Origin: Patescibacteria group bacterium
GTDB taxonomy: Bacteria; Patescibacteriota; Patescibacteriia; Buchananbacterales; UBA6539
NCBI GenBank assembly: GCA_041662625.1
Contig: JBAZSB010000002.1
Coordinates: 12,024 to 76,023 of the forward strand
Reading direction: 5' to 3'
DNA length: 64,000 bases
Part shown: positions 1-64,000 of the stretch, piece by piece
Layout of the letters: every line of letters begins with the position of its first letter
How positions within the stretch are numbered: the first letter of the stretch is position 1
Made by a program: the position numbers and the translations under genes
Notes under the pieces: generated by a model
Databases searched by the model: none
Seen by the model: only the letters and a program-made list of their open reading frames with translations
Told to the model about the DNA's origin: nothing

Positions 1-317
1 TCTAAACCTAATCTGATTTCCCAGCTGTCTGGTGCGCCGTCATTGTCCGAATCAAGGCTGGATAATTTAACCGGCTCAGCCTGACGGGGCGAATAGCCAT
101 TATAAATTTCTGTATAATCGTTATAGCCATCACCATCAGTGTCAGGGTTATTCGGGTCAGTTTTAAAAAGGTTAATCTCGTCTTGGTCACTTAAACCGTC
201 ATTATCCGAATCAATAATTTCGGCGGCTAAACTTTGGTCAGAAAAAATAAAAAAAGCCGCCAATACAATAAAAGCGACAAAAATAGCAAAAAGGGTTTTT
301 GGGCAGTAATTTTTCAT
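1..317 (-). CDS. Partial secreted calcium-binding repeat protein (signal peptide plus DxDxDG thrombospondin-type-3-like repeats); 3' end lies beyond the window start
   Basis: Hand translation of the minus strand from the ATG (complement of 315-317) gives MKNYCPKTLFAIFVAFIVLAAFFIFSDQSLAAEIIDSDNDGLSDQDEINLFKTDPNNPDTDGDGYNDY...SLDSDNDGAPDSWEIRLGL with no stop to position 1. It has a hydrophobic signal sequence and repeated DxDxDG motifs. It is absent from the ORF track because it has no in-window stop. Confidence 0.5.
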   Translation of the reverse strand, partial: MKNYCPKTLFAIFVAFIVLAAFFIFSDQSLAAEIIDSDNDGLSDQDEINLFKTDPNNPDTDGDGYNDYTEIYNGYSPRQAEPVKLSSLDSDNDGAPDSWEIRLGL

Positions 318-436
318 TTTTGTTTTTATTTTGGCTAGGACCGCTAAAACAAAAAAGGTAGCACTTTCTCTACCTTCATTATTATCAGTATACCACAAAT
401 AAATTTTTTTGTCAAATCTATATTATTTATCAAATA

Positions 437-1222
437 TTAAATCGCTTCTTCTCTTAATACTTGTTTGACCAAAGGCAATAATTCTTGATATATTTTTTCA
501 TTCCCACCTACAAATATTCTATCCGCAAGATTAAAATTGGACTCTCCATCTATATTAGTAAATTTACCACCAGCTTCTCTGATGATCAACGCGCCGGCGA
601 ATTCCGGAAAACAATCCCTGGTCATGGATATAACCCCATCATATCTTCCGCTAGCTAATTCACAATAGCTTAAAGCCATTGATTTTGAATGGTTGTATTG
701 GCTAACTTTGTACGGAAAAAGTAATTGCATTACCTTGTCTTCTTGTGCCTTATCCTTCCAATGTTTTGATATTCTTAACTCAACTTTTATCACTTCCGAA
801 TTGTCATTTTTTATCCTAATTAATTGTCCATTTACTTTTGCCCCTTGACCCAGATAAGCAGTAAAAAGTTCATCTTTAGCTGGATAATAAACTGCCGCAA
901 ATTGGGCAATGCCATTATGAACATGGGAAACCACAATCGTATAAAGATCAGTACCATTAATAAATGACTCCGTGCCGCTTATCGGGTCCACAACCCATAA
1001 ATCATCCGCTTCTTTAACTAAATCATTTTCCTCTTCGGCAAAAATAGCATGCTGATTACCAAAAGTTTTAAGGATGGCATTAATACCTCTTTCGATTTTT
1101 AAATCTTCCTCAGTCAAAAATCTTTTTGTCACTCCAATATCCTTAATATTACCAGATTTCTTTATTAGATCCTTCCCGGCTCCAACCATAAAATCTAATA
1201 TTTTCTGATAGTTATGGGACAT
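437..1222 (-). CDS. Inositol monophosphatase family protein (SuhB/CysQ-like phosphatase)
   Basis: 261 aa with the WVVDPISGT motif (family signature WxxDPIDGT), DG metal-binding motifs and IMPase-family length. Confidence 0.75.
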   Translation of the reverse strand: MSHNYQKILDFMVGAGKDLIKKSGNIKDIGVTKRFLTEEDLKIERGINAILKTFGNQHAIFAEEENDLVKEADDLWVVDPISGTESFINGTDLYTIVVSHVHNGIAQFAAVYYPAKDELFTAYLGQGAKVNGQLIRIKNDNSEVIKVELRISKHWKDKAQEDKVMQLLFPYKVSQYNHSKSMALSYCELASGRYDGVISMTRDCFPEFAGALIIREAGGKFTNIDGESNFNLADRIFVGGNEKIYQELLPLVKQVLREEAI

Positions 1223-1247
1223 GAAATTGTAATTTTAGTATAAAATT

Positions 1248-2834
1248 CTAATCAAGGCTACATTTAATCTGGCCGCTGGCAGCAATAATTTGATCAATTG
1301 TCACATACTTGGTAGTCGCTTCAATTATATTACCCGTTGCCCCTGGCCCTTTTGGTTCCAAATACATAATCGGTTCAGTCATCAGTTGCTTAGGGATCAA
1401 ACCCATTAAATATAAATCAAGTTTAGAATATTTGCGCAAATTAGTGTTGGCCATTTTGGTCAGGCCGTTAGTAAAAGTCCCGTCATTATTATCAAGCCAG
1501 CCAAAACCGCCAAGCGGTGAAATAAAACCAGCATAGTTACTCCAGTGAGAATAGTCATCATTGCGCAGCAAAGCTTGGCTTTTTTGTCCGGTTTCATCAG
1601 TAAATTCAATGTAGGCTGCCCAGTTGTGTAAAATTTCGTGCATAATAACATTTAAAGCTTCGTCTAAACCATCTTGAGTTTCGGGATGATACTTATTGAT
1701 ATTACCCATCATAATTATCCCTTTGAGTTTGCCAGTTGAGCCATAAACTTCGGAGCGGTCAGCGATCGCTTTGTTTAAACCTTCAACTCGATTGGTCACT
1801 GTAATAAAATGGGCAATCTCATTGGTGTTTTCTGTAGGGATTTTGAAATTAGTGAAGACGAAAATAAAATCAAAAATATCAGGATTATTATCATAAAAAG
1901 TATTGATCACTTCATTTTTGACTTCTATCGTGCCATCATTTCTTTGCTGAATCAAATAGCCGTCATCGATAACAACGGAAGTGGGATAATTAAAACTGAT
2001 TTCCGCCAGTCCATCAGTAACCCAGGTAAAGCGGCCAGAAATAGCGTCTTTAATCGTTTGGAGCGTTTCAATTTCCGGGCCGTTATATTTTTCTGAGGCC
2101 AAAAAAATAACAGCAGCTTTTAATTTTTTGTTTTCACAATCCCGCTTATCAGTAATTGGCTCGGCCACCGGATTAAAAACATTTTTATTCAATTCAGTGA
2201 TTGGCCGGGTCCGGATGGAAAAATCACGGCTGCGGCTGAGGGCAAAAGACAAATCAAAACGGTTGGCCAAAACCGCCCCAACTGATTCAAAGGGCTGAAG
2301 GATCCCGTTATTTCTATAGTAATATTTTTTGGAAACTGAATCTTGATACAAAATACTGTCTGGTGTTTGATAATCGTGAATTAAAGGTTCGCCGATTTGA
2401 TAATTTTCAAAAAAAACATCGGGGATATCCACGACCCGCTTGGGCCAAGCCTGACCATAAATTGCTTCGGCAATATATTCATCTTGAATTTCGCGTAAAA
2501 CCCCGCCCTGCTCCACGGCATAAACTTGCGGCGCAGTCCGGACTTTGACTAAATAAGTCCCGGGTCGAATTGTAATATTTTTTCCCAAAGGATAATTATA
2601 CAAAAAATCATTACTGACGGTGACAATTCTGGAAAAATCTGATCCATACCAACTTTTGTAAGTAGTCTCGTTAGGAAAAGGATGACGCAGGCCTTGGCTA
2701 TCCAAATAATACACCGTACCAAAATCTTTTGATTTGACCAGTTCCAAAGCCGCGGCTGCGGGTGGTACAAACAAAAAATTGCCTAAAATTGTTAGGCTGA
2801 AAAAGATAAGAATTGCTCCGGCTTTAATTTTCAT
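1248..2834 (-). CDS. Secreted protein with an HExxH zinc-metallopeptidase-like motif
   Basis: 528 aa with an N-terminal signal peptide (MKIKAGAILIFFSLTILGNFLFVPPAAAA) and the motif VIMHEILHNW...IEFTDETG (HExxH with a downstream Glu, gluzincin-like). No family assigned. Confidence 0.45.
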   Translation of the reverse strand: MKIKAGAILIFFSLTILGNFLFVPPAAAALELVKSKDFGTVYYLDSQGLRHPFPNETTYKSWYGSDFSRIVTVSNDFLYNYPLGKNITIRPGTYLVKVRTAPQVYAVEQGGVLREIQDEYIAEAIYGQAWPKRVVDIPDVFFENYQIGEPLIHDYQTPDSILYQDSVSKKYYYRNNGILQPFESVGAVLANRFDLSFALSRSRDFSIRTRPITELNKNVFNPVAEPITDKRDCENKKLKAAVIFLASEKYNGPEIETLQTIKDAISGRFTWVTDGLAEISFNYPTSVVIDDGYLIQQRNDGTIEVKNEVINTFYDNNPDIFDFIFVFTNFKIPTENTNEIAHFITVTNRVEGLNKAIADRSEVYGSTGKLKGIIMMGNINKYHPETQDGLDEALNVIMHEILHNWAAYIEFTDETGQKSQALLRNDDYSHWSNYAGFISPLGGFGWLDNNDGTFTNGLTKMANTNLRKYSKLDLYLMGLIPKQLMTEPIMYLEPKGPGATGNIIEATTKYVTIDQIIAASGQIKCSLD

Positions 2835-2938
2835 TAATCTATTATATCAAATAAACCCAAAAAGAAAAACCCAGGGCAACAGGGTGCACTGGGCTGCCAA
2901 GAGACTTGGCAAAACTTGGTTAGGACGTGGGGCGAAAG

Positions 2939-3541
2939 TCAGACTTCAGCCCGCGTCGGATCCTTCCCTTGTGATCGCAACGGCGGCAACGTCGGTCCTC
3001 CTGAACCAGCCCTGGCCTTCACGGTTGGGTCACCAGCATGTGCCGGCGGCGGAGTGTCCAAAGCAGACGCAACCATTGGCGGCGGCGGGCTTCCGGCCTT
3101 CACCGGGGCACTGGCCATCGCGACCGTAGGCGCAGCCGCGGCTGACTGGAACGCTGAGCCAACCTGGAGCAGAGCCACTTCCTTCAGCGCGCTAAACCAC
3201 CGGAGTACCTGGCCTTTGGGAGAAACCAGATTCTCGTTCAGGTGTCGGATCAGCGTCTCAAAATCCACCGATAACGGCAGATTGGTCGGCAAAAATCCGA
3301 ATCCGTCTTTGGCCCACCCGGGCGGCTGCAACACTTCTGGTCGCCAGCTCTTCTTCGCCTTGGCGGTAGGGACCACTTGGCTCAGCTCGAAGATGGCGAG
3401 AACAAAGCCGCCACCTCTGACCACCAAGACTCCGTCTCCTGCCTGCTTCACTGCGGTAGGGGCCAAGGCTCCTACCTGGCCGTGGTATGTCGACTGCGAC
3501 AACAGTTCGACTGCTCCGTCTATTCGAATCGCATCCATCAT
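2939..3541 (-). CDS. Hypothetical protein with a Pro/Ala-rich C-terminal tail (GC-rich insert)
   Basis: 200-aa ORF with the strong RBS AGGAGGG 7 nt upstream of ATGATG. A globular ~130-aa N-terminus is followed by a low-complexity A/P-rich tail. The opposite-strand ORF 2916..3584 looks like a shadow ORF. Confidence 0.45.
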   Translation of the reverse strand: MMDAIRIDGAVELLSQSTYHGQVGALAPTAVKQAGDGVLVVRGGGFVLAIFELSQVVPTAKAKKSWRPEVLQPPGWAKDGFGFLPTNLPLSVDFETLIRHLNENLVSPKGQVLRWFSALKEVALLQVGSAFQSAAAAPTVAMASAPVKAGSPPPPMVASALDTPPPAHAGDPTVKARAGSGGPTLPPLRSQGKDPTRAEV

Positions 3542-3715
3542 GGTAAACGCCCTCCTATCCTTTCCTTGTTGTCTCCTTCACTAGGAACAACTCAATATTG
3601 GCAAATTTTTGCTTTTTTGTCAATCCCTAATTATATTGACGGCATGCCTAAAATATGTAAAAATTGAATTTATCCCTTGACGCAGCAGCTGGGAACAACC
3701 CATGGAGGGAGAAGT

Positions 3716-4144
3716 ATGCACCAACTCGCAGTAAAACAGCAACCGGATGCATTTGTGGTTGCCATCAACGAGGGAGCACTGAGTCATGGCGCTGAAGCCA
3801 GTGGCACCCTAAAGTGCGTCCAAGTCATGCAAGGCCGACGTCATGTCGACCGCGAAGCAGTGGCCGGCGCGATGTTTCTCTGTGAGGCGGATTTTCGCCC
3901 GCGCGAAACCTTCACGCCCGGAGATGGCACGCCGGTACCGGCAGAAAGTGAGGTCGTCTTTGTCGGCCTGGACAAAGTGCCCAAAAGGCGACTCCCGGAG
4001 AATCCGGGCTTCTATGATGTACATGGCGTCACTTTGTCGACCAATGGCCGAGTTGCCATTACCTTCGGCTCTGAGTCGATATTTGTCCCTGTACCCGCAC
4101 CGCGGAAAGTTTCCCAACATCCAAGCTCCGCAGTCCGAGTCTAG
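3716..4144 (+). CDS. Hypothetical protein (GC-rich insert), divergent from 2939..3541
   Basis: RBS GGAGGGAG lies upstream of the internal ATG at 3716 (MHQLAVKQQ...). A candidate TTGACG-N16-TAAAAA promoter lies upstream and a stem-loop plus T-run terminator follows. Confidence 0.45.
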   Translation: MHQLAVKQQPDAFVVAINEGALSHGAEASGTLKCVQVMQGRRHVDREAVAGAMFLCEADFRPRETFTPGDGTPVPAESEVVFVGLDKVPKRRLPENPGFYDVHGVTLSTNGRVAITFGSESIFVPVPAPRKVSQHPSSAVRV

Positions 4145-4203
4145 GGCGACATTGCCAAAGAAACAATAACTGTGTTGCTGCGTCGAACCGGATAACAGGC
4201 GCT

Positions 4204-4237
4204 CCGCTGCCAAGAGCGCCTGTCTTTTTAAAATTTT
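4204..4237 (+). terminator. Rho-independent terminator
   Basis: Stem CAGGCGCTC...GAGCGCCTG followed by TCTTTTT. Confidence 0.6.
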
Positions 4238-4313
4238 AAATTGCTGTTAATTTTGGTTACAAAAATAGCCCCCGCCTGGACGAAAGCTAATTAAGATAAA
4301 ATTAATTAAAAAT

Positions 4314-5135
4314 TTAAACCATTTTACCCGCGCAATATTCCTTGAATAACCGCATCAGGGCTTTGGTTTTTTGGCCAACACCACTTGCTACCACCAGTTC
4401 ATCAATTTGTCTGACGGGCATCACATTCAAAGTTGTGGCGGTTAAAAAATATTCATCATAGTCTTTAATTTTAGCCAAAGCAATATCGGCAATTTTTACT
4501 TTCATAATTTTTGGCGCAATTTCTAAAATGATTTTTTGGGTCACTCCTTCTAAAACTTTTTCGTCTGGCGAAGAAATTAAAGTATTACCTTTGATAACAA
4601 AAAAACTGCTTCGCGTGCCGCCGCAGATATTGCCAGATGGGTCAATCAATAAAGCGTCGAGGGCACCATTTTCAACGGCCTGGCCATAAGCCAAATACTG
4701 CATTAATAAATTTTTGGTTTTAGCCATGGGCAAAAACCGCTCCCCAGCATAAGTAATAACTTTAACGCCTTTTTGGTAAAAATTATTCGGGTAAAAAGTC
4801 AGGCCCACTGGAAATAAAAATAAAATCGGCTCGGTTTTGGTTTCCGGACCAATCAGTAAAACCCGAATCAAGGCATTTTCTAATTTATTTTTTTTAATTA
4901 ATTCTTCAGCCCAGTTCACTACAGTTTTAGTTTTAAATGGGTGTTTCAGACCAATAAGCCGGGCTGAGGCAAAAAGCTTTTCGATTTCCAATTCCGGCCA
5001 AAACATCTTCTTGGCCACAACTTTGATATTGGAATAAACGGCAAAGTCAAAAAACAGTGCTTTATTATAAACACTGACAGAAGCTTCCGATGAAGGGATT
5101 AATCGCCCATTTTTTATGACGTATTCAGCTGGCAT
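4314..5135 (-). CDS. Class IV (fold-type IV) PLP aminotransferase (branched-chain / D-amino-acid aminotransferase family)
   Basis: 273 aa with the family fold and length; similarity to BCAT/DAAT/ADC-lyase-type proteins judged by eye (ERFLPMAKTKN region). Confidence 0.65.
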   Translation of the reverse strand: MPAEYVIKNGRLIPSSEASVSVYNKALFFDFAVYSNIKVVAKKMFWPELEIEKLFASARLIGLKHPFKTKTVVNWAEELIKKNKLENALIRVLLIGPETKTEPILFLFPVGLTFYPNNFYQKGVKVITYAGERFLPMAKTKNLLMQYLAYGQAVENGALDALLIDPSGNICGGTRSSFFVIKGNTLISSPDEKVLEGVTQKIILEIAPKIMKVKIADIALAKIKDYDEYFLTATTLNVMPVRQIDELVVASGVGQKTKALMRLFKEYCAGKMV

Positions 5136-5141
5136 AATAAA

Positions 5142-7421
5142 CTATTTTGTAACCAACTTTTTGGCCGGCACACTTTGGCCAAATTTCTTTTCTGGCTGAG
5201 CCGAAGACAATTCATTAAGCCCAGCTTTAGTTGACAGCGAAAAACAGAACTTGGAACCTTTGTCGGCGCCTTCGCTTTCCACCCAAATCCTGCCCCGATG
5301 AGCATCAATAATCATTTTCGCTACGTAAAGCCCCAACCCCACGCCTTCGGTATGAACTCGGAAGCTGCCTTTACCCCGGGAAAATTTGCGGAACAATAAA
5401 GGCACCATGTTTTTTTCCACGCCGCGGCCGGTATCTTTAACGCAAAAAGTAATCAAATCTTTTTGGGGTTCATGCAAAAATGAAACGATAATTTCACCTT
5501 TTTCCGTATATTTAATGGCATTATCAACAAAATTCATCATCACTTCATGAATCTTATTGGGATCAGCGGTGATTTCGGGAGTGGGAACTTTTGGTTTATT
5601 AAATAATAATGTTAGATTTTTGGCTGTAGCGGTATTCTTCAAATTATCAACTACAGTCTGGGCAATATCTTCCAGGCGAACTTTTTTCCAGTCAAATTCC
5701 TGCCGGCCTGATTCAATCCGCGAAATATCAAGCAGATTTTCCACCAGTCCAATCAGCCGTTCGTTGGAAGCATAAACTTTTTCTAAATTCGCCATGATGG
5801 TCGGCGAAACCGGACCAAAAGATCCTTCACGCATCATCGAGATATAACCTTTAATCACAGTCAAAGGCGTGCGCAGCTGATGCGAAGCAATGGAAATAAA
5901 TTCAGACTTGGCCTGATCCAGCTGGCGCAGCTCCTGATTAGCTCTGCGCAACTGGGCAGTTTTACGCCGGACTTCTTCCTCCAATTTAACATTGAAATCT
6001 TTCAACTCATCATAAAGCCGGGCGTTTTCAATAGCAATACCCGCTTGACCAGAAATAAGTTTTAAGACATTTAAATCCTGACGGTTATAGGGATCACCGG
6101 ATTTTTTCGTACCAAAGGCAATTATCCCGATTAGCTGCTCTTTGACATACAGAGGAATAATCAAGGCAATATCGTTTTGATAAAGCGACAAAAGCAATTT
6201 GGCATCAACCGGCTGGAATTCGCCATTCTCATACCGCGTTTTCATTTCATCAATAACTAAAATACCTTTAATATTCTTTAATTCCTGGTTTAAAATTTTA
6301 ACGACATTGGGATAATTAGCCAATTTTTCGGCTTCCAGCGGCACGAAACCTTCCTGATAAAAAATTTCCAACTTGTTTTTTTTATTCAAAAGCACAACCC
6401 CGATTTTTTCACAGTGTAAGGACTCAACCAAAGTTTTGGCAATAGAAGCCAAAAGATTATGTAAATCCAAAATTGAAGAAGTAACTTCGGCAATCTGGGC
6501 CAACAAAATATCAGGGTTATATGACTTTTTATAAAGAAAGCGGTCAGTGATTCCTTCAATAGACCGGCGCAATGGCTGATAAGTAACAGAAACTAAAATT
6601 CCAACAATCAAACCAGAGATTAGATTTGATTTAAAGCCAAGAATGTCCTGAAAAAAAGTGGCGATTACGCCAGAAATAATGGCAAAGGTGATAGTAATAA
6701 CCAGAACAAAAAAACCAAAAGCTAGAGAACGGAAAACAACCAAACGAATATCCATTAAACGATAACGGGTAATGGCATAAGCCACAAAAACTACCATTAT
6801 AATTGTTCCAGTTGGACCTACCCAATTATATTTCGTGGTAAAAAAGAACAGAATTAAATTAGTGATTACGGCAATAATTGTCGAGGCTATTGTCCCCAAA
6901 AACAAATACCATAATTGTAAACGTGAAGTGCCCGAAGATTTTAAAAATTTTGTAACTAAATTAGCAAACGCCCAAGCCATGAATATAAAGGTAACAACTG
7001 AATGAATGTAATATCCCCATCCCACTCTAGCATCTATCTCACCATTACTATGTACAACCGCATCAGCAATAATAGAATGGGGAATTAAAGAAATAGTCCA
7101 TATTATAATTGGAGGTAAAAATAAAATTAGTTTAATTAGTTTGCTCTTGGGAAATTCACCTTTAGGGAAAACAAAAGAAAAATATAAAAAGAAGACAATT
7201 GTAAAATTGACTGCAAAATATACAAATTGTCCCCAAAAATAAACTGTTGCAAGTGTGGCCATCCTAAAAAAAGCTATACCAAAGCACCAAGCCGCAATAC
7301 CAAGAATGGTAATAGCAAAAAGAATATTAGACTTGCTTTTCTTATTTCTTATATAAACAAAAAAAGACAAAAATAAATTTATTACTCCTACAACTAATAA
7401 AATTATATTGCTATAATGCAT
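5142..7421 (-). CDS. Sensor histidine kinase: N-terminal 7TM sensor domain - GAF - HisKA - HATPase_c
   Basis: 759 aa with ~7 N-terminal TM helices, a central GAF-like region, the H-box SIASHQLRTPLTVIKGY, N/G1/G2 boxes (DNAIKYT, DTGRGV, GVGLGL) and a coiled-coil linker. Confidence 0.85.
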   Translation of the reverse strand: MHYSNIILLVVGVINLFLSFFVYIRNKKSKSNILFAITILGIAAWCFGIAFFRMATLATVYFWGQFVYFAVNFTIVFFLYFSFVFPKGEFPKSKLIKLILFLPPIIIWTISLIPHSIIADAVVHSNGEIDARVGWGYYIHSVVTFIFMAWAFANLVTKFLKSSGTSRLQLWYLFLGTIASTIIAVITNLILFFFTTKYNWVGPTGTIIMVVFVAYAITRYRLMDIRLVVFRSLAFGFFVLVITITFAIISGVIATFFQDILGFKSNLISGLIVGILVSVTYQPLRRSIEGITDRFLYKKSYNPDILLAQIAEVTSSILDLHNLLASIAKTLVESLHCEKIGVVLLNKKNKLEIFYQEGFVPLEAEKLANYPNVVKILNQELKNIKGILVIDEMKTRYENGEFQPVDAKLLLSLYQNDIALIIPLYVKEQLIGIIAFGTKKSGDPYNRQDLNVLKLISGQAGIAIENARLYDELKDFNVKLEEEVRRKTAQLRRANQELRQLDQAKSEFISIASHQLRTPLTVIKGYISMMREGSFGPVSPTIMANLEKVYASNERLIGLVENLLDISRIESGRQEFDWKKVRLEDIAQTVVDNLKNTATAKNLTLLFNKPKVPTPEITADPNKIHEVMMNFVDNAIKYTEKGEIIVSFLHEPQKDLITFCVKDTGRGVEKNMVPLLFRKFSRGKGSFRVHTEGVGLGLYVAKMIIDAHRGRIWVESEGADKGSKFCFSLSTKAGLNELSSAQPEKKFGQSVPAKKLVTK

Positions 7422-8148
7422 TCAATTTCTGAAAAACTTTAAAAATAAATTGATTTCTAAATATTAATCTCCCAGAATTTCCTCTCTTGAAAAACAATTG
7501 ATTATTAAAAATTTTATTACAATATGGCACTACCTCTTCAGATAAATAATAAATCGGCCAAACTGGATCTTTATTATCCTTAAAATAATTGCTCAGCACA
7601 CTCTTACAATAAACTTGTTTGAAATCTTTAATAAAATGAAAAGGAAATTTTAATTTTTCAAGCTTCAGCCTTAAAGAATCTTTGATAAACGAGTAACCAC
7701 CATATATATTATTTTCTAAAGCATAATTCATTACAGTATATGTCAATCCTAATAAAACTAAATGTCGAGGTAAAAACGATTTTTCATCATAGCGCTCCAC
7801 GATTAATCGACCGAGTTCAGCCCTTTTATTTCTAGGAATTTTGGAAATTTCTAATGGCTCTTGGAATTGAAAACAATCTTTCTCTGTCGGCAAATATTCA
7901 TCTCGGATTAATCTCACGGTACCAATAATCCTATCATCAATTTTAGCTATAAAATAAACACTCCGGCCATCATCATAGTCATCAACTTCTTTCTCTTCTT
8001 GATTTCTAATAATATAGCTACGTTCTAAATAAATCCTATATCTAAATTTATACATCTCAACCAGCTCCTCATTATGATCTGGCATGCCAAAATAAATTGT
8101 CTTTTCATTCTTATTTATTCTTAAGCTGATCTCGTTTAATACTTTCAT
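7411..8148 (-). CDS. GNAT-fold N-acyl amino acid synthase / autoinducer-synthase-like acyltransferase (Acetyltransf_5-like)
   Basis: 245 aa with YKFRYRIYLERSYI...DDYDD...YFIAKIDDRIIGTVRLI...ELGRLIV, which matches the NAS/LuxI-like GNAT core pattern. Overlaps the upstream methyltransferase by 38 nt; alternative start at 8085. Confidence 0.5.
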   Translation of the reverse strand: MKVLNEISLRINKNEKTIYFGMPDHNEELVEMYKFRYRIYLERSYIIRNQEEKEVDDYDDGRSVYFIAKIDDRIIGTVRLIRDEYLPTEKDCFQFQEPLEISKIPRNKRAELGRLIVERYDEKSFLPRHLVLLGLTYTVMNYALENNIYGGYSFIKDSLRLKLEKLKFPFHFIKDFKQVYCKSVLSNYFKDNKDPVWPIYYLSEEVVPYCNKIFNNQLFFKRGNSGRLIFRNQFIFKVFQKLNAL

Positions 8149-8854
8149 AATCTCTTGGCTTTATCGCTGAATTTAATATTGCCTGACCGGCATAGACTAA
8201 TTTATTCTCTGAAACTTCGACGAAACCATTACGAATGAGCAATTCTTTTTGTTCATTATCCTTCATTAAATGACCCGCTCCTTCATTTTTTTTGATCTTA
8301 GAATTGTAGTAAAACATCTTAACGGTAGGAACGATCATTTTAAAAACTTTTAAAATTAAACACCAAAAACCTATCTTTTTAATATCTTTTTTAAAATGAT
8401 CTTTATAAATATTCACTGGGTTCCAACCTTCTCGGACATTTGAGATAACAATTTTTCCACCTGGTTTTAAAATTCTGTAAAACTCCTTAAAGACTTTATC
8501 TCTATCTCCAGGGGCTAAAGTATAAATAACATTGTTTGAAACTATCTTATCAAAATAATCATCTGAAAATGACAAAGGCTTAGCTAAGTCATGAAATATA
8601 ATTCCAATTTCTTGATCTTTTACTCTAAGTTGCCTTAAACCTTCTTCGCTATTATCTAAGGCGACCACATTCGCCCCTCTTTGTTTTAATCTTACTGCTA
8701 AATTGCCTGTTCCAGCCCCAGCATCTAAGACTAAATCTCCTTTATTAACTACAGATTCTTTGATCAGTTCTTCCATTAATTCTTGGTAAGGAATAACAAT
8801 GTTCAAGATATCGTAGGTTTTAAAATACTGCTGCCAGAATTCTGCATCCAACAT
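8111..8854 (-). CDS. Class I SAM-dependent methyltransferase
   Basis: 247 aa with motif I VLDAGAGTGNLAVRL and motif post-I/II (VVALDNSE, IVSNNVIY). Confidence 0.8.
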   Translation of the reverse strand: MLDAEFWQQYFKTYDILNIVIPYQELMEELIKESVVNKGDLVLDAGAGTGNLAVRLKQRGANVVALDNSEEGLRQLRVKDQEIGIIFHDLAKPLSFSDDYFDKIVSNNVIYTLAPGDRDKVFKEFYRILKPGGKIVISNVREGWNPVNIYKDHFKKDIKKIGFWCLILKVFKMIVPTVKMFYYNSKIKKNEGAGHLMKDNEQKELLIRNGFVEVSENKLVYAGQAILNSAIKPRDYESIKRDQLKNK

Positions 8855-8859
8855 ATAAC

Positions 8860-9534
8860 TTAATCCTTCTTATAAATAAACCTGACCAAAAGAATTATCA
8901 TTGGTAAAGAAAAATATGGTCCTAACCAATATGGTCCGAGTTGCAAAAAAAATAAAGGGGCCAAAGCGGCAAAAAATGAGGCAAAAATTCCAATTATTGC
9001 CGCAGCAGTCATCATATAAGTCAATTGCGTTCTGATAAATCCCTGACTTATTTTGTATTTCTGGAATAAAGTATAAAAAGCCAGAATAACATAAAAATAG
9101 AAATGAATATTAAAGTATGTAATGCCCAGCCGACCCAATAAGTAAGTATTATTTGAGGGCCTTAAGATAATTTCTTTAACCCAGATGCCCGGTATTATTG
9201 TTACTAGAATCATAACAACAATACTTATTCCGATTAACAAAACCTGCCAAGATTTTAAAATTTTACTTTGATAAGGAAAATAAATGGAAAGAAAAAAGAA
9301 AGGAATTACTAACATTGCTCCTGACCCATTTTGTACCCAGGTCCAAATCCAGGCTGTCTGCACGGTTTGCGCTTCCCGAAAAAGCGCCATGCCCAGCGTC
9401 CAAGTACCTACCAAAAAAACCGTTATGGCAAAAGTGATATTAATTTTATTTTTTGGATTCCTTAGCCAGACCAAAAGTGCTAAACCGATATTGAGTCCGG
9501 CGACAATAATTAATCCAATATTTGTCCAGTACAT
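8860..9534 (-). CDS. Stand-alone 7TM membrane protein paralogous to the N-terminal sensor domain of the adjacent histidine kinase
   Basis: 224 aa with 6-7 TM helices. Its N-terminus MYWTNIGLIIVAGLNIGLALLVWLRNPKNKINITFAITVFLVGTWTLGMALFREA aligns with the kinase N-terminus MHYSNIILLVVGVINLFLSFFVYIRNKKSKSNILFAITILGIAAWCFGIAFFRMA. Confidence 0.6.
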   Translation of the reverse strand: MYWTNIGLIIVAGLNIGLALLVWLRNPKNKINITFAITVFLVGTWTLGMALFREAQTVQTAWIWTWVQNGSGAMLVIPFFFLSIYFPYQSKILKSWQVLLIGISIVVMILVTIIPGIWVKEIILRPSNNTYLLGRLGITYFNIHFYFYVILAFYTLFQKYKISQGFIRTQLTYMMTAAAIIGIFASFFAALAPLFFLQLGPYWLGPYFSLPMIILLVRFIYKKD

Positions 9535-9714
9535 AAATTTTTAAAACCTCATTTTAATCATGTAATCTTAGATTCACCAATAAAAATAAGTCCAACCTAA
9601 TTTTAATTATACCACAAAACCCGCTGTTTTACATAACCAAATACCTATGTTAACCAAAGTCCTTCTGATTAACATATGTTAACCTACTTTCCCGTAGTTA
9701 ACAAAGAAAAAAGC

Positions 9715-9762
9715 CCCCTTTCCTGCTGTCAGGCAAAAAAGAGGGTTTAGGTTTGATCACAA
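9715..9762 (-). terminator. Rho-independent terminator downstream of the giant CHAP protein gene
   Basis: On the minus strand: hairpin CCTGACAGCAGG followed by GGGGGCTTTTTTCTTT. Confidence 0.5.
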
Positions 9763-9778
9763 GGTGCATCTAGCTTGT

Positions 9779-12700
9779 TTACGGCCCCAGATCCCGGTAC
9801 TTCAGCGAGTAGCTGCAACTGCTGCCCACGGAGTAGGCCCGGATGCGGAGGTAATACCAGCCGGTACTGTTTGGTTTATAGGTGAAGCTGAACTGAAGAT
9901 TACCACCGCTGTCATCGTTGTAGGCAACGCGGACAGTGCCGGCAGAATTGGAGTACAGCTCACCGTAGTCATCGCCAATGCCGCCAGTTGTGTTGAAATT
10001 GTAGCGGCGGCCGCTTACCAGATACACTCTGAACCAGTCGTAGCGATCGGCGCTCGACAAGGTGTGGGGTCCGTGGGCCTGTTCCGTAGCCGTCGGGTTA
10101 TTCAACACTGTGGAACCGGAAACAATGTTGTCAGCCGGATCCCAAGCATCATTGGCAGGCGGTGGCGGTATGACGGCCAAATCCCGGTACTTCAGCGAGT
10201 AGCTACAATTACTACCTACTGAGGAGGCCCGGATACGGAGGTAATACCAGCCGCTGACTGTCGGCGCATAGGTAAAACTGAACTGCAGGTTACCACCACT
10301 GTCGTCATTGTAAGCGACGCGAGTGGTACCCGTTGCATTGGAGTACAACTCGGCGTAATCATTACCGGTCCCGCCAGTTGTGTTGAAATTGTAGCGACGG
10401 CCGCTTACCAGATACACCCTGAACCAGTCGTAGCGATCCATATTGGAAAGCGTATGTGGTCCATGGTTCTGCTCTGCAGTGGTCGGGTTGTTTAGCACTG
10501 TGGCGCTGGAGACAATCCCGTCAGCCGGATCCCAGGCGTCGATAATAGGTGTTGGAATAGTAGTAATATTCGACTCCAGCACCGTACCATCAACTTTATC
10601 CTGCAGGATAATGAACACTTGGGGTGGTGGCGCTTGGCCTAAGGGCACAGCAAACCAAATCCTGGTCAGGTCAGAGGCTTTACCAAGAGCACAGAAGCCG
10701 TAGATCCGACGTCGACTGCCGTCTGGTTTTGCCTCATAGATCTCAACCCAGGTTCGAGCGGCACTGGTGTTAAGGCCGCAAGTCACACAGTAGGCTGAAC
10801 TGAAAATCCGGTCAGGATATTCAGCCCAGTTACTGATTGACAAGAGATAGCGGGTCCAGTTACCACTGGAGGTGCTGTATTCTTCACTGCCAATGATGGT
10901 GAGCTGAGGAATTGGAACCAACTCCAAAGGCGAAATCACCTCAAAGGTAACGCCTCCTTCATTGTTGCTTTCATCCTCCTCGCTCACCTCGCTGTCACAG
11001 TCAGCATAAGCGCGCCAAGTGAAAATCCCGGAGCTGTCACAATGATCCAGATCAAAAATCACTTCCGCTGTCTGGCCAGAAGCCAGGGCCGGCAGGCGTT
11101 GCTTCAGGAAAAAATTGTTCCAGGTCAAGCCAACATTGAAAGCTGGCGCATCAACCGGACCAATATTTCCTGCCACAATAGTTACCTTGATCGGATCACC
11201 AGTCCAGGGATCAAGAGGATCGACTGAACAGTTCATGATGACGCAGTCAGCTCGCCGCGGTGGCAGGACTGTCACTGAAGCGCTTGCGGAGTTGTCGCCT
11301 TCGTTGCTTTCGGCCACAACATTGCCACTGTCAACGACCGCAGTCACCGTCTGTGTCCCTTCAGCTGTCAGATTGAAATTGACACTGAAAGGCACACTGC
11401 CACCCGCGGGAATCGCCGGCAGGTCAACAGTTGCTGTCTGCCCGCTGAAACTGATGGCCAGTTGGCAGACGCCAGAGGCCTCATTGCCACTGTTAGACAT
11501 TACACCCGAAACCGTGGCTGTTCCGCCAACTCGCAGTTCAGCCGGGCTGACTGAAAGGTTTGCAAGTGTCAGGTTAGGTTGAGCCGGCGGCGGCAAAGCT
11601 TGGATGATTGTCGATTCAGAGTTATCACCTTCGTTATACTCAGCAATAACCCCGGTTGAATCAACATAAGCATCCACCTTATAGCTGCCTTCGGCCTGTA
11701 TCCCGAGGTTGAAGGTGTGGTAATACACTCCGCCGTGAGACAAGCCGTCGATCTCAATGGCTTGACTGCTCTGGCCGGCAATGCCGACCGTCAGCACAAA
11801 CGGCGTATTGATGTTCACGTCGCCATCATTAATGATCCCAACCTGAATGCAAAGAGGATCACCAGTATGAACTTCGGCTGTTGCCAGTTCAAGTGATACA
11901 AACTTCAACTGGGCTTTTAGATCGGCTTCGTTAATAACCTTGAAACCGACTTTGACTTGGCAACCTTCAGCCGCCTGATTGATGACGTGCCAAACGTCGT
12001 TAATCCGAACGCAGGCAACCAGATAGTAGTCACCGGGTTCAGTCGAGACGTAGCTGCTGCCGACACTGCCGCTTTTCGTCTGACCCGGTTGTAAAGTTAC
12101 GGGCGTCGACATGTAGCTGGAGAAATCAACCCAGACGTTTTCGGGCAACCGGTAGGGGAAAAGCGACGGGCCTTGGTAGGTCACCACTTGGTCAGTCGGA
12201 TTTTCCACGGTGTAAGTTATCCTGGGACAAACATAGGGCAAATACGGCCCAGTGCTATCCTCGGTTAACCCAGCGACCAGCCTAAGCGGCGCTTCGGGAA
12301 AAGGCGGTTGAGGCGGTGGTTCGGGGTCAGGCAGCTTTTCCACGACAGTCACGGTCACTCTCTCTGACTGAATCGACCGGTCGTCGTAAAGCTCAATCCA
12401 TGTTTCTGCCGTACCGATGTTATTGGCAATGATGTAGCCATTGTCACCGGAGATGACAAAGACACTTGGGCTAGACGAAATGAAAAGCACTTGCACCCCA
12501 GTCATCTCATTGCCGTACTGGTCAAACACTTGAGCCGTGGCCCAGCCGTCCGTGGCATACTGCCAAGTAGTTTGCGTCAGATTGATCCGCAACGTTGTTG
12601 GCGTGGGTGCCGGTGTTGGCGGGGGCGGGGGTGTAGCTTCGGTTGTCACTGTCACCTCGTTGCTCCAACCAAAAACCAGCTCGCTGGCCGTAACTGCTGC

Positions 12701-14176
12701 CAGCTGATAGGTGCAGCTATGGCTTGGCTCCAATGGATAATCAGTCCACTGAGTAAAGCCACTGACCAGTTTGGCAATCTTTACCCCGTCACGAAACAGC
12801 CAGAGAAATGGCGCATACGGGTAGGCCGTGTTTTGCCACTGGAGGAACGCCGAGTTGTAGCCATCAGCAGTACCTTGCAGGGTAAAGCTGCCGGGATTTC
12901 CCGGGCCAGTAATGGTCACGATATTGGAGACATCAAGCGCGCCAGTACTATTGGACATGGCAAAGACTTGATATTGCCGTGTGCTGCCTGTTGGTAGGCC
13001 TGCTTCAGTGAATTCCCGAAGTGTGGTCTGGCCGATTTCAGTGCCGTTGGCAAACACGGCGTAGTAGTCGCATGTTGGACCACCTTCAATCCAAATAGTG
13101 TTGTGGTTTTCTGACATCGGTTTGCCGGTCAGAGTTAGGGCACTGAATTCACCGGTTGGCTCAAACACTTCAACCAGTGTACCGTCCAGACGGTGAAGTT
13201 CTACGCTGCCTGATTTGCAGTACCCGTTTTGGAAACACTGCTGGCCGTTAATGAAGTCACTGGTCGGACAGCCTAACACTGTTCCATCGTCCATCGGCAT
13301 ATCCGGACCATAGCGCTGGCAACCGCGAGTGTTGTCCCAACGACCGTAGCGGTAGAACTCCCAATACTTGCCGGGGATCAGGTAGGCCTGACTGCCAAAA
13401 AGCGGATCATAGATGATGATCGACTCTTCACCTCGGGCGTTGCGGAAGTTCTGGCAGAGGTAGCGGAACGGAGCCCAGTTATGGACAAAGATTCCGTCAC
13501 CGTCATCGATTGGCCAACCTACGCCATCCAAACCACCGTGGCGGTTGTAGCAGTTATTGATTTGTCGATCAATCGCTTGACCATCAGCAAACCGACCAAT
13601 GACCGAAAAACCAGGATAGTGTAACCAGCCTTTGACGAAGTAGTTAGTACTAAGTCGTTCTCCCGGCTCTACTTTCCAAGTGCCATCAGCGTTCTGACTC
13701 ATTGGCAACAGACGGAATGGCTTGGTGGAATTATTGATGTTTTGTTCAAACACCTCAATTCCATCCCTCATCACCCGTGAAACAATACCGACGTGGCCAG
13801 AACCACTATCGCAGGATGTCCAACCGTTATTCCACCAAATGATAAAGTCGCCAATCTGGGGCGGTACCACACTGCTATCGTTGGAAACAGCATGGTAACC
13901 CAACCTCTCCGGCAACCGCAACCACATATTGGCTGCACATCCGACTTCGTAGTCAATCACCTTATGGTACGCGGCAGCGAATCTCTTGGCCAAGTTAACA
14001 CACTGGTATTCCGCTTGGCTGGCCGTACAAGGCTTCTCGGTGCAGTCACCATTAGAATACGCGGTGACTCCCATGAAAGAGCCAATTTCGCGTCCGTAGT
14101 CCGGACCACAGTCGTTCGGGCACTGACCTGACGCCACTGTCGCCACAAACATAACCACACAAAATATCGTTCTCAT
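9779..14176 (-). CDS. Giant secreted cell-wall hydrolase-like surface protein: signal peptide - CHAP domain - Ig-like/CARDB repeats - Pro-rich linkers - two C-terminal PPC (pre-peptidase C-terminal) domains
   Basis: Start moved to MRTIFCVVMFVATVASG (RBS GGAGGT 9 nt upstream). The CHAP motif has a Cys near YQCVNLAKRF and a His at SGSGHVGIV. NEGDNSxST repeats are CARDB-like, linked by PPPPTPAPTPT. The two C-terminal ~130-aa units (AWDPAD...RYDWFRVYL...YNDDSGGN...YYLRIRA) are PPC-like. GC is ~57% in an AT-rich backbone. Confidence 0.75.
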   Translation of the reverse strand: MRTIFCVVMFVATVASGQCPNDCGPDYGREIGSFMGVTAYSNGDCTEKPCTASQAEYQCVNLAKRFAAAYHKVIDYEVGCAANMWLRLPERLGYHAVSNDSSVVPPQIGDFIIWWNNGWTSCDSGSGHVGIVSRVMRDGIEVFEQNINNSTKPFRLLPMSQNADGTWKVEPGERLSTNYFVKGWLHYPGFSVIGRFADGQAIDRQINNCYNRHGGLDGVGWPIDDGDGIFVHNWAPFRYLCQNFRNARGEESIIIYDPLFGSQAYLIPGKYWEFYRYGRWDNTRGCQRYGPDMPMDDGTVLGCPTSDFINGQQCFQNGYCKSGSVELHRLDGTLVEVFEPTGEFSALTLTGKPMSENHNTIWIEGGPTCDYYAVFANGTEIGQTTLREFTEAGLPTGSTRQYQVFAMSNSTGALDVSNIVTITGPGNPGSFTLQGTADGYNSAFLQWQNTAYPYAPFLWLFRDGVKIAKLVSGFTQWTDYPLEPSHSCTYQLAAVTASELVFGWSNEVTVTTEATPPPPPTPAPTPTTLRINLTQTTWQYATDGWATAQVFDQYGNEMTGVQVLFISSSPSVFVISGDNGYIIANNIGTAETWIELYDDRSIQSERVTVTVVEKLPDPEPPPQPPFPEAPLRLVAGLTEDSTGPYLPYVCPRITYTVENPTDQVVTYQGPSLFPYRLPENVWVDFSSYMSTPVTLQPGQTKSGSVGSSYVSTEPGDYYLVACVRINDVWHVINQAAEGCQVKVGFKVINEADLKAQLKFVSLELATAEVHTGDPLCIQVGIINDGDVNINTPFVLTVGIAGQSSQAIEIDGLSHGGVYYHTFNLGIQAEGSYKVDAYVDSTGVIAEYNEGDNSESTIIQALPPPAQPNLTLANLSVSPAELRVGGTATVSGVMSNSGNEASGVCQLAISFSGQTATVDLPAIPAGGSVPFSVNFNLTAEGTQTVTAVVDSGNVVAESNEGDNSASASVTVLPPRRADCVIMNCSVDPLDPWTGDPIKVTIVAGNIGPVDAPAFNVGLTWNNFFLKQRLPALASGQTAEVIFDLDHCDSSGIFTWRAYADCDSEVSEEDESNNEGGVTFEVISPLELVPIPQLTIIGSEEYSTSSGNWTRYLLSISNWAEYPDRIFSSAYCVTCGLNTSAARTWVEIYEAKPDGSRRRIYGFCALGKASDLTRIWFAVPLGQAPPPQVFIILQDKVDGTVLESNITTIPTPIIDAWDPADGIVSSATVLNNPTTAEQNHGPHTLSNMDRYDWFRVYLVSGRRYNFNTTGGTGNDYAELYSNATGTTRVAYNDDSGGNLQFSFTYAPTVSGWYYLRIRASSVGSNCSYSLKYRDLAVIPPPPANDAWDPADNIVSGSTVLNNPTATEQAHGPHTLSSADRYDWFRVYLVSGRRYNFNTTGGIGDDYGELYSNSAGTVRVAYNDDSGGNLQFSFTYKPNSTGWYYLRIRAYSVGSSCSYSLKYRDLGP
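9790..10565. repeat. Tandem duplication of ~390 bp (2 units, ~88% identical) encoding the two PPC domains
   Basis: 9790-10175 versus 10180-10565 share long identical runs, for example cccggtacttcagcgagtagct...ggaggtaataccagcc...gccagttgtgttgaaattgtagcg.cggccgcttaccagatacac.ctgaaccagtcgtagcgatc. Confidence 0.85.
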
Positions 14177-14231
14177 TTCTCGATACCTCCATATTGTCAA
14201 AGGTCTATGGTATTTCTCTTCTACTCACATC

Positions 14232-14262
14232 GTAGAAAAGGGAGCTTTTACAGAAAGCTCCT
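14232..14262 (-). terminator. Rho-independent terminator for the lipoprotein gene
   Basis: On the minus strand: GGAGCTTTCTGTAAAAGCTCC followed by CTTTTCT. Confidence 0.55.
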
Positions 14263-14340
14263 TAAAAAAATCAACATAGAACTTAATCTCTTTAAGGAGA
14301 TCTCTGGCGCTATGTTGATTATGGTCTTAGAATTTTAATT

Positions 14341-15030
14341 TTACTTCGTCGATAAAAACTTAAAACTGGATAAAATTTCGTAATAAGTTGGCAAAAACCT
14401 ACTATTTGAATCCAAATGCTCTGCTAATACAAAAACTATTTTATCATTATTCATTAAACAAAGATTTTTTTTGATAAATCTTTTATCGTTATCCATAATA
14501 TAATTAATTGAAAAAACCTTTTCACCATTAATATCCTCAAATCCTTTATCTAAAATGTTCAAATTATTATATTTATCATTCCAAATTGCATCAGAATATA
14601 ATATTAAATCTGTATCACACCATTGCTTATTGTTTTGGCCGGCATGACCAAGATCATTATCATCAGCTAAAAGAAAATGAAATTCCATATAAATTTCATC
14701 TTCCGGGACAAATACACTATTGCCGCTAGGTTCATAACGAGAAGCGAGTTGAATAATTGATCCCCCAGCATATAATTCCCAACGAGGGGGATACTTAAAC
14801 TCAAACCCATATTCCTCATTCCAATAAGTTTTCCAGTTACTCGTGTCTATTGCTTTAGTAGTTGTGGCAGTGTTGGTATTTACATTTTGATCTATCGGCT
14901 GATTCGTATTTTGATTTACATTCTGGTTCTGATTAACTACCGGATTCGGCTTTTTCAGGCACGCCGAAACAGCCAGGCTTAAGCCAGCTAAAAGGGCAAT
15001 AATTGCGAGTTTTTGGGTTAGTTTTTTCAT
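14341..15030 (-). CDS. Putative lipoprotein with an Asn/Gln-rich low-complexity region
   Basis: Signal peptide with lipobox-like LAVSAC, then NQNQNVNQNTNQPIDQNVNTN, then a globular domain. Confidence 0.45.
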   Translation of the reverse strand: MKKLTQKLAIIALLAGLSLAVSACLKKPNPVVNQNQNVNQNTNQPIDQNVNTNTATTTKAIDTSNWKTYWNEEYGFEFKYPPRWELYAGGSIIQLASRYEPSGNSVFVPEDEIYMEFHFLLADDNDLGHAGQNNKQWCDTDLILYSDAIWNDKYNNLNILDKGFEDINGEKVFSINYIMDNDKRFIKKNLCLMNNDKIVFVLAEHLDSNSRFLPTYYEILSSFKFLSTK

Positions 15031-15131
15031 ACTTTTTTGGTAAAAAATAAAGCGCTTGGGGCGCTATATTGAAACTCTTTGATTCTATTCTCATTTTATC
15101 ACTCCTAAAAACCGTGTCAATAGCAGTTATT

Positions 15132-16892
15132 TTAAAAAGTCAGCTCTTCTGGCTCGACTCGTCCATTAAGAGTCGAAGCAGACTCATCTGGTTCGGCCGG
15201 TGCTAAAACCAACCGGCAAAGCCTCAGCTCATCGTAAGAAAACCGGCCGCCTAGTTTTTCAAAAACCGGCGAAAGCCGCTCAAACCCCAGTTCATTAAAA
15301 GCTGCTGCTATTTCGGCCAGAGATTTTTGCAATGGCATTGAAAGTATCCGATTCAGATCCGCCTTCTCTACCAGATTTTTTGCCGCCAGCTTTTCCAAGT
15401 GATTTAAAATTGTGCCTTGGGTTAAGCCGCGCTGTTTGGCAATGGCCGCGATATCCTTGCCAGCGCGCCAAAGCGTTAAAGTTTCCATTTTAGTATCGGT
15501 TTTAATCTTTACGCGACGGTGCGAAGGGCGGGCGTTCAGATCACCGCCGCAGGCAATGATAAAATCGCGCTGTTGTTTTTCAATTTCTGCCGGTAAAACT
15601 TCAGCCAGCTCGGCTTGAGTCTTAAACGATAAATCCAAAAAATCTTTGTCTTTTTCTAAAACCTGCTTATCAACTTCAAAAGCGCGGCGATTATACCCAA
15701 GCAAAAAAAGTCCGGAAAGCCGCCGCACCCGCGACAGCGCCACGTAGCCTTGGCCGGCTTCAAAAACCTTGCTCAAATCAATTACGGCCTGATCCAAACT
15801 CATGCCTTGGCTTTTGTGAATGGTAATCGACCAGGCCAGCCGCAAAGGCAGCTGGCTGATTTTGGCGCGCGGGATGCCGTTTTCTTCGGCGGTCCAGTCT
15901 GCCGGTAAAACTTCAATCTGCCGGCTGTCTTTGGTTTGAACAATTGGATAATTGCTTTTCTCGTCAAAGCCTAATACCGTGCCGAGCGTGCCGTTGACAT
16001 ACCGATTGCCCGAATCATTTTTGGTAAACATCACAGCCGCGCCTTTTTTTAAACTTAAAACCTCCGGTGACAGACAGCCTTTCTGCAAAGCCGCCACCAG
16101 CGGTTTTGGCCCGCGGCCGGACATGATAAAATCCATCGCCTTGCCTGGCAGCTCGTTTAATTTTTTATCATTAATGTGGTCAACATCGGCATTATGAGAA
16201 AAAAGTTTTGGCGCACCGGCCGGCGCGGCTAAATATTCTATAACCTGAAGTTTAATCAAAGCCAAATGCGAATCAGAAAATTTGTTTTGGCGAATGGCCT
16301 GCAAAACGTTTAAAAAATCACCATCATCCTGTCGGTATTGCTCAGTTAAATAACAAACCTTTAAATCGGCTTTTTGCCAAACAAACGACTGAAAAGCAAA
16401 TCGCTGTTTGGCAGTACCAAAAAGATCAGTGGCAGCCTCCTCTTCATCCTTCTTTAAAACCGGCGGCAGCTGAAAAAAATCGCCGACTAAAATTATTTGC
16501 AAACCGCCAAACGGGCTGGAATTTTTTTTAACTTTCCGGCAAACGGCGTCAATCATTTCCAAAGTCTGTGGTTTTAGCATTGATACTTCGTCAACAATCA
16601 AAACCTTGGCATTGGCAATGCGTCTGGCCACCCGCCTGTTGGCGGCAATGTTAGTTAGGTCTGATTTGCTTAATTTTTCTTTGATGCCAATGCCGGACCA
16701 GGAATGAATAGTCAGCCCGCCGATGTGAGTCGCGGCAATGCCGGTGGCCGCGGTGATTGCCGGTTCAATGCCAAAAGATTTCAGGTAACTGACATATTCA
16801 TTAATAACATAGGTTTTGCCCGAGCCGGGTTGGCCGGTTAAAAAAACATTAACGCCGGTTTTCATTATTGCTAACGCTTGGGACTGTTTCAT
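15132..16892 (-). CDS. SF1 ATP-dependent DNA helicase, PIF1/RecD-like (AAA_30), with a C-terminal HTH-like tail
   Basis: Walker A GQPGSGKT near the N-terminus, Walker B LIVDEVSM, the PIF1-like motif VGDFFQLPPV and QYRQ in the helicase core. Confidence 0.8.
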   Translation of the reverse strand: MKQSQALAIMKTGVNVFLTGQPGSGKTYVINEYVSYLKSFGIEPAITAATGIAATHIGGLTIHSWSGIGIKEKLSKSDLTNIAANRRVARRIANAKVLIVDEVSMLKPQTLEMIDAVCRKVKKNSSPFGGLQIILVGDFFQLPPVLKKDEEEAATDLFGTAKQRFAFQSFVWQKADLKVCYLTEQYRQDDGDFLNVLQAIRQNKFSDSHLALIKLQVIEYLAAPAGAPKLFSHNADVDHINDKKLNELPGKAMDFIMSGRGPKPLVAALQKGCLSPEVLSLKKGAAVMFTKNDSGNRYVNGTLGTVLGFDEKSNYPIVQTKDSRQIEVLPADWTAEENGIPRAKISQLPLRLAWSITIHKSQGMSLDQAVIDLSKVFEAGQGYVALSRVRRLSGLFLLGYNRRAFEVDKQVLEKDKDFLDLSFKTQAELAEVLPAEIEKQQRDFIIACGGDLNARPSHRRVKIKTDTKMETLTLWRAGKDIAAIAKQRGLTQGTILNHLEKLAAKNLVEKADLNRILSMPLQKSLAEIAAAFNELGFERLSPVFEKLGGRFSYDELRLCRLVLAPAEPDESASTLNGRVEPEELTF

Positions 16893-16900
16893 AAAGATAA

Positions 16901-17614
16901 CTAGACAAAATTAATATAATCCCGCCAATACTCATATAATGCTCTGGTGGCTAGTAAATCACCGACATTGTATTTGGCAATGTCTAGAAATTTCTTTTCT
17001 TTAAAAAGCTTTCCGACATCATCGCCGGTAATGCCAGAAGCTTTCGGACTGGCAATGCCAAACGCCCGGCTCCAAAGATGCAAATTGCCTTTTTTCCTGG
17101 CGGCGCCGTAAAAAGTCAACTGGTCTAATAAATCAATGTGCCGCGCGCCGAATTTCTGGCTGGATAAATAACGGTTGGACATTAAATCTTTGGTCGGTTT
17201 AATTTTGTGAACAGCCGAGCGGATCATTAAAAAAGGCGCATCAAAACCGCGGCCGTTGAAACTGACAAAATTTTGGTAATTAGCCGCTCCCTGCCAAAAA
17301 TTTTGCAACATTTCCGCCTCAGTCATCGGTTTAAATTTAAATCCATTTTCTTCAAATTCCGCCAAGCTCTGCCCGGGCGCCTGAAAATAAATTGCTCCTT
17401 GGTTCTTTTCATAGTCCAAAATTCCAATTACCGCGATCTCGCCAGTCAGCGGTGAAAACCCCAGCCAATTTTTTAAATCAGTTAAATTGGCCTGATATTC
17501 ATTCTCATCTTTGGCTTCTTTCCTGATCCAATTAGTTAAAGAACTTTGGGTGGCTTCGTCCAAACTATCAAAATCCTCGCCAACAGTTTCTAAGTCAAAA
17601 ATTAGAGTAGACAT
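16901..17614 (-). CDS. RNase H-like 3'-5' exonuclease (PolB-exonuclease-like, YprB/MrfB-type)
   Basis: N-terminal Exo I motif IFDLETVG plus later acidic/His motifs (FNGRGFDAPFL, YNVGDL); ~237 aa as expected for this family. Confidence 0.6.
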   Translation of the reverse strand: MSTLIFDLETVGEDFDSLDEATQSSLTNWIRKEAKDENEYQANLTDLKNWLGFSPLTGEIAVIGILDYEKNQGAIYFQAPGQSLAEFEENGFKFKPMTEAEMLQNFWQGAANYQNFVSFNGRGFDAPFLMIRSAVHKIKPTKDLMSNRYLSSQKFGARHIDLLDQLTFYGAARKKGNLHLWSRAFGIASPKASGITGDDVGKLFKEKKFLDIAKYNVGDLLATRALYEYWRDYINFV

Positions 17615-17732
17615 ATTGCGGTTTATTAAAATGATATTTAGTTATTCTCAAGCTGATCTAAACCAGTACTATTATACCTTAATAATTCAACTCTTGACAT
17701 ATATTTTTAATCGAGTATTATGTAAATAAGAT

Positions 17733-17776
17733 CACGACGAAAAGTCCCCTTTAAGGTTCTGTCCTTATGGGGTCCT
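17733..17776. terminator. Bidirectional stem-loop terminator
   Basis: CCCCTTTAAGG-ttctgt-CCTTATGGGG with T-runs on both sides; 40 nt downstream of the NYN gene stop. Confidence 0.5.
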
Positions 17777-17808
17777 TTTCATATATGAAAGCTTTTTGCT
17801 TAATTCAT

Positions 17809-18264
17809 TCATAAAACTAATTTTTTGGCAGCCGCTTTCTTTAATAATCCAGAATACTTAAATATATTAGGGACTATTAAGGTCTCTAATTTGTTTTGTT
17901 CTCTTAAATACCGGATCAAACAATAAAAGTCACCATCGCCAGTAACAATAATTGCTTTATTGTAATTTTTGTATTCAATCATCGTATACAAAACTAATTC
18001 TGTATCAACATTGCCTTTAACCCGGCCGTCAGGTAATTCCATCGTTGGTTTAAAAATAAGAATATAGCCACATTTTTGCAAAGACAGGTAAAGACTGGCA
18101 TTGCCTGGCACGTAACCAACAAATAAGTAAGCTACTGCCACATTGTATTTTTCCTTAAGATAGATTCTAAATTTCAGCCAATCTAAAATCCAACCTTGAT
18201 CACGAATGGCCAGATTTAAATTCTGGCTATCAATAAAAGCGTAATTATTTTTACCAAAAGTCAT
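17809..18264 (-). CDS. NYN-domain (PIN-like) predicted ribonuclease
   Basis: AFIDSQNL at the N-terminus and the TGDGDF motif, both characteristic of NYN/LabA-like domains. Confidence 0.7.
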   Translation of the reverse strand: MTFGKNNYAFIDSQNLNLAIRDQGWILDWLKFRIYLKEKYNVAVAYLFVGYVPGNASLYLSLQKCGYILIFKPTMELPDGRVKGNVDTELVLYTMIEYKNYNKAIIVTGDGDFYCLIRYLREQNKLETLIVPNIFKYSGLLKKAAAKKLVL

Positions 18265-18418
18265 AAAAAAATAGCGCCAAAACGCTATGTTTAATCAACA
18301 CTTTCACTAACTTTGAAGTGGGTCCTAGGCTCAACCCCGCACCTTTATCTAAAAAACTATTATCAGGGCCCCAGGCTCAACATAGCGCGAAAAGCTCTAA
18401 GACCCTGATAATAATCCT

Positions 18419-18655
18419 TTAAAGAGCCGGCCGAAATAGGCGGCATTCTATCGTATTACCATTGGGTAGTTTGACCGTTACCCGCGATGGATAGCGACAA
18501 CCTAAAATCGCTTTGGCCAAAGGCGACAAAAAGGATATTTTGCCGGATTTTGGATCACCAGTTGGTAAATCAACGATTTCCAACTCTTTGATTTTGCCAT
18601 TTAAAACGACTAAGACTTTGTCCCCAATTGTAATTTTTTTAGACTTTTTGAACAT
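18419..18655 (-). CDS. Stand-alone GreA/GreB C-terminal (FKBP-like) domain protein
   Basis: 78 aa; KISFLSPLAKAILGCRYPSRVTVKLPNGNTIECRLFR matches the GreA C-terminal signature (KIS..SPlgkALlG...GD.v.v..P.G...y.I). Confidence 0.55.
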   Translation of the reverse strand: MFKKSKKITIGDKVLVVLNGKIKELEIVDLPTGDPKSGKISFLSPLAKAILGCRYPSRVTVKLPNGNTIECRLFRPAL

Positions 18656-18679
18656 AGCACGAAAAGCTTCTTATTAGTT

Positions 18680-18742
18680 TGTCATACTGAATTTATTTCA
18701 TCATCTCTACTAACTAGATTCTGAAACAAGTTCAGAATGACA
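18680..18742. repeat. REP/MITE-like nested inverted-repeat element (TGTCAYYCTGAAYTTRTTTCA family), copy 1
   Basis: TGTCATACTGAATTTATTTCA ...spacer... TGAAACAAGTTCAGAATGACA. The two arms are mutual reverse complements and each arm is internally palindromic. Confidence 0.7.
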
Positions 18743-18958
18743 ATGTAAGGGTTATCCCCAGCTTTTGCCGACGGCGGAAAAAACCGACGGCTCAAACTTA
18801 ATTTTTTCAAAAAAATTCACCGCAACTTGGATTCGGTGAACATTTTTTCAAAGTTCTTATTTACTTTTTGGTTTTTGCGACGGCGCTAGAGTATGCGACG
18901 GCTTTATTCTTATTAATAATCTTAGCATATTGAATTGCGATGTCAATAGTTTAATTGT

Positions 18959-19564
18959 TTAATCTTTTTTAACAAACTTTTGGTATTCTTCATCCTGATC
19001 AATTAATTTCTCAATTAACCCCCGCAAAAAATCGGCTTTGGAAATTGGCGTGTTATGTGTCTTCCAATGTAAAAACCGTTCAATCCGAGAATTGATTCTC
19101 AAAGTGAATTTGATCGTTGGCGCTTCGTGGCCTTCGCCCTTTTCCACAGTTTGCAAAAAATCAAGGATAATCTTTTCCAAATTTTTCTCAGTATAATATT
19201 GAAGCTGTAAGAATTTAGCTGTGCTTTTATCTTTTTGCAGATGAAGCAAATTTTTATTAATCAGCTTTCCTTTTTCTGAAAGATAAAGGATTGGTTTATG
19301 GTGCGCTAAGGCAATAGCAATTAAATAACCACTTTCGGGTAAAGGTCGACTGCCTTCAATAATTAAAGCATCCATCTTTTCTAAAAGAACTTCCCCGGCC
19401 TGATTAATTTTTTCTAAATCCTGATTAGAAAAACCGGAGATATTTTTGTCGGCCAAATTACTCATCACTAAAACTCCAGCTTGATTCAAAATATCAATTA
19501 TTTTAGAAAATCTGCTTTGGAAATTTTCTGATGCTTGATTGTCAGCAGCAAAATAGAGGCGCAT
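18959..19564 (-). CDS. Hypothetical protein: N-terminal Rossmann-like (nucleoside 2-deoxyribosyltransferase-like) domain plus C-terminal ribbon-helix-helix-like segment
   Basis: The N-terminus MRLYFAADNQ...EGSRPLPESGYLIAIALAHHKPILYL resembles NDT/DNPH1-type folds. The C-terminus TIKFTLRINSRIERFLHWKTHNTPISKADFLRGLIEKLI has a beta-alpha-alpha RHH pattern. This assignment is a weak inference. Confidence 0.3.
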   Translation of the reverse strand: MRLYFAADNQASENFQSRFSKIIDILNQAGVLVMSNLADKNISGFSNQDLEKINQAGEVLLEKMDALIIEGSRPLPESGYLIAIALAHHKPILYLSEKGKLINKNLLHLQKDKSTAKFLQLQYYTEKNLEKIILDFLQTVEKGEGHEAPTIKFTLRINSRIERFLHWKTHNTPISKADFLRGLIEKLIDQDEEYQKFVKKD

Positions 19565-19573
19565 TTAAATAAG

Positions 19574-20500
19574 TTAATAAATTATTTCTCCGGCGATATC
19601 TCTAGCCATTAATTCCTTTATTTTCGAAATATTTTTGGTTTGGGCAGTTGCCCACATGAATTTAGTTACAGTTGTTTCCCAGGTTAAATTATTAATTATT
19701 AAAATATTTTTTGGTGCCAAAACCGCGCCAGAAATTTTCTTTGACCAGATTACCACCGGCATGTCCGGCGTAATTTTTTCTAAAAGAAAAATTAAATCCT
19801 CGGGCAAAGTCTGGTAAATATTGGCATTAACCACAATTCCTTCTTTATCACTGACTTGTTTAGCCAGGGCTTTGGGGCTTAGAAACGGACCAAGCTGGAT
19901 TATCTCGATTTTATCGTTTAACTTGTCAAAAAAATTTACCTTGCCGCTGTTTTGCAAGGCCGCTTTTTCAAAAATCCGGATGCTGAAATCAATCCGGCCC
20001 AAAATACTTGGGGCTGGCGCGGTAAAAACATTTAATGATTCCTCTAGCGAACGACTGGCCTGGTTGGCGCGTAAAAGCCGGTTACCAAACATTAGGCAGA
20101 CTTCGGTGATATTATAATTGGCGCTTTGCACTGAATTAATTAAGTTAGCGCGAATTTCCAGTTTTTTGGTGTCAGCCGGATTGGATTGGCTGCCGGTAAA
20201 AATGATGGGTTTGCTCAAATTTTGCAGCAAAAATGAAAGAGCAGAAGCGGTGTAAAGCAGATTATCAATACCGTGTAAAATCACAAAACCATCAGCCGAA
20301 TCCAAACGGCTGTAAATTTCTTTGGCCAACTTTAACCAAAGCTCGGGCGTGATATCAGCGCCGGCTTTTTTGAAAAGCAAAACTGGCTCAATATCGGCAA
20401 TAATATTAAGCTCTTTGGTCTGGTCAAGCCAGTCTTTGGGCTGCAGGCCAAAAGGCTGGCTGGCCACCATTAAATAGATTTTTTTGCGGTTTTGGGTCAT
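19574..20500 (-). CDS. L-asparaginase/GatD-family-like protein, possibly non-catalytic (no N-terminal TGGT threonine motif)
   Basis: GFVILHGIDNL matches the asparaginase hinge/active-site region GFVI.HGTDT, and the two-domain length fits. The N-terminal catalytic TGGTIA motif was not seen (IYLMVASQPFG instead). Confidence 0.5.
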   Translation of the reverse strand: MTQNRKKIYLMVASQPFGLQPKDWLDQTKELNIIADIEPVLLFKKAGADITPELWLKLAKEIYSRLDSADGFVILHGIDNLLYTASALSFLLQNLSKPIIFTGSQSNPADTKKLEIRANLINSVQSANYNITEVCLMFGNRLLRANQASRSLEESLNVFTAPAPSILGRIDFSIRIFEKAALQNSGKVNFFDKLNDKIEIIQLGPFLSPKALAKQVSDKEGIVVNANIYQTLPEDLIFLLEKITPDMPVVIWSKKISGAVLAPKNILIINNLTWETTVTKFMWATAQTKNISKIKELMARDIAGEIIY

Positions 20501-20596
20501 AATCCTGCGCCGTCACGGTCTGACAGCCGTCTATATATATTTTACAATTTTAAGGACAAAAAAACAACCTCAAAAAATGTGGCATTAGCCAAATCT

Positions 20597-21097
20597 TTAG
20601 AGGCTGTTTTTTAGCAAACCACCGTAATAATCTAACTGATAAACTTCTTGGTTATTAAAACGAATAGTCTCATGACCCTGGAATCTTTTAATATCACCTT
20701 CAACCTTATTGAAATATTCAAACTCGCCTTCAGTAAAGTGGCTGGGGCCGCGGAAAGGCTTGGCAATGGTGACGTGCCGCAGGGCTTTTTTCAAAAATTC
20801 ATAAACTGTCTTTGGCTCAATGTCTGAATCAGTCACTTCGCCTTGGTAAGCCATCTCCCAGGCGGGCTGGCCTAAAAAGAAAACGGTTTCCTTGCCTTTA
20901 AAGGGATTAAAACCAGAATAATTATCCAGATACCGAAAACCATTCTGTTCAAATTCAAAAATTTTTTTGCCATCGGGCAGAACTGTTTTTTTGGCTAGTG
21001 GGGAAATATCTTCGATTTCATCGGGTGGCAAACTACTTTTGGCATAGCTACTAATTTTGGCGGAAACCAAAACATCAGCCAGTTGATTTAAATCCAT
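20597..21097 (-). CDS. Hypothetical protein
   Basis: 166-aa ORF with good coding appearance and no recognised motif. Confidence 0.4.
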   Translation of the reverse strand: MDLNQLADVLVSAKISSYAKSSLPPDEIEDISPLAKKTVLPDGKKIFEFEQNGFRYLDNYSGFNPFKGKETVFFLGQPAWEMAYQGEVTDSDIEPKTVYEFLKKALRHVTIAKPFRGPSHFTEGEFEYFNKVEGDIKRFQGHETIRFNNQEVYQLDYYGGLLKNSL

Positions 21098-21482
21098 ACT
21101 TATTTATCCTAACATATTTCCTGTTCAATCACTAATTAATTTTAATCAGTTGCTAAAGGCCGGGATATCTGCTAAACTTAAAGATATGATTTACGAGTCC
21201 TTAGAATTCTCCGCCAAAGGCGGATGCGCCTTGGGCGCAAAATAATTATACCTATTTATGATTTACGAATCATTGGAGTTCAAATAATAACAAAAGATTA
21301 GCCGCGTGTTTTTGATTTACAGGCGGTTTTTTATTACCGGACGAAGCGAGTAAAATAAAAAATGAAGTTTTCACATTTTTAAGCGAGTGAGGCAAAAAGA
21401 GTCTTTCTAAGACTTACTCTAGAGTTAATCCTATTTTTTTGCTAAGATTAAATTGCTAATTATTTAATTAGTAAATAAAATT

Positions 21483-22784
21483 ATGAAATATAAGTATCTT
21501 CAAACTCATGATCCTGAAGTCAGCCAAACTCTACAGGGAGAGATGAACCGACAAAGAGAAGGAATGGAATTGATTCCTTCGGAAAATTATGTTTCACAGG
21601 CGGTTTTGGATGCTTTGGGTTCAGAGTTCACAAATAAATATAGTGAAGGCTATCCGGGACGACGCTACTATGGCGGTCAGCAATTTACTGATCAAGTGGA
21701 GTCACTGGCTATTGAGCGAGCGAAAAAATTATTCCGTTGCGACCATGCCAATGTTCAGCCGCTTTCCGGCGCTCCCGCCAACGTCGCAGTCTATTCGGCC
21801 TGGCTTAATCCTGGTGATACCGTCATTGGGATGGACCTTTCCCATGGCGGTCATCTTACTCATGGCCATCCGGTTACCTACATGGCTAAAATTTATAATT
21901 TCGTCCGCTATAAAATTAAGGATTTGGAAACCGGGGAAATTGATTATGACCAGCTGCGGGATTTGGCCCTAAAGCATAAACCAAAAATTATCCTGGCCGG
22001 TTTTTCCGCCTACCCACGCGAATATGACTACGCCAAATTTTCTGAAATTGCTAAAGAAGTTGGCGCCATCGCTATGGCCGACATGGCTCATATTGCCGGT
22101 TTAATTGCCGCCGGCGAACTCAAAAATCCTTTTGATTATGGTTTCCAAATTGTCACTACCACTACACACAAAACTTTGCGCGGACCTCGCGGTGGCATGA
22201 TTATGTCCCAGGGCAAAGTCGGTAATCCTTTAAAAGAAGTAGAAAAAACTATTGAGAATCTACCAACCATTATTGACCGGGCGGTTTTTCCGGGTTTTCA
22301 GGGTGGACCGCATATGAATAATATCGCCGCCAAGGCTGTCGCTTTCGGCGAAGCGTTAACACCTGAATTTAAGGAATACGCCAAGCAAATTTTAAAAAAT
22401 GCCAAAGTTCTAGCGGAAACGCTAATGAGTTTAGGCTGTAAATTGGTTACCAACGGCACGGATAATCATTTAATGCTAATTGACACCGTCACTTCCTTTG
22501 GCATAACCGGCGACGTGGTGGAAAAAACCTTGGATAAAATCAATATTACTTCAAATAAAAACGCTATTCCGGATGATAAAAATCCCTATTACACACCATC
22601 AGGTATTCGGATCGGGACACCGGCCATTACCACCAGAGGCATGAAAGAACAAGAGATGAAACGAATTGCTGAATGGATTGTTGAGGCGGCGAAAAACCGG
22701 GATAATGAAGCGAAATTGAAAGAAATCCAGCAAACAGTCAAAGAGCTCTGCCTTAAATTTCCAATTCCCAGCATCCAGGAATAA
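21483..22784 (+). CDS. glyA: Serine hydroxymethyltransferase
   Basis: LIPSENYVSQAVLDALGSEFTNKYSEGYPGRRYYGG and the PLP-lysine region TTTTHKTLRGPRGGMI; 433 aa. Confidence 0.95.
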   Translation: MKYKYLQTHDPEVSQTLQGEMNRQREGMELIPSENYVSQAVLDALGSEFTNKYSEGYPGRRYYGGQQFTDQVESLAIERAKKLFRCDHANVQPLSGAPANVAVYSAWLNPGDTVIGMDLSHGGHLTHGHPVTYMAKIYNFVRYKIKDLETGEIDYDQLRDLALKHKPKIILAGFSAYPREYDYAKFSEIAKEVGAIAMADMAHIAGLIAAGELKNPFDYGFQIVTTTTHKTLRGPRGGMIMSQGKVGNPLKEVEKTIENLPTIIDRAVFPGFQGGPHMNNIAAKAVAFGEALTPEFKEYAKQILKNAKVLAETLMSLGCKLVTNGTDNHLMLIDTVTSFGITGDVVEKTLDKINITSNKNAIPDDKNPYYTPSGIRIGTPAITTRGMKEQEMKRIAEWIVEAAKNRDNEAKLKEIQQTVKELCLKFPIPSIQE

Positions 22785-22852
22785 GTGTGATTGAAAAAGA
22801 TAAGCAAGCAAATCCAGAAATTTCCGGTTTACCCCATAATGACACTGAAAAA

Positions 22853-23713
22853 ATGCCAAAAAAAACTGCTCAACTTATTGACGGCAAAAATTTGGCCGAA
22901 AAAATTCTTTTGGAACTCAAAGGCCAAATTGCCCAGCTGAACCGGCCGCCGGGACTGGCCGTGATTTTAATCGGCGACGATCCGGCCTCCAAACTTTATG
23001 TCCGAAACAAAAAACTGGCTTGCGAAAAAGTCGGCATTGTTTTCCATAGTTATTTTTGCGGCGGGACTTGTCTGCCTAACGTGACCGAAATTGAAATTTT
23101 AAAAGCAATTGATTTTTTAAATAATGATCCGACAATTGACGGCATTATCGTTCAGCTGCCAATCCCCCAAAAATTTAATACCCAAAAAATAATCAATCGG
23201 ATCGATCCGAAAAAAGATGTTGATGGTTTCCATCCAGAAAATCAGAAGAAAATTATTACCGGCACGGCAATTATAATTCCGCCTTTGATTCAGGCCGTAA
23301 ATGCGGCGTTAATGGCAACCCAGGAAGAATTAAAAGATAAAAATACAATTATTATTTCAAAAAACCCAATCTTTAGCGAGCCGCTCAAAATATATCTCAG
23401 TAATCAGGGATTGAAAGTAGAAACGGTTAAGCCTGACCAGGGCTTAGCTGATAAAACTAAAAAGGCCGACATTTTAATTACCGTTGTCGGCCAAAAACAC
23501 CTGATCAAAAAAAATATGGTCAAACCTGATGCCATTATCATTGACGTTGGAACTAATTTAATTAGTGAAAATAAGTGGACTGGTGATGTTGATCAAAAGG
23601 TAACCGAAGTGGCGGGATGGCTCACACCGGTTCCTGGCGGCATTGGCCCATTAACTGTCGCCTTTTTATTGACTAACACTTATCAATTAGCCAAAAAAAA
23701 TTTATATGCTTGA
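22853..23713 (+). CDS. folD: Bifunctional 5,10-methylene-THF dehydrogenase / 5,10-methenyl-THF cyclohydrolase
   Basis: AQLIDGKNLAEKI...YVRNKKLACEKVGI...GIIVQLPIP...PVPGGIGPLTVAFL. Start moved to MPKKTAQ; the ORF opens at 22787 immediately after glyA. Confidence 0.9.
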   Translation: MPKKTAQLIDGKNLAEKILLELKGQIAQLNRPPGLAVILIGDDPASKLYVRNKKLACEKVGIVFHSYFCGGTCLPNVTEIEILKAIDFLNNDPTIDGIIVQLPIPQKFNTQKIINRIDPKKDVDGFHPENQKKIITGTAIIIPPLIQAVNAALMATQEELKDKNTIIISKNPIFSEPLKIYLSNQGLKVETVKPDQGLADKTKKADILITVVGQKHLIKKNMVKPDAIIIDVGTNLISENKWTGDVDQKVTEVAGWLTPVPGGIGPLTVAFLLTNTYQLAKKNLYA

Positions 23714-24575
23714 CCAAAAAATCACTAAGCAAATTATCCGGGCTCAAAAAAATGAAATTACAGAATTTTACCTTTACCAAAAATTAGCCAGTATCACCAA
23801 AAATTCTCACAATCAAGAAGTACTGAAAAAAATCGCCCAAGAGGAAAAAGAACACTATAATTTCTGGCAAACTCAGACAAATCAAAAAATTAAACCACAC
23901 ACTTTAAAGCTTTGGTTTTATTTTTTAATCAGCAAATTCTTTGGCCTGACTTTCGGCATTAAGCTGATGGAAAAAGGCGAGGCCAAAGCCCAAATTAATT
24001 ACAATGAGATTGGCCGCCTTATTCCCCAGGCGCTTAAAATTTCGGCTGAAGAAAATCAGCACGAAAACAATTTGGTTAACATGATCGATGAGGAAAAATT
24101 AAAATATGTTGGCTCAATTGTCCTGGGTTTAAATGACGCCCTGGTGGAACTGACCGGCGCTTTAGCCGGCTACACTTTAGCCTTACATAATACCAAATTA
24201 ATCGCCATGACCGGCTTAATCACCGGTCTTGCAGCCTCACTTTCCATGGCCGCCTCGGAATATTTATCAACCAGTTCAGAAAAGACGGAAAAAAATCCGC
24301 TGCGGGCTTCAATTTATACCGGCATCACTTATGTTTTAGTCGTCTTATTTTTAATTCTGCCGTATTTAGTTTTAAACAATTTTTATCTTGCGCTGGTGGC
24401 CATTATTTTGGAATCGATGTTGATTATTCTAATCTTTACTTATTATGTTTCGGTCGCCCAAGATATCCCATTTAAAAAAAGGTTTATAACCATGGCTTCA
24501 GTCAGCTTGGGCGTGGCGGCGTTGACTTTTCTCATTGGCTTTATCGTCAGACTATTTTTTGGTCTTGAAGTTTAA
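23706..24575 (+). CDS. VIT1/CCC1-family iron/manganese transporter with an N-terminal ferritin-like (rubrerythrin-like) domain
   Basis: N-terminal EEKEHYNFW / AEENQHENNL di-iron-like motifs followed by a 5-TM VIT1-like C-terminus (GLNDALVELTGALAG). Confidence 0.7.
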   Translation: MLDQKITKQIIRAQKNEITEFYLYQKLASITKNSHNQEVLKKIAQEEKEHYNFWQTQTNQKIKPHTLKLWFYFLISKFFGLTFGIKLMEKGEAKAQINYNEIGRLIPQALKISAEENQHENNLVNMIDEEKLKYVGSIVLGLNDALVELTGALAGYTLALHNTKLIAMTGLITGLAASLSMAASEYLSTSSEKTEKNPLRASIYTGITYVLVVLFLILPYLVLNNFYLALVAIILESMLIILIFTYYVSVAQDIPFKKRFITMASVSLGVAALTFLIGFIVRLFFGLEV

Positions 24576-24673
24576 AAAATGATAAAGCTGGAACTACGGC
24601 TCAAAGCCTTCATAACAATTTGGTTAAAATTAAAAAAAGACGGGTTAGTCAGGCGACAACTCGTCTTGTTTGT

Positions 24674-25540
24674 TTATAACCGCCAAAGGTCGCCAGCAAC
24701 CAAATCCAGATCAGGCGACTCGAACTGCGCCAACTCAGGATGCTTCTCGACCGCAAAGGCCCAGAGCAAACTCCGTAGATAGGCAGCAACTCGCTCGCTG
24801 GTTAGCTGAATGTCGTCTCCTTGGCAAAGCTGATAAAGGGTCGTGGTGTGGTCTTGGGCCGCAATAGGCCGGCTGATCGAGTAGGTCACCCGAAAACGGC
24901 GCCAGAAAGGAAAACGCCAAGTCAAAGGCAGACGTGGCCACTGGCCTTTGTACCAAGACTCTTGACTGCCCTGATCCCAGAACAGCATGATTTTGAAATC
25001 CGCTCCCGTCCTAACAGCTTCAGCCACCAGACGACCGACTCCAGTAAGAAATGGATTTAGTATTTTATCGGCGTCCGTTCTGGTCCCTTCCCCATAGACC
25101 CAGAGAATGGCATTCCGGAATCTAGTTAGAACCTCGACTTGCCGACGGATGACTTCCCGCCGAACCGCCGCGGCACCCGCTTTACCTTTGTCCGGCAATT
25201 CGATCACCCGCAGGTGACGCAGCAGCGACCGGATCGGACCAAGGTGCTTGAGATATTTCTGTTTGCCGACAACGATAATCAGCATTGCCATATATCTCAA
25301 AACCCAGGGCCAAAGGAAGCTGTAGACGCCGAGGAAAATTCCAGGGTATGACGAATGGTTGGCAAAAATCAAAACCCGACCCTGCGTCGGGATATTGTTC
25401 CGGCCCGCCACCTGGAGACGAAAAAAAGGCAGCTTACAAATAAAGATCAAACTCGCAATCAGGGTGACGACCAGTCGATCCAGCCACCACAACACCCAGC
25501 CCTGACCTGGTTCCGAAACGTTCTGATTCTGAACCATCAA
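24674..25540 (-). CDS. Lysophospholipid (1-acyl-glycerol-3-phosphate-type) acyltransferase, PlsC/LPLAT family; GC-rich
   Basis: N-terminal TM segment, FANHSSYPG (NHxxxxD-like block I, with a G replacing the D) and YGEGTRT (EGTR block III). GC ~57%. Confidence 0.55.
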   Translation of the reverse strand: MMVQNQNVSEPGQGWVLWWLDRLVVTLIASLIFICKLPFFRLQVAGRNNIPTQGRVLIFANHSSYPGIFLGVYSFLWPWVLRYMAMLIIVVGKQKYLKHLGPIRSLLRHLRVIELPDKGKAGAAAVRREVIRRQVEVLTRFRNAILWVYGEGTRTDADKILNPFLTGVGRLVAEAVRTGADFKIMLFWDQGSQESWYKGQWPRLPLTWRFPFWRRFRVTYSISRPIAAQDHTTTLYQLCQGDDIQLTSERVAAYLRSLLWAFAVEKHPELAQFESPDLDLVAGDLWRL

Positions 25541-25596
25541 TTATCCTCCCACGGTTTTGATTTCAACTAGCCTGATTCAGCTTTTTATCTTAATAT

Positions 25597-25628
25597 AAAA
25601 AAATAGCCTTGGCAAGCCAGGCTATTTT
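25597..25628. terminator. Bidirectional stem-loop terminator
   Basis: AAAAAATAGCCTTGGCAAGCCAGGCTATTTTTT. Confidence 0.6.
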
Positions 25629-25638
25629 TTACTACTAA

Positions 25639-26100
25639 TTAAACTGTTGGTTTTTTGGGCAAGACAGGTGGCTGTTGCGGTTGCGGTGGCGGGGCAGTTG
25701 GTTTCATCAGTTGGCCACCACGAGTAGTCAAGGCGGCAATAACTAAAGCCCCAAACATCAATAAAAACCCAACCCAAAGATTCCACATGCTGTAAAAACT
25801 TTTTAAGCCAGAAAGATAAGTGCCAGCTGCCTTCACATATTGAATCGTTACCAATAAATCCAAAATGCCGCCCAAAATAAACCAGCTAACACCCAAAATC
25901 AAACCATCTTTAACACCACCAGGATGCTTTCTGAAATAGAGTCTACCCAAAACAAAGGCGGCCACACCAGATAAAATGATTTCTAAAATCTGTTGCCAAA
26001 TAACCGGCAAAGGCGTGACCATCAGGGCGCAAACGCCGATAAACATTACGGCCCACATGCCCGCACCAAGCCCTAAGGCAAGTTTTAAATTTTTGATCAT
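25639..26100 (-). CDS. Membrane protein (4 TM) with a Pro/Gln-rich C-terminus
   Basis: Hydrophobic helices and C-terminal PPPQPQQPPVLPKKP. Confidence 0.45.
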   Translation of the reverse strand: MIKNLKLALGLGAGMWAVMFIGVCALMVTPLPVIWQQILEIILSGVAAFVLGRLYFRKHPGGVKDGLILGVSWFILGGILDLLVTIQYVKAAGTYLSGLKSFYSMWNLWVGFLLMFGALVIAALTTRGGQLMKPTAPPPQPQQPPVLPKKPTV

Positions 26101-26111
26101 AGATTTTTTTA

Positions 26112-26492
26112 TTAATAAACTTTTATTAAATTGCAGTTACCGTCCACTTCGACAAAGTGATGAGCGGTACCTTCCCGAAAAGCCGGGCATTGATTTGCCA
26201 CTTCGTCATCAACGCTTTGGCGTGGATTATGGGCAACATCGCAAACCCAGTCCGGAACAATCGCATTACTCAGACACGGGCCGGCTTCAAAATCCTGGTC
26301 ACCACTGGAAAGCCTAGTTTGGCAAAGCTCCTGGCATTTAACCTGGGCCAAAGTCTTATCCGCCTGTTTTTTTTGTTCCACTTGGACCTTACCGGTTGTA
26401 TAATCAACGGCATTAATCACTCTTTGGCAGCCGGCAAGAATAAAAAAACCAGCCGCTAAAATCAGTGCTGTTTTTGTAAAACTTAATACCAT
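26112..26492 (-). CDS. Small secreted Cys-rich protein
   Basis: Signal peptide MVLSFTKTALILAAGFFILAGC followed by 8 Cys in ~100 aa. Confidence 0.4.
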   Translation of the reverse strand: MVLSFTKTALILAAGFFILAGCQRVINAVDYTTGKVQVEQKKQADKTLAQVKCQELCQTRLSSGDQDFEAGPCLSNAIVPDWVCDVAHNPRQSVDDEVANQCPAFREGTAHHFVEVDGNCNLIKVY

Positions 26493-26594
26493 ATTACCTC
26501 CTGGCTTTAGTATAGCATGGATAAGAAATTAAGAAAATAAGAAATTAATAAATTAAGACTGAGTTAGGCTTTAATTTTTTAATTTTTTAATTTC

Positions 26595-27062
26595 TTATTT
26601 TTTTACTTTAAATACCAGCCAATTCTTTTTTTGCGCCGTAAACTGGGTTAAAACATAAACTCCCCGGAGCTTTTTGCCCTTCAATTCAAACTTTAAAGAC
26701 TTGGATGTATGTTCCAACAGCTTAAATTTGCCTTTGTCCAAAATTTCCACCAGGCCGGCACCGTAATTACCTTTCGGGATTACTCCGGCAAAATTAATAT
26801 AGGCAACTGGATGATCTTCTACGGCAACAGCCAAATGTTTGACTCCGGCAATAGTTGGAATACCTTTGGGTACTGCCCAAGATTTTAAAACAACCGGACC
26901 TTTAATAATTTTATCTGGCAATTCCAACCTGAAATCATAATGCAAATGTGAGGCTGAATGTTTTTGGACAACAAAACGTGACTGGCTTTTTATTTTAGCT
27001 TGTGCCTTAGGCTCCGGCGTTTTACTAAACTTTCTTTTCTTTTGATATTTTTCTAAAGCCAT
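26595..27062 (-). CDS. Stand-alone LigD-type 3'-phosphoesterase (PE) domain protein
   Basis: RFVVQKHSASHLHYDFRLE...LKSWAVPKG matches the LigD PE active-site block (HxxHxHYDFRLE, WAVPKG); 155 aa. Confidence 0.7.
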   Translation of the reverse strand: MALEKYQKKRKFSKTPEPKAQAKIKSQSRFVVQKHSASHLHYDFRLELPDKIIKGPVVLKSWAVPKGIPTIAGVKHLAVAVEDHPVAYINFAGVIPKGNYGAGLVEILDKGKFKLLEHTSKSLKFELKGKKLRGVYVLTQFTAQKKNWLVFKVKK

Positions 27063-27068
27063 ACAAAT

Positions 27069-27130
27069 AGAAATCAGAAATTAGAAATCAGAAGAATAAT
27101 TCTGATCTCTGATCTCTGATTTCTGATCTC
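27069..27130. repeat. Long imperfect inverted repeat built of tandem AGAAATCAGA units
   Basis: agaaatcagaaattagaaatcagaagaat | aattctgatctctgatctctgatttctgatctc, lying between two minus-strand genes. Confidence 0.7.
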
Positions 27131-27134
27131 TGGA

Positions 27135-27416
27135 TTATCCCTTAAGATAAACCAAATCGCCTTCTTTGACTGACTGGGCCACTTTTAAACCAACAGCGTC
27201 ACCAGATTTAGCGACACTCACCTGTTCATGTTCGACTTGCATTGAATCAACCGGCTGCTCAAAATCACCACCATGAGTCGCGATGATAATGGTATCGCCG
27301 ACTTTAAGTTGGCCGGCTAATTCCAAGACTCCGACCCCGATTTTGTTAAAGTAGTGGGTGATTTTGCCAATCTGCTTACCTTTGGGTAATTCAATTTTTT
27401 GTGCATCGTCTGCCAT
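27135..27416 (-). CDS. Small beta-barrel protein resembling translation-factor domain 2 (EF-Tu D2-like)
   Basis: 93 aa; GKITHYFNKIGVGVLELAGQLKVGDTIII...GDAVGLKV...EGDLVYL is the pattern of the EF-Tu domain-2 barrel. Confidence 0.4.
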   Translation of the reverse strand: MADDAQKIELPKGKQIGKITHYFNKIGVGVLELAGQLKVGDTIIIATHGGDFEQPVDSMQVEHEQVSVAKSGDAVGLKVAQSVKEGDLVYLKG

Positions 27417-27461
27417 ATACTAAAATTCTAGCTTTTAAGCCAAAATAAGTCAATGGAGTCA

Positions 27462-27514
27462 AAAAAAGAGACCAGCTGACAGAGTACCTCCTTTCTTCTG
27501 TCAAACTGGTCACA
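27462..27514 (-). terminator. Rho-independent terminator ending the GC-rich purine operon
   Basis: On the minus strand: GACCAGTTTGACAG...CTGTCAGCTGGTC followed by TCTTTTTTT. Confidence 0.6.
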
Positions 27515-27540
27515 AGTAGCATTCAGGGCATCCCTCCGGA

Positions 27541-28842
27541 TTAGCCCATGTAGTTGTCGAGTTCTTCCCGACGCATCTGATCGAAGGCATACACTGCCGG
27601 ATTGGTCTGCCCCAGAATCTGCATCGCCGCTCCGATCGCGTTGCCTTCGGGCCAAGTCGTCAGATTCGGCGTCTGCGATGGCAGGTGTACGCTTGACCAA
27701 AGATCATCCGGAAATTGCTCGAGAGTCGCTGGGACCGAAATCACTGGCCAAGGACTGTGAGCCGCGACGATCGGACCCAGACCATTGGACCGGCCGGCCT
27801 TGACCACGATGACGCCACCTTGCGGATAGTCATAGAACAGCCGTTCCAGACGCTGCAGCCCCTCAACCGGACTCTTGTGGCCGGAAGCCACGATCCGTTC
27901 AACGGTGACTCCAGGCAACTGGGGAACTTTTGGTGCTTCATCCTTGTCGGACCCAAGCCAGACAACCAGCGCCTGTCTCGGGAGCACCAAGCGTTCGGCC
28001 ATCTGGGCGACGTAACGGTAGTTCTCTTCGACTTGGCCAAGGACAGCAGCGCCACCATCGCGGAACACCTGCTTATCGAGCGGTTTGCCATTTTCCCAAA
28101 GACGCCAACTGTCGTTGTCCACGACATCGGAAACTCGGAGTTCGCTGTCGGCTTCGATCTTGATGTCAAGCCATGTGAGGCCAAAGTTCGCCCAGGCCCG
28201 CTCAAGGATCAAAGACACCCGGCGAACCAATTGATCAAGCTTGGCCATATCCGCCAGATCGGTGATGACCCCACTAGCAGGAATCTTGGCAAACGGGCTA
28301 ACCCGATGTCGACTCTCACCCTCGCCCTCTTCATGCCAGATCGGCTTCTTGGGCAAGGCAAGATCCCAGGTATCCTTGAAGGGATCAAGGATCAACGGAT
28401 CGTCGCAGGGTAGTGATAGGCCTTTCCAATCTCGACCAGTCGTCTTGAGGAAGAACTCAACCAACAACCGGTGAAAACGGTACGGCTTGGTTGGATCAGC
28501 CGTTCGAAGCTGGGGATTGCGCATCAGGAAACTGCCAACTCCCAGCCGTCGGGCGACAATCTCCAGCAGCAACATCAGCGACCGCAGCGCGACAAACTCC
28601 GTTTCGGAAATCTGCTCCACGTAAGCCACCGGCACGTCGCAAGTCCGAAGAAGTTCGAAAACGCGGCAAGTGGTTATGGTAGCACATTGGGCTTTGGACC
28701 CAAACTTCTGGGTAAAACTCGGGTCATCATGGGCAGTGATGTCCGAACCATTCCTGACGATCACCAGATCGTCTCGGCCTTCTACTGCGAAGATACCCTT
28801 GGTTTTGCCCTTGGCTATCTGCTTACCTAGTGTATACTCCAT
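27541..28842 (-). CDS. purC-purE: Bifunctional SAICAR synthetase (PurC) - N5-CAIR mutase/AIR carboxylase (PurE) fusion, PAICS-like
   Basis: The N-terminal half has PurC blocks (GKTKGIF, DDLVIVRNGSDITAHDD, WLDIKIE). The C-terminal half has PurE blocks (VVWLGSDKDE, IVASGHKSP similar to SAHRTP, AGRSNGLGPIVAAHSPWPVISVP). GC ~60%. Confidence 0.75.
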   Translation of the reverse strand: MEYTLGKQIAKGKTKGIFAVEGRDDLVIVRNGSDITAHDDPSFTQKFGSKAQCATITTCRVFELLRTCDVPVAYVEQISETEFVALRSLMLLLEIVARRLGVGSFLMRNPQLRTADPTKPYRFHRLLVEFFLKTTGRDWKGLSLPCDDPLILDPFKDTWDLALPKKPIWHEEGEGESRHRVSPFAKIPASGVITDLADMAKLDQLVRRVSLILERAWANFGLTWLDIKIEADSELRVSDVVDNDSWRLWENGKPLDKQVFRDGGAAVLGQVEENYRYVAQMAERLVLPRQALVVWLGSDKDEAPKVPQLPGVTVERIVASGHKSPVEGLQRLERLFYDYPQGGVIVVKAGRSNGLGPIVAAHSPWPVISVPATLEQFPDDLWSSVHLPSQTPNLTTWPEGNAIGAAMQILGQTNPAVYAFDQMRREELDNYMG

Positions 28843-28863
28843 GGCATTCCTTTCTCCGACTTT

Positions 28864-29397
28864 TCAGCCGATCTGTTCCTGGTCTTCCGAATCTTCCGGT
28901 CGACCTTCCGATCTCTGACCACAACGGTCACAACCGTCACACTGGTGACCCACGGCAAACCGTTTCAACTCATCGAGCATCTCCAGCACTCCCGCTGCGG
29001 GTTGACCGGATTTCTCGAGTACGGCATCAGCGACCTTGATCGAACATTTGACGCGTAGCGCCACGGCAATGGCGTCGCTGGGCCGCGAATCAACCTTGAC
29101 GACCCCGCCTGCGGTTTTCAACTCGATATAGCCCAGGAAAATCCCGTTACCAGTGAGTTGGTTGATGCCAACTTCCAAAACCTCAGCATCCAAGCCAGCC
29201 AAGATGTTCACGATTAAGTCGTGGGTCATCGGCCTTATAGGCACTTGACCAGCCAAGGCCATACCGATGGCCACAGCTTCGGCTGGACCAATCATGACTG
29301 GTAAGATCAGAGCCGCCGCTTCACTGTGTAACAACACTGTTGGTCGACCTTGGCTATCCTGGACTACAGCCAACGCATGGAGTTCTTGTCTATCCAT
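28864..29397 (-). CDS. Bifunctional-nuclease (BFN/DUF151) family protein with a Cys-rich acidic C-terminal tail
   Basis: The PSDAIAVALR motif and domain length match BFN; the C-terminus carries CDGCDRCGQ. Confidence 0.55.
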   Translation of the reverse strand: MDRQELHALAVVQDSQGRPTVLLHSEAAALILPVMIGPAEAVAIGMALAGQVPIRPMTHDLIVNILAGLDAEVLEVGINQLTGNGIFLGYIELKTAGGVVKVDSRPSDAIAVALRVKCSIKVADAVLEKSGQPAAGVLEMLDELKRFAVGHQCDGCDRCGQRSEGRPEDSEDQEQIG

Positions 29398-29476
29398 CGC
29401 ATTCTCTCCTTATGTGGAGTAAGGGTGGGCCAGCCCGGCAAAGGACCGGCCCACACCAGTTTCAGGTTGGAGAACT

Positions 29477-30745
29477 CTACTCCGGCACTTTCCCGTCGGG
29501 ATAAAGGACCGAGTGGCCCTTGCCCTGCGAGATCAGCGACCGGTACGTTTCGAGTGCCGTTTGAACGGCCGGATCAGTCAGGTCCAGTGTCTGGCGTTTC
29601 TCGGCGGCCATATAGGCGGCCTGACAGAGCCTGGTGATTTCCAAGCCGTATTCCCAGTTCAACAGTCCGTCATGGCCTTCACGGAAAGCATCACGGGCAT
29701 CGACCTGCTCATCAACGTAACCGTAAAGGTCGGGTTCGTTGGGCTGAACAGCCAGAAGGCCACGCGAAGCCGTCGACTTCTCCAAGGCCCCCTCGGCATC
29801 GGTCACGGCTTCGGCCGCGGCATCGCCGATGAAGACCTCAAGCGACGAACGCAAGGAGTTGACCTCCAAAGCATAGCCCGGGCCCATTCCTTCCATCGAG
29901 AGTCGGAGGCCCTGCTTGTCGTACATCCAAGAAGTGGCAAACTGAGCCACAACACGCTGCCGGGTCTCCGGATTCTCAAAGGTGACCAGACCGGTGGCGA
30001 AGTCTTCGGCCGGAACCAACGCGTAGTCAACGCCCATCCTCTTCAGGAGTTGGGCTCGATACTTGGGCTGGCCCCACTTCAGAAGCAGGGTATCGGCCCC
30101 AATACTAACCGGCCTGAGGAATCTCAGATCCTTGCCGACCGGTGTCAAAAGACGCCAAAGCACCGCGATGGTGTGGCAAGCCATGTCCGAAAGGACACCG
30201 CCACCTTGCCGGGTTGCATCCCAGAACCAACCCTCGTGGGGTCCAGAATGTTCTTCGCCGCCACGAGCCAAAACCAACGGCCCCATCTTTCCTTGGACGC
30301 GAGCCAGACCTTTCAGCCCTGCTTTGATGGCTTTCATGTGGATCTGGTTCTCGAAGTACGAGGTCGGGCAGCCGAGAGTCTTGGCCAGCTCAACCATACG
30401 GCGAGCCTCGGTAATGGTTCGGCCCAACGGCTTTTCGCAGATCAGCCCTTTGGGTTTCTTACCCAGTCTCGTCGCCGCATCGACGACCTGTTCCATCAAT
30501 TCAACGCGGAACGGATTCGGGGCGAAATTGGCAATCACGTCGCAATGCTCGACAAGATCGGCGACGCTTTTGTATACTACGCAATCAATTTCGCCGGTAG
30601 CGGTGGCCTTAGCGGCCAGTTGTTCCGCACCCTTCAGGGCGTGGACACCGCCGAATTCCAAACCAGGTACCAACTGGTTGGCGGCCTGCTGGAAATTGGC
30701 AACAAATCCAGCACCCATCGATCCTAGTCTGAGGATTTCCTTCAT
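29477..30745 (-). CDS. Gfo/Idh/MocA-family NAD(P)-dependent oxidoreductase
   Basis: N-terminal Rossmann fold, the EKP motif (LICEKPLGRTITEARRMVELAK) and length 422 aa; RBS AAAGGAGAG. Confidence 0.75.
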   Translation of the reverse strand: MKEILRLGSMGAGFVANFQQAANQLVPGLEFGGVHALKGAEQLAAKATATGEIDCVVYKSVADLVEHCDVIANFAPNPFRVELMEQVVDAATRLGKKPKGLICEKPLGRTITEARRMVELAKTLGCPTSYFENQIHMKAIKAGLKGLARVQGKMGPLVLARGGEEHSGPHEGWFWDATRQGGGVLSDMACHTIAVLWRLLTPVGKDLRFLRPVSIGADTLLLKWGQPKYRAQLLKRMGVDYALVPAEDFATGLVTFENPETRQRVVAQFATSWMYDKQGLRLSMEGMGPGYALEVNSLRSSLEVFIGDAAAEAVTDAEGALEKSTASRGLLAVQPNEPDLYGYVDEQVDARDAFREGHDGLLNWEYGLEITRLCQAAYMAAEKRQTLDLTDPAVQTALETYRSLISQGKGHSVLYPDGKVPE

Positions 30746-30873
30746 CAGTCTCTCCTTTCAATCAAACACTGTCTCCAATCTCTCTCCCGCCCTGAAACAG
30801 ATCAGGCCGGAACACTTCTTTTTGTTTCTTTGCCGTTTCTCCTTCCTTATCTTTTGTAACTTCCCTCGCTTGG

Positions 30874-30946
30874 TTGTGAAAAAACAAGTCTTTCCCTCCC
30901 TTTGGAAAAGACTATTAAAACTGGGTTTAATTTAACAAAAAAAAGC
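30874..30946. promoter_or_regulatory. Conserved ~73-bp upstream element, copy 1 (second copy at 34510..34590), containing the palindrome AGTCTTTCC-N9-GGAAAAGACT
   Basis: ttgtgaaaaaacaagtctttccctccctttggaaaagactattaaaactgggtttaatttaacaaaaaaaagc compared with ttgtcaaaaaaacaaagtcttcccctcacgttggaaaagacttttccctacaaaactggctttaatttaacaaaaaaaagc. Both lie 5' of minus-strand operons. Confidence 0.6.
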
Positions 30947-30982
30947 TATAAAGTCAATCACATGATGCTAATCTACAATTTA

Positions 30983-31014
30983 TGCGAATGATAATAATAT
31001 TCGCAACATTCGCA
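30983..31014. promoter_or_regulatory. Perfect inverted repeat TGCGAAT-N9-ATTCGCA plus a third ATTCGCA half-site (candidate operator)
   Basis: tgcgaat gataataat attcgca ac attcgca; AT-rich and lies ~240 bp upstream of the oxidoreductase start. Confidence 0.5.
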
Positions 31015-31226
31015 TACTACTCGCATCCATTATCATTATATTAAAAAAAGGACCAGACAACCTTCTTCATCTCGCCGAATCCGCTTTCAAGCGGAGAAGG
31101 CGGGACTTGGTCGTTATGGTCCCTTGGATCTCAATAGTGTACAAAACCCTCCTTAGTCTCGCCGTAGTCCGAAGGACGTAGGCGGATTAGTCTCGCCGTA
31201 GTCCGAAGGACAAAGGCGGACTTGGG

Positions 31227-32924
31227 TTAGTGGCGAAAGCCCCGGCACTTCTTGTCTGGCATCAGGTACAGCGTCATACCGGCCGCAGTCAGTTCCTCCT
31301 GAACTTTTCCGTCGTTGACCGAACCGGACGAAGCGAATAAGACGGTGATTCCTGCTTCGTGCAACACCAGACCAGCATCACCGAAAGGCAAGAAGCTATC
31401 CGAATAGGCAGCGGCTTCCACCAACCCTACTTTTTCCTCGTCCTGTCTGTTGGCTTCACCGCGCTCATAGCCTCGAACTGCCAGCTCTGCCGCACCGACG
31501 CGATCCATCCGACCGCATCCGTTGCCTTCCAGTTCGTAGACGATCATATCTCTGACTTGCCTCTGCCTCACAATGGTGATGGTATTGCTCTTGGCCTGAG
31601 AGCCGATTGCCCAACCAGCCTTGAGACAGCCTTCCAATTCTGGTCGGCGAGGTCCGATGATTTGCAGATCCGGATCGTCAAACGACGGCACAAACTGGCT
31701 CGGCGGATAATGAGTGTAGTCCCCGCCACCGACATGGGTAAAGATCGGGGTATTATCCATAGGTAGATTGCCAGCCAGCGCCGGATTCAACATCACACGG
31801 CACTTGCCTGTCTTTTTGCGCGCCAGTATTTCGATCGCATTTTCGTCAGCGCTGGGCGCAAACACAGCATCCAGAATCCGGCGCTGTCCTTTCGGCATAT
31901 GGTAATACAGCAGCATGTCAGCGATCTCGGCAGTGATATGGAAGTTGAACAGCAGTACGCCGCCATGAATCGCCAATTCATCGCCTTCGATCATGCTTCT
32001 GACCGCCTCGACGATGGCATCTCGTCCTTTGCCTTTGACAATCCCGGCACCGCAGATATTGACGTGCTTGTCCGCCAAGGCAAAACTGTGTGTGTCTGCC
32101 GGAAATACTGCCGCCAGCCGTGTCATGGTTTCGGTCAGCGTATGGAGATCATCCAAGTTGTTGCAGCTTGGACTCATGCCTTCAACTCCGACGAAGCGGC
32201 TCGGCGCCAACTCCCAATCACCACCACCGGTATACAAGGCGGCTGGCACTTGGTGAGGATTGGGTCCATAAGCGAGCGACAAAACCCGTTCGCCGCTGAT
32301 GCCGGCGAACTGTCCGTCGCTGATGAAATCTGCTGCTGTCAGGTAATGTCTGGCAATCATTGCCAGCGCTTTGCCGGCGAGGCGCTTTCGGGTCTCGGGT
32401 AAGACATCGCCATCGTTTTTCACCATTTCTTCCCAGACCTTGGGAATGTCAGATTCATCGACAACGACGATGCGCAAACGCTTTGAACCCATCGCTGCTT
32501 GCGCCGGTCCACCGACGTCAACCTTTTCCAGCACCTCCTCAAACGATAGCGCTCCACTGTCGATCGCGGCCTGGAGATCGTAGAATCCGCCGACGAATAT
32601 CTCGCAAAGTGGCCCGCCGAGTTCACGCAGCTCATCAAGGTGTTTGGGTTTGGCTGGTTTGGCACACAGTGCACCAAGTACCTTGGGATGCAGCGATACT
32701 ACGCCGTGGTCGAACATCGGCGGCGAGCCAATGGTCGCATAGTTGTTACAGGTAATACCACTCCCTTCGAGGAAACAGGTTGTGCCGTCCGACCCATAGA
32801 GGGTCAATCCCAATGATTCATGCAGATAGCGAGCAAATGCTGCAATCCCTTCTGTCTTGTCAGCAACGCTTAAAAACGCTGCCCTGACAATTCCTGAATC
32901 TGCCGTACTCACTTTATCACTCAT
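31227..32924 (-). CDS. purH: Bifunctional AICAR transformylase / IMP cyclohydrolase
   Basis: N-terminal MGS-like block FLSVADKT...GSDGT...LHPKV and the C-terminus ...SDSFLPFGDAG...VLFASSGSVNDG...RGFRH, which matches the PurH C-terminus (ASDAFFPFRD...QPGGSIRD...RHFRH). Confidence 0.8.
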   Translation of the reverse strand: MSDKVSTADSGIVRAAFLSVADKTEGIAAFARYLHESLGLTLYGSDGTTCFLEGSGITCNNYATIGSPPMFDHGVVSLHPKVLGALCAKPAKPKHLDELRELGGPLCEIFVGGFYDLQAAIDSGALSFEEVLEKVDVGGPAQAAMGSKRLRIVVVDESDIPKVWEEMVKNDGDVLPETRKRLAGKALAMIARHYLTAADFISDGQFAGISGERVLSLAYGPNPHQVPAALYTGGGDWELAPSRFVGVEGMSPSCNNLDDLHTLTETMTRLAAVFPADTHSFALADKHVNICGAGIVKGKGRDAIVEAVRSMIEGDELAIHGGVLLFNFHITAEIADMLLYYHMPKGQRRILDAVFAPSADENAIEILARKKTGKCRVMLNPALAGNLPMDNTPIFTHVGGGDYTHYPPSQFVPSFDDPDLQIIGPRRPELEGCLKAGWAIGSQAKSNTITIVRQRQVRDMIVYELEGNGCGRMDRVGAAELAVRGYERGEANRQDEEKVGLVEAAAYSDSFLPFGDAGLVLHEAGITVLFASSGSVNDGKVQEELTAAGMTLYLMPDKKCRGFRH

Positions 32925-32954
32925 ACTCGTCTCTCTCCTTTTCTCTCTCTGTTC

Positions 32955-34481
32955 CTAGGCCACAATGGCCAAGGGTTTCATTGCCTTCAATCCATTCTTC
33001 ATTTCTCTTCGCGCATCCTTGATCGCATCACCAACATAGGCTGCCGGATGCTTCAGTAGGTAAATCTCGCGTGGAGTTAATCCTTTCCAGACGCGCCGGA
33101 ACTTAGGATCAGCCCCGTCAGACTCCATATATTGCTCGGCTGCAACGCAAAGATTGGGCGCACCAGCTTTGACCCGGGCCACTAGTTCCTTCTTGACGAA
33201 GGTGTGAGCGCCTTCAAAGCCTTGCCGCTGCAATGCGTTGTGGAGTAATTCCGCTAACGATGCTGGTCCGAATATCTTGACCCAGTGCAGGCAGCGTTCT
33301 TCGTTGAACGCCAGAGCGCCCATCTGCCGATGCACGCTGTACAACTCCTGGGTAAAGTACTCAAGGGCTTCGATGAAAGTGCGCATCACCGAGGACCACC
33401 GCAAATCGCGTTGGAAGTTGCTCCCGCGCGTCAGCCACGGTCTTAAGGCACAACTCAACACGATTGCATCGGCGCCAATGGCGTTCTCAGCCCGAATGGG
33501 GTTGGCTTCCTTGGCTGCTCCCGCCGAAGAGGTCGAGGTAATACCGACATCCTTTGAAGGAATGACCTCGCCGAGTTCAGGCATGTGCAAGATCCGGAGA
33601 TCATCACACAGACTCATCATCGGTCCGCTGATCGCGACGAGCTCGCTGTAAAAACGAACCGTGTGATGAATAGGCGGAACCTGACTAGCACCTCTGGCTA
33701 CCGGCAAGTCAAGAATATTCATCAGCGTCCGTTCGGCTTTTTTGGGAATACCGACGGCGCGCTGCGATGCGGCGGTACCGACGAAACCACAGAACTTGCC
33801 CGGCACCGCCAAGGCAGCCCGTTGCAGTTCCACAGCGCAGTCAATGTATTGCTGATGGCCACAAGCCAGATAAAATCCGACTGTACCTGGTATGGCCGGC
33901 TGCAAGTGGGTGCGAAACATCTCCCGCATCTTCAGGTTTTCACCAATCTTGGCTCGCCAAACTTCATCGAGTGCCATCATCTTTGGCCAAATAATCAGAC
34001 TGAACACAACTCGAAGCTGCAAGGCATATGCCGTCGAAATCGTGTCATAGGAAGTTGCCGTATAGTGCAACCACTTCCAAAGTCCTTTGGGAAGATAACG
34101 GCGCATCAATGCCAGAAGCGCCAGGATATCGTGGCCGATTCCTTTGGTCTTCTTCTTTCTGTCTCCGTATTCGAGGCGATCCTGTTTTGTTGTGGTGACA
34201 TTCTTGAGGACGTAGAGCAAACGCTCTTTCGTCAGCAATTTGGCGTCCTTTTCCGGCATGATTCCGATAATGGCTAACGCCACCATCCAGAACCATTCCA
34301 CCAGGACCAACCAAAGTGCCCATTGGTCATAGCCGAGGTACGGAACCAGTTCCGGTTGCTGTTCTGCATATCTGTGATCCATATGCATCACCAGCACCCG
34401 CCGTCGATCCTTGGCTAAAACCGCGAAATACGCAATCGCGGCCGCTAACATCTCTCGGGCTTTATCAATAGTCATACGCAC
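32955..34481 (-). CDS. Adenylosuccinate-lyase-like protein (fumarate-lyase superfamily), divergent with a hydrophobic N-terminal extension
   Basis: A fumarate-lyase signature-like block TSTSSAGAAKEANPIRAEN (consensus GSSxMPxKxNP), length 508 aa and operon context with purH/purC-E; RBS AAGGAGG. Confidence 0.5.
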   Translation of the reverse strand: MRMTIDKAREMLAAAIAYFAVLAKDRRRVLVMHMDHRYAEQQPELVPYLGYDQWALWLVLVEWFWMVALAIIGIMPEKDAKLLTKERLLYVLKNVTTTKQDRLEYGDRKKKTKGIGHDILALLALMRRYLPKGLWKWLHYTATSYDTISTAYALQLRVVFSLIIWPKMMALDEVWRAKIGENLKMREMFRTHLQPAIPGTVGFYLACGHQQYIDCAVELQRAALAVPGKFCGFVGTAASQRAVGIPKKAERTLMNILDLPVARGASQVPPIHHTVRFYSELVAISGPMMSLCDDLRILHMPELGEVIPSKDVGITSTSSAGAAKEANPIRAENAIGADAIVLSCALRPWLTRGSNFQRDLRWSSVMRTFIEALEYFTQELYSVHRQMGALAFNEERCLHWVKIFGPASLAELLHNALQRQGFEGAHTFVKKELVARVKAGAPNLCVAAEQYMESDGADPKFRRVWKGLTPREIYLLKHPAAYVGDAIKDARREMKNGLKAMKPLAIVA

Positions 34482-34509
34482 ACCTCCTTAGTTCCAACTC
34501 CAACCCTAA

Positions 34510-34590
34510 TTGTCAAAAAAACAAAGTCTTCCCCTCACGTTGGAAAAGACTTTTCCCTACAAAACTGGCTTTAATTTAACAAAAAAAAGC
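34510..34590. promoter_or_regulatory. Conserved ~73-bp upstream element, copy 2
   Basis: See 30874..30946; lies ~30-110 bp upstream of the purB-like start. Confidence 0.6.
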
Positions 34591-34608
34591 CTGACCGTCA
34601 AATGAAGA

Positions 34609-35229
34609 CTAATCAAGCCTGATGGCATTCAATACTTGCCAAATTTGCTCCGGCGTGGTTTCGGGCACAACGGCAAACTCGATGATTCGCACTTGGCCCG
34701 CCCGATAGTGCTGGATTAAAGGCAAGGTTTGTTGGTAGTAAATCCTAAGCCTCTCCGCAATGGCAGCAGGTGTGTTGTCGTCTCGGCCGCGGCGTTCATC
34801 ATGAGCATCAAGGGCAATCCTGGCAGCAACATCATCTGGTGAACACTCCAGTACCACCACCAGTTTGATTGTGGCAAAAGATTCAACCATGCGCGCCTGA
34901 AAGACGTTGCGGGGCAGACCGTTAAGAACTACCCAGTCATCAGCTCCAACGGCCGACTCAAGGTAATGCCTTAGGATTTTTCCCGCCACGGGAAATTCAT
35001 CGTCGGCAAGCAACCTGCTAGCAGCAAAAACTTGCCCTATTACTTCATGATCATGAGCATCCAAAAAAGGCATGACGTCCGGTTGTTTCTGAGCAGTTCT
35101 CAGCTGGTCCCCGAAGTCAAAATGACAGCAACGTCTGCCGCCAAAGCCCTGCTCTTGGATTAACTTACCCAGCGGTGATTTACCACTGCCAGTTGGACCT
35201 ACTACTAAAAGAGCTTTGTGTCGACGCAT
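34609..35229 (-). CDS. Adenylate-kinase-family nucleoside monophosphate kinase
   Basis: P-loop GPTGSGKS, NMP-binding and LID-like motifs (LNGLPRN, RRGRDDN). Start placed at the internal ATG that has RBS GGAGGAAGG; the ORF opens at 35307. Confidence 0.6.
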   Translation of the reverse strand: MRRHKALLVVGPTGSGKSPLGKLIQEQGFGGRRCCHFDFGDQLRTAQKQPDVMPFLDAHDHEVIGQVFAASRLLADDEFPVAGKILRHYLESAVGADDWVVLNGLPRNVFQARMVESFATIKLVVVLECSPDDVAARIALDAHDERRGRDDNTPAAIAERLRIYYQQTLPLIQHYRAGQVRIIEFAVVPETTPEQIWQVLNAIRLD

Positions 35230-35353
35230 TGTCCTTCCTCCGTTGTTGGGACAAACTTTTCGCCTCAAGATTAGATTAAAATTAACAGAAAATAACCAAG
35301 GCGTCAATAAAAGTCAATTGACAAAAAATAGCAACAAAACTATGCTACTAATA

Positions 35354-35552
35354 GCTGGGCGCACCGACCTTTGGTGAAACTTGTATCGGCTTCGGCCTGT
35401 CAACTGTTTGTCACCCATAACTGGTGCGCCCAACCCGAAAACTTACTGCCCTTTGTCTGGCTCACTACCAGGGCACGATCCCTGTCCTCCCCATGCAGGC
35501 CACGAATCTATGCAATGTAGTTCACCGCTACTCGTGGCCTGCTCTTTTTTTT
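35354..35552 (+). ncRNA. Candidate structured small RNA with intrinsic terminator (family unassigned)
   Basis: GC-rich segment in an intergenic region: a 9-bp closing stem GGGCGCACC/GGUGCGCCC encloses a UUCG-tetraloop hairpin (GGCUUCGGCC); further hairpins follow (CUGGCUCACUACCAG, CAGGGCACGAUCCCUG); it ends in an 11-bp stem GCAGGCCACGA/TCGTGGCCTGC plus T8. Confidence 0.35.
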
Positions 35553-35608
35553 GATTGAAAAAACTCCTCTCTTCTGCTAAGCTTAGATAGTTAAATGTTA
35601 AATGTTAA

Positions 35609-36703
35609 TTGTTAATTGTTATTATGTCGTTTAGTATCGGCATCGTCGGCCTGCCTAACGTCGGCAAATCAACACTTTTCAAAGCCCTGACCAAAAAACA
35701 GGTTGATGCTTCTAATTATCCTTTTTGCACCATTGACCCAAACATTGGAGTGGTGGCCGTGCCTGATGAACGAATTGATAAATTGTCAGTGATGTCAAAA
35801 TCAGCCAAAACGATTTATACCACCATTGAATTTGTTGACATCGCCGGCCTAGTTAAGGATGCTCATAAAGGTGAAGGGCTGGGTAACCAATTTTTAGCCA
35901 ACATCCGGGAAGTTGATGCCATTGTTCAAGTCGTCCGGCAGTTTTCCGATAAAAATGTCATTCATGTCGCCGGCAAGGTGGACCCCGAGTCGGACAAAGA
36001 AACAATTAGTCTGGAATTAATTTTTGCTGATTTACAAACTTTGGGAAAAAGAATCAGTAAAAACCAAAAAGATTTACATGCCAATTTAAAAGAAGCAAAA
36101 GAGATTCAGCCGGTTTTGGAAAAATTAAAAACCGGCTTTAACGCCGGCAAGCTGGCTTCGGAAATCATTACTGATGAAAAAGAAAAATTATTAATCCGCG
36201 ACTTGAATCTTTTGACCATCAAACCAATGATTTATGTTTTGAATGTGGATGAAGACAAAGTTTATCCCGCCTCCGCTAAAGCTACGGCGGGCAAGCAAGA
36301 AACAGATTACATTACCATTTCGGCAAAAATTGAATCGGAATTAGCCGAACTGCCCGAGGTCGAAGCTAAAGAAATGCTCAAAGAACTCAAGCTGGAATCT
36401 TCAGGTTTAGATAAACTGATCAAAAAATCATACGAAATTTTAGGCTTGATTACTTTTTTGACTACCGGTCCGACCGAATCACGCGCTTGGACAATCAAAA
36501 AAGGGACAAAAGCGCCCCAGGCCGCCGGCGTGATCCACACTGATTTTGAAAAAAACTTTATCCGCGCTGAAGTGATTAACTGGCAAAAATTGTTGGAAGT
36601 TGGCTCTGAAGCTAAGGCCAAGGAATTAGGCTTAATCCGGATTGAAGGCAAAGATTACGTGATGCAAGACGGCGACACGGTTTATTTTAGAACTAACGCC
36701 TAA
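35609..36703 (+). CDS. ychF: Ribosome-binding ATPase YchF (Obg-like GTPase family)
   Basis: G1 GIVGLPNVGKSTLF, G3 DIAGLV, NxxD, and a C-terminal TGS domain (RAWTI..GTKAPQAAGVIHTDFEKNFIRAEV); 364 aa. Confidence 0.9.
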   Translation: MLIVIMSFSIGIVGLPNVGKSTLFKALTKKQVDASNYPFCTIDPNIGVVAVPDERIDKLSVMSKSAKTIYTTIEFVDIAGLVKDAHKGEGLGNQFLANIREVDAIVQVVRQFSDKNVIHVAGKVDPESDKETISLELIFADLQTLGKRISKNQKDLHANLKEAKEIQPVLEKLKTGFNAGKLASEIITDEKEKLLIRDLNLLTIKPMIYVLNVDEDKVYPASAKATAGKQETDYITISAKIESELAELPEVEAKEMLKELKLESSGLDKLIKKSYEILGLITFLTTGPTESRAWTIKKGTKAPQAAGVIHTDFEKNFIRAEVINWQKLLEVGSEAKAKELGLIRIEGKDYVMQDGDTVYFRTNA

Positions 36704-36985
36704 AATAATGTTTTTATTTATAATTCCAATATTATTGCTCAACATTTTCGTTTCTGGTTTTATTTTGATAATTCATATTAATAAATCCTTATGGAACAGA
36801 TGGGAGCAGATGACTATAAAATATCCTGTTTCTCATTATTACATTGCTGTTTTAAATGTGATTGTCTGCGTGTCTAATATTTTTCTTCTATATTACTTAT
36901 TAAAAACTGCCCAGGGTTAAAACCCCGGGCTACAATAATAAAGCAAATGATTTTAATTTAGGACGATTACGGATTGATAAAATTT

Positions 36986-38158
36986 TTAGCGCTGGAAGAC
37001 ATAAATCTGCCGCCAGACTTTTTGGCCTTCGCGACTATAAACTAATTTATCTTTATTCAACTGGGTAAAACCCAGTTTTTTTATTTCTGGCAAAACCGGC
37101 AGTTCCAAAACTTCCTTACCGAGGCGAAAAGCCGGAAAGATAATTACCACCTTGCTACCGGGATTTAAAATCTTTCTGAACTCACCAAATGCCGCATCAT
37201 AAAGCTTTGATAATTCTTCAACAATTTCTGATATCTGTTTTCTGTCTTCTGAACCCCGAAGCGGCGGGCCAAGGTATGGCTCAGTCACCACCGCATCAAC
37301 CTGCTGGACATATTTAGAAATCTGCTTTACATCCGCCTTGATAATTTGGAATTTGGAATTTGAGATTTGGAATTTATTTGGAATTTGACCCATTCGACTA
37401 CGCTCAGGGTCACCTTGAGCAGAGGCCGAAAGGTGAGATTTGGAATTTGTAATTTTTAAAAGCCATTCTAAGTTTTTCTTTGTATCCTTAACCGCTTTAT
37501 CAGAAATATCAGAACCAATCATTTTGTAGCCAAGCAAAAGTCCTTCTTGCAAAACTGTACCGGATCCGCAAAAGGGATCTAAAATTGTTGCCCCCCTTGG
37601 CAGCTGGGCTAAATTAATCATAATTTTTGCCAGCTTCGGCGGCATTGACCCGGATAACAAATCACGGACCGGCCGGCCAAAGTCGCGCTTACTATATTCT
37701 TCAAATTCCTGAACCGCACAAGTCTCGCCTAGCCATTTATTACCCAAAACCAAAAATTCCGCACATTGATTTTTTGAAACAACAACTGAAGACAAGGCCT
37801 TGTCTTTACTGGTAACTAAACGACAACTGATACCAGCTTCTTTTAAGTCCTTTTTAATTTCCATGCCAAAATTATCCGGCTTAGCCTCATAATAACTAAT
37901 GCCGAAATTGAGCTTTGTTTCTTTTTTAAGGGCTTTTAATTTTTCAACTGTCACCTTTCGACTGATTTGATTACCAATAATTTTACCGACTTTTATTGTC
38001 CCGCCAAGCCGACTCAAAACTTCAGCGCAATCAAAATCGTCATTTTCGATAATTAAAAAAGAGCCGGTTTCAGCAATAATTTTGGCAGGGGGTAAAACTG
38101 CCAAGATTTCTGCCACGGAAAGCTTTGGGTTGTGTCCTAAGATGAAAACGTATTGCAT
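36986..38158 (-). CDS. THUMP-domain RNA methyltransferase (Trm11/RlmL/UPF0020 family) carrying an in-frame repeat-element insertion
   Basis: Motif I DPFCGSGT, motif IV VVTEPYLGPP and an N-terminal THUMP-like region. Residues ~SKSHLSASAQGDPERSRMGQIPNKFQISNSKFQI are encoded by the TTTGGAATTTG repeat block at 37326-37455. Confidence 0.7.
   Translation of the reverse strand: MQYVFILGHNPKLSVAEILAVLPPAKIIAETGSFLIIENDDFDCAEVLSRLGGTIKVGKIIGNQISRKVTVEKLKALKKETKLNFGISYYEAKPDNFGMEIKKDLKEAGISCRLVTSKDKALSSVVVSKNQCAEFLVLGNKWLGETCAVQEFEEYSKRDFGRPVRDLLSGSMPPKLAKIMINLAQLPRGATILDPFCGSGTVLQEGLLLGYKMIGSDISDKAVKDTKKNLEWLLKITNSKSHLSASAQGDPERSRMGQIPNKFQISNSKFQIIKADVKQISKYVQQVDAVVTEPYLGPPLRGSEDRKQISEIVEELSKLYDAAFGEFRKILNPGSKVVIIFPAFRLGKEVLELPVLPEIKKLGFTQLNKDKLVYSREGQKVWRQIYVFQR
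37326..37455. repeat. TTTGGAATTTG-type tandem repeat element (copy inside the methyltransferase CDS)
   Basis: tttggaatttggaatttgagatttggaatttatttggaatttg ... gagatttggaatttgtaattttt; related copies at 43600-43665 and 44040-44094. Confidence 0.8.
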
Positions 38159-38241
38159 ATTATTGGCTTAGTAACTTACCAACTTAAAAACTTACTAACT
38201 TAAGTATACCATATAAAATTAAAAACTATTAAATTTAAAAT

Positions 38242-38310
38242 AAAAAAAGCCCCGGAACGAAAACCTGGGTTCTCGTCCGGGAAAAACAAAAAAGCCTACT
38301 GTCGCTAGGC
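38242..38310 (-). terminator. Two tandem Rho-independent terminators
   Basis: On the minus strand: GCCTAGCGACAGTAGGC + TTTTTTGTTTTT, then CCCGGACGAGAACCCAGGTTTTCGTTCCGGGG + CTTTTTTT. Confidence 0.65.
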
Positions 38311-38631
38311 TACCTCTGCCAATAAGTTGGCCGGTTGGAAAACGACTTCGGCGAACGAATCTTCTTCACCTAGATCAGCAACCAACGGATCAGCCGCCTG
38401 GCACGAACCGGGGCAATCCATCCCTTTTGCTCCAATATGAAGCAACGTTCTTAGGCCATTGTTACCAATGGCACCAATAACTTGCTTCCCACAGCTCTGG
38501 CATGTGACATAACCGATAGTGAATGAACCAATCACTGCTGCCAACAAAATACCTGGACTTTCTTTCTTTTCTGACTTCAAGACTAATTCCTTCTTGTTTG
38601 ACCGGTTAAGAGCAGCAATACAAAGAACCAT
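38305..38631 (-). CDS. Small membrane protein with CxxC and CPGSC motifs
   Basis: 108 aa with two hydrophobic segments, CQSCGK...DCPGSCQ, followed by tandem terminators; no family recognised. Confidence 0.4.
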   Translation of the reverse strand: MVLCIAALNRSNKKELVLKSEKKESPGILLAAVIGSFTIGYVTCQSCGKQVIGAIGNNGLRTLLHIGAKGMDCPGSCQAADPLVADLGEEDSFAEVVFQPANLLAEVA

Positions 38632-38639
38632 TCTACCTT

Positions 38640-38880
38640 ACTTCAGAACATCTGTCAATACTATCGGTATACCTACTACATTCAAAGATTGTGGTTGGTT
38701 AATTTTTTTCGGCCAGAATAGAACTTCATCTCGCCTCTCGGCTTCCACTCGAGGCGCCCTGAGCATAGCCGAACGGGCGCCCCGCCTCAAGCCTATGATA
38801 TGAGCTTATCTTTAATAAACGTGAGCCGACCTGCCCGCCAACGTGCAGCAGGCGGGAGGCGACTCCGAGAGTAGAGGTTT
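38640..38880 (-). ncRNA. GC-rich structured 5' leader or small RNA candidate (family unassigned)
   Basis: A local GC spike in AT-rich intergenic DNA with several mutually exclusive hairpins (GCGCCC-N15-GGGCGC; CCCGCC-N11-GGCGGG; GCCTC...GAGGC). It lies immediately 5' of the 38305..38631 gene on its strand. Confidence 0.3.
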
Positions 38881-39010
38881 AATTTTTTAAAAATAACTAT
38901 TCTGGCTTGGGGCGGGGTCAATGAAAATCTCTGCCAATGATTTATATATAAAAGAAGAACCCCGGGGGTAACCCGGGGCCCTTCTGACGATAATATAGTC
39001 ATCTCTGATT

Positions 39011-39187
39011 TTAGAATCGTCTTCGTGGAGGTCGACTCTGTCGTTTCTTCCGGTGGCAATCCCGACAAAAAATTGGTCGGTCACCATCTGGTTCAAACGG
39101 TAGTTCGGTAATCTCAGCGCCGCATTCAGAACAGGTCCAATGTCCCTGGAACATCTGGCGCTGACCAAATTGATTTTGATCGTCCAT
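39011..39187 (-). CDS. Small zinc-ribbon protein (58 aa, CxxC-N17-CxxC, basic C-terminus)
   Basis: Hand translation gives MDDQNQFGQRQMFQGHWTCSECGAEITELPFEPDGDRPIFCRDCHRKKRQSRPPRRRF. A terminator hairpin GGGCCCCGGGTTACCCCCGGGG + T-run follows. Below the 60-aa ORF-track cutoff. Confidence 0.45.
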   Translation of the reverse strand: MDDQNQFGQRQMFQGHWTCSECGAEITELPFEPDGDRPIFCRDCHRKKRQSRPPRRRF

Positions 39188-39688
39188 CTAATTACCTTCT
39201 CGTTGTTTTGTTAAACTTAATGCTCAAAATCAACTTGGCTTAAACGCTAAAATTATTTTGAAAAATTAAGTGTAAACAAAACTATTAATTATTAATGGCT
39301 ATATACTAGCATACTTTTAAAATTTTGTCAATAATCCACAAATCTCCTAGATGCTAAAGGGGGAATTGACTTATTTTTTAACCTATGATAAGCTATTTAA
39401 GATCCTGAATAATCCATAAGTCGGATTCAGGCATTAGGCTTAACAATTAAACCTTTCCCCGTGTTACCCTTCTAACTTAGATCGGGTGACCATTACCTTA
39501 TCCAATTCTGCGATAAGGAAAGGCGTTTTTCAAACAGTTAACAGTTAACTGCCAAGTGTTAATTGTTATTAACATAGCGCTGGGAAAATACCGAGCGTTT
39601 TTAATAAATTAAAATAACAAGGATTTAGCAAAATTAGGAGTTGAGATCCAAAACCTACTTCCTACTACCTACTTCCTACTACCTAACT

Positions 39689-40153
39689 ATGACTAACCAC
39701 TACGAACTGCTTTATTTGGTAGGCGCTAATTACACCGATGAAGAGTTGATGCCAATTAAAGAAAAAGTAAAAGAATTACTCAAAAAATTTGGCGGCGAGA
39801 TTACGCTGGAAGACAGTTTGGGCAAAAAGAAACTGGCTTATCCCATCAAAGGTAACCACCAAGGTTATTACTTGCTGATGGAATTCAATATAGACGGGGC
39901 TAAGCTGAAAGAGTTAAACCAAAACCTTAAACTCACTAGTGAAGTTTTAAGGCATGTTGTTGTCAGCAGAAAAATTGAGACTCCCAGCTTACTGAAAACG
40001 ACTGCCGCTAAATTAAAGACTGCTGAACAAAAAGAGAGAGAAGTTAAAATCACACCCGAGGAAGAACGTAAAACCGAACCAGAAAAAGGTAAAATTAAAT
40101 TGGAAGACCTAGACCAGCGGCTTGATGAGATTTTGGAAGGTGATATAATGTAG
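39689..40153 (+). CDS. rpsF: 30S ribosomal protein S6
   Basis: Start at MTNHYELLYLV...; S6 fold pattern and the rpsF-ssb-rpsR operon context. Confidence 0.85.
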   Translation: MTNHYELLYLVGANYTDEELMPIKEKVKELLKKFGGEITLEDSLGKKKLAYPIKGNHQGYYLLMEFNIDGAKLKELNQNLKLTSEVLRHVVVSRKIETPSLLKTTAAKLKTAEQKEREVKITPEEERKTEPEKGKIKLEDLDQRLDEILEGDIM

Positions 40154-40237
40154 AAACATCAAATAAATAACGGAGCCAACAACCATATATTTCTATACAA
40201 TCAATATAGCGCGCCTAAATCTTAAACCTAAAAAAAT

Positions 40238-40675
40238 ATGAACCTAAATAAAGCCATGATTATCGGCAACTTGACCCGGGATCCGGAAACGCGAACTACG
40301 CCTTCAGGCCAAACCGTTACGTCCTTTAGCGTTGCCACCAACTTAATCTGGACTGACGCTAACGGCGAAAAACAAAAAAAAGTGGAATTCCATAATATCG
40401 TGGCCTGGCGGAAATTAGCCGAAATTTGTGCCCAGTATTTAAAAAAAGGCAATAAAGTCTATATTGAAGGCCGGCTCCAAACTCGCGATTGGGAAGGTCA
40501 AGATGGTGTTAAACGTTATCGCACTGAAATTATTGCCGAAAATATGATAATGCTTGACACTAAAGGTACCAGCTCTGGTTCAAGAGAATCCACCCCTTCC
40601 CCTACCGATGATTTCAGTCAGCCTGAGCCAACCAAACAAGAGGATGAAATCCAAGTAGAAAATATTCCCTTTTAA
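40238..40675 (+). CDS. ssb: Single-stranded DNA-binding protein
   Basis: MNLNKAMIIGNLTRDPETRTTPSGQTVTSFSVATN...VEFHNIVAWRKLAE... OB-fold and the acidic C-terminal tail ending in DIPF-like EDEIQVENIPF. Confidence 0.9.
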   Translation: MNLNKAMIIGNLTRDPETRTTPSGQTVTSFSVATNLIWTDANGEKQKKVEFHNIVAWRKLAEICAQYLKKGNKVYIEGRLQTRDWEGQDGVKRYRTEIIAENMIMLDTKGTSSGSRESTPSPTDDFSQPEPTKQEDEIQVENIPF

Positions 40676-40748
40676 TTAATAAACTCACCATTAGCCGTTG
40701 ACCGCTTTACTACCACGGTTAACGGTTAATGGTTTAGAATTATATACT

Positions 40749-40982
40749 ATGATTAAAAACAATAATAATTCAATGGCCAAAGAAAAAAATTGCCATTTTT
40801 GCCTTAATAACATCCAGGATATTGATTACAAAGATGTTCAGACTTTACGGCGATTTATTTCTTCCTATTCTAAAATTGTTCCTCGCAAAAGAAGCGGCGT
40901 CTGCTCCAAACACCAAAGAAAATTAGCTACCGCCATCAAACGAGCCCGGACAATGGCAATCTTACCCTTTACTACCCGCTAA
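40749..40982 (+). CDS. rpsR: 30S ribosomal protein S18
   Basis: CHFCLNNIQDIDYKDVQTLRRFISSYSKIVPRKRSGVCSKHQRKLATAIKRAR; the ORF opens at 40698. Confidence 0.85.
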   Translation: MIKNNNNSMAKEKNCHFCLNNIQDIDYKDVQTLRRFISSYSKIVPRKRSGVCSKHQRKLATAIKRARTMAILPFTTR

Positions 40983-40983
40983 A

Positions 40984-41556
40984 ATGGCAATCCTCAGCAC
41001 TCTCAATGACATCAAACAGGGTTTAACTATTATTTATAATGGTGAGCCTTGTAAAGTAGTCCAGGCGCGGTTTGTCCGGATGCAACAACGAAAGCCAGTA
41101 ATGCAAACCAAGCTGAAAAATCTAATCAACGGTAAAATGATTGAATATAATTTCAAGCCGGGCGAAAAAATCGAAACTGGTGATTTAATTAATAAAAAAG
41201 TCAGTTTTTTATATGCCGCCGGGGATGAATTTAGCTTCATGGATAACAAAACTTATGAGCAGTTTTCTTTTTCCAAAGAGCAACTCGGCGAACAAATCAA
41301 TTTTTTGAAAGAAGGCTCCGAAGTGAATCTATTGTCTTTTAATAACCAGCCAATCAATATTGAGCTGCCGGCAAAAATGGATTTTAAAATTACTTCTGCC
41401 CCAGAAGGCATCAGAGGCGATTCCGCTCAGGGCCGGGTGACCAAAACCGCTGAAGTTGAAACCGGCTTCACCGTTCAAGTGCCTTTGTTTGTCAAAGAAG
41501 GCGACGTAATCAAAGTTAACACGGAAACCGGCGAATACGTAGAAAGAGTCAGTTGA
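40984..41556 (+). CDS. efp: Elongation factor P
   Basis: 190 aa; the KPG loop (EYNFKPGEK) and three-OB-domain length. Confidence 0.9.
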   Translation: MAILSTLNDIKQGLTIIYNGEPCKVVQARFVRMQQRKPVMQTKLKNLINGKMIEYNFKPGEKIETGDLINKKVSFLYAAGDEFSFMDNKTYEQFSFSKEQLGEQINFLKEGSEVNLLSFNNQPINIELPAKMDFKITSAPEGIRGDSAQGRVTKTAEVETGFTVQVPLFVKEGDVIKVNTETGEYVERVS

Positions 41557-41561
41557 CACTT

Positions 41562-41634
41562 TATGTCACCCTGAACTTGTTTCAGGGTCTTGATTTAAAT
41601 CTTAGAGATGCCGAAACAAGTTCGGCATGACACA
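41562..41634. repeat. REP/MITE-like nested inverted-repeat element, copy 2
   Basis: TATGTCACCCTGAACTTGTTTCAGGGTC ... GCCGAAACAAGTTCGGCATGACACA. Confidence 0.7.
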
Positions 41635-41645
41635 TACTTAAAAAT

Positions 41646-41753
41646 ATGGGACAAAACAGCGCTTTAAGAGCCAGAATCAAACATGCGAAAAAAAATACCC
41701 GAAAAGGTAAAGAGTTAAGAATGAAAACTCGGGACCTCCGACCTAAAAGATAA
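41646..41753 (+). CDS. Small basic ORF (35 aa) resembling the N-terminus of ribosomal protein S20; possible truncated rpsT
   Basis: MGQNSALRARIKHAKKNTRKGKELRMKTRDLRPKR resembles the S20 N-terminus (..NIKSAKKR....K.R.KN..). It is followed by a terminator hairpin AGCCGGGAAACTGGCT + T7 and there is no SD. Confidence 0.25.
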   Translation: MGQNSALRARIKHAKKNTRKGKELRMKTRDLRPKR

Positions 41754-41868
41754 TAAATCTGGAAAATTATTCAAAAGATTAGCCGGGAAACTGGCTAATT
41801 TTTTTATAAAAAAAGGCCTGAGGTGTTAGCCTCAAGAGCCACGATGAACAATTTCAATTACCCTCCCT

Positions 41869-42336
41869 TTATTGTAGCGGCAGCGCCAGCAGTTTGGCCA
41901 ATGTCTCCTCGGGCAGGTCCGGCGGAACCATTAAGTAGGGCGGCAGCATACGCTGTCGGATCCGGATGAATTTCTTCAGGGCCTCAATTGTCAGAAAATG
42001 ACAAATCGTTTCGGTCATCAGACCGACGTGAGTATGAGTAGTAGAATCCAAATCCGAGATTTCCGCCTTAACGGCTTTAGCCGCGGATAGGATTTGACCA
42101 CCCAGTGACCGGCACTCCCAACAAGTCGGCAAGCGCAGCAGAACTGCCATGCCATTGCCCTCACCGAACATCAGTAGTCCGTAGTGCTGACTAATGATTT
42201 GAGGCTTTGCCTCTAATTGCTCCAGTTGTGGCAGTTCCCTGATACAAGTGGTTGGCAATTCGCTCAAGGCTAGTTCAGCCAAAATCATTGCTGCGGCTGC
42301 TTGGGGATCTGCCTCAGTCAAATTTTCCAAAGACAT
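41869..42336 (-). CDS. Hypothetical protein (downstream of recA, in the position often occupied by recX but not recognisably RecX)
   Basis: 155-aa ORF, moderately GC-rich, with a TCWECRS motif and a terminator after it. Confidence 0.35.
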   Translation of the reverse strand: MSLENLTEADPQAAAAMILAELALSELPTTCIRELPQLEQLEAKPQIISQHYGLLMFGEGNGMAVLLRLPTCWECRSLGGQILSAAKAVKAEISDLDSTTHTHVGLMTETICHFLTIEALKKFIRIRQRMLPPYLMVPPDLPEETLAKLLALPLQ

Positions 42337-42470
42337 GCTTCGACCCTCCTTCGTCTTTCTTGATTGCCTGTTTCGGATATCTCATCTTAACATATTGTGA
42401 AATTTTTGCAAATTTAAAAAACCACCCTGACATAACATCAGGGCGGTTTTCTATTTGAAGCTTTATATTA

Positions 42471-43520
42471 CTATTTTTCTTTTTTGTCTGGGCTTTCGCC
42501 GGCTTTAATCTTTTGCCAGACTTGTTTTCTCACTTCGGCAATCAGCTTGGGATTTTCTTTCAAAAACTGCTTAACATTCTCCCGGCCAGTGCCTAATTTC
42601 TCAGCGCCAAAAGTATAAGTATTGCCGGATTTACTAATCACACCATAAGTTACACCGGTATCCAAAGCATCGCCAGCAATCGAAATGCCTTCATTATACA
42701 TAATGTCAAACTCACAAATTTGGAAGGGCGGCGCCACTTTATTTTTTACTACTTTAGCCTTCACCCGGTTACCAATAATTTTCTCCCCCATTTTAATTTG
42801 AGCGGCGCGGCGGACTTCGATTCGAACGGAAGAATAAAATTTCAATGCTGTACCGCCGGTGGTGGTCTCCGGATTACCAAAGAAAATACCAATCCGCATC
42901 CGGGTCTGATTGATGAAAATGACCATCGTATTACTTTTAGAAATAATACCGGCCAATTTTCTTAAAGCCTGGCTCATCAGACGCGCCTGCAAGCCAATAT
43001 GGGTATCACCCATCTCGCCCTCAATTTCTTTTTTCGGCGTCAGGGCAGCGACAGAATCAATAACAATCACATCAATGCCATTAGACCGCACCAAAGTTTC
43101 CACAATTTCCAAAGCTTGTTCTCCGGTATCGGGTTGAGAAATCAGTAAATCCTTGATATTAACCCCGATTTTTTTGGCGTATTCGGGATCCAGGGCATGC
43201 TCGGCGTCGACAAAAGCGGCAATCCCGCCGACTTTCTGAACTTCAGCCACAATGTGCTGGGCTAAGGTGGTTTTTCCTGAAGCTTCCGGGCCAAAAATTT
43301 CAATGATTCGGCCACGCGGTACCCCACCCACGCCTAAAGCAATGTCTAAGGATAAACAACCAGTGGAAACCGCTGCCACTTCCATTCTTTTAGCTTCACC
43401 CAGTTTCATGATTGAACCATCGCCAAATCGCTGCTTGATTTGGTCAATGGCTTGTTGGGCAGCAGAAATTCGGTTGGCTATGTTTGAAGCGCTAGTTGAT
43501 TTTTCGTCTTTTTTTGCCAT
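42471..43520 (-). CDS. recA: Recombinase RecA
   Basis: [11 protein letters not shown] Walker [46 protein letters not shown]. Confidence 0.95.
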
Positions 43521-43599
43521 AAGTTTGATCGATAGTTATTTAATTCATTAAAACATTAAGGTGCTATAATCCGATGTAAAAAATAGAAGAATAGTCAAG

Positions 43600-43665
43600 A
43601 TTATTAAGCACCAAATTCTAAATTACAAATTCCAAACAAATCTCAAATTACAATCTTCAAAACAT
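43600..43665. repeat. TTTGGAATTTG-type repeat element (intergenic copy, opposite orientation)
   Basis: caaattctaaattacaaattccaaacaaatctcaaattacaatc is the reverse complement of the GGAATTTG(T/A) units. Confidence 0.7.
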
Positions 43666-43677
43666 TTAGTTATTATT

Positions 43678-44094
43678 CTACTTGGTTTTTTCTAATATTG
43701 CAGCCAGTATCCTCAGTAATTCCATATTTTCCTGTAATATCGGTTTGATTTCTTCTTGAAGTTGAGTGTTAGCTTCGATCATTAAATTCAGCCAATAAAT
43801 AGTTTCTTTGGCTTCTTTGCGGCTGATCCTTAATCGAAATTGAAAATCTTTTTTTGTTTCTGTCTCATTAGCTTCACGATAATTAGCGCCAATTGATGTG
43901 CCTGACCTTATAGCCTGGCGGCCTAATACAAAATTGATATCATTTTTAGGTAAGACCTTAGCTAGTCTAATAAGTCTTTTGCTAAATTCCAAGGTCCTAT
44001 CTTCTAAGTCATACCGTTTTGAATTTTGAACATTAGTGCTTGGAATTTGTTTGGAATTTGAGATTTTGGATTTGTAATTTTCAACATAGCCCAT
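43678..44094 (-). CDS. Four-helix-bundle protein of the '23S rRNA intervening-sequence protein' family (TIGR02436-like)
   Basis: ...SIGANYREA...DFQFRLRISRKEAKETIYWLNLM matches the family core (GANI.EA....dF..fl.iA.GS..E...wl). The N-terminal ~20 aa (ENYKSKISNSKQIPSTN) are encoded by the repeat element, so the true start is uncertain. Confidence 0.6.
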   Translation of the reverse strand: MGYVENYKSKISNSKQIPSTNVQNSKRYDLEDRTLEFSKRLIRLAKVLPKNDINFVLGRQAIRSGTSIGANYREANETETKKDFQFRLRISRKEAKETIYWLNLMIEANTQLQEEIKPILQENMELLRILAAILEKTK

Positions 44095-44195
44095 ACTACT
44101 TTATTTAATAGTTAGTTTGGCACTATGTTGATTATATTTTAATAAGTAAATCGAACCCCTAAAAACCTTCCCCTAAGAACCTAAAAACCTACAAC

Positions 44196-44900
44196 CTAAT
44201 TATTACTACTACTCTCCGCTTCATTGACCACAACCTGAAGATATTTCTTGGTTTGCTTGCCATGCCGGCTTTCCGCTGTAACTTCGATGATATTAACGCC
44301 GGACTGAAGATCGATTGTTTCGGAAAAATTGCCTTGAGTATCGGCCAGCACTTGTTGACCATTGATTTCCAAAACGGCTTCGGGCTCAGCTTGGCCGACT
44401 AATTCAATAAAACTTTGTTCAGTTATCAAGTTATTACTTGGGCTAATAATTGTCAAAAACGGCGGGGTCATGATCGCTTTAACTTTTAGTCCTAGATACG
44501 CCAGGCAGGCTAAAGCTAAAAGCCCAATAAGTATCCCCCGAACAATTTTTGGCGTCACCACCAGATGGAATCGAGAAATTCTTCTGACTGGTTTTTTAAA
44601 GTCCTCTTCGGGAAATTTTCTGGTTTTACTGTAAACTTTTCTTTCGCTCTGATAAGTCACCAGGGAATCTTTATCATTTAGGCCTAAATACTTGGCATAA
44701 ACCTTTAAAAAATTCTTTGCATAAACTTCACCGGGCAATTTATCAAATTCGCTGCTTTCGATGGCAGCCAAATATCTAGCTGAAATATTAGTCGCTTGAC
44801 TGGCCTGCGCTAGACTAACGCCCTTTTTCTCCCGGCTTAATTTTAAGCTTTCGCCTAAGTTCGGCGGATTAGAAATTTCTTTAGCCTGAAAACCAACCAT
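44196..44900 (-). CDS. RodZ-like cytoskeleton protein (N-terminal XRE-type HTH, single TM, C-terminal periplasmic domain)
   Basis: GESLKLSREKKGVSLAQASQATNISARYLAAIE HTH, a TM helix ILIGLLALACLAYLGL, and a C-terminal beta-rich domain. Confidence 0.55.
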   Translation of the reverse strand: MVGFQAKEISNPPNLGESLKLSREKKGVSLAQASQATNISARYLAAIESSEFDKLPGEVYAKNFLKVYAKYLGLNDKDSLVTYQSERKVYSKTRKFPEEDFKKPVRRISRFHLVVTPKIVRGILIGLLALACLAYLGLKVKAIMTPPFLTIISPSNNLITEQSFIELVGQAEPEAVLEINGQQVLADTQGNFSETIDLQSGVNIIEVTAESRHGKQTKKYLQVVVNEAESSSNN

Positions 44901-44909
44901 AAATTTAAG

Positions 44910-47204
44910 CTAACTTTGCTCCTCCTCATCCTCTTCAAAGTCTTCTTCCTCTTCTTCAATTTCATCATCAGAAGTATTTTCTATTGTATCACCATCAAAG
45001 TGATTTATCAAAACTTCCCTGGGTTTAGCGCCGTCACCGGGCCCAATCACTCCCTGCTCTTCCAATAAATCCAAAATTCTGGCTGCCCGGGCATAGCCAA
45101 TCCGCAACCGGCGCTGCAAAAGCGAGGCGGAAGCTTTTTTTGCCCGGACAATGACTTCTTTGGCTTCGGGCAACAAAGGATCACCATCTTCAATATCGCC
45201 AGAAAAATTTGAGGCCTCGCTGAAACCAGTTTGCTGCTTTTCCACCACTTCTTCAATATAGTCGGGCTTCGAGCGGTCTTTAAGATACTCAGTGACCCGC
45301 TTAATTTCGTCATCAGAGGCAAAAGCACCCTGGAGCCGTTTGGGTTTGGAAATTTCCGCGGAGATGTAAAGCATATCACCTTTACCCAGTAATTTTTCCG
45401 CTCCTGACATATCCAAAATCGTCCGGGAATCAACTAGTGAAGCAACCGAAAAAGCCACCCGCGAAGTAATGTTGGCTTTGATTAACCCGGTCAAAACATC
45501 AACTGATGGCCGTTGCGTTGCTAAAACTAAATGGATACCGACCGCCCGCGACATCTGCGCCAGCCGGACAATAGCGGCTTCCACTTCAGCGCCGGCGCTG
45601 GCCATCAAATCGGCCAGCTCATCAATCACAAAAACAATATAAGGCATTTTATCAGCCGCCTCATTATTATAACTTTCAATATTGCGATGATGAGAAGCGG
45701 CTAAAGTATCAAAGCGCTTTTCCATTTCTTTAATCGTCCAGCGCAAAGCGTTAATCGTTTTTCGGACGTCAATAATCACCGGCGTCAATAAATGGGGAAT
45801 ACTATTATAAATCGGCAGCTCCACCCGTTTAGGATCAACCATGATAAATTTTAAATCGCCCGGCCCATTTTCAAACAGTAAAGTTAAAATAATTGAATTG
45901 ATACAAACACTTTTTCCTGAACCGGTGGCACCAGCAATCAAAAGATGGGGCATCTTGGCTAAATCCGCCAGCCACGGCCGGCCCATGACATCTTTACCCA
46001 AAGCAACAGTCAAATTAGTTTTTCGGCCCTTGAATGGTTCACTACTAATAATATCTTTCAGCGGAACAATGGCGGCGGCTTGGTTGGGAACTTCCACGCC
46101 CACCAAAGACCGGCCGGGAATCGGGGCTTCGATCCGAATCGGATGCGCCGCCAAAGCCAAAGCTAAATTATCGGCTAAAGCAGTAATGCGGGACAGTTTA
46201 ACACCTTCGGCCGGTTTCAAAGTATACTGGGTCACGGTTGGTCCGACCTGGGCCTCCCCCATTTCCACTCTAATCCCAAAGTTCTCTAGCGTCTTTTCAA
46301 TAATCATTTTGTTGGCTTTGAGATCACCACCATTGGGGGTAGTGGTTTTACCGGTCAATAAATCAAGTGGTAAATCAATTTTGGTTTGTTTAAATTTGCT
46401 GACGCCAAGATCCAGCTGCCGATCTTCTTTTTCTTCCTCACTTTCTTGCACTTGGGCCCGATGGCCACTGCCAGCCTGTTCCACTTCAACTTCATGCTGA
46501 GAAAAATTTAATTCCTCTTCTTCCGGCTCAGGCTCAGGTGGTTCAATTTGAGATCTTTCTCTTTGGGCCTGAACCTTACGAATCTTGCGCTGGGTAAAAG
46601 AATCTCTAATTCTGCTAATCCAAGAATCTGCTTCTTCATCCTCCTCTTCTTCTGCTTGGTCGCGTCTTTTTTCCAAAAGATTAATTAAATAGGATTCAAA
46701 AAGCAAAATAAAACCAATAATGGTTAAAGCCAGTAAAACGACTAGGGCCGCCCAAAAACCCATCAGCCTCAAAAAAAGCCAGGCTAAAACTAAACCAGAA
46801 TAACCACCGCCCAAACCAATCTTAGCGGCTTCGACCAAATCGTCTGCATGGAAAACTAAATGGACTAAGCCATTAAAACTGAAAATAAAAAGAAAAAGAC
46901 CAAGCACATTTGAAGTCTTAAACTCATATTTGGCTGGCCGGAGTAAAAAATAACCAACTATTATCAAAACTACGGGCAAATACCAGCGAACGGCGCCAAA
47001 CAAAATCTTCAAAAAACTGTTGAGATAAACGCCAAGTGTTCCGGCTAAATTAAAAAGACTTAAAATTGCCACTGCGCCAAAAGCTAAAAGTAAAACAATA
47101 AGGATGCCGCGCTTGGTTTCACTAGAGACTTGAAAACCCGGCCGGCTGAAATCCAGGTCGCGTAAACCTTTGATCCTTTGAATTTTTCGTTTTCGTTGCG
47201 CCAT
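44910..47204 (-). CDS. ftsK: DNA translocase FtsK/SpoIIIE
   Basis: N-terminal 4 TM, an acidic linker, a motor domain with HLLIAGATGSGKSV Walker A, and a C-terminal gamma winged helix (SLLQRRLRIGYARAARILDLLEEQGVIGP). Confidence 0.9.
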   Translation of the reverse strand: MAQRKRKIQRIKGLRDLDFSRPGFQVSSETKRGILIVLLLAFGAVAILSLFNLAGTLGVYLNSFLKILFGAVRWYLPVVLIIVGYFLLRPAKYEFKTSNVLGLFLFIFSFNGLVHLVFHADDLVEAAKIGLGGGYSGLVLAWLFLRLMGFWAALVVLLALTIIGFILLFESYLINLLEKRRDQAEEEEDEEADSWISRIRDSFTQRKIRKVQAQRERSQIEPPEPEPEEEELNFSQHEVEVEQAGSGHRAQVQESEEEKEDRQLDLGVSKFKQTKIDLPLDLLTGKTTTPNGGDLKANKMIIEKTLENFGIRVEMGEAQVGPTVTQYTLKPAEGVKLSRITALADNLALALAAHPIRIEAPIPGRSLVGVEVPNQAAAIVPLKDIISSEPFKGRKTNLTVALGKDVMGRPWLADLAKMPHLLIAGATGSGKSVCINSIILTLLFENGPGDLKFIMVDPKRVELPIYNSIPHLLTPVIIDVRKTINALRWTIKEMEKRFDTLAASHHRNIESYNNEAADKMPYIVFVIDELADLMASAGAEVEAAIVRLAQMSRAVGIHLVLATQRPSVDVLTGLIKANITSRVAFSVASLVDSRTILDMSGAEKLLGKGDMLYISAEISKPKRLQGAFASDDEIKRVTEYLKDRSKPDYIEEVVEKQQTGFSEASNFSGDIEDGDPLLPEAKEVIVRAKKASASLLQRRLRIGYARAARILDLLEEQGVIGPGDGAKPREVLINHFDGDTIENTSDDEIEEEEEDFEEDEEEQS

Positions 47205-47384
47205 ATTTAGTTAACCAATCCTCAAATAATAGTAAACACTTGATGATATATATTTTAGCATATTTTGTCGGATAAATCATCAGTTGTTGATTTCGTGACT
47301 TTTCCTTATAACAAAGCACCCACCTGAGGTGGGCGCTATGTTGATTCTATCTAATAGATTATATTAACTCTCTAACTTTATCGT

Positions 47385-50300
47385 TTATTTTTCTTCCAGC
47401 TTAAATCCAGTACCAGCCGGAATTAACCGACCAATGATAACATTTTCCTTAAGGCCTTTCAGGTGATCAATTCGGCCTTCGACTGCGGCATTAATTAAGA
47501 CCCGCGAAGTTTCTTGGAAAGAAGCCGCCGACAAAAAGCTGGAGGTTGATAAAGAAACTTTGGAAATACCCAAAAGTAATTCTTCACCAACTGCCGACTG
47601 CGCCTCTTTCTTTTTAAGTGACGAGTTAGCTTCATCAAGTTCATCTTTTTCAATTCTTTGACCTTCTAAAAGTTGGGTGTCACCGATTTTATTAACTAAA
47701 ACCCGGGAAAACATCTGCCGGACAATTAATTCAATATGACGATTATCTAATTTCTGACCTTGGGAGGAATAAATAGTTTGAATTTCATCCACCACATACC
47801 TCTGGGTCTCTGCTTTACCTTTAAGGTGATAAAGCTGCTTTAAATCCAAACTGCCATTAGTCAAAGCATCACCTTTAGTAATCAAATCGCCATCGGCCAC
47901 TAACAAATTAAATTCGGGCGGGATCTTATAAACTTGTGATTTCTTCTCTTTGACTGAAATAATAATTTTGTCTTCTTCCAATTTAACAGTGCCATCCTGT
48001 TTAGCTAAGACTTTTTCTCCATCCTCATTAGTAAATAAAAGTTCACCCTTTTTAATCTTCTGTTTATTCTTGGCGGCAATTTTTACCTTAGCTTTGTCTT
48101 TAGCCTTTAAGGGATAAGTATCTTGATCAACATGTTCATAAAAAACTTTAATTACCTTAAACCGATTCAGACCGGATTCTTTTTTCGGTTCTTCAATTTT
48201 AACGGTACCATCAACTTCGGAGACAAAAGCTCGTCTTTTTGGCGGCCTGGCCTCAAAAATTTCCTCAACTCGAGGCAAACCTTGGGTAATATCTAATCCC
48301 GCCACACCACCAGTATGAAAAGTTCTCATCGTCAGCTGCGTTCCCGGCTCACCAATACTTTGAGCGGCAATAATTCCAACCGCTGTCCCCATGGCGACTG
48401 GCTTATTGTAAGCCAGATCCCAGCCGTAACATTTCTGGCAAATTCCCCGGTGGGTTTTACAAGCCATAACTGACCGCACTTTGATTTCGGCTAGATCTAA
48501 TTGTTTCAAAACTGCAACTTTTTCAGAATTAATTAAATCCCCTTTATTAATAATTACTTTTTTAGTTTTGGGATCAACAATTTTTTCCGCAATATAGCGA
48601 CCCTTTACCCGATCAATTAAATTCAAATTAATGGCTTCGCTGGCTTTTTTGGTCAATACTACCCCTTCAGTATCACCGCAATCTTTTTCATTAATCACCA
48701 AATCCTGCGAAACATCAACTAGCCGCCGCGTCAAATAGCCAGCATTAGCTGTTCTTAAGGCGGTGTCGGATAAACCTTTTCGGGCACCATGGGTAGAAAT
48801 GAAGTATTCCAACACATCAAAACCTTCTTTGAAATTACCTTTGACCGGTAATTCAATAATATCACCAGCCGGATTGGTCACTAAGCCCTTCATTCCAACG
48901 ATTTGAATCAACTGACTCCAACTCCCACGAGCGCCTGACTCAACCATGGTAAAAATTGGCCCATAGGGATCAAGAGTATTTTGACTCATTTTGACAATTT
49001 TATCCTTAATATTCATCCAAATCTCAATGATTTTGGTATGACGTTCACTGTCAGTGAGCAGCCCGGAATTATATTGATTTTCCACTTCTTCCACTTCTTG
49101 CTCACCAGATGTAATCACCTCTTTTTTACCAGCAATTTTAGGCACATCATCCATCCCCCAAGAATAACCCGACTGAGTCAGATATTTAAAGCCTAAATTT
49201 TTAATTTTATCCAACAGGTGGGCCACTTCGATTTCATCATATTTTTCCAAAAATTCAGAAACCATTTGGCGTAAGCTTTTACTATCCACGACGCTGTTTT
49301 GAAATGGATAATCATCGGGCAAAACTTGATTAAAAATCAGGCGGCCAACTGAAGTTTCATAAAGTTTGTCTTTGAACCCAACTGATTTCAATTTCTTTTC
49401 CAACCAGCTGCCAGGACGAACCCTGATGGTTTGCTGAATTTTAATTTTTTGCAAGTTGTAAGCTAAAATTGCTTCATCACAATCGGCAAAAATTTTGACT
49501 TTATCATCTTTAGCGTTTTGAATCAAAGTTAAATAATGACAGCCCCAGACTATATCTTTGGTCGGCCGGGCGACAGGATCACCAGTGGCTGGTTTCAAAA
49601 TATTACGTGAGGCAATCATCAAGTTAGCGGCTTCCCATTTAGCCTTCTCGGTTAATGGCACATGAACTGCCATCTGGTCACCATCAAAATCAGCATTAAA
49701 AGCCTCGCAAACCATAGGGTGAATTTGAATGGCTTTACCCTCAATCAAAACTGGCTTGAAAGCTTGAATCCCTAAACGATGGAGGGTAGGAGCACGATTA
49801 AGTAAGACGTGGGCGTCTTTAACAATATTTTCTAAAATATCCCAGACTTCGTTGCGGCCCGATTCAATAAAACGATTGGCACTTCGGACATTATGGACGT
49901 ATTCTTGCTGAATTAATTTACTGATGACAAAAGGCTTAAATAATTCTAAAGCCATTCGTTTGGGCAAGCCACACTCATAAATTTTCAATTTTGGTCCAAC
50001 AACAATCACGCTGCGGCCAGAATAGTCGATTCTTTTACCTAATAAATTTTGACGAAATCGGCCTTGCTTACCTTTCAAAATATCAGCCAAAGACTTAAGC
50101 ATCCGCTTCTGACCGGTGGAAGCCACCACCGTTTTGCCGTGGCGGGCCGAGTTATCAATCAAAGCATCAACTGCTTCCTGTAACATTCTTTTTTCATTCC
50201 GACAAATTACTTCAGGCGCATTTAATTCTTTTAATTGTTTCAACCGATTATTCCGATTGATAATGCGCCGATATAAATCATTAAGGTCAGAAGTAGCAAA

Positions 50301-51302
50301 ACGGCCGCCATCCAAAGGAACCATTGGCCGCAGGTCGGGCGGGATAACGGGCACACTTACTAAAATCATCCACTCGGGCCGGATTTTATTTTTCAAAAAA
50401 TTCTTGGCTAGTCTGAGCTGCTTTAAAAGTTTATCTTTTTGCGGCGTTTCGTTGCCTTCAATTTGCTGCTCTAATTCCGCCACTAGTTTTTCCAAATTAA
50501 TTTTTTCTAGCAGGCGCCTGACACCATCGCCGCCAATATCAGCCTCAAAGATATGGCCGTATTTCAAAGATAAATCTTGATAAACATGCTCAGAAATAAT
50601 TCTTAAAGGCTTTAAATCTTTGAGCTCTTGCTCGGCCAGGCGCAAAATCTGTTCCAACTCTTTAGTCTTTTCCTTGCGGGAATCGTCCAAAGCCACCATT
50701 TCCTTCTCGGGATCACTGCTTGATCCGCCCTTACCTTTGGTCTCTTCTTTGTTTGTTTGGCCGGCTCGGCTTTTGATTAAATTTAATTGATGATTAAAAT
50801 CACTTTCAATTTTTTTCTTTTTAACTTTAAATTCCTGACGAATTTGCTCCAAAGTTTCTTTTTTCAAATCTTCATTAACTTCAGTAATAATAAAATCGGC
50901 AAAATAAATTACTTTTTCTAAGGCTTGCGGTGACAAATTTAAAATCAAACCAATTTTAGAAGGCACACCGCGTAAAAACCAAATGTGGGAACAGGGGGCG
51001 GCTAAATCAATGTGGCCCATCCGTTCGCGTCTGACCACCGAACGAGTGACTTCCACACCGCATTTATCGCAGACAATACCTTTATAGCGGATTTTTTTGT
51101 ATTTACCGCAATAACATTCCCAGTCTTTGGAAGGTCCAAAGATTCTTTCGCAAAATAAACCATCCTTCTCAGGTTTCTGAGTTCGATAATTAATAGTTTC
51201 CGGCTTAGTCACTTCCCCAAAAGACCAATCATGAATCTGATCGGGCGAAGCTAAACTCAGCCTTAAAGCGTCAAAATCAATTACACTTTTTTCTTCGACC
51301 AT
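47385..51302 (-). CDS. rpoC: DNA-directed RNA polymerase subunit beta'
   Basis: 1305 aa; zinc-finger CYCGKYKKIRYKGIVCDKCGVEV, the NADFDGDQM catalytic motif, and the trigger loop and bridge helix regions. Confidence 0.97.
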   Translation of the reverse strand: MVEEKSVIDFDALRLSLASPDQIHDWSFGEVTKPETINYRTQKPEKDGLFCERIFGPSKDWECYCGKYKKIRYKGIVCDKCGVEVTRSVVRRERMGHIDLAAPCSHIWFLRGVPSKIGLILNLSPQALEKVIYFADFIITEVNEDLKKETLEQIRQEFKVKKKKIESDFNHQLNLIKSRAGQTNKEETKGKGGSSSDPEKEMVALDDSRKEKTKELEQILRLAEQELKDLKPLRIISEHVYQDLSLKYGHIFEADIGGDGVRRLLEKINLEKLVAELEQQIEGNETPQKDKLLKQLRLAKNFLKNKIRPEWMILVSVPVIPPDLRPMVPLDGGRFATSDLNDLYRRIINRNNRLKQLKELNAPEVICRNEKRMLQEAVDALIDNSARHGKTVVASTGQKRMLKSLADILKGKQGRFRQNLLGKRIDYSGRSVIVVGPKLKIYECGLPKRMALELFKPFVISKLIQQEYVHNVRSANRFIESGRNEVWDILENIVKDAHVLLNRAPTLHRLGIQAFKPVLIEGKAIQIHPMVCEAFNADFDGDQMAVHVPLTEKAKWEAANLMIASRNILKPATGDPVARPTKDIVWGCHYLTLIQNAKDDKVKIFADCDEAILAYNLQKIKIQQTIRVRPGSWLEKKLKSVGFKDKLYETSVGRLIFNQVLPDDYPFQNSVVDSKSLRQMVSEFLEKYDEIEVAHLLDKIKNLGFKYLTQSGYSWGMDDVPKIAGKKEVITSGEQEVEEVENQYNSGLLTDSERHTKIIEIWMNIKDKIVKMSQNTLDPYGPIFTMVESGARGSWSQLIQIVGMKGLVTNPAGDIIELPVKGNFKEGFDVLEYFISTHGARKGLSDTALRTANAGYLTRRLVDVSQDLVINEKDCGDTEGVVLTKKASEAINLNLIDRVKGRYIAEKIVDPKTKKVIINKGDLINSEKVAVLKQLDLAEIKVRSVMACKTHRGICQKCYGWDLAYNKPVAMGTAVGIIAAQSIGEPGTQLTMRTFHTGGVAGLDITQGLPRVEEIFEARPPKRRAFVSEVDGTVKIEEPKKESGLNRFKVIKVFYEHVDQDTYPLKAKDKAKVKIAAKNKQKIKKGELLFTNEDGEKVLAKQDGTVKLEEDKIIISVKEKKSQVYKIPPEFNLLVADGDLITKGDALTNGSLDLKQLYHLKGKAETQRYVVDEIQTIYSSQGQKLDNRHIELIVRQMFSRVLVNKIGDTQLLEGQRIEKDELDEANSSLKKKEAQSAVGEELLLGISKVSLSTSSFLSAASFQETSRVLINAAVEGRIDHLKGLKENVIIGRLIPAGTGFKLEEK

Positions 51303-51341
51303 ACCCGGTTATAAATTTAATGATTATTATTTACTATTAAT

Positions 51342-54300
51342 TTAACTTTTGGCTGCTTTTTCCTTTTTGTCTGCCTTAGATGTTAATTCCTCGGCCTGAT
51401 CTTTTGCTCCATCAGCTTCTTCTACCAATTCAGTCAAAACTGAAGTTGCCACTGGTTTATTTTCCTTAATTAATTCGATATTTAAACATAAACCATTTAA
51501 TTCACGCAGCAAAACATTAAATGACTCGGGAATATTTAATCGCCGAATCGGTTCACCCTTAATAATTGATTCGTAAGCTTTTGATCGGCCCGGCACATCA
51601 TCGGATTTGATTGTTAAAATCTCTTGCAAAGTATTAGCCGCCCCATAAGCTTCCAAAGCCCAAACTTCCATTTCACCAAACCGCTGACCGCCAAACTGAG
51701 CTTTACCACCCAAGGGCTGCTGAGTAATTAATGAGTAAGGACCAATTGACCGTTGGTGAATCTTATCTTCCACCATGTGATTTAATTTCATTATGTAAAT
51801 TTTGCCAACTGTTACCGGCTGCTCAAAGGCTTCGCCTGTTCGACCATCATAAACCGTCATTTTGCCATCGGGGGAAAAACCTGCTTTTTGGAGTTCTTGC
51901 TTGATTTGTTCCTCATTCATCCCATTTAAAACCGGCGTGGCCACCCGATAACCTAATTTATCAGCAGCTAACCCCAAATGAGTTTCCAAAATCTGACCTA
52001 AGTTCATCCGCGAAACTACCCCTAATGGACTTAAAATTATATCAACTGGCTTACCATCTTTTAGAAACGGCATATCTTCTAGCGGCAGAACGACAGAAAC
52101 TACACCTTTATTACCATGGCGACCGGCCATTTTATCACCCACTTGAATTTTCCGTAAGTTGGCAATAGAAACTTGGTACATCTTAATTACACCAGATGGC
52201 AACTTGTCGCCGCCTTCGCGGGTGAATAATTTGATATCAACAACTTTACCTTTTTCACCATGTTCCAAATAAAGAGAACTATCACGAACATCCCGGGCTT
52301 TCTCACCAAAAATTGCCCGGAGTAATTTTTCTTCAGCGGAAAGTTCAGTTTCACCTTTTGGCGTAATCTTACCGACTAAAATATCACCGGAAGAAACTGC
52401 CGCGCCAATTCGCACGACCCCTTCGGCATCTAAATCTTTGAGTTTTTCTTCACCAATATTAGGGATATCGGAAGTGACTAATTCCGGTCCTAATTTAGTA
52501 TCACGGACTTCAACCTGAAAATCTTCAATATAAATAGAAGTATAACGATCCTCTTGGACAACTCGCTCGGAAACAATGATGGCATCTTCATAGTTATAGC
52601 CTTCCCAAGCCATAAAGGCGACAGTAATATTTTGGCCCAAAGACAATTCACCATGATCGGTGGCTGGCCCATCGGCTAAAACATCACCTTTCTTAACTTC
52701 CTGGCCTTTTTGGACAACTGGTCTTTGATTAATACAAGTTGAAGCATTGGAACGGATAAATTTATTAAGCCGATAACGTTTCAGTCCACCGCTGTTTTCT
52801 AAAATTTGAATCCGATCGGCTTGGACTTCGGCGATTTTACCATCAGCCTGACAAACAATAACATGGCCTGAATCACAAGCCGCTTTTTCTTCCAAACCCG
52901 TACCAACGATTGGGGCTTGGGGATTAATACAGGGCACGGCCTGACGTTGCATGTTCGAACCCATCAAGGCGCGAACGGCATCATCATGTTCCAAAAATGG
53001 AATTAGGGAAGTGGCCACACTGACAATTTGATTCGGGGCCACATCCATATAATCAATAACATCAACGTGTTCAATTTCTGGCTCACCATACTTTCTGACT
53101 TCGGCGCGCTCAACCAAAAAATAGCCCTTTTCGTCAATCGGCGTAGTGGCGGCAGTGGTGATTGAATTTTCACTCTGAAAAGCGGTTAAATAAATTACCT
53201 CATCAGTTACCCTTGGCTTCAGGGGAACTTTTTTGAGGCTTTTAATTTTTTCTATTTGCTTAGCTGATTTCGAAGTAATAATTTCACCAGCCTTAACGAT
53301 AACTTCTTTAGTGGCTGGATCACTAATATCTTGCCGGGCAATTTCCTCTTGGGTTTCCACTGCGTCATTGTTGACGTCATGTTTGACTTTCCGAAAAGGA
53401 GTTTCAATAAATCCGTATTCATTAACTTTGGCGTAAGTGGCCAAGTGGCCGACTAAACCGATATTTGGACCTTCGGGAGTGGCAATCGGGCAAATCCGGC
53501 CGTAGTGAGTCGGATGCACATCGCGGACATCAAATCCAGCGCGTTCCCGCGAAAGACCGCCCGGACCCATGGCTGATAACCGACGCTTATGTTCCAGCTC
53601 GGCCAAAGGATTAGTTTGGTCCATAAACTGAGATAACTGCGAAGACATGAAAAACTCTTTAACTGCACCAATAACCGGCCGGGCATTAATCAAACGATTA
53701 GGATTAATTTCGGCCACATCCAAAGTGCTCATTCTGTCTTTGACAATTCTTTCCATTCGAGCTAAACCAATACGAAATTTGTTTTGGACTAGTTCACCAA
53801 TAGCCCGAACGCGCCGATTACCCAAATGATCAATATCATCAGGTTCTTTTTGAGAAATATTAAGTTTGATAATTTCGGAAGTGACATTAACCAAATCTTC
53901 CAGTCTTAAAACCCGGTTTTCCTTGGTGATGGGCAAATCCTGACTAAAACGCTGATTAATTTTATAACGGCCGACTTTACCAAAATCATAACGGTCAAAA
54001 TTAAAAAACATGGCATAAATTAAAGATTTCGCATTATCAACTGTCGCCAAATCGCCGGGACGAATTCTTTTATAAACTTCGATCAAACCTTCACTCTCGT
54101 TACCAGTGGCATCTTTGGCTAATGTATTTTTGATGTAAGAAATTTCTGGATGAGTATCAACGTTTTTAAAAAGTTCTAAAATTTCTTCATCATTACTATG
54201 ACCGAAAGCCCGGAGTAATGCCGTCACGGCAATTTTTCTTTTGCGATCAATTTTAACCCAAATGACATTATTGATATCAGTTTCAAATTCTAACCAGGAA

Positions 54301-54788
54301 CCGCGATTAGGAATTATCTTTGCCCCATAATAACGCCGCTCACCAAAAACTTCTGAGGTAAAGAAAATCCCAGCTGATCTAATTAACTGGGAAACCACGG
54401 CTCGCTCAATGCCATTAATGATAAAAGTGCCCCGGTCAGTCATCAAAGGAAAATCACCCAGATACACTTCTTGCTCAATTTCTTTATTTAATTTTTTGTT
54501 AACTAATTTACCAACAACGCGTAAAGGGGCTTCATAACTTAAATTTTTTTCTTTACTGGTGACTTCGTCAAATTTCGGTTCGTCCAAATAATATTTACCA
54601 AAATATAATTCCAAATCACGGCCAATAAAATCACGGATCGGCGAAACTTCTTCAAACAGCTCTGACAAGCCGTGATCTAAAAACCATTTATAAGAATCCT
54701 TCTGGACTTCAATCAAATCAGGCATCGGTACGGCTGGCCGAAGAGTGGTGAAAACCTTTCTCTTTGAAGTTGAGGTTTTGGTGGTCAT
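51342..54788 (-). CDS. rpoB: DNA-directed RNA polymerase subunit beta
   Basis: 1148 aa; GNRRVR, the rifampicin-cluster region ([13 protein letters not shown]), and [12 protein letters not shown]. Confidence 0.97.
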
Positions 54789-55152
54789 AGTTAATTTAGA
54801 TCTCCGGAAAAAACAACAAAAATCTCTCCCAACCCCTAAGCGGGAAGCGAGTTGATTTTTTTGTTTTTAGTTTTGAGAAAAAAAGAAGCCCACTATGTTT
54901 GTTTTTAAAATCAATGCGTTAGTTCGAATAGCGGGAATTTTTTAAATCGCCATTTAATGGAAATTAACTTGTCAATATTATCATAATTCCAAGGCCTTGT
55001 CAAATGTTTTCTCCTTTTATAATACGATTAATACCAATTTGGCTAAATTTAGCTAAAAAAATTCAAAAAAATAAAGACTTATCCACAATTTTTCCCACTA
55101 GCCACCTAAGGGTTAATTTTTGGGTAACCAAAAATGATGAACAATAAGTTGA

Positions 55153-55410
55153 TTAAAAATTTGGTTTTTTGGGTTTTTGCCGGGGCAGACTGTTAAATGT
55201 TTCGGGTTTTTCCACAATTCGATCCAAAACTGGATTAGGTGGCGCCCCAACATTTTTAATGGTCCGCAGACTAGTTTCTGTTGCCAAGGCAACGCCCGTA
55301 CAACCCAAAGCCCAGGCTAAATAATCCTGGGAACCCAAAAGATGGTTTATTCCTAAACCAATACCCACGCCAATGATGGTGGCTAAAATAATTCGCGACC
55401 AATAATCCAT
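55153..55410 (-). CDS. Small membrane protein
   Basis: 85 aa with two hydrophobic helices; weak evidence. Confidence 0.3.
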   Translation of the reverse strand: MDYWSRIILATIIGVGIGLGINHLLGSQDYLAWALGCTGVALATETSLRTIKNVGAPPNPVLDRIVEKPETFNSLPRQKPKKPNF

Positions 55411-55499
55411 AGGCTAAATTATAATTTTTAATTATTAATTTTGAATCAATTTTGAATATTCAAATATTAAAATATTGAATCAAAATTCGAATTTCAAAA

Positions 55500-56831
55500 T
55501 TAATAATTATAATTGCTATCTTTTAACTTTTTCAATTCTTCTCTAACAATTGCCCGGTCATCCCAGGGAATATTTTTATCCCCAACCACCATGGCTTGCT
55601 CACAACCCTTACCGGTAATCAAAACTAAATCATCAGGCCCAGCTAAACTCAAGGCTTTAGAAATTGCTTCCCGGCGATCTAAAATTTTAAATAAATTTTG
55701 ATTAATGATTTTGCCCTCTTCAATTGCTCCGGCCGCGACCTGATCAATAATGGTTTGCGGATCGTCATCATAGGGATCTTCATTAGTGACAATTACCAAA
55801 TCAGCTTTTTGGCCAGCCAACTGGCCAAGTTTGGGTCGGCGGGCAATATCCCTTCCGCCACCGGTTGAACCTAAAACCTGAATCACTTTCTGATGCGGAA
55901 TTAATTTAACAATATCATAGAGAGCACCAACCGCCTTTGGTTCATAAGCATAGTCAACAATTATTTTAAACGCTTGGCCTTCACTAATAAATTCAATGCG
56001 ACCCGGTATCCCCTCAATTGTCCCAAGGCTTTTAGCCATACTGGCCAAACTTAAACCTTGCGATAAACCAATGGTGATAGCGGCTAAAGAATTATAAATA
56101 TTATGTTGGCCAAAAAGTTTAAACTCAAAAATTTGACGGTCGATGACAAACTCAATGCCATCGGCTGTAACTTTTTGATTTTCTGCCCGAATGACTCGGC
56201 CCTGATTGGTGGACTTATTAGTCAGAGTAAAAACTAATTTTTCTTCCGCCCAATTATTTAAAAAGTCATTAACATTTTCATCGTCCAAATTTGCAATGAT
56301 AGTCTTTTTAATTTTTTGACCACTAATTAATTTTGGTGAATCATTTTTAAGCTTTTTAAATAATTTTAATTTAGCATTTTTATAGTTAGCAAACCCACCA
56401 TGGGCCTCGATATGCTCCGGGTATAAATTAGTAAAAACTAAAATATCATAATTAATACCTAAATGGCGAAATTGCTCAATGCCCTGGGAAGTCGTTTCAA
56501 TCACCGCATACTGACAATTGAATTTGACCATCTGCTTAATTAATTTCTGCAAAGCCAACCGGCCAACCATTGTCATCTTTTTATTATTCAGCCACTCTTT
56601 TCTATCCACCTGAAAAAAGAAAGTTGAAGCCGCCCCCACTTTATAACCGGCTTTTTCTAAAATTTTAGTAATCAAATAAACGACACTTGATTTGCCCGAA
56701 GTTCCGGTAACACCAATCACAATGAGTTTATCAGACGGTGAACCATAAAAAAAATTAGCGGCAATTGCCAGAGTATAATGGTAAGCCTTAATGAAAGGTT
56801 TAGGAATTATTTTACGCAGAAAAGTTAACAT
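55500..56831 (-). CDS. Mur ligase family protein, MurE-like UDP-N-acetylmuramoyl-tripeptide ligase
   Basis: P-loop VIGVTGTSGKSS, the central domain, and the C-terminal GKGCEQAMVVGDKNIPWDDRAIVREEL matching the Mur C-terminal block (GKGHE.yQ...k.pF.Dre.vreaL). Confidence 0.65.
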   Translation of the reverse strand: MLTFLRKIIPKPFIKAYHYTLAIAANFFYGSPSDKLIVIGVTGTSGKSSVVYLITKILEKAGYKVGAASTFFFQVDRKEWLNNKKMTMVGRLALQKLIKQMVKFNCQYAVIETTSQGIEQFRHLGINYDILVFTNLYPEHIEAHGGFANYKNAKLKLFKKLKNDSPKLISGQKIKKTIIANLDDENVNDFLNNWAEEKLVFTLTNKSTNQGRVIRAENQKVTADGIEFVIDRQIFEFKLFGQHNIYNSLAAITIGLSQGLSLASMAKSLGTIEGIPGRIEFISEGQAFKIIVDYAYEPKAVGALYDIVKLIPHQKVIQVLGSTGGGRDIARRPKLGQLAGQKADLVIVTNEDPYDDDPQTIIDQVAAGAIEEGKIINQNLFKILDRREAISKALSLAGPDDLVLITGKGCEQAMVVGDKNIPWDDRAIVREELKKLKDSNYNY

Positions 56832-56846
56832 AGAAAATTATGTATT

Positions 56847-56910
56847 AAGAATTATAAATTCAGAATTGTCACCCTGAATTTATTTCAGAATCTCTGAATT
56901 TATAATTCTT
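56847..56910. repeat. Perfect 18-bp inverted repeat (AAGAATTATAAATTCAGA) enclosing a REP-like arm (copy 3 of the family)
   Basis: aagaattataaattcagaa TTGTCACCCTGAATTTATTTCAGAATC tctgaatttataattctt. Confidence 0.7.
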
Positions 56911-57056
56911 GGTTGCTACTACAATTCTACCACCTTGATAGTCTTTCCGGCAAACTAGGCAGGTTTTAGATCTGACCAAAAATACTTTGCTTTTTAGGCC
57001 ATTTTCTAGCCTAATTAAACCCTTTTCTGACTTATTAACTTATCCCCTGCCTCATC

Positions 57057-57116
57057 TTGACAGGGGTTTTTGTTTTAAGGTATACTATCAATATATTGAT
57101 ATCAATATATTGATAG
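57057..57116 (+). promoter_or_regulatory. Sigma70-type promoter (TTGACA-18-TATACT) with an overlapping double palindromic operator
   Basis: ttgaca ggggtttttgttttaagg tatact followed by CTATCAATATATTGATA TCAATATATTGATAG. The 18-mer CTATCAATATATTGATAG is self-complementary and is present as two overlapping copies. Confidence 0.65.
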
Positions 57117-57131
57117 AGCAGGGGACCATGA

Positions 57132-57344
57132 ATGCGCATTAATGCCAAAAAATTAGGCAAAAACATCAAAAACAAACGGCTAAGAAAAGGCATCTCACAA
57201 GAGATGCTGGCCCGAGCCGCTAATTTGAAGCTCTCTAATTTAGCGAAATTAGAGGGCGGTTTTAATTCTAATCCAACTTTAGAAACACTGGCTAGTATTG
57301 CCGGTGTTTTAACTAACGGGAGTATCGATGCCTTGGTTAGATAG
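57132..57344 (+). CDS. XRE-family helix-turn-helix transcriptional regulator
   Basis: KNKRLRKGISQEMLARAANLKLSNLAKLEGG matches the HTH_3 pattern; 70 aa. Confidence 0.8.
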   Translation: MRINAKKLGKNIKNKRLRKGISQEMLARAANLKLSNLAKLEGGFNSNPTLETLASIAGVLTNGSIDALVR

Positions 57345-60300
57345 AAAAAGACTACTAAAATCTAGACTGGAAAACCTCCGGGAGGCAGGTAAGTTCTTGG
57401 GGTTGTCAATTTTATCTATCATTTTGGTTTTGTTTATCTTAGGCTGGGTCGCTTATGCTTTCCAAGCTTCGGCGGCAACCGGCATCAATTCTCAACTCAA
57501 CTACCAAGGTAAACTTAACGACAGTAGTGGCGTAGCAGTAAGTGACGGGACCTACAACATTAAACTGGCAATTTATGCTGCCAGTAGTGGTGGGACCTGT
57601 CTTTGGACTGCAGTTGGATCTTGCGCTGATGGCAATGTGGCAACAACCACAGTTACCACAGTCAACGGAGTCTTTTCGGTAACTTTGGGTGGATCGGGCC
57701 AAAATTCGTTAGCCACTTCAACGATTGCTACTGTTTACAAATGGAATACTGATAGTTTGTATTTAGGAGTGACGATTCGAGGCACGACTGCTTCTCCTGT
57801 CTACGATGAAGAAATGACGCCAAGAAAGAGAATTACTTCGTCAGCTTATGCTTTCAATGCTGATTTGGTGGATGGGATCAGTGCGACTTCAACTGCTGCT
57901 GTGGCCAACGAACTTTTAGCTTTAGATGCTTTTGGTAATTTGAATTTGTTTAATCAAGGGGTATCGAGTACTTATGCCACGACCAGCTGGTTATTGGTTA
58001 GAGAAAGCTCAACGATGAAAGAACTTAATGCCACTTCAACTAACGTTGATAATTTAACAGTGTTTAATACTGGGACCTTTAACTGGCTGTCAGCCACGAC
58101 ATCGTTAGACTACTGGTTTAATGCTTCGTCGACTTTGGGTAGCTGGGATTATTTAAAGATGAAACCAGCCACTTCCACCGTCTTAAGCTTGCTTGATTCG
58201 GATTATCGGATTTCAACTTTGAATGCGACGAGCACTCTGACTGACCACAGCACGACAACCGGCAACTTATATACCGGCAGACTTTGTTTTGCCAACGGCA
58301 ACTGCTATGACGATATCACCACCATTTTAAGCGGCGTCGAGTTCTTCTTACATGAAGATGATTCCGATGTGGTGGGCTACGAAAAGCTGTTGCGCGATCC
58401 GGCCAGTGGCGCTCAGACCACTGATTTCTGTAATGCGGAAGACAGCCTTTATTGCGCGATTGATGAATATGTCACGGAAACTGACGATCTTAATACGACC
58501 GTTATTCCTTCAGGAACCTGGTCGTTTCATACTTTTATCAATATTGATTCTAATACGGGCGTGTCAAATATGGTGATTAGGGTTTATGCCCGAACCGCCG
58601 GCGGGGCGGAAACCCAGCTGTTTAGCGCCACTTCCACCGAGTTGACTACCGGGCTTAAAGAATACCAGATCAGTACGGTCCAGTCTGAATTCAATATTAA
58701 TACTACCGATCGCTTGGTCGTCAAATACTTGGGCTGGTCTACCTCAGCCGCCGCCCGAACCATCACCTTATATTATGAAGGCACGGCTAATTATTCTCAT
58801 TTAGTGACACCCTTTACCGTGGTTGATTTAGGTTCTTATGTCCAACGCAATATCAATGAGACAATTACGGCTAATTGGATTTACAATTCATTGACAACTT
58901 TTTCTGATTTACGAGCTACGACTTTGAATGCCACGACGACTAATGTTGATAATCTCAAAGTCTTGAATACGGGTACCTTTAACTGGTTATCGGCCACTTC
59001 ATCTTTAGATTACTGGTTTAATGCATCATCGACCTTAGCTTCTGGTTTGAGCCAGTGGTACTACCCCTGGACTGGGGCCATTACGCCAACCAGTTCAGTT
59101 GGTATATTTGTTAATGCGTCCTCAACGATTGCGGCTAACTTTAGGGTGGATGGGAATGCGACGACAACTGGCCACTTTGAAGCGGATTCCAATTTCTATG
59201 TCAAAGACGGCATGGTTAGTATCGGTATAGAGCCAGGGATATTTGCCGGAGCATCTACTTTCATCAACTATGAAACCTGGACAGGAAATACTGGCACTCT
59301 TATCAGCAATAATTTTATATCTACCTTCAGCCCAACAACTAATTCTAATTCTTTGAACGTTGGTATAAATAATGATGCAACTGGCAATGGCACAGAACAC
59401 CAGACTTATATTGCCGGTTATCTTGGTACCACTAATTATGAAGGTACGGCTAGTCTAGAAAATCTAATTGGCCTGCAATCAACTGCTGAATTAGCCAATG
59501 CTGGAAGCGTGACCAGTACGGTAGCAATTGGCGGTCTGATTAATAATGGCATAGCTGATACTGATGGGGGCGGAGATATGACCAATGCTTATGTTTTTAA
59601 CAGCGCTTTTACCATCGGCACCCAGGCCGGAACTATTGCCAATGCCTATATGTATAATAGCAATGGATTTGTACTAAATGGTGGCACAATTACTAACGCT
59701 TACGGGTTAAATTTGGAAACACCAGCCTACAATGGTGGCACAATTACTAATTTGTATGGCATCTATATTGATAACCAAACTGGTGCTACCAATAACTATG
59801 CAATTTATACCAATACGGGTAACGTCAGATTTGGTGATGACTTATTAGTGGTGGGTAATGCCACGACTTCCGGTTACTTGGTTGTAGGCACAACTAACCC
59901 CACCACCAATTTGGGTGCCGGTGACTTGTTGGTGGGTAGAAATGCGACCACAACCAACCATTTTGAAGCTGATTCTACTTTTTATGTCAAAGAAGGACAA
60001 GTTGGCATTGCTACATCAACACCTTGGGCAACCTATGAATTAGCCGTGAATGGTGAGGCGATAATCACTGGCGATACTTTAATTAATAATGATTTGTATG
60101 TTGCTGAAAGCTATGCAGCTGATGGCGCCAACGGCAATCTATTTTTAGGCAGAAACGTCGGTAATTGGGAAAGCTTAATTTGGAACGTATCCAACAATCA
60201 ATTTGAGCTTTCGGATGAGTTAGCAGTTACAGGTAACCTTTATGTCTCTGGCTATGCCAGTACTACTAACTTGGTTTTAGGCAATGATGGGTCAAACCTC

Positions 60301-63300
60301 GGGACTTATGCTGACTTGTACGTTAATTCTGGAAACTTATTCTTTAATGGGACTCAGTTGACTGGTTCTTCTGGACTTTCTTTCTGGCAGTATAATCCCG
60401 GCTTGAGTAATAGTACCTATAAGGCGATTTCGCCAACTTCGACTGACATTGGTATTTTTGTCACGGCGTCTTCGACGATTGCCGCTAACTTCAGAGTGGA
60501 TGGGAATGCGACGACAACGGGTAATACTTCTTTACAAGGTACTTTATATGTTAAAGATGGTAACGTCGGCATTGGGACATCAACACCACAACAAGAATTA
60601 TTTGTCAATAATTCAACGGGTGAAGCTGATATTGTAATGAGTAGTGCGCTTAATAATGATGTTAATCTTAGATGGACTATTGAAGGAAAAAATAAATTTA
60701 ATATCTTTTATGATGCTAGTGATGGTGATTTGGCTTTTTATGATAACGTGGGTGTAGCTCAAAGAATGACGATTGATACAACTGGCAATGTCGGTATTGG
60801 CACGACTGCCCCGGGAGATCTATTAAGTGTTAATGGCAAAACTTTCTTGGGTGGCAATGCTTCGACGACTGGGACATTAGTTGTCAATGCTCAATCAGGT
60901 TATACTGGCTGGGCCGCACCAACCAACACTTTCACTGTCGTTGGCTCAGGGTTGTTTACCGGTAATGCCACGACTTCGGGTAACTTTACCGCTCAAAATA
61001 CTTTGTATGTTAAAGATGACAATGTCGGCATTGGGACGGCGAGCCCAAGAGCAAAATTAGAAGTAAAAAGTGCAGGAACTATAGTTACTTTCCCCGCTGG
61101 AACGCAAGATTTAATTATTGATAATTATTCAGCCGCAGCGGCCTCAGAAGCAGCAATTTTATTAGGTGGTTCGGGGACAGGCGGATATGGTATCTATTCA
61201 AAAATTTTACAGACTAATAATGGCAATTTTGGTTCTCTTCAATTTCAGTCAAGGGCTGATGCCGCAGGGACTGGCTGGACAACACGAATGACAATTGACG
61301 CTACCGCTGGCAATGTCGGTATTGGTTTAACCGCTCCCGGGTATAAACTTGATGTCTTAGGTACAGCTTCAACCACTGATTTATACGTTGGCGGTAATTT
61401 GGCCCGGACTTCGACTTCTACTAATATCTATGGCGGCATGATTGTTGATACTGATACTTTGGTGGTTAATGCCAATGAGAACCGGGTGGGAATTGGGACG
61501 GCGAGTCCGGCATATCCATTAGATATTTACACTGCAAGCGGCGACGCTAATTTGAGAGTTAAATCAAATACTGATGACGCCAACATCTCTCTTACTTCAA
61601 ACGGTGATGGAGTTGGTACCGAGAAAAGTCAAATAACATTTATAGATAATGTGACCTCAAAATGGACTATTGGTAAAAGCGATGATAACAATTTCTTATT
61701 ATATGATTACACTCGTGGAAGCACAATTTTTAGAGCTTATGCTAACGGGAATTTAGCGTTAATGGAGAACGGTGGCAATGTCGGTATTGGCACGACTGCC
61801 CCGGGAGATCTATTAAGTGTTAATGGCAAAACTTTCTTGGGTGGCAATGCTTCGACGACTGGGACATTAGTCGTCAACGCTCAATCAGGCTATTCTGGCT
61901 GGGCCGCACCAACCAACACTTTAACCGTGGTTGGGTCCGGTTACTTTACTACTAATTTGAGAGTATCAGGCAACGCCACGACTTCGGGTAACCTTAATGT
62001 CTCTGGCTATGCTTCAACTACTAACTTAGTCCTAGCTGACGGGGCGTCTAACCTAGGAACTTACTCTGATTTGTATGTTAATTCTGGGAATCTATTCTTT
62101 AATGGTACCCAGTTAACTGGCTCTAATGGTTTGGCTTTCTGGCAGTATAATCCCGGCTTGAGTAATAGTACCTATAAGGCGATTTCGCCAACTTCAACTG
62201 ACATTGGTTTCTTTGTTAATGCTTCTTCAACGGTGGCGGCAAACTTCCGGGTGGATGGGAATGCGACGACGACTGGCAATACTACCTTACAAAATACTTT
62301 GTATGTTAAAGATAGTAGCGTCGGGATTGGGACAACTGATTTAACTGACTACAAATCAAGTGGCAATAATTATTCCAGTGAATTAGTTGTAGATTTAGCT
62401 AGCACAGTAACTACTTGGAATACTGCTCAATCTCAACTTACACTAAGAAATTCCAATACGACGGCTAACAACTGGTCTGGACTCGCTTTTGCATCCAACG
62501 ACGGCACAAATACTGCTTATGGTGCTGCCATAGCCGCTCAATTCACAGACAGGACAGCTGGCGGCTGGACGAGCGCTGAACTAGCATTTTTTACTGGTAC
62601 TAAAGGAGCGGCTCCTTTGGAAAGAATGAGAATAGACAAAAGTGGCAATGTCGGGATTGGACTTACCCCAGTTGCTGGAAGAAAACTCCAGGTTACATCT
62701 GGTGCTTCAGAGCATCCTCTTTGGCTCCAGACAGCTGATCGGTGGGGTGGGTTAACATTATCTGATACAGCTGACAATATTATGATGTATGTCTATCCAG
62801 ATGATGCTGATTTGGGTGGAACAATACTTAACCTTCGTGATGCTGGAACTACAAAAGTAATGATAGATACTGATGGTGATACTTATTTCAATGGCGGCAA
62901 TGTCGGGATTGGGACGACTATACCTTTGACAAAATTGCAAGTTGGAGTTGATAATGCGGGAGAGGCATTATCAATGGGTTCACTTGTGCCACAAGTGGCG
63001 ATAATGGGAGCGCAAAATAATACATCAGAAGATAGTATTTTGAGATTAATAAGGCCTACTTATTCAGGTAATTTATATCCTGCATCAGTTGATTTTAAAA
63101 TGAGCACTTGGAATTCACTTGGTTGTGTTAATGGTTGTGCATCTAGAACCAAACTTACAATTGGGTTAAAAGATGGCACTTTATACGACACCAGTAATGT
63201 TGCGGATATTATGACATTATTATCAAGTGGTAATGTCGGTATTGGCACGACTGCCCCTTACTACAAGCTTGAAGTTTCAGCGCCAACTGCTACTACCACT

Positions 63301-64000
63301 TTGTATGTGGTGGGCAATACCAGATTAGAAGGCAATGCCACCACTACTGGTAATGTCTACCTTGGCACTAATCAAAATAACTTTGTCCGGTTAGAAGATG
63401 GCCAGGTTGACTCTCTTAGTCTAGCACCTGCTACTTCGACGGTTTTAATTTTTGATAGTCAAGCTTATTGGTCTGATGACAGTACTTATTTAGACGGCCA
63501 AACTTTATTATCAAACAAAGGTACTAATCATCCATATTTTTCTATAGATATGACTTATAGTGAAATGGTGGCAGGTCCAGTCGTAACCAGTAAAGATGTA
63601 TTTTCAGTAATGCATACTAGCAGTGGCGATAGTGTTGGTATTGGTTTAGAAAATGGTGCTAATAGTGATTTAATTTGGTTTGATACTTGGGGTACGTATC
63701 AACAAGGAAGACAAGGAACTCAATATTTTGGCTGGCTAGATACCCTAAATGAATTTTATCTAACGAATAATTTTGCTATTTCTGGCAATGCCACCACCAC
63801 CGGCTGGCTGACGGTTGGAATAGTCTCTCCGGCTCGGACTTGGGCAACGGGTGATGCCAGTATCGGCAACCGCCTCTTAGTGGATGAAGACATTTATGTT
63901 GGTGAATCTGCTAGTAATGATGATGATTCCATATTCTTTGATGCCGGTAATGAATCTATCGTCTGGGATGATAGCCCAGGAGAATTTGACTTTAGCGATG
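57328..64000 (+). CDS. Partial giant secreted, repeat-rich surface protein (>2,200 aa in window) with tail-fibre-like 'GNVGIGTTAP / GNATTTG...LYVKDG' beta-helix repeats; N-terminal signal/anchor; continues past the window end
   Basis: Frame established by hand: ATG at 57328 (MPWLDRKRLLKSRLENLREAGKFLGLSILSIILVLFILGWVAYAFQASAATGINSQ...) overlaps the XRE stop by 17 nt. The frame stays open through sampled blocks to 64000. No complete ORFs >=60 aa occur on the + strand over 6.6 kb in the track (expected when the long frame has no stop in the window). Internal DNA repeats: 60238-60575 ~ 61997-62335; 60781-60960 ~ 61781-61960; 58020-58140 ~ 58930-59050. Confidence 0.6.
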   Translation, partial: MPWLDRKRLLKSRLENLREAGKFLGLSILSIILVLFILGWVAYAFQASAATGINSQLNYQGKLNDSSGVAVSDGTYNIKLAIYAASSGGTCLWTAVGSCADGNVATTTVTTVNGVFSVTLGGSGQNSLATSTIATVYKWNTDSLYLGVTIRGTTASPVYDEEMTPRKRITSSAYAFNADLVDGISATSTAAVANELLALDAFGNLNLFNQGVSSTYATTSWLLVRESSTMKELNATSTNVDNLTVFNTGTFNWLSATTSLDYWFNASSTLGSWDYLKMKPATSTVLSLLDSDYRISTLNATSTLTDHSTTTGNLYTGRLCFANGNCYDDITTILSGVEFFLHEDDSDVVGYEKLLRDPASGAQTTDFCNAEDSLYCAIDEYVTETDDLNTTVIPSGTWSFHTFINIDSNTGVSNMVIRVYARTAGGAETQLFSATSTELTTGLKEYQISTVQSEFNINTTDRLVVKYLGWSTSAAARTITLYYEGTANYSHLVTPFTVVDLGSYVQRNINETITANWIYNSLTTFSDLRATTLNATTTNVDNLKVLNTGTFNWLSATSSLDYWFNASSTLASGLSQWYYPWTGAITPTSSVGIFVNASSTIAANFRVDGNATTTGHFEADSNFYVKDGMVSIGIEPGIFAGASTFINYETWTGNTGTLISNNFISTFSPTTNSNSLNVGINNDATGNGTEHQTYIAGYLGTTNYEGTASLENLIGLQSTAELANAGSVTSTVAIGGLINNGIADTDGGGDMTNAYVFNSAFTIGTQAGTIANAYMYNSNGFVLNGGTITNAYGLNLETPAYNGGTITNLYGIYIDNQTGATNNYAIYTNTGNVRFGDDLLVVGNATTSGYLVVGTTNPTTNLGAGDLLVGRNATTTNHFEADSTFYVKEGQVGIATSTPWATYELAVNGEAIITGDTLINNDLYVAESYAADGANGNLFLGRNVGNWESLIWNVSNNQFELSDELAVTGNLYVSGYASTTNLVLGNDGSNLGTYADLYVNSGNLFFNGTQLTGSSGLSFWQYNPGLSNSTYKAISPTSTDIGIFVTASSTIAANFRVDGNATTTGNTSLQGTLYVKDGNVGIGTSTPQQELFVNNSTGEADIVMSSALNNDVNLRWTIEGKNKFNIFYDASDGDLAFYDNVGVAQRMTIDTTGNVGIGTTAPGDLLSVNGKTFLGGNASTTGTLVVNAQSGYTGWAAPTNTFTVVGSGLFTGNATTSGNFTAQNTLYVKDDNVGIGTASPRAKLEVKSAGTIVTFPAGTQDLIIDNYSAAAASEAAILLGGSGTGGYGIYSKILQTNNGNFGSLQFQSRADAAGTGWTTRMTIDATAGNVGIGLTAPGYKLDVLGTASTTDLYVGGNLARTSTSTNIYGGMIVDTDTLVVNANENRVGIGTASPAYPLDIYTASGDANLRVKSNTDDANISLTSNGDGVGTEKSQITFIDNVTSKWTIGKSDDNNFLLYDYTRGSTIFRAYANGNLALMENGGNVGIGTTAPGDLLSVNGKTFLGGNASTTGTLVVNAQSGYSGWAAPTNTLTVVGSGYFTTNLRVSGNATTSGNLNVSGYASTTNLVLADGASNLGTYSDLYVNSGNLFFNGTQLTGSNGLAFWQYNPGLSNSTYKAISPTSTDIGFFVNASSTVAANFRVDGNATTTGNTTLQNTLYVKDSSVGIGTTDLTDYKSSGNNYSSELVVDLASTVTTWNTAQSQLTLRNSNTTANNWSGLAFASNDGTNTAYGAAIAAQFTDRTAGGWTSAELAFFTGTKGAAPLERMRIDKSGNVGIGLTPVAGRKLQVTSGASEHPLWLQTADRWGGLTLSDTADNIMMYVYPDDADLGGTILNLRDAGTTKVMIDTDGDTYFNGGNVGIGTTIPLTKLQVGVDNAGEALSMGSLVPQVAIMGAQNNTSEDSILRLIRPTYSGNLYPASVDFKMSTWNSLGCVNGCASRTKLTIGLKDGTLYDTSNVADIMTLLSSGNVGIGTTAPYYKLEVSAPTATTTLYVVGNTRLEGNATTTGNVYLGTNQNNFVRLEDGQVDSLSLAPATSTVLIFDSQAYWSDDSTYLDGQTLLSNKGTNHPYFSIDMTYSEMVAGPVVTSKDVFSVMHTSSGDSVGIGLENGANSDLIWFDTWGTYQQGRQGTQYFGWLDTLNEFYLTNNFAISGNATTTGWLTVGIVSPARTWATGDASIGNRLLVDEDIYVGESASNDDDSIFFDAGNESIVWDDSPGEFDFSD

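What the first reader, a model, noticed from the sequence alone, without database searches (positions are those of the whole stretch)
30846..31230. Shared 73-bp conserved upstream element (two copies) with a palindromic core, plus a TGCGAAT-N9-ATTCGCA operator-like repeat, in the purine island
A ~73-bp sequence (ttgtgaaaaaacaagtctttccctccctttggaaaagactattaaaactgggtttaatttaacaaaaaaaagc) sits upstream of the oxidoreductase/BFN/purC-E transcription unit. It recurs at ~85% identity at 34510-34590 upstream of the purB-like/purH unit. Both copies contain the inverted repeat AAGTCTT(T/C)CC-N8-9-GGAAAAGACTT. This suggests one dimeric regulator (or a common leader-RNA hairpin) co-controlling the two operons. 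Separately, at 30983-31014 there is a perfect 7-bp inverted repeat TGCGAAT-gataataat-ATTCGCA followed by a third ATTCGCA. It is strikingly AT-rich inside GC-rich DNA, as expected for a protein-binding site.
Basis: seen in the sequence. Interest (0 to 1): 0.6.

Follow-up and report, generated by a model that had tools for sequence, protein, structure and literature searches.

The report
Shared promoter and leader terminator cassette
Two purine-like operons of an uncultured Patescibacteria bacterium each begin with the same strong promoter followed at once by a conserved RNA hairpin that looks like a transcription stop signal; this is probably a shared gate on both operons, it is kept in related genomes, and its trigger is unknown.

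Summary
The genes lie on the minus strand. Read on that strand, the "73-bp element" is a cassette of four parts:
- a near-consensus sigma-70 promoter (TTGACN-17-TGnTAAATT);
- a predicted start 7 nt after the -10;
- a 7-15 nt flank;
- a 10-12 bp hairpin (AGUCUUUUCC / GGAAAGACU) followed by UUG-U6-GACAAU, which has the anatomy of an intrinsic terminator.

I found 13 copies in 7 Patescibacteria genomes. Every one is 5' of either the purB-like unit (purH-like follows it in most loci) or the purC-like unit. Copies A and B are each closer to their orthologue in another genome than to each other.

The inverted repeat works as RNA, not as a DNA operator:
- all 21 non-Watson-Crick stem pairs are G.U on the sense strand;
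- loop length runs from 4 nt to about 48 nt;
- the antisense strand folds worse.

Rfam has no match. No antiterminator is conserved across copies, so the trigger is unknown. A conserved GGAGG in the loop and the conserved tail are the likely contact points.

The TGCGAAT repeats are non-random. They recur as an array of TACGAAT/ATTCGTA boxes at the orthologous site in one relative. This is a plausible PurBox-like (CGAA-core) protein site, but it is unproven and specific to that lineage.

Verdict: a new member of a known kind (leader attenuator), of moderate interest.

The parts
30952..30957 (-). Copy A, -35 hexamer TTGACT
   Evidence: Promoter scan. The same position holds TTGACN in all 13 family members.
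30929..30937 (-). Copy A, extended -10: TGtTAAATT, with a 17-nt spacer
   Evidence: The spacer is 17 nt in 12 of 13 members, and the TG is present in 12 of 13.
30922..30922 (-). Copy A, predicted transcription start (an A, 7 nt after the -10). Inferred, not measured.
   Evidence: The 7th base after the -10 is A in 10 of 13 members.
30887..30913 (-). Copy A, leader RNA hairpin AGUCUUUUCC-AAAGGGA-GGGAAAGACU. It has 10 bp, and GGAGG sits at the junction of the loop and the 3' arm.
   Evidence: Terminator scan. Fold energy is -12.2 kcal/mol. Covariance model R1 scores it 62.7 bits.
30872..30886 (-). Copy A, U-tract and conserved tail UGUUUUUUCACAACC
   Evidence: The orthologous copy L004b is identical over this stretch.
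30746..30871 (-). Copy A, rest of the 5' leader up to the ATG of the GFO/IDH/MocA oxidoreductase gene. Some blocks are conserved with L004.
30983..31014 (.). Three TGCGAAT/ATTCGCA heptamers (CGAA core) in AT-rich DNA, 61-92 bp upstream of the predicted start of unit A. This is a candidate protein-binding array.
   Evidence: The orthologous intergenic region in L004 carries 4 TACGAAT boxes and 4 inverted ATTCG(T) boxes, one of them only ATTCGA.
34596..34601 (-). Copy B, -35 hexamer TTGACG. It starts 8 nt after the stop codon of the adk-like gene (34609).
34573..34581 (-). Copy B, extended -10: TGtTAAATT
34566..34566 (-). Copy B, predicted transcription start (A). Inferred, not measured.
34523..34553 (-). 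Copy B, leader RNA hairpin AAAGUCUUUUCC-AACGUGA-GGGGAAGACUUU (12 bp, 2 of them G.U)
   Evidence: R1 scores it 63.5 bits.
34508..34522 (-). Copy B, U-tract and conserved tail GUUUUUUUGACAAUU. The purB-like ATG is at 34475.
27541..30745 (-). Unit A, controlled by copy A: GFO/IDH/MocA oxidoreductase (29477-30745), BFN-domain protein (28864-29397), and a purC-purE-like fusion (27541-28842)
   Evidence: Pfam and NCBIfam searches.
31227..34475 (-). Unit B, controlled by copy B: purB-like lyase (32955-34475) and purH-like gene (31227-32924). It ends with its own terminator near 31040.

Best explanation
The shared element is a promoter-leader cassette, read on the minus strand. A near-consensus sigma-70 promoter with an extended -10 fires about 7 nt after the -10. 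After a short flank of 7-15 nt, the nascent RNA folds into a conserved hairpin with an all-pyrimidine 5' arm (AGUCUUUUCC) and an all-purine 3' arm. The hairpin is followed directly by a U-tract, so it has the anatomy of an intrinsic terminator at roughly +10 to +50.

The default outcome is therefore early termination. Expression of the purB-like/purH-like unit and of the oxidoreductase/BFN/purC-E unit needs read-through, and both units carry the same gate, so they are co-regulated.

Shown:
- the parts and their order;
- conservation in 7 genomes;
- exclusive association with these two kinds of unit;
- the RNA-strand character of the hairpin.

Inferred:
- the transcription start site;
- that RNA polymerase actually terminates there;
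- that read-through is regulated.

The trigger is not identified. No antiterminator is conserved, so a trans-acting factor is the most likely trigger. That factor could be a protein, the 30S subunit or a small ligand. It would contact the invariant GGAGG at the loop/3'-arm junction, or the invariant tail UUG-U6-GACAAU.

The TGCGAAT boxes upstream of copy A are a separate, lineage-specific candidate site for a DNA-binding protein.
For: Promoter evidence:
- The promoter and terminator are called independently by the scan tool at both copies.
- All 13 family members have TTGACN, a 17-nt spacer (18 nt in one) and TANNNT. TG is present in 12 of 13, and an A lies 7 nt after the -10 in 10 of 13.

Hairpin evidence:
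- In 11 members the hairpins hold 105 Watson-Crick and 21 G.U pairs with no mismatches on the sense strand. In all 11 the antisense fold is weaker, ten of them by 2.7-9.9 kcal/mol and L002a by only 0.1.
- Model R1 scores the sense strand at 46-65 bits and the antisense strand at 14-22 bits.
- Loop length runs from 4-7 nt up to inserts of 37-48 nt that fold on their own (L002b, L120a, L120b).
- L120a has AAGUCCCU...AGGGACUU, a U-A to C-G change on both sides of the stem.
- A U-run follows the stem even where the GACAAU tail is displaced (L003a and L003b).

Specificity:
- There are only 2 copies in the 64-kb window.
- All true hits of the metagenome scan lie 5' of a purB-like gene.
- In 182 kb of related loci, the only promoter-then-terminator cassettes found are this element, 8 of 61 promoter-like sites.

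Age: winA is closest to L004b (79%) and winB to L004a (74%), against 71% for A versus B. Both copies have therefore been kept separately since before the two lineages split, at 69% PurB identity.

Distant relatives carry analogous leaders: AAGGAGG, a different hairpin and a U-run, and in L119 the same tail.
Against: - There is no experimental transcription start or 3'-end data.
- No antiterminator is conserved. Only winB, L004a and L101a have a weak competitor (GGGAAA pairing with UUUUCC, -4 to -5 kcal/mol); seven other copies have none.
- Classical covariation is uninformative. The stem is 98.3% paired, but shuffles give 98.2%, because a U arm pairs with any purine.
- The GGAGG lies 7-9 nt before an invariant UUG in 10 of 13 copies (2-4 nt in L120a and L120b; L003b has no such UUG). 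This could instead mark a tiny leader ORF.
- One unrelated promoter-then-terminator cassette exists in the window at about 415-330, so this layout is not wholly specific to the purine-like units.
- In copy B the hairpin would also end adk-like transcripts, so part of its role may be ordinary termination.
Confidence: 0.6

Rival explanations
1. The inverted repeat is a double-stranded DNA operator bound by a dimeric repressor that sits just downstream of the start site of both units.
For: The repeat is nearly perfect and lies at about +10 to +40, where roadblock operators can act. The stem sequence is conserved more strongly than a terminator would need.
Against: - The spacing between arms varies from 4 to 7 nt, and to 37-48 nt in three members.
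- The 5' arm is almost invariant, while the 3' arm drifts between A and G.
- All 21 imperfect pairs are G.U on the sense strand, which would be A-C mismatches on the other strand.
- A U-run always follows, and only on the sense strand.
- No transcription factor was found in the cluster or anywhere in the 64-kb window apart from a RodZ-like protein and one small Xre-type protein.
Confidence: 0.05
2. The hairpin mainly acts on translation or mRNA stability rather than on termination. The GGAGG would be a real ribosome-binding site that is sequestered by a U-rich arm (as in a fourU thermometer) or acts as a 5' stabiliser (as in STAB-SD). It would serve a micro-ORF that starts at the invariant UUG and encodes M-F-F-(D/H)-N. 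Translation of that ORF would affect the downstream gene.
For: - GGAGG or GAGGG is present in 12 of 13 copies (L120b has GGAAAGG), lying 7-9 nt before UUG in 10 of 13.
- The U-run between the UUG and (G/C)AC is 6 nt in 10 copies, 3 nt in 1 and 7 nt in 2, so the reading frame is kept in 11 of 13.
- Codon 5 varies between synonymous pairs (AAU/AAC and AUU/AUC).
- The tail and AAGGAGG are conserved in L119 around a different hairpin.
- Real genes in this window use GGAGG-type ribosome-binding sites.
Against: - L003b keeps UUUGACAAU with no start codon.
- winB and L101a are frameshifted to M-F-F-stop.
- ORF length ranges from 3 to more than 40 codons, and two run in frame into purB.
- GAC is invariant at its third position in all 11 copies that carry it (winA and L004b have CAC).
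- In the distant leaders the spacing from GGAGG to the start is 1-19 nt.
- A U-tract placed directly after the stem is unnecessary for a stabiliser or a thermometer, yet it is always present.
Confidence: 0.15
3. The hairpin is an ordinary, unregulated terminator or insulator. It ends transcripts from the gene upstream (adk-like for copy B). For the embedded promoter it merely lowers expression by a fixed fraction.
For: - In copy B the promoter starts 8 nt after the adk-like stop codon, and no other terminator lies between them.
- A similar layout occurs at about 415-330 after an unrelated gene.
- No antiterminator is conserved.
Against: - Copy A and L002a are each preceded by a separate strong terminator for the upstream gene, yet they keep the hairpin.
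- The hairpin sequence, the GGAGG and the tail are conserved across genomes whose intergenic DNA is otherwise diverged. The A and B copies have been kept separately for a long time.
- The promoter is near-consensus. Pairing a very strong promoter with a fixed strong terminator would be wasteful.
Confidence: 0.1
4. The two copies belong to a mobile or selfish repeat (MITE-like) that happens to lie in intergenic DNA.
For: In L002 both copies are preceded by a MITE-like inverted repeat of about 100 nt.
Against: - There are only two copies in 64 kb and none elsewhere in 14 related loci.
- No hits in viral contigs.
- Of the 33 hits in the metagenome scan, the only true members lie 5' of purB-like genes.
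- Position and orientation relative to the genes are fixed. The copies are orthologous across genomes.
Confidence: 0.02

Closest known systems
Leader transcription attenuators built on an intrinsic terminator, e.g. the Bacillus subtilis pyrG attenuator (CTP-sensitive reiterative transcription; bioRxiv 10.1101/732214)
   Same: A promoter is followed within a few tens of nucleotides by a terminator hairpin whose 5' arm is pyrimidine-rich. It sits upstream of a nucleotide-metabolism gene, and the default state is termination.
   Different: pyrG needs a GGGC initially transcribed region, so that extra G residues can pair with the pyrimidine arm. Here the predicted starts are AGUUUU, ACAAAAC, AUAAAA and others. 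No homopolymer complementary to the 5' arm lies at +1, and the flank is not conserved.
HMP-PP (thiS motif) riboswitch, a 'terminator-embedded aptamer' (PMC6478431)
   Same: It is a compact element that looks like a plain terminator but is unusually conserved in sequence. It associates exclusively with the genes of one pathway. It has no separate aptamer domain.
   Different: Rfam gives no match. The gene context is purine-like, not thiamin. No conserved alternative P1 or pseudoknot was found. The loop sequence is variable except for GGAGG, and large inserts in the loop are tolerated.
PurR-PurBox control of purine operons in Bacillus and Lactococcus (PMC8789054)
   Same: This comparison concerns the TGCGAAT boxes. 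They share a central CGAA/TTCG core in AT-rich flanks, in direct and inverted orientation, just upstream of the -35 of a purine-related operon.
   Different: PurBoxes are 14-bp inverted repeats with a spacer of 16-17 bp. Here the centre-to-centre distances are about 16 and 25 bp, and in L004 there are 8 boxes with irregular spacing. No PuR_N/PRT-type PurR is encoded in the window. The motif is absent from L003, L004a and L120a.
STAB-SD 5' mRNA stabilisers and fourU RNA thermometers (from my own knowledge; not read here)
   Same: A Shine-Dalgarno-like GGAGG lies near the 5' end of the mRNA and is paired with a run of U residues.
   Different: Those elements do not need a U-tract after the hairpin. 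They act on the SD of the real gene (fourU) or on no ORF at all (STAB-SD). Here the main gene has its own SD further downstream.

Membership tests
Intrinsic (Rho-independent) terminator in a 5' leader (attenuator) | A stable stem-loop followed directly by a U-rich tract on the transcribed strand | tested here: met
   Stems of 9-13 bp, -10.8 to -15.2 kcal/mol (excluding L002b, which carries the loop insert), with at least 5 U in the next 8-9 nt. This holds for 11 family members, all 13 counting L120a and L120b.
Intrinsic (Rho-independent) terminator in a 5' leader (attenuator) | Located between the promoter/start site and the start codon of the regulated gene | tested here: inconclusive
   A consensus promoter lies 13-21 nt upstream of the hairpin in every member. 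The start site itself is predicted, not measured.
Intrinsic (Rho-independent) terminator in a 5' leader (attenuator) | A mutually exclusive antiterminator structure, or a defined antitermination factor | tested here: not met
   Only 3 of 10 tested copies have a weak competitor hairpin; the others have none. No factor was identified.
Intrinsic (Rho-independent) terminator in a 5' leader (attenuator) | Termination and conditional read-through actually occur | not testable with these tools
   This needs Term-seq or in vitro transcription.
Known riboswitch or leader RNA families (purine, ZTP, PRPP, HMP-PP, PyrR site and others) as held in Rfam 15 | A match to the family covariance model at the gathering score | tested here: not met
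   No matches in the whole window at gathering threshold. Permissive searches gave only chance-level hits with E-values of 0.23-9.
HMP-PP-type terminator-embedded aptamer (as a kind of device) | Conserved unpaired nucleotides and an alternative ligand-bound fold that overlaps the terminator | tested here: inconclusive
   The GGAGG and the tail are conserved, but no conserved alternative fold was found, and the loop tolerates inserts of 37-48 nt.
pyrG-type reiterative-transcription attenuator | A homopolymer at the start site whose reiterated copies can pair with the 5' arm of the terminator | tested here: not met
   The predicted transcripts start with AG, AC, AU, CG, GC or GG. The runs at +3 to +6 are U in five copies and A in four, which is inconsistent, and they are not complementary to the pyrimidine arm.
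Palindromic DNA operator of a dimeric transcription factor | Fixed spacing between half-sites and symmetric conservation of both arms | tested here: not met
   Spacing ranges from 4 to 48 nt. Variation is one-sided, A to G on the 3' arm only. All 21 imperfect pairs are G.U on the sense strand.
PurR/PurBox operator (for the TGCGAAT boxes) | A CGAA/TTCG core in AT-rich flanks, as an inverted pair just upstream of the -35 | tested here: met
   The criterion is taken from PMC8789054.
PurR/PurBox operator (for the TGCGAAT boxes) | 14-bp boxes separated by 16-17 bp | tested here: not met
   The box centres are about 16 and 25 bp apart in the window. L004 has 8 irregularly spaced boxes.
PurR/PurBox operator (for the TGCGAAT boxes) | A PurR protein (PuR_N plus PRT fold) encoded in the genome | tested here: inconclusive
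   None was found among the roughly 50 window ORFs scanned with Pfam. FtsK, the RNA polymerase subunits, SHMT, FolD and VIT1 were not scanned. Only 64 kb of the genome is available.
Mobile repeat / MITE | Many copies in unrelated genomic contexts | tested here: not met
   Two copies in the window, and every copy elsewhere has the same gene context.

The most novel reading that the evidence does not exclude
The hairpin and its tail form a compact, terminator-embedded sensor. It would be either a very small riboswitch or a site read by the 30S subunit or by a protein through the GGAGG. It would be specific to a divergent, partial purine pathway (AIR/AICAR to IMP type) in Patescibacteria. That would make it the first cis-regulatory RNA class described for this reduced-genome radiation. 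It would also be a second example, after HMP-PP, of an aptamer hidden inside a terminator.
Probability: 0.15. Interest if true: 0.7.

Novelty: new member of a known kind. Interest (0 to 1): 0.45.

Why it matters
Almost nothing is known about gene regulation in Patescibacteria (the candidate phyla radiation). These bacteria have very small genomes and few recognisable regulators. A sequence-conserved promoter-plus-terminator leader, dedicated to two operons of a divergent purine-like pathway, provides three things:
- a concrete regulatory RNA that can be tested directly;
- a handle on when these symbionts switch on nucleotide salvage or synthesis;
- a covariance model that can be run over all Patescibacteria genomes to map the regulon.

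If the element senses a metabolite directly, it would also help identify the unknown substrate of this pathway.

Tried and rejected
1. A second promoter that uses the conserved TTGACA of the tail. No TANNNT lies 16-18 nt downstream in the nine TTGACAAT-tail copies checked, and in winB and L003b it would leave no room for a ribosome-binding site (read). Rejected.

2. pyrG- or pyrBI-type reiterative transcription. The runs at +3 to +6 are U in some copies and A in others, and they are not complementary to the 5' arm. Rejected as a general mechanism.

3. A register-shifted alternative hairpin (UCUUUUCC pairing with GGGAGGGA). It works for winA but not for winB or L004a, which have GUGAGGGG. Not conserved.

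4. A conserved antiterminator in the 5' flank. Present in only 3 of 10 copies.

5. The UUGU...ACAA mini-hairpin in the tail. It is predicted in several folds, but it has only 3-4 weak pairs and never varies, so it cannot be tested.

6. Classical covariation statistics. These are uninformative for a U-rich/purine helix.

7. Rfam searches, both at gathering threshold and permissive. Nothing found.

8. A protein-guided scan of genome contigs.

9. The metagenome pattern scan. Of 33 hits, 29 were chance matches.

10. A search for a regulator gene. Pfam over about 50 window ORFs, and PDB sequence searches of the small cluster proteins, gave no PurR and no obvious RNA-binding regulator.

11. Enrichment of RCGAAT near all copies. 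The overall figure is fivefold, but it is driven by winA and L004b. Without those two, 8 were observed against about 3 expected.
Full report
**Setting**

The window comes from a Patescibacteria (CPR) metagenome-assembled genome. The purB-like protein is 100% identical to an NCBI entry named "MAG: lyase family protein [Patescibacteria group bacterium]". The "purine island" at about 27-35 kb is 50-57% GC, in a window that averages 43%. All of its genes are on the minus strand:
- adk-like (34609-35307);
- purB-like (32955-34475);
- purH-like (31227-32924);
- a 481-bp intergenic region;
- a GFO/IDH/MocA oxidoreductase (29477-30745);
- a BFN-domain protein (28864-29397);
- a purC-purE-like fusion (27541-28842);
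- small ORFs and a LigD phosphoesterase.

The pur-like proteins score far below the NCBIfam equivalog cut-offs: purB 108 bits against 326, and purH 201 against 402. They are therefore divergent paralogues. The same cluster, usually next to ychF (several loci) and, in L001-L003, folD and glyA, recurs in other Patescibacteria.

**Observation check**

Both copies, the inverted repeat and the TGCGAAT repeats are present as described. The two copies share 66 identical positions, which is 92% of ungapped columns and 80% with gaps. Three TGCGAAT/ATTCGCA heptamers within 32 bp would arise by chance with a probability of about 8e-5 across the window.

**What the 73 bp are**

Read on the coding (minus) strand, each copy has these parts in order:
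- TTGAC(T/G);
- a 17-nt spacer ending in TGt;
- TAAATT;
- six bases and then an A;
- a flank of 9-15 nt;
- AGUCUUUUCC, a 7-nt loop, and GGRAAGACU;
- UUG, then U6-7, then (G/C)ACAA.

The scan tool calls a promoter (9 of 12 matches, with TG) and a terminator at exactly these places in both copies. Most of the "conserved 73 bp" is therefore a promoter and the first ~50 nt of its transcript.

**The family**

Using homologues of the purB-like protein and one DNA-pattern scan of metagenome contigs, I collected 13 members in 7 genomes. They are winA, winB, L002a/b, L003a/b, L004a/b, L089a, L101a/b and L120a/b.
- Every member lies 5' of either the purB-like gene (followed by purH-like in most loci) or the unit that contains the purC-like gene.
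- All have TTGACN, a spacer of 17 nt (18 nt in one), and TANNNT. TG is present in 12 of 13. An A is the 7th base after the -10 in 10 of 13.
- A covariance model built from ten members recovers all the close members at 46-65 bits and finds nothing else in the window or in 14 related loci. Antisense hits score 14-22 bits.
- A scan of viral contigs found none.
- Among 61 strong promoter-like sites in 182 kb of related loci, the only ones followed by a terminator are family members.
- In the window there is one extra, unrelated cassette at about 415-330.
- winA is most similar to L004b (79%) and winB to L004a (74%), while A and B share 71%. The two copies are therefore old paralogues that have been kept separately. 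They are not a recent duplication or a mobile repeat.

**RNA or DNA?**

Four observations point to an RNA hairpin on the sense strand.
- In 11 members the stems hold 105 Watson-Crick pairs, 21 G.U pairs and no mismatch. The reverse complement folds worse in all 11, ten of them by 2.7-9.9 kcal/mol and L002a by only 0.1. Every departure from a perfect palindrome is thus of the kind that RNA tolerates on this strand only.
- The 5' arm is almost invariant, while the 3' arm drifts between A and G.
- Loop length is 4-7 nt in ten members. In L002b, L120a and L120b it is 37-48 nt, and the inserts form their own hairpins. A dimeric DNA-binding protein could not span such variable spacing.
- L120a has AAGUCCCU...AGGGACUU, a change from U-A to C-G on both sides.

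A caveat applies. The usual covariation statistics are uninformative here. The stem is 98.3% paired, but shuffling gives 98.2%, because a U-rich arm pairs with any purine. Only the slide control discriminates, at 47-78%.

**Terminator character**

A U-run follows the stem in every member. In L003a and L003b the GACAAU module has moved 10-12 nt downstream, and the hairpin still keeps its own U5. Copy A and L002a are each preceded by a separate terminator for the upstream gene, so the hairpin is not just that gene's terminator. In copy B the promoter begins 8 nt after the adk-like stop codon, so the hairpin would also end adk-like transcripts.

**What could open the gate?**

I looked for a conserved antiterminator and did not find one. 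Truncated transcripts fold into a competitor (GGGAAA pairing with UUUUCC, -4 to -5 kcal/mol) only in winB, L004a and L101a. Seven other copies have none.

Two features are conserved beyond what a terminator needs.

*A Shine-Dalgarno-like GGAGG at the junction of the loop and the 3' arm.* It stays next to the 3' arm even when the loop carries a large insert.

*The tail UUG-U6-GACAAU.* It is also present in L119 behind a quite different hairpin.

More distant relatives (L005, L006, L118, L119, L121a/b, L123) have leaders with the same grammar: start site, AAGGAGG, a GC-rich hairpin and a U-run. L122 and L124 have none.

The GGAGG lies 7-9 nt before an invariant UUG in 10 of 13 members, and the U-run keeps the frame in 11 of 13. 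This gives a possible micro-ORF encoding M-F-F-(D/H)-N. The evidence against the ORF is as follows:
- L003b has no start codon;
- two copies are frameshifted;
- ORF lengths are erratic;
- GAC is invariant at its wobble position in all 11 copies that carry it;
- a ribosome could not load before the termination decision is made.

I therefore keep the ORF as a rival and not as the main reading.

The TTGACA in the tail is not a second promoter, because no -10 follows it. Reiterative transcription of the pyrG type (10.1101/732214) does not fit the predicted starts.

The closest conceptual precedent for a "peculiar", sequence-conserved, pathway-specific terminator is the HMP-PP riboswitch (PMC6478431). 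Here no alternative fold is conserved, and Rfam has no match.

**The TGCGAAT boxes**

These lie 61-92 bp upstream of the predicted start of unit A, in DNA of 29% GC.
- The orthologous intergenic region of L004 has four TACGAAT boxes, a spacer of about 50 bp, and four inverted ATTCG(T) boxes just before the -35. The repeated heptamer is therefore conserved as an array, with a concerted G-to-A change.
- Elsewhere the motif is marginal. There are 8 RCGAAT in 3.8 kb around the other copies, against about 3 expected, and none near L003a/b or L004a.
- The CGAA core, the AT-rich flanks, the inverted arrangement and the position just upstream of the -35 all recall the Bacillus PurBoxes (PMC8789054). 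The spacing does not match, however.
- No PurR-type protein is present among the window ORFs.

It is a reasonable candidate protein site for unit A in this sub-lineage. It is not a shared feature of the two units.

**Conclusion**

The finding is real, and its second interpretation (a common leader-RNA hairpin) is the right one. The element is a promoter followed by a leader terminator. It is a previously undescribed but conventional kind of cis-regulatory leader, conserved in and specific to the purine-like operons of a group of Patescibacteria. Whether read-through is regulated, and by what, remains inferred.

Noticed in passing
window 31046-31226 (minus strand); L004 6265-6430: The 3' UTR of the purH-like gene holds three tandem hairpin units of about 35 nt (AGUCCGCCU..GYCC-YUC-GGRC..GGCGAGAC). 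They are followed by AAGGAGG and a long terminator. The units are conserved in L004 with a compensatory change (GUCC/GGAC to GCCC/GGGC). The two canonical units are the only matches to this pattern in the window (the third is degenerate). Their stem base, AGUC...GACU, is the same as that of the leader hairpin.
   Followed up: partly
window 330-415 (minus strand): A third, unrelated promoter-then-terminator cassette: TTGACA-17-TGgTATACT, with the leader AUGAAGGUAG..CUACCUUUUUUGUUUU. It lies directly after the stop codon of an inositol-monophosphatase-family gene and upstream of a secreted repeat protein. Model R1 does not match it.
   Followed up: partly
window 27000-35300: The purine-like cluster is 50-57% GC in a window that averages 43% GC. 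Its purB-, purH-, purC-, purE- and adk-like proteins all score far below the NCBIfam equivalog cut-offs. The set covers only the late steps (AIR/CAIR to IMP), plus a kinase, a BFN nuclease-domain protein and a LigD phosphoesterase. This suggests a divergent salvage or partial pathway that is conserved in Patescibacteria.
   Followed up: partly
L089 4480-4530 (minus strand); L101 1655-1710: In these two relatives the leader carries a second hairpin after the tail. It has a conserved loop AAUGUGA (GGCGAAUGUGACG) and compensatory stem changes. It again contains GCGAAU.
   Followed up: no
window 30746-30872 (minus strand); L004 6650-6780: The long leader of unit A has blocks conserved with L004: GAGGGAAGTWACAARAGA, AAGGAAGGAGAAACG and GAAGTGTTCCGGCCTGAWCTGT. 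It also has a small predicted hairpin around CCGGCC. With only two sequences there is no covariation to assess.
   Followed up: partly
L002 9700-9850 and 13510-13620; L121 about 5670-5800: MITE-like inverted repeats of about 100 nt (CTGTCATTCTGAGC...CTCAGAATGACA, and GTCATTGCGAGG...CTCGCAATGAC) lie directly upstream of the promoters in these relatives.
   Followed up: no
window 27135-27416 (minus strand): A 93-aa ORF that is conserved in the cluster. It resembles a stand-alone domain-II beta-barrel of a translation factor (weak matches to eIF5B and EF-1alpha). Its function is unknown.
   Followed up: partly
window 5142-9534 (minus strand): A stretch of 29-42% GC encodes a 7TM-GAF histidine kinase, a protein resembling FeeM or an autoinducer synthase, a methyltransferase and a second 7TM protein. 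This is unusual signalling content for a Patescibacteria genome.
   Followed up: no
window 34545-34566 (minus strand); L004 2877-2906; L101 1605-1622: In three of the copies upstream of purB, the 5' flank (GGGAAA) can pair with UUUUCC of the terminator's 5' arm (-4 to -5 kcal/mol). This is a weak antiterminator candidate, limited to these copies.
   Followed up: partly

What the first reader, a model, noticed from the sequence alone, without database searches (positions are those of the whole stretch)
35354..35552. Candidate ~200-nt structured small RNA with a strong intrinsic terminator between the purine island and ychF
A GC-rich, ORF-free segment folds into a long closing helix (GGGCGCACC...GGUGCGCCC) around a UUCG-tetraloop hairpin and several further hairpins. 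It ends in an 11-bp perfect stem (GCAGGCCACGA/UCGUGGCCUGC) followed by U8, a textbook Rho-independent terminator on the + strand. It is followed by four tandem 7-mers (TTAAATG/TTAATTG) directly abutting the ychF start codon. It could be an independent sRNA (6S- or SRP-like in size, though the SRP GNRA/AGCAGC motifs were not seen) or a terminator-based attenuator for ychF.
Basis: seen in the sequence. Interest (0 to 1): 0.5.

Follow-up and report, generated by a model that had tools for sequence, protein, structure and literature searches.

The report
Orphan small RNA gene upstream of ychF
The segment is a real, self-contained gene for a roughly 200-nucleotide non-coding RNA with its own promoter and terminator, found only in a few closely related Patescibacteria; it matches no known RNA family and its role is still unknown.

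Summary
Window 35353-35552 (+) has a 10-11 bp closing helix, a UUCG hairpin, and an 11-bp perfect stem followed by U8.

The unit is conserved upstream of ychF, in the same orientation, in three Patescibacteria lineages (window, L091/L313, L089). Promoter, 5' end, an unpaired C-rich linker and a terminator are kept in all three. Helix interiors drift at about the neutral rate.

At least five close relatives lack it at this site. All of these genomes examined except the L092 group and L104 keep a separate ychF promoter (TTGAAA-17-TAnnCT) right after the terminator. No conserved antiterminator exists. It is therefore a stand-alone sRNA gene, not a ychF attenuator.

Rfam (4227 models), ARAGORN and phage, plasmid and viral searches gave nothing. 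It is not 6S, SRP, tmRNA or RNase P.

Its unpaired regions are strongly G-depleted and carry several CCC(C) runs. This resembles RsaE/RoxS-type sRNAs that mask Shine-Dalgarno sites, but no target could be shown.

With only three sequences, covariation is not significant. Verdict: a new, narrowly distributed orphan sRNA of modest interest.

The parts
35318..35346 (+). Promoter of the RNA gene: -35 TTGACA (35318-35323), 17-bp spacer, -10 TATGCT (35341-35346)
   Evidence: Promoter scan gives 10 of 12 matches. The same TTGACA-17-TATGCT/TATACT sits at the same distance from the conserved 5' end in L091 and L089.
35353..35552 (+). Predicted ~200-nt non-coding RNA (start inferred 7 nt after the -10; end at the U-run)
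   Evidence: Homologues are L091:3707-3911 and L089:2362-2579 (nhmmer E 1e-9 to 1e-18; cmsearch). Fold z-scores are -3.8 to -5.3. There is no conserved ORF. G-U pairs fit the + strand only.
35356..35432 (+). 5' domain: closing helix P1 (35356-35366 with 35422-35432) around a variable irregular hairpin with the UUCG-capped tip (35388-35397)
   Evidence: Inverted repeat I2 and MFE fold. The P1 5' strand is invariant in the three sequences. The interior is 58-88 nt and differs between them. In L091, P1 has two uncompensated mismatches but gains two outer pairs.
35427..35457 (+). Most conserved segment after the 5' end: CGCCCANCCCRAAAA..ACUGCYCUYUGYC. From 35433 onward it is predicted unpaired (C-rich linker, candidate seed)
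   Evidence: It is conserved in all three sequences, while four-fold degenerate sites of the adjacent ychF are only 45-57% identical. It is unpaired in the MFE folds of L091 and L089; in the window MFE short stretches (CGAAAA, GCC) are paired. C-run unpaired probability reaches 0.9.
35469..35484 (+). Middle GC hairpin H3 (CAGGG / CCCUG)
   Evidence: Each homologue has a GC-rich hairpin at the same relative place with a different sequence: 5 bp in the window, 10 bp in L091 and 8 bp in L089.
35495..35552 (+). Intrinsic terminator: 11-bp stem (35495-35505 / 35532-35542), 26-nt loop with a small inner hairpin, then UC + U8 (35545-35552)
   Evidence: Inverted repeat I1 is 100% complementary. Terminator hairpins followed by U-runs are also present in L091 and L089, with changed stem sequences. 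No conserved competitor pairing was found.
35555..35583 (+). Separate ychF promoter-like site: TTGAAA (35555-35560), 17 bp, TAAGCT (35578-35583)
   Evidence: Read from the sequence. The same TTGAAA-17-TAAACT/TATCCT/TATTCT/TACACT is found upstream of ychF in L085, L087, L091, L089 and L317, including genomes without the RNA. It falls below the scan's threshold, so it is an inference.
35590..35621 (+). ychF 5' UTR with 4.6 tandem heptamers (GTTAAAT), no Shine-Dalgarno; not part of the RNA
   Evidence: TRF result. ychF ATG at 35624.
35289..35317 (-). Divergent promoter of the adenylate-kinase-like gene / purine cluster (TTGACT-17-TATTTT), back to back with the RNA promoter
   Evidence: Promoter scan. 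It lies between the RNA and the pur genes, so the RNA region is not in their 5' UTR.

Best explanation
This is a stand-alone gene for a ~200-nt non-coding small RNA, restricted to a small clade of Patescibacteria (Buchananbacteria-like MAGs).

It is transcribed from its own near-consensus sigma-70-type promoter and ended by a constitutive intrinsic terminator. It is independent of the downstream ychF, which has its own promoter.

The selected parts are the 5' end with helix P1 and a ~30-nt unpaired C-rich linker. The other hairpins act as variable scaffolds.

Most likely mechanism (inferred, not shown): it acts in trans as an Hfq-independent riboregulator. Its accessible, G-free C-rich stretches (CCCANCCC, CUGCCCUUUG, CCUCCCC) would pair with G-rich ribosome-binding sites and block translation, as RsaE/RoxS do in Firmicutes.

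In this genome such Shine-Dalgarno sites occur mainly in the GC-rich gene blocks, including the divergently transcribed purine cluster next door.
For: **Shown**
- Promoter TTGACA-17-TATGCT and terminator bracket a 200-nt, 54% GC segment.
- Three distinct homologues share the same promoter, 5' end, linker and terminator position, always upstream of ychF.
- The 5' 15 nt are 14-15/15 identical and the linker is about 80-90% identical. Four-fold sites of the adjacent ychF are 45-57% identical.
- All three sequences fold far better than shuffles.
- There is no conserved ORF.
- G-U pairs support the + strand.
- The ychF promoter persists in RNA-less relatives.
- No antiterminator was found.

**Supporting the mechanism by analogy only**
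- Predicted unpaired positions hold only 4-7 G against 32-49 C, with 2-7 accessible C-runs per RNA.
- RsaE/RoxS use repeated C-rich motifs to bind Shine-Dalgarno regions (PMC6158497).
- Strong GGAGG/AAGGAG sites in the window sit mostly in GC-rich blocks such as the pur cluster.
Against: - No expression data are available.
- Only three distinct sequences exist, so covariation is not significant: 2 pairs changed on both sides, and 82 of 500 shuffles did as well.
- In L091, P1 carries two uncompensated mismatches.
- No target stands out. The best seed-mRNA duplex in the window is no better than with shuffled seeds, 37 of 40 of which were at least as good.
- Complement searches are at chance level.
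- The ranking of Shine-Dalgarno-bearing genes simply reflects base composition.
- The gene is missing from the closest relative (YchF 93% identical by the global alignment; 90% by BLASTP), so it is dispensable.
Confidence: 0.5

Rival explanations
1. It is a cis-acting leader of ychF (riboswitch or attenuator). Transcripts from the upstream promoter either stop at the terminator or read through into ychF in response to a signal sensed by the structured 5' domain.
For: - It is always directly upstream of ychF and co-oriented with it, in 3 of 3 cases.
- The architecture is a conserved helix-closed domain, then conserved junction sequence, then a terminator.
- The terminator lies only 72 nt from the ATG.
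Against: - ychF has its own conserved promoter-like TTGAAA-17-TAnnCT between the terminator and the ATG. That site is also present in relatives lacking the RNA.
- No upstream segment competes with the terminator 5' arm in a conserved way. The best alternative duplexes are -5 to -10 kcal/mol at non-homologous places, against hairpins of about -18 to -20 kcal/mol in the two homologues where the hairpin was folded alone.
- It is absent from close relatives with the same ychF.
- No Rfam riboswitch match was found.
Confidence: 0.15
2. It is a protein-binding or sponge RNA (functionally like 6S, CsrB or Y RNA) rather than a base-pairing regulator. The conserved P1 and linker would form a protein docking site.
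For: - The invariant 5' strand of P1 and the conserved linker contrast with freely varying peripheral hairpins.
- No convincing mRNA target was found.
Against: - It has no 6S-type rod or central bubble.
- It has no repeated GGA-type motifs; unpaired regions are almost G-free.
- No Rfam hit was found.
- No partner gene is linked in the loci seen.
Confidence: 0.12
3. It is a decaying remnant with no present function, for example the leader or end of a lost gene or mobile element that still carries a promoter and a terminator. It would have spread among relatives by recombination at the ychF 5' end.
For: - The distribution within the clade is patchy.
- The locus is recombination-prone. L089 carries an orphan 39-nt ychF 5' fragment closer to the window allele than to its own gene.
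- L103 has a serine-recombinase element at the ychF 5' end.
- The unit is flanked by similar ATTGA(C)AAAAAA motifs.
Against: - The 5' end and linker are conserved well above the four-fold-site level.
- Promoter and terminator are retained in all three copies, with changed but still pairing stems.
- It is single-copy in the window.
- Only one true hit was found in JGI metagenomes.
- No phage, plasmid or viral match was found.
- No terminal inverted repeats were found.
Confidence: 0.12
4. The functional strand is the minus strand: a structured 5' UTR (riboswitch) of the adenylate-kinase-like / purB / purH operon.
For: - The minus strand folds equally well, with z -5.1.
- There is a weak IMES-4 match on the minus strand, 29 bits against a threshold of 48.
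- The purine genes lie on that side.
Against: - The pur-side promoter (TTGACT-17-TATTTT, 35317-35289) lies between the RNA and the operon and reads away from it. L091 and L089 have the equivalent arrangement.
- On the minus strand the U-run precedes the hairpin.
- Several G-U pairs would become A-C mismatches.
- The IMES-4 hit is not reproduced in the homologues.
Confidence: 0.03
5. It is a very divergent copy of a housekeeping RNA (6S, SRP, tmRNA or RNase P).
For: Its size is near that of 6S. CPR genomes have unusual RNAs that models may miss (own knowledge).
Against: - No match was found even at E up to 10 with lax filters.
- ARAGORN found no tmRNA.
- The signature motifs and folds are absent.
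- It is missing from close relatives at this locus, and no copy was found in the ~4-6 kb flanks that were searched. The rest of those genomes was not available.
Confidence: 0.05

Closest known systems
RsaE / RoxS (Firmicutes C-rich sRNAs, Rfam RF01820)
   Same: - It is a stand-alone gene with its own promoter and an intrinsic terminator.
- It carries several accessible C-rich, G-free stretches, including a CCCUUUG-type motif.
- The host lineage is without a known Hfq dependence (own knowledge).
- RsaE/RoxS pair with G-rich Shine-Dalgarno regions (PMC6158497).
   Different: - It is twice as long (~200 nt against ~100 nt).
- It has a large helix-closed 5' domain that RsaE lacks.
- There is no Rfam match.
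- There is no duplicated 10-nt motif.
- No target has been shown.
6S RNA (RF00013 and related families)
   Same: Similar length, and highly structured.
   Different: - The ends do not pair.
- There is no extended rod with a central bubble. Instead there are three separate domains.
- There is no model hit.
- It is not universally present among relatives.
Terminator-type riboswitches and leaders
   Same: It lies upstream of and co-oriented with a gene. It has a helix-closed domain with conserved junction sequence followed by a terminator.
   Different: - A conserved promoter lies between the terminator and the gene.
- There is no conserved antiterminator.
- The phylogenetic range is very narrow.
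IMES-4 RNA motif (RF02037)
   Same: A weak minus-strand similarity: a hairpin followed by a GGGAGGA-containing loop.
   Different: It scores 29 bits against a gathering score of 48 and lies on the wrong strand. It is not seen in L089 or L091. This is a chance match.

Membership tests
6S RNA | Match to the Rfam 6S covariance models | tested here: not met
   No hit at the gathering score or at E up to 10 in the window, L089 or L091.
6S RNA | 5' and 3' ends pair into one long irregular rod with a large central bubble | tested here: not met
   All three MFE folds give a 5' hairpin domain, an unpaired linker, a middle hairpin and a terminator hairpin.
Bacterial SRP RNA | Helix 8 motif (GNRA-capped helix with conserved symmetric and asymmetric loops) detected by the SRP models | tested here: not met
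   No SRP model hit. The apical loop is UUCG in the window and is not conserved in the homologues.
tmRNA / tRNA | tRNA-like acceptor and T-arm, tag reading frame | tested here: not met
   ARAGORN finds nothing in the 64-kb window.
Terminator-type riboswitch or attenuator of ychF | The element lies inside the 5' UTR of the regulated gene, with no promoter in between | tested here: not met
   TTGAAA-17-TAAGCT lies between the terminator and the ATG. The same promoter-like site is conserved in RNA-less relatives. This is a sequence inference, not a mapped start site.
Terminator-type riboswitch or attenuator of ychF | Conserved, mutually exclusive antiterminator pairing | tested here: not met
   The best competitors for the terminator 5' arm are weak (-5 to -10 kcal/mol) and lie at non-homologous positions.
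Terminator-type riboswitch or attenuator of ychF | Ligand- or signal-dependent read-through | not testable with these tools
   This needs in-line probing or transcription assays.
Intrinsic (Rho-independent) terminator | GC-rich stem directly followed by a U-run on the transcribed strand | tested here: met
   An 11-bp perfect stem followed by UC and U8. L091 and L089 have equivalent hairpins followed by U-runs.
RsaE/RoxS-type C-rich sRNA | Sequence and structure membership (Rfam RF01820) | tested here: not met
   No hit.
RsaE/RoxS-type C-rich sRNA | Accessible C-rich motifs in unpaired regions | tested here: met
   There are 2-7 C-runs with unpaired probability above 0.6 per RNA. Unpaired positions hold 4-7 G against 32-49 C.
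RsaE/RoxS-type C-rich sRNA | Pairing with Shine-Dalgarno regions of defined targets | tested here: inconclusive
   Duplex predictions are no better than shuffled seeds. Only 64 kb of the genome was available.
MITE or repeat element | Multiple copies, terminal inverted repeats | tested here: not met
   It is single-copy in the window. One true hit was found in JGI metagenomes. No terminal inverted repeats beyond the A/T runs were found.

The most novel reading that the evidence does not exclude
The RNA is the founding member of a CPR-specific class of regulatory RNA. In a genome whose core genes mostly lack Shine-Dalgarno sites, a C-rich anti-SD RNA would selectively silence the SD-led, GC-rich (probably acquired) gene blocks, such as the neighbouring purine cluster. 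Alternatively, it is a ligand-sensing element that couples purine status to the ribosome-associated ATPase YchF.
Probability: 0.1. Interest if true: 0.65.

Novelty: new member of a known kind. Interest (0 to 1): 0.35.

Why it matters
My literature searches here found no described regulatory RNAs for Patescibacteria (CPR), which are mostly uncultured and have very small genomes.

This is a clean, conserved, promoter-to-terminator sRNA gene with a clearly selected unpaired seed-like segment. It is a concrete candidate that could be tested in metatranscriptomes from the same samples.

Its value is limited by three things. The family is tiny (three lineages), the gene is dispensable (lost in close relatives), and no target or partner could be identified.

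Tried and rejected
- **Rfam.** Gathering mode on the whole window and on eight related loci gave nothing. E-value mode on the element in all three genomes gave only inconsistent chance hits: IMES-4, isrD, snoRNAs.
- **ARAGORN.** No tRNA or tmRNA.
- **YchF-anchored scan of GTDB genomes.** 80 loci, best 62% identity, no RNA homologue by nhmmer or cmsearch.
- **Twelve look-ups of contigs encoding the window's own YchF and adenylate-kinase-like proteins and ten YchF homologues.** The RNA was found with P0004 and P0009 only. It was absent with P0005, P0010, P0012, P0017, P0014, P0020 and P0016. P0018 had no upstream sequence.
- **Metagenome scan with the invariant 20-mer.** 11 hits, of which only L313 is real, and it is identical to L091.
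- **Viral scans.** Two runs gave chance hits only.
- **blastn against phages and plasmids.** No match.
- **Leader-peptide idea.** The candidate MLLIAGRTDLW overlaps the -10 element. It was rejected because L089 has no start codon and the ATG lies inside the -10.
- **Minus-strand small ORF or type I toxin idea.** Rejected because of stops and the lack of conservation.
- **Three-sequence full-length covariance model.** A 5'-domain model (R2) found nothing new in 669 kb.
- **Target prediction in the window.** At chance level.
- **Literature searches for CPR sRNAs or ychF-linked sRNAs.** Nothing relevant.

Full report
**1. Observation**

- TGGGCGCACC (35356-35365) pairs perfectly with GGTGCGCCCA (35423-35432).
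- A GGC-UUCG-GCC hairpin sits at 35388-35397.
- GCAGGCCACGA (35495-35505) pairs perfectly with TCGTGGCCTGC (35532-35542) across a 26-nt loop. It is followed by TC and T8 (35545-35552).
- 4.6 tandem heptamers (35590-35621) run up to the ychF ATG at 35624.

The + strand RNA folds at -73.7 kcal/mol against -52.9 +/- 4.2 for shuffles, z -4.9. The minus strand folds equally well, z -5.1, so folding energy alone does not pick the strand.

**2.

A near-consensus promoter, TTGACA-17-TATGCT, lies at 35318-35346.

Its -35 hexamer is directly back to back with the -35 of a minus-strand promoter (TTGACT-17-TATTTT, 35317-35289). That promoter serves the divergent adenylate-kinase-like gene (34609-35229), which is followed by purB- and purH-like genes. 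The structured segment is therefore outside the purine operon's 5' UTR.

**3. Organism and relatives**

YchF homologues place the window in Patescibacteria, close to MAGs labelled Buchananbacteria. I fetched the ychF neighbourhood from relatives between 77% and 93% YchF identity.

The RNA was found in three distinct lineages:

| Lineage | Coordinates | YchF identity to window (BLASTP) |
|---|---|---|
| Window | 35353-35552 | 100% |
| L091 (L313 from JGI is identical) | 3707-3911 | 90% |
| L089 | 2362-2579 | 83% |

In all three it lies just upstream of ychF and in the same orientation. All three have TTGACA-17-TATGCT/TATACT at the same distance from an invariant 5' end, AGCYGGGCGCACCGA. All three also have a GC hairpin followed by a U-run at the 3' end.

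It is absent from the same intergenic site in:

- L085/86 (the closest relative: 93% YchF identity by the global alignment, 90% by BLASTP)
- L087/88
- L092-L102
- L104
- L317

It is also absent from the 4 kb upstream of ychF in L103, where a serine-recombinase element abuts ychF. Searches cover these absences.

Wider searches added nothing:

- One scan of JGI metagenomes with the invariant 20-mer returned 11 hits, of which only L313 is real.
- Viral, phage and plasmid collections gave only chance hits or nothing.
- A covariance model of the 5' domain found nothing further in 669 kb of ychF-linked loci from Patescibacteria and Firmicutes.
- There is a single copy in the window.

**4. Is it under selection?**

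Four-fold degenerate sites of the adjacent ychF are only 45-57% identical among the three genomes. Against that background:

- the first 15 nt of the RNA are 14-15/15 identical;
- the segment CGCCCANCCCRAAAA..ACUGCYCUYUGYC is about 80-90% identical;
- the rest of the RNA is about as diverged as neutral sites, with overall identity of 56-65%.

Each homologue still folds into the same layout, with z-scores of -3.8 to -5.3:

1. a P1-closed 5' domain with an interior of variable length (58-88 nt);
2. an unpaired linker;
3. a GC hairpin of different sequence;
4. a C-rich spacer;
5. a terminator hairpin whose stem sequence has changed but still pairs.

Formal pair counting on the model-guided alignment gives 90% of cells paired, but only 2 pairs changed on both sides. 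That is not distinguishable from shuffles, 82 of 500 of which did as well. Three sequences are too few. L091 even has two uncompensated mismatches in P1, offset by two extra outer pairs.

Several G-U pairs would be A-C mismatches on the other strand. Together with the promoter and U-run orientation, this points to the + strand.

No reading frame is conserved, and stops occur in every frame in L091 and L089.

**5. Known families**

- Rfam release 15 gives no hit at gathering scores anywhere in the 64 kb or in eight related loci.
- With permissive E-values, the three homologues give different, nonsensical weak hits. The minus-strand IMES-4 hit (29 bits against 48) is not reproduced.
- ARAGORN finds no tRNA or tmRNA.
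- The fold has no 6S-type rod and no SRP helix 8.

**6. Leader or stand-alone gene?**

Right after the U-run there is TTGAAA (35555-35560), 17 bp, then TAAGCT (35578-35583).

The same TTGAAA-17-TAAACT/TATCCT/TATTCT/TACACT precedes ychF in L085, L087, L091, L089 and L317. This includes genomes whose whole intergenic region is only ~160 nt and has no RNA. ychF therefore appears to have its own promoter, and the RNA unit is an extra ~235-bp module placed in front of it.

No upstream segment offers a conserved alternative pairing to the terminator's 5' arm. This argues for constitutive termination and against an attenuator or riboswitch. Some read-through into ychF cannot be excluded.

**7. How it may work**

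In all three RNAs the predicted unpaired positions are almost free of G (4-7 G) and rich in C (32-49 C). Each RNA has 2-7 accessible CCC(C) runs, including the conserved CCCANCCC and GCCCUUUG in the linker.

This is the hallmark of RsaE/RoxS-type sRNAs of Firmicutes, whose repeated C-rich motifs pair with G-rich Shine-Dalgarno regions (PMC6158497).

In this window, strong GGAGG/AAGGAG sites are found mostly in front of genes in GC-rich blocks, including all six genes of the adjacent purine cluster. Most AT-rich core genes, ychF included, have none. A C-rich anti-SD RNA would thus act selectively.

This is inference only:

- duplex predictions against the window's start regions are no better than with shuffled seeds;
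- complement searches are at chance level;
- the ranking of SD-bearing genes follows from composition.

**8. Verdict**

The finding is a real, conserved, stand-alone small RNA gene that belongs to no described family. It is confined to a few related Patescibacteria and is dispensable.

The 'independent sRNA' reading is supported, while the 6S/SRP and attenuator readings are not. Function remains inferred. Interest is modest.

Noticed in passing
window 35590-35621; L091:3955-4000; L089:2655-2682: The ychF 5' UTR consists of tandem heptamers directly before the ATG, with no Shine-Dalgarno site. The window has GTTAAAT x4.6. L091 has CCTAGTG x2 plus CCTAAAT/CCTAACT. L089 has CATAATT x2 plus CCTAATT. 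The periodicity is conserved while the sequence differs.
   Followed up: partly
L089:2683-2721: An orphan 39-nt copy of the ychF 5' end lies between the RNA and the real ychF. It matches the window allele at 35/39 positions but L089's own gene at only 30/39. L089's resident ychF start and the 115 nt before it resemble L318. This looks like a recombination scar at the ychF 5' end.
   Followed up: partly
L103:2131-4972: A large serine recombinase (Resolvase, Recombinase and Zn-ribbon domains) with an HTH_17 gene ends 8 nt before a 5'-truncated ychF of 323 aa. This suggests a mobile element integrated into the ychF 5' end.
   Followed up: no
window 27541-35229, also genes starting at 3541, 3716, 14176, 25537, 26492, 42336: Genes in GC-rich blocks (50-56% GC against ~40% elsewhere) have strong GGAGG/AAGGAG ribosome-binding sites. 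Most AT-rich core genes have none. This may mean two translation-initiation regimes, or acquired DNA.
   Followed up: partly
window 35313-35322: The -35 hexamers of the RNA promoter and of the divergent purine-side promoter are directly back to back inside the palindrome GTCAATTGAC. L091 has the same arrangement. Promoter competition is possible.
   Followed up: no
L089:2090-2330: The intergenic region carries repeated GC hairpin elements (CCCGCCGAAGC...GCGTAGGCGGG) and a duplicated GTCAATAAAATTG motif flanking a ~110-nt insertion. These look like REP or MITE elements.
   Followed up: no
L091:3590-3660 and L089:2140-2185, minus strand: The purB leader shares a conserved segment (GGAAAAGAC..CAAAACTGGCTTTA.TTTA.CAAAA) between L091 and L089. 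It has hairpin and U-run potential on the minus strand and may be a separate cis element of the purine operon.
   Followed up: no
window 1-64000: There is no tRNA gene and no Rfam family at the gathering score in the entire 64 kb.
   Followed up: yes

What the first reader, a model, noticed from the sequence alone, without database searches (positions are those of the whole stretch)
37326..37455. TTTGGAATTTG tandem-repeat element inserted in-frame inside a THUMP methyltransferase gene and forming the 5' end of a second gene
A ~130-bp block of GGAATTTG(A/T) units lies inside the open reading frame of the THUMP RNA methyltransferase, between motif I (DPFCGSGT) and motif IV (VVTEPY). It adds ~35 residues (..QIPNKFQISNSKFQI..) without breaking the frame. 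Related copies lie between recA and the next gene (43600-43665, inverse orientation) and at the very 5' end of the four-helix-bundle gene (44040-44094). There they encode its first ~20 residues (..NYKSKISNSKQIPSTN..), which resemble the methyltransferase insert peptide. Intragenic, frame-preserving spread of a simple repeat is unusual. It may mark hypervariable or slippage-prone sites, or an element selected to be translation-neutral.
Basis: seen in the sequence. Interest (0 to 1): 0.55.

Follow-up and report, generated by a model that had tools for sequence, protein, structure and literature searches.

The report
Palindromic repeat inside a methyltransferase loop
A tRNA methyltransferase gene of a tiny-genome (Patescibacteria) bacterium carries, in a floppy surface loop, a 7-base simple-repeat array into which a 45-base GC-rich palindromic repeat has been inserted in frame. 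This shows how repeat DNA can write new disordered segments into conserved proteins.

Summary
The gene (36986..38158, minus strand) is an intact Trm11-like tRNA methyltransferase.

(1) Its alphaB-beta3 loop is encoded by a heptanucleotide tandem array in every ortholog examined at DNA level. The unit differs by lineage: (TTACAAG)4, (ATTTCAA)4, (CTCAGAG)4, and here about 8 AAATTCC/AAATCTC units.

(2) This version of the array is 41/45 nt identical to the 5' arm of the PF05635 four-helix gene at 43678..44094. That gene is bracketed by inverted arms, and it travels with them in other genomes.

(3) The only discrete recent insertion is 48 nt: a 45-nt GC-rich palindrome (37389-37433) plus a TGA duplication. 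A related ortholog (77% identical) lacks exactly these 48 nt.

The palindrome belongs to a cross-phylum family (Acidobacteriota, Patescibacteria, others). In that family the flanking triplets are complementary to the hairpin loop.

The insert is 16 codons with no stop. It lies in a region of pLDDT below 50, and an independent assembly reproduces it.

The best reading is a near-neutral, in-frame colonisation of a permissive loop, like the Rickettsia palindromic elements. Phase variation, translational bypass and artefact are unlikely. I rate it a new variant of a known kind, of moderate interest.

The parts
36986..38158 (-). Trm11-like (THUMP-type) tRNA m2G methyltransferase gene, 390 aa, intact
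   Evidence: The ORF is intact. Pfam PF01170, E 4.5e-14. AlphaFold2 model: mean pLDDT 89.1, pTM 0.87. Top Foldseek matches are archaeal Trm11 structures 5e71 and 6zxw, E 4e-23 to 1e-20, TM-score 0.76 normalised to the target. phmmer against PDB gives 6zxw at 1.4e-10.
37434..37456 (-). Gene-proximal part of the coding heptamer array (AAAATTACAAATTCCAAATCTCA, residues ~K235-S241), including one copy of the duplicated TGA/TCA triplet (37434-37436)
   Evidence: Modelled as the end of helix 220-243.
37389..37433 (.). 45-nt GC-rich nested palindrome, CCCATTCGACTACGCTCAGGGTCACCTTGAGCAGAGGCCGAAAGG on the + strand. Loop TCA at 37410-37412. Read on the minus strand it encodes most of HLSASAQGDPERSRMG (residues 242-257).
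   Evidence: It is unique in the window. It folds as a hairpin as DNA, -9.1 kcal/mol, z -1.9. It is absent from ortholog L001 at exactly this point. It is a member of a family found in 74 genome loci. The residues it encodes have pLDDT below 50.
37386..37388 (.). Second copy of the TGA triplet (TCA on the gene strand) that flanks the palindrome. It is complementary to the hairpin loop. The empty site in L001 has one copy only.
37342..37385 (-). Gene-distal part of the coding heptamer array (AATTCCAAATAAATTCCAAATCTCAAATTCCAAATTCCAAATTA, residues ~Q258-I272). Its end encodes strand beta3 (FQIIK, residues 270-274).
43678..44094 (-). PF05635 four-helix-bundle ('23S rRNA intervening sequence protein') gene, 138 aa
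   Evidence: Pfam E 1.1e-18. Homologs. The N-terminal extension is conserved in homologs of 72-95% identity.
44036..44084 (-). 5' arm of the four-helix cassette, heptamer-structured. It is translated here as residues ~4-20. It is 41/45 nt identical to the methyltransferase loop array with the palindrome removed.
   Evidence: It is 100% identical over 49 nt to L096. The same arm is untranslated 5' leader in L101.
43612..43662 (-). 3' inverted arm of the four-helix cassette, lying between the cassette and recA
   Evidence: Inverted repeat I1: 51-nt arms, 76% complementary. The arm is conserved downstream of the cassette in L096, L097 and L101, in different genomic contexts.
44095..44138 (-). Conserved leader upstream of the four-helix ORF (…ATAATCAACATAGTGCCAAACTAACTATTAAATAAAGTAGT), which travels with the cassette
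   Evidence: The same block is upstream of the gene in L096 and L097, although the neighbouring genes differ.

Best explanation
Three layers of repeat DNA sit in one permissive protein loop.

(1) Shown. The loop between helix alphaB and strand beta3 of this Trm11-like methyltransferase is encoded by a heptanucleotide microsatellite throughout the Patescibacteria orthologs read at DNA level. The arrays are perfect or near-perfect, but the unit differs between lineages. Inferred from this: the array turns over by slippage or conversion under a constraint on frame and approximate length only.

(2) Shown as similarity; the mechanism is inferred. In this genome and some others the array is an 8-unit AAATTCC/AAATCTC version. 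It belongs to the same sequence family as the inverted arms that bracket PF05635 four-helix cassettes. Most likely it was acquired, or homogenised, by short-homology recombination with those multi-copy arms.

(3) Shown. A 45-bp GC-rich palindromic element, MITE/REP-like, then integrated into the array at a TCA triplet. The triplet now flanks the element on both sides, so 48 nt (16 codons) were added without a stop codon.

Inferred: the ribosome reads straight through, and the protein gains a 16-residue disordered segment. That segment lies on the face of the Rossmann fold opposite the SAM pocket, so it is neutral or nearly so. The element is there because only in-frame, stop-free insertions in tolerant loops survive selection, as with Rickettsia palindromic elements.

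Inferred, weaker: integration involves pairing between the hairpin's 3-nt loop and the target triplet, and heptamer arrays are favoured landing sites.
For: Layer 1, the array:
- L080 has (TTACAAG)4, L081 (ATTTCAA)4 and L003 (CTCAGAG)4, all perfect and all at the same codons. L001 and L004 have 8 units.
- Arrays of period 7 and 8 are enriched in the window: 5 and 3 observed, against 0.13 and 0 in simulations.

Layer 2, the link to the four-helix arms:
- The loop array is 41/45 nt identical to the four-helix 5' arm. For L001 the figure is 42/45, or 95% over 41 nt.
- The arms and leader are conserved around the four-helix gene in four different genomic contexts: next to recA here, after metK in L096, next to a TPR gene in L097, and between ruvA and ruvB in L101.
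- L080 270-470 holds a copy of the arms without the ORF.
- The distribution of the 8-unit array disagrees with the protein tree.

Layer 3, the palindrome:
- Alignment with L001 shows a clean 48-nt difference with TCA at both junctions.
- The family is found in 74 loci of several phyla.
- Flank, loop and flank triplets covary across at least 8 triplet versions.
- The Patescibacteria copies in L011, L015 and L022 also lie inside heptamer/octamer arrays, at the matching triplet.

Tolerance of the insert:
- pLDDT is below 50 for residues 242-261, while the fold is otherwise confident.
- All catalytic motifs are kept.
- About a dozen of 50 orthologs carry other GC-hairpin-type peptides in the same loop, three of them verified at DNA level.

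Not an artefact: an identical independent assembly exists.
Against: - No other copy of the 45-nt element lies in the 64-kb window, and the rest of this genome could not be scanned. Mobility within this genome is therefore unproven.
- Only one filled/empty comparison supports the 3-bp duplication.
- The loop/flank complementarity could reflect a structural requirement (alternative 6-bp stems) rather than targeting.
- The array's similarity to the four-helix arms is between low-complexity sequences. Array identity exceeds gene-wide identity only for L001 (87% against 76%), not for L004 (76% against 77%). Convergence under the stop-free constraint is therefore not excluded.
- No expression or proteomic data show that the insert is translated.
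- Neutrality is inferred from a predicted structure only.
Confidence: 0.7

Rival explanations
1. Pure in-situ microsatellite expansion. The whole block arose by replication slippage of a local simple repeat, with no imported element, and marks a slippage-prone hypervariable site.
For: The loop is a heptamer array in all orthologs read, with lineage-specific perfect units. Loop length and sequence vary widely.
Against: The central 45 nt are not repeat-derived. They are GC-rich, palindromic, absent from L001 at a clean junction, and belong to a family present in other phyla. The order of unit variants matches the four-helix arms. The two assemblies show no length variation.
Confidence: 0.12
2. 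Contingency locus. A heptamer array inside an ORF changes the frame with each unit gained or lost, so the methyltransferase would be phase-variable. Known examples are the heptanucleotide repeats of neuO and HMW1A.
For: The repeat unit is not a multiple of 3 and lies inside the ORF. Arrays stay perfect within lineages, which implies ongoing slippage or conversion. The literature analogues surfaced in the search (PMC13001214, PMC8262952). What they show is taken from my own knowledge; the papers were not read here.
Against: All ~120 listed orthologs of full length are in frame. The gene is a conserved housekeeping-type tRNA enzyme in conserved synteny with ychF and rpsF. Two assemblies are identical. 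In this genome the array is imperfect and interrupted, which reduces slippage.
Confidence: 0.07
3. A functional nucleic-acid element: an internal or antisense promoter, a terminator, an RNase III or protein-binding site, or a structured RNA. It would be kept in the gene for regulation, with the peptide as a by-product.
For: Heptamer arrays lie directly upstream of several start codons here (ychF, the methyltransferase itself, rpsF) and in L080. This resembles the TAACTGA repeats proposed as regulator binding sites (PMC4679880). The palindrome sequence is conserved across phyla. The G-T/G-U-compatible strand is antisense to the gene.
Against: No promoter-like or terminator-like site falls in 37326-37460. 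There is no Rfam match. The RNA fold of the sense strand is not better than shuffles, z -0.41. The core is absent from all other orthologs.
Confidence: 0.08
4. The insert is not in the mature protein. It would be removed by translational bypass, as in T4 gene 60 or the yeast mitochondrial byps, or at the RNA level.
For: It is a GC-rich hairpin insert in AT-rich coding DNA flanked by identical triplets, which superficially resembles byps (PMC5009743).
Against: The TCA triplets are not in the reading frame. No stop or unused codon follows a take-off site. The insert is 16 sense codons, so no bypass is needed. No ribozyme or intron family matches.
Confidence: 0.02
5. Assembly or sequencing artefact, or a pseudogene.
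For: Repeats often cause misassembly. One homolog record (P0059) ends inside this loop.
Against: An independent assembly is identical over 3173 nt. The ORF is intact with all motifs and a confident fold.
Confidence: 0.01

Closest known systems
Rickettsia palindromic elements (RPEs)
   Same: Palindromic repeats inserted in frame into unrelated housekeeping genes. They are translated as extra peptide segments compatible with the protein fold (PMC10969869, read).
   Different: RPEs are ~150 bp and restricted to Rickettsia. This element is 45 bp, occurs in several phyla, sits inside a microsatellite, and has flanking triplets complementary to its loop. There is no sequence relationship.
MITEs / REP elements (Correia, ERIC, REP-RAYT)
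   Same: A small, non-coding, dispersed element consisting of terminal inverted repeats. Some genomes hold dozens of copies. There is a short flanking direct repeat.
   Different: It consists of little more than two ~21-nt arms and a 3-nt centre. No parent IS or RAYT was identified. The REP hallmark 5' GTAG is absent. The covariation of flank and loop is not a described MITE feature, to my knowledge.
TAACTGA heptamer direct repeats of Beggiatoaceae, Cyanobacteria and Bacteroidetes, and Nostoc heptamer repeats
   Same: Tandem heptamers, mostly within a few nucleotides of start codons, including ahead of essential genes, with no known origin (PMC4679880; bioRxiv 10.1101/2022.06.06.494920). The window has such arrays before ychF, the methyltransferase and rpsF.
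   Different: There, one unit dominates a genome. Here the unit differs from locus to locus, and one array is inside an ORF and is translated.
Tandem repeats of Borg elements that create intrinsically disordered regions
   Same: Perfect tandem repeats inside ORFs that evolve fast and add disordered protein segments (PMC9879509; abstract seen).
   Different: This unit is 7 nt, so the peptide period is 7 residues cycling through all frames; whether Borg in-ORF units differ in this respect was not checked here. The host is a Patescibacteria chromosome and the site is orthologous across lineages.
23S rRNA intervening sequences carrying a PF05635 ORF
   Same: A four-helix-bundle ORF bracketed by inverted repeats able to form a long stem. 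The Pfam family is named after this arrangement; the IVS architecture itself is from my own knowledge.
   Different: Here the cassette lies between protein genes (recA side; between ruvA and ruvB in L101), not in rRNA. Its arms are heptamer-structured, and one arm is translated.

Membership tests
In-frame palindromic element of the RPE kind (functional class) | Palindromic repeat present in many copies | tested here: inconclusive
   74 loci in other genomes, dozens per Vicinamibacterales genome. Only one copy lies in this 64-kb window, and the rest of this genome was not available.
In-frame palindromic element of the RPE kind (functional class) | Inserted within an ORF without a frameshift or stop, in a structurally tolerant position | tested here: met
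   48 nt, 16 sense codons. pLDDT is below 50 in a loop between a confident helix and strand.
In-frame palindromic element of the RPE kind (functional class) | Sequence homology to the Rickettsia RPE families | not tested
Size (45 against ~150 bp) and host argue against homology.
MITE | Terminal inverted repeats and small size | tested here: met
   CCCATTCGAC..CGCTCAGGG and CCTTGAGC..GCCGAAAGG arms, 45 nt in all.
MITE | Target-site duplication | tested here: inconclusive
   The filled site has TCA on both sides and the empty site in L001 has one TCA. This is a single comparison and the repeat is only 3 nt. The family-wide flanks are identical on both sides.
MITE | Related autonomous element with matching ends | not tested
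   No transposase search was done around the family's loci.
REP / RAYT system | Conserved 5' GTAG tetranucleotide next to the hairpin, and an extragenic location | tested here: not met
   No GTAG at the foot of the hairpin. This copy is intragenic.
Simple-sequence contingency locus (phase variation) | Repeat-number polymorphism that switches the reading frame | tested here: inconclusive
   Two assemblies are identical and all full-length orthologs are in frame. No read-level data.
Programmed translational bypass (gene 60 / byps) | Matching in-frame take-off and landing codons, with a stop or unused codon after take-off | tested here: not met
   The TCA repeats are out of frame and the used frame has no stop.
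Trm11/THUMP tRNA m2G methyltransferase (host gene) | THUMP-type N-terminal domain plus a class I methyltransferase with motif I and an (N/D/E)PPY-like motif IV | tested here: met
   Full-length Foldseek match to aTrm11, E 4e-23. DPFCGSGT and TEPY motifs present. The Pfam THUMP model itself gave no hit. Substrate not tested.
PF05635 four-helix bundle protein | Pfam PF05635 match above the gathering score | tested here: met
   67.8 bits against a cut-off of 33.8.

The most novel reading that the evidence does not exclude
A cross-phylum 45-bp palindromic element chooses, or is integrated at, a target triplet by pairing with its own 3-nt hairpin loop. In Patescibacteria it preferentially lands in heptanucleotide arrays. 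Those arrays are themselves dispersed as the arms of PF05635 four-helix cassettes. Together they would form a repeat system that repeatedly writes new disordered segments into the same loop of an otherwise conserved tRNA-modification enzyme, and into other genes.
Probability: 0.25. Interest if true: 0.75.

Novelty: new variant of a known kind. Interest (0 to 1): 0.55.

Why it matters
- In-frame colonisation of conserved genes by palindromic repeats is best known from Rickettsia. This case shows that it also happens in Patescibacteria, and that one loop of one enzyme has been hit independently in many lineages.
- It exposes a coding microsatellite whose unit is not a multiple of three, yet which persists at an orthologous site while its unit sequence turns over.
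- It links the simple repeat to the arms of the abundant but unexplained four-helix (PF05635) cassettes.
- The flank/loop complementarity gives a concrete, testable clue to how a widespread small palindrome integrates.
- Practically, such inserts affect gene calling, domain boundaries and the assembly of metagenome-derived genomes.

Tried and rejected
- **Rfam and tRNA scans.** Rfam at gathering threshold on the whole window and at E<=1 on 37200-37600 gave nothing relevant. There are no tRNA or tmRNA genes.
- **Other copies of the core in the window.** None found.
- **Other copies in the source genome.** The metagenome scan for CGCTCAGGGTCACCTTGAGC returned 11 loci, of which only five are of the same family, and the source contig is not in that collection. 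The source genome is also not among the GTDB representatives.
- **Promoter and terminator scan.** No site inside the insert.
- **RNA structure of the sense strand.** Not better than shuffles.
- **Four-helix gene inserted into the methyltransferase loop in some ortholog.** The truncated homologs P0052, P0059 and P0068 give no such evidence. P0059 merely ends in the loop.
- **Arrays built by repeated 7-bp target duplications of the hairpin.** Rejected, because the window and L001 have the same number of units and differ only by the 48 nt.
- **Translational bypass.** Considered and rejected.
- **Independent acquisition of the array from the arms.** Suggestive only. The array is more similar than the rest of the gene for L001 but not for L004.

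Full report
**Observation.** The window is a Patescibacteria contig. The methyltransferase protein is 100% identical to an NCBI record named 'MAG: DNA methyltransferase [Patescibacteria group bacterium]'.

The motif TTTGGAATTTG with up to 1 mismatch occurs 14 times, against 5.7 expected, and no shuffle reaches 14. Nine of the 14 fall in three clusters: 37345-37449, 43612-43636 (inverse orientation) and 44039-44060. The first cluster lies inside ORF 36986..38158 (-), 390 aa, between DPFCGSGT (residues 194-201) and VVTEPY (290-295), and the frame stays open. A second, independent assembly (L100) is identical over 3173 nt, so the insert is not an artefact.

**The host gene.** Evidence that it is an intact Trm11-like, THUMP-type tRNA methyltransferase:
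- Pfam gives PF01170.
- The AlphaFold2 model is confident, with pLDDT 89 and pTM 0.87.
- Its best structural matches over the full length are archaeal Trm11 structures 5e71 and 6zxw, with E from 4e-23 to 1e-20.

The gene sits in conserved synteny with ychF and rpsF-ssb-rpsR-efp in relatives.

**Anatomy of the block.** On the + strand it reads:
- simple repeat, 37342-37385;
- TGA, 37386-37388;
- a 45-nt GC-rich nested palindrome, 37389-37433 (CCCATTCGACTACGCTCAGGGTCACCTTGAGCAGAGGCCGAAAGG, with loop TCA);
- TGA, 37434-37436;
- simple repeat again, to 37456.

The palindrome is unique in the window. Only the frame in use is open across the whole block.

**Layer 1: a coding heptamer microsatellite.** Most orthologs are 362-367 aa. 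The only strongly variable stretch of the alignment is the segment between KNLEWL and the xDV of motif III.

At DNA level this segment is a heptamer array in every ortholog I could read:

| Locus (protein) | Array in the loop |
|---|---|
| L080 (P0007, 364 aa) | (TTACAAG)4, perfect |
| L081 (P0019) | (ATTTCAA)4, perfect |
| L003 (P0003) | (CTCAGAG)4, perfect |
| L001 (P0006) | ~8 units of AAATTCA/AAATCTC type |
| L004 (P0002) | ~8 units of AAATTCA/AAATCTC type |

So the simple repeat is an old feature of this site whose unit turns over between lineages. It is not a recent 130-bp insertion.

A 7-nt unit cycles through all three frames, which gives the 7-residue peptide periodicity (SYKLQVT-SYK, NKFQISN-SKFQI). 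AAATTCC is stop-free in all six frames, and only 39 of 265 AT-rich heptamer classes are.

Arrays of period 7 and 8 are enriched in the window: 5 and 3 observed, against 0.13 and 0 in simulations. Most of the others lie immediately upstream of start codons, ahead of ychF, the methyltransferase itself and rpsF. The array before the methyltransferase start is also present in L080, with a related unit, (GGAAGTA)5.

**Layer 2: relation to the four-helix cassette.** Gene 43678..44094 (-) is a PF05635 four-helix-bundle protein. It is bracketed by imperfect inverted arms, 51 nt and 76% complementary.

The same leader, 5' arm and 3' inverted arm accompany homologous genes in quite different neighbourhoods: after metK in L096, next to a TPR gene in L097-L099, and between ruvA and ruvB in L101. 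So the arms are part of a dispersed cassette.

In the common 120-aa form the 5' arm is untranslated leader (L101). In the 138-144-aa subfamily, including the gene in this window, the start codon lies upstream of the arm. The arm then encodes a conserved N-terminal extension.

L080 270-470 holds a copy of the arms without the ORF, enclosing small GC hairpins.

With the palindrome removed, the methyltransferase loop array matches the four-helix 5' arm at 41 of 45 positions without gaps. The L001 loop matches at 42 of 45.

The 8-unit arm-like array occurs in orthologs that are not the closest relatives. With the variable loop left out, those proteins are 79% (P0002), 77% (P0006) and 67% (P0021) identical to the window protein. 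Closer relatives carry other arrays: P0003 at 86%, and P0004, P0005 and P0007 at 82%. This, and the higher identity of the array than of the gene for L001 (87% against 76%), suggest conversion or capture from the multi-copy arms. The excess is absent for L004, so convergence is not excluded.

**Layer 3: the palindrome.** Alignment with L001 shows that the window has exactly 48 extra nucleotides, with TCA (gene strand) at both junctions and a single TCA at the empty site.

A degenerate pattern for the core found 74 loci in species-representative genomes. Most are in Acidobacteriota/Vicinamibacterales, with dozens per genome. Others are in Patescibacteria (L011, L015, L022), Omnitrophica, Planctomycetota, Brocadiia and a Bacteroidales bin. 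There is also a nearly identical copy in L055.

The family consensus is X-CCC-TTCGAC-nn-CGCTCAGGG-X'-CCCTGAGC-nn-GTCGAAGGG-X, where the two flanking triplets X are identical and X' is their reverse complement. This holds for X = TCG, CGA, CCG, CGG, CCA, TAG, TGA and TCA.

In the Patescibacteria copies the element again lies within a heptamer or octamer array, at the matching triplet: an ATCAGCG array in L015 and a TGCGAAA array in L011 and L022.

Other orthologs of the methyltransferase carry different GC hairpins in the same array. Three were verified at DNA level, in L082, L083 and L084. About a dozen of 50 orthologs show such inserts by peptide. L003 carries a half-element in frame at another site.

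**Effect on the protein.** The 16 residues HLSASAQGDPERSRMG (242-257) and their neighbours have pLDDT below 50. They lie between a confident helix (220-243) and strand beta3 (270-274). By the standard topology of class I methyltransferases, this end of the sheet faces away from the SAM pocket. That statement is established knowledge about the fold, not something measured here. All catalytic motifs are intact.

**Mechanism.**
- Shown: an ancestral coding array, a clean 48-nt in-frame insertion of a member of a dispersed palindrome family, and a location in a disordered loop.
- Inferred: read-through translation and near-neutrality; survival because only in-frame, stop-free insertions in tolerant loops pass selection; and arm capture by short-homology recombination.
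- More speculative: loop-to-target pairing during integration, with arrays as preferred targets.

**Rivals.**
- Phase variation is formally possible for a 7-nt unit but is unsupported. All orthologs are in frame, the gene is of housekeeping type, and the two assemblies are identical.
- A regulatory role has no support from the promoter/terminator scan, Rfam or folding.
- Bypass is unnecessary and its signals are absent.

**Comparison with known systems.** The closest functional analogue is the Rickettsia palindromic element (PMC10969869). The arrays resemble the TAACTGA and Nostoc heptamer repeats near start codons (PMC4679880). The creation of disordered protein segments by repeats parallels the Borg tandem repeats (PMC9879509).

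I found no paper describing MITE-like or in-frame palindromic elements in Patescibacteria. That literature library is incomplete, so this is weak evidence of novelty.

**Verdict.** The feature is real and more structured than first described. It is a new variant of a known kind and of moderate interest.

Noticed in passing
window 35590-35621, 38160-38203, 39653-39685, 27065-27132, 26522-26609: Heptamer/octamer tandem arrays with a different unit at each locus (GTTAAAT, AACTTAC, ACCTACT, AAATCAG, TAAGAAAT) lie directly upstream of start codons: ychF, the methyltransferase, rpsF and another gene. Two of them (27065-27132 and 26522-26609) are arranged as inverted arrays that could form long hairpins.
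   Followed up: partly
window 39630-39691: An AGGAG Shine-Dalgarno-like motif lies ~48 nt upstream of the likely rpsF start (ATG at 39689, MTNHYELLYLV), with the (ACCTACT) array in between. The listed ORF start (TTG at 39641) would translate the array.
   Followed up: no
L080 270-470: A MITE-like unit without an ORF: a left arm of AAATTAC/AAATTCC/AAATCTC units, two small GC hairpins (TCCGCCAAAGGACGGA and TTCGCCTCTGGCGAA), and an inverted right arm ending GGTGCTT. It lies upstream of rpsF in a relative.
   Followed up: partly
L101 1463-1945: A 120-aa four-helix (PF05635) gene, with its two arms, sits between ruvA and ruvB. This looks like a cassette inserted into an operon.
   Followed up: partly
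L003 gene 678-1859, codons for SFDAAQDR: The closest ortholog has an in-frame ~27-nt insert, TCC TTCGACGCGGCTCAGGACAGG GAA, resembling one half of the palindrome family. It lies at a different site, in the N-terminal domain.
   Followed up: partly
L084 gene 315-1508, GFTQ…GFTQ: Ortholog P0031 has a second in-frame insert near the C-terminus, flanked by a duplicated GFTQ coding sequence (GGTTTTACCCAG / GGGTTTACCCAA).
   Followed up: no
window 31153-31220: Two tandem copies of a 34-nt GC-rich hairpin-forming unit (TTAGTCTCGCCGTAGTCCGAAGGAC.AAGGCGGA) lie just downstream of the gene 31227..32924 (-).
   Followed up: no
window 10001-14000 and 28001-34000: Blocks of 53-56% G+C in a ~40% G+C background, possibly acquired regions.
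   Followed up: no
window 9787-10534: A 390-nt tandem duplication: 1.9 copies, 79% matches, Tandem Repeats Finder score 981.
   Followed up: no
L011 4360-4440: Next to the palindrome, the same intergenic spacer holds other GC-rich hairpins (CCCTCTCCCGCGGGGAGAGGG and TCTTCTCCCGGCGGGAGAAGA). Several hairpin families therefore stack in Patescibacteria spacers.
   Followed up: no
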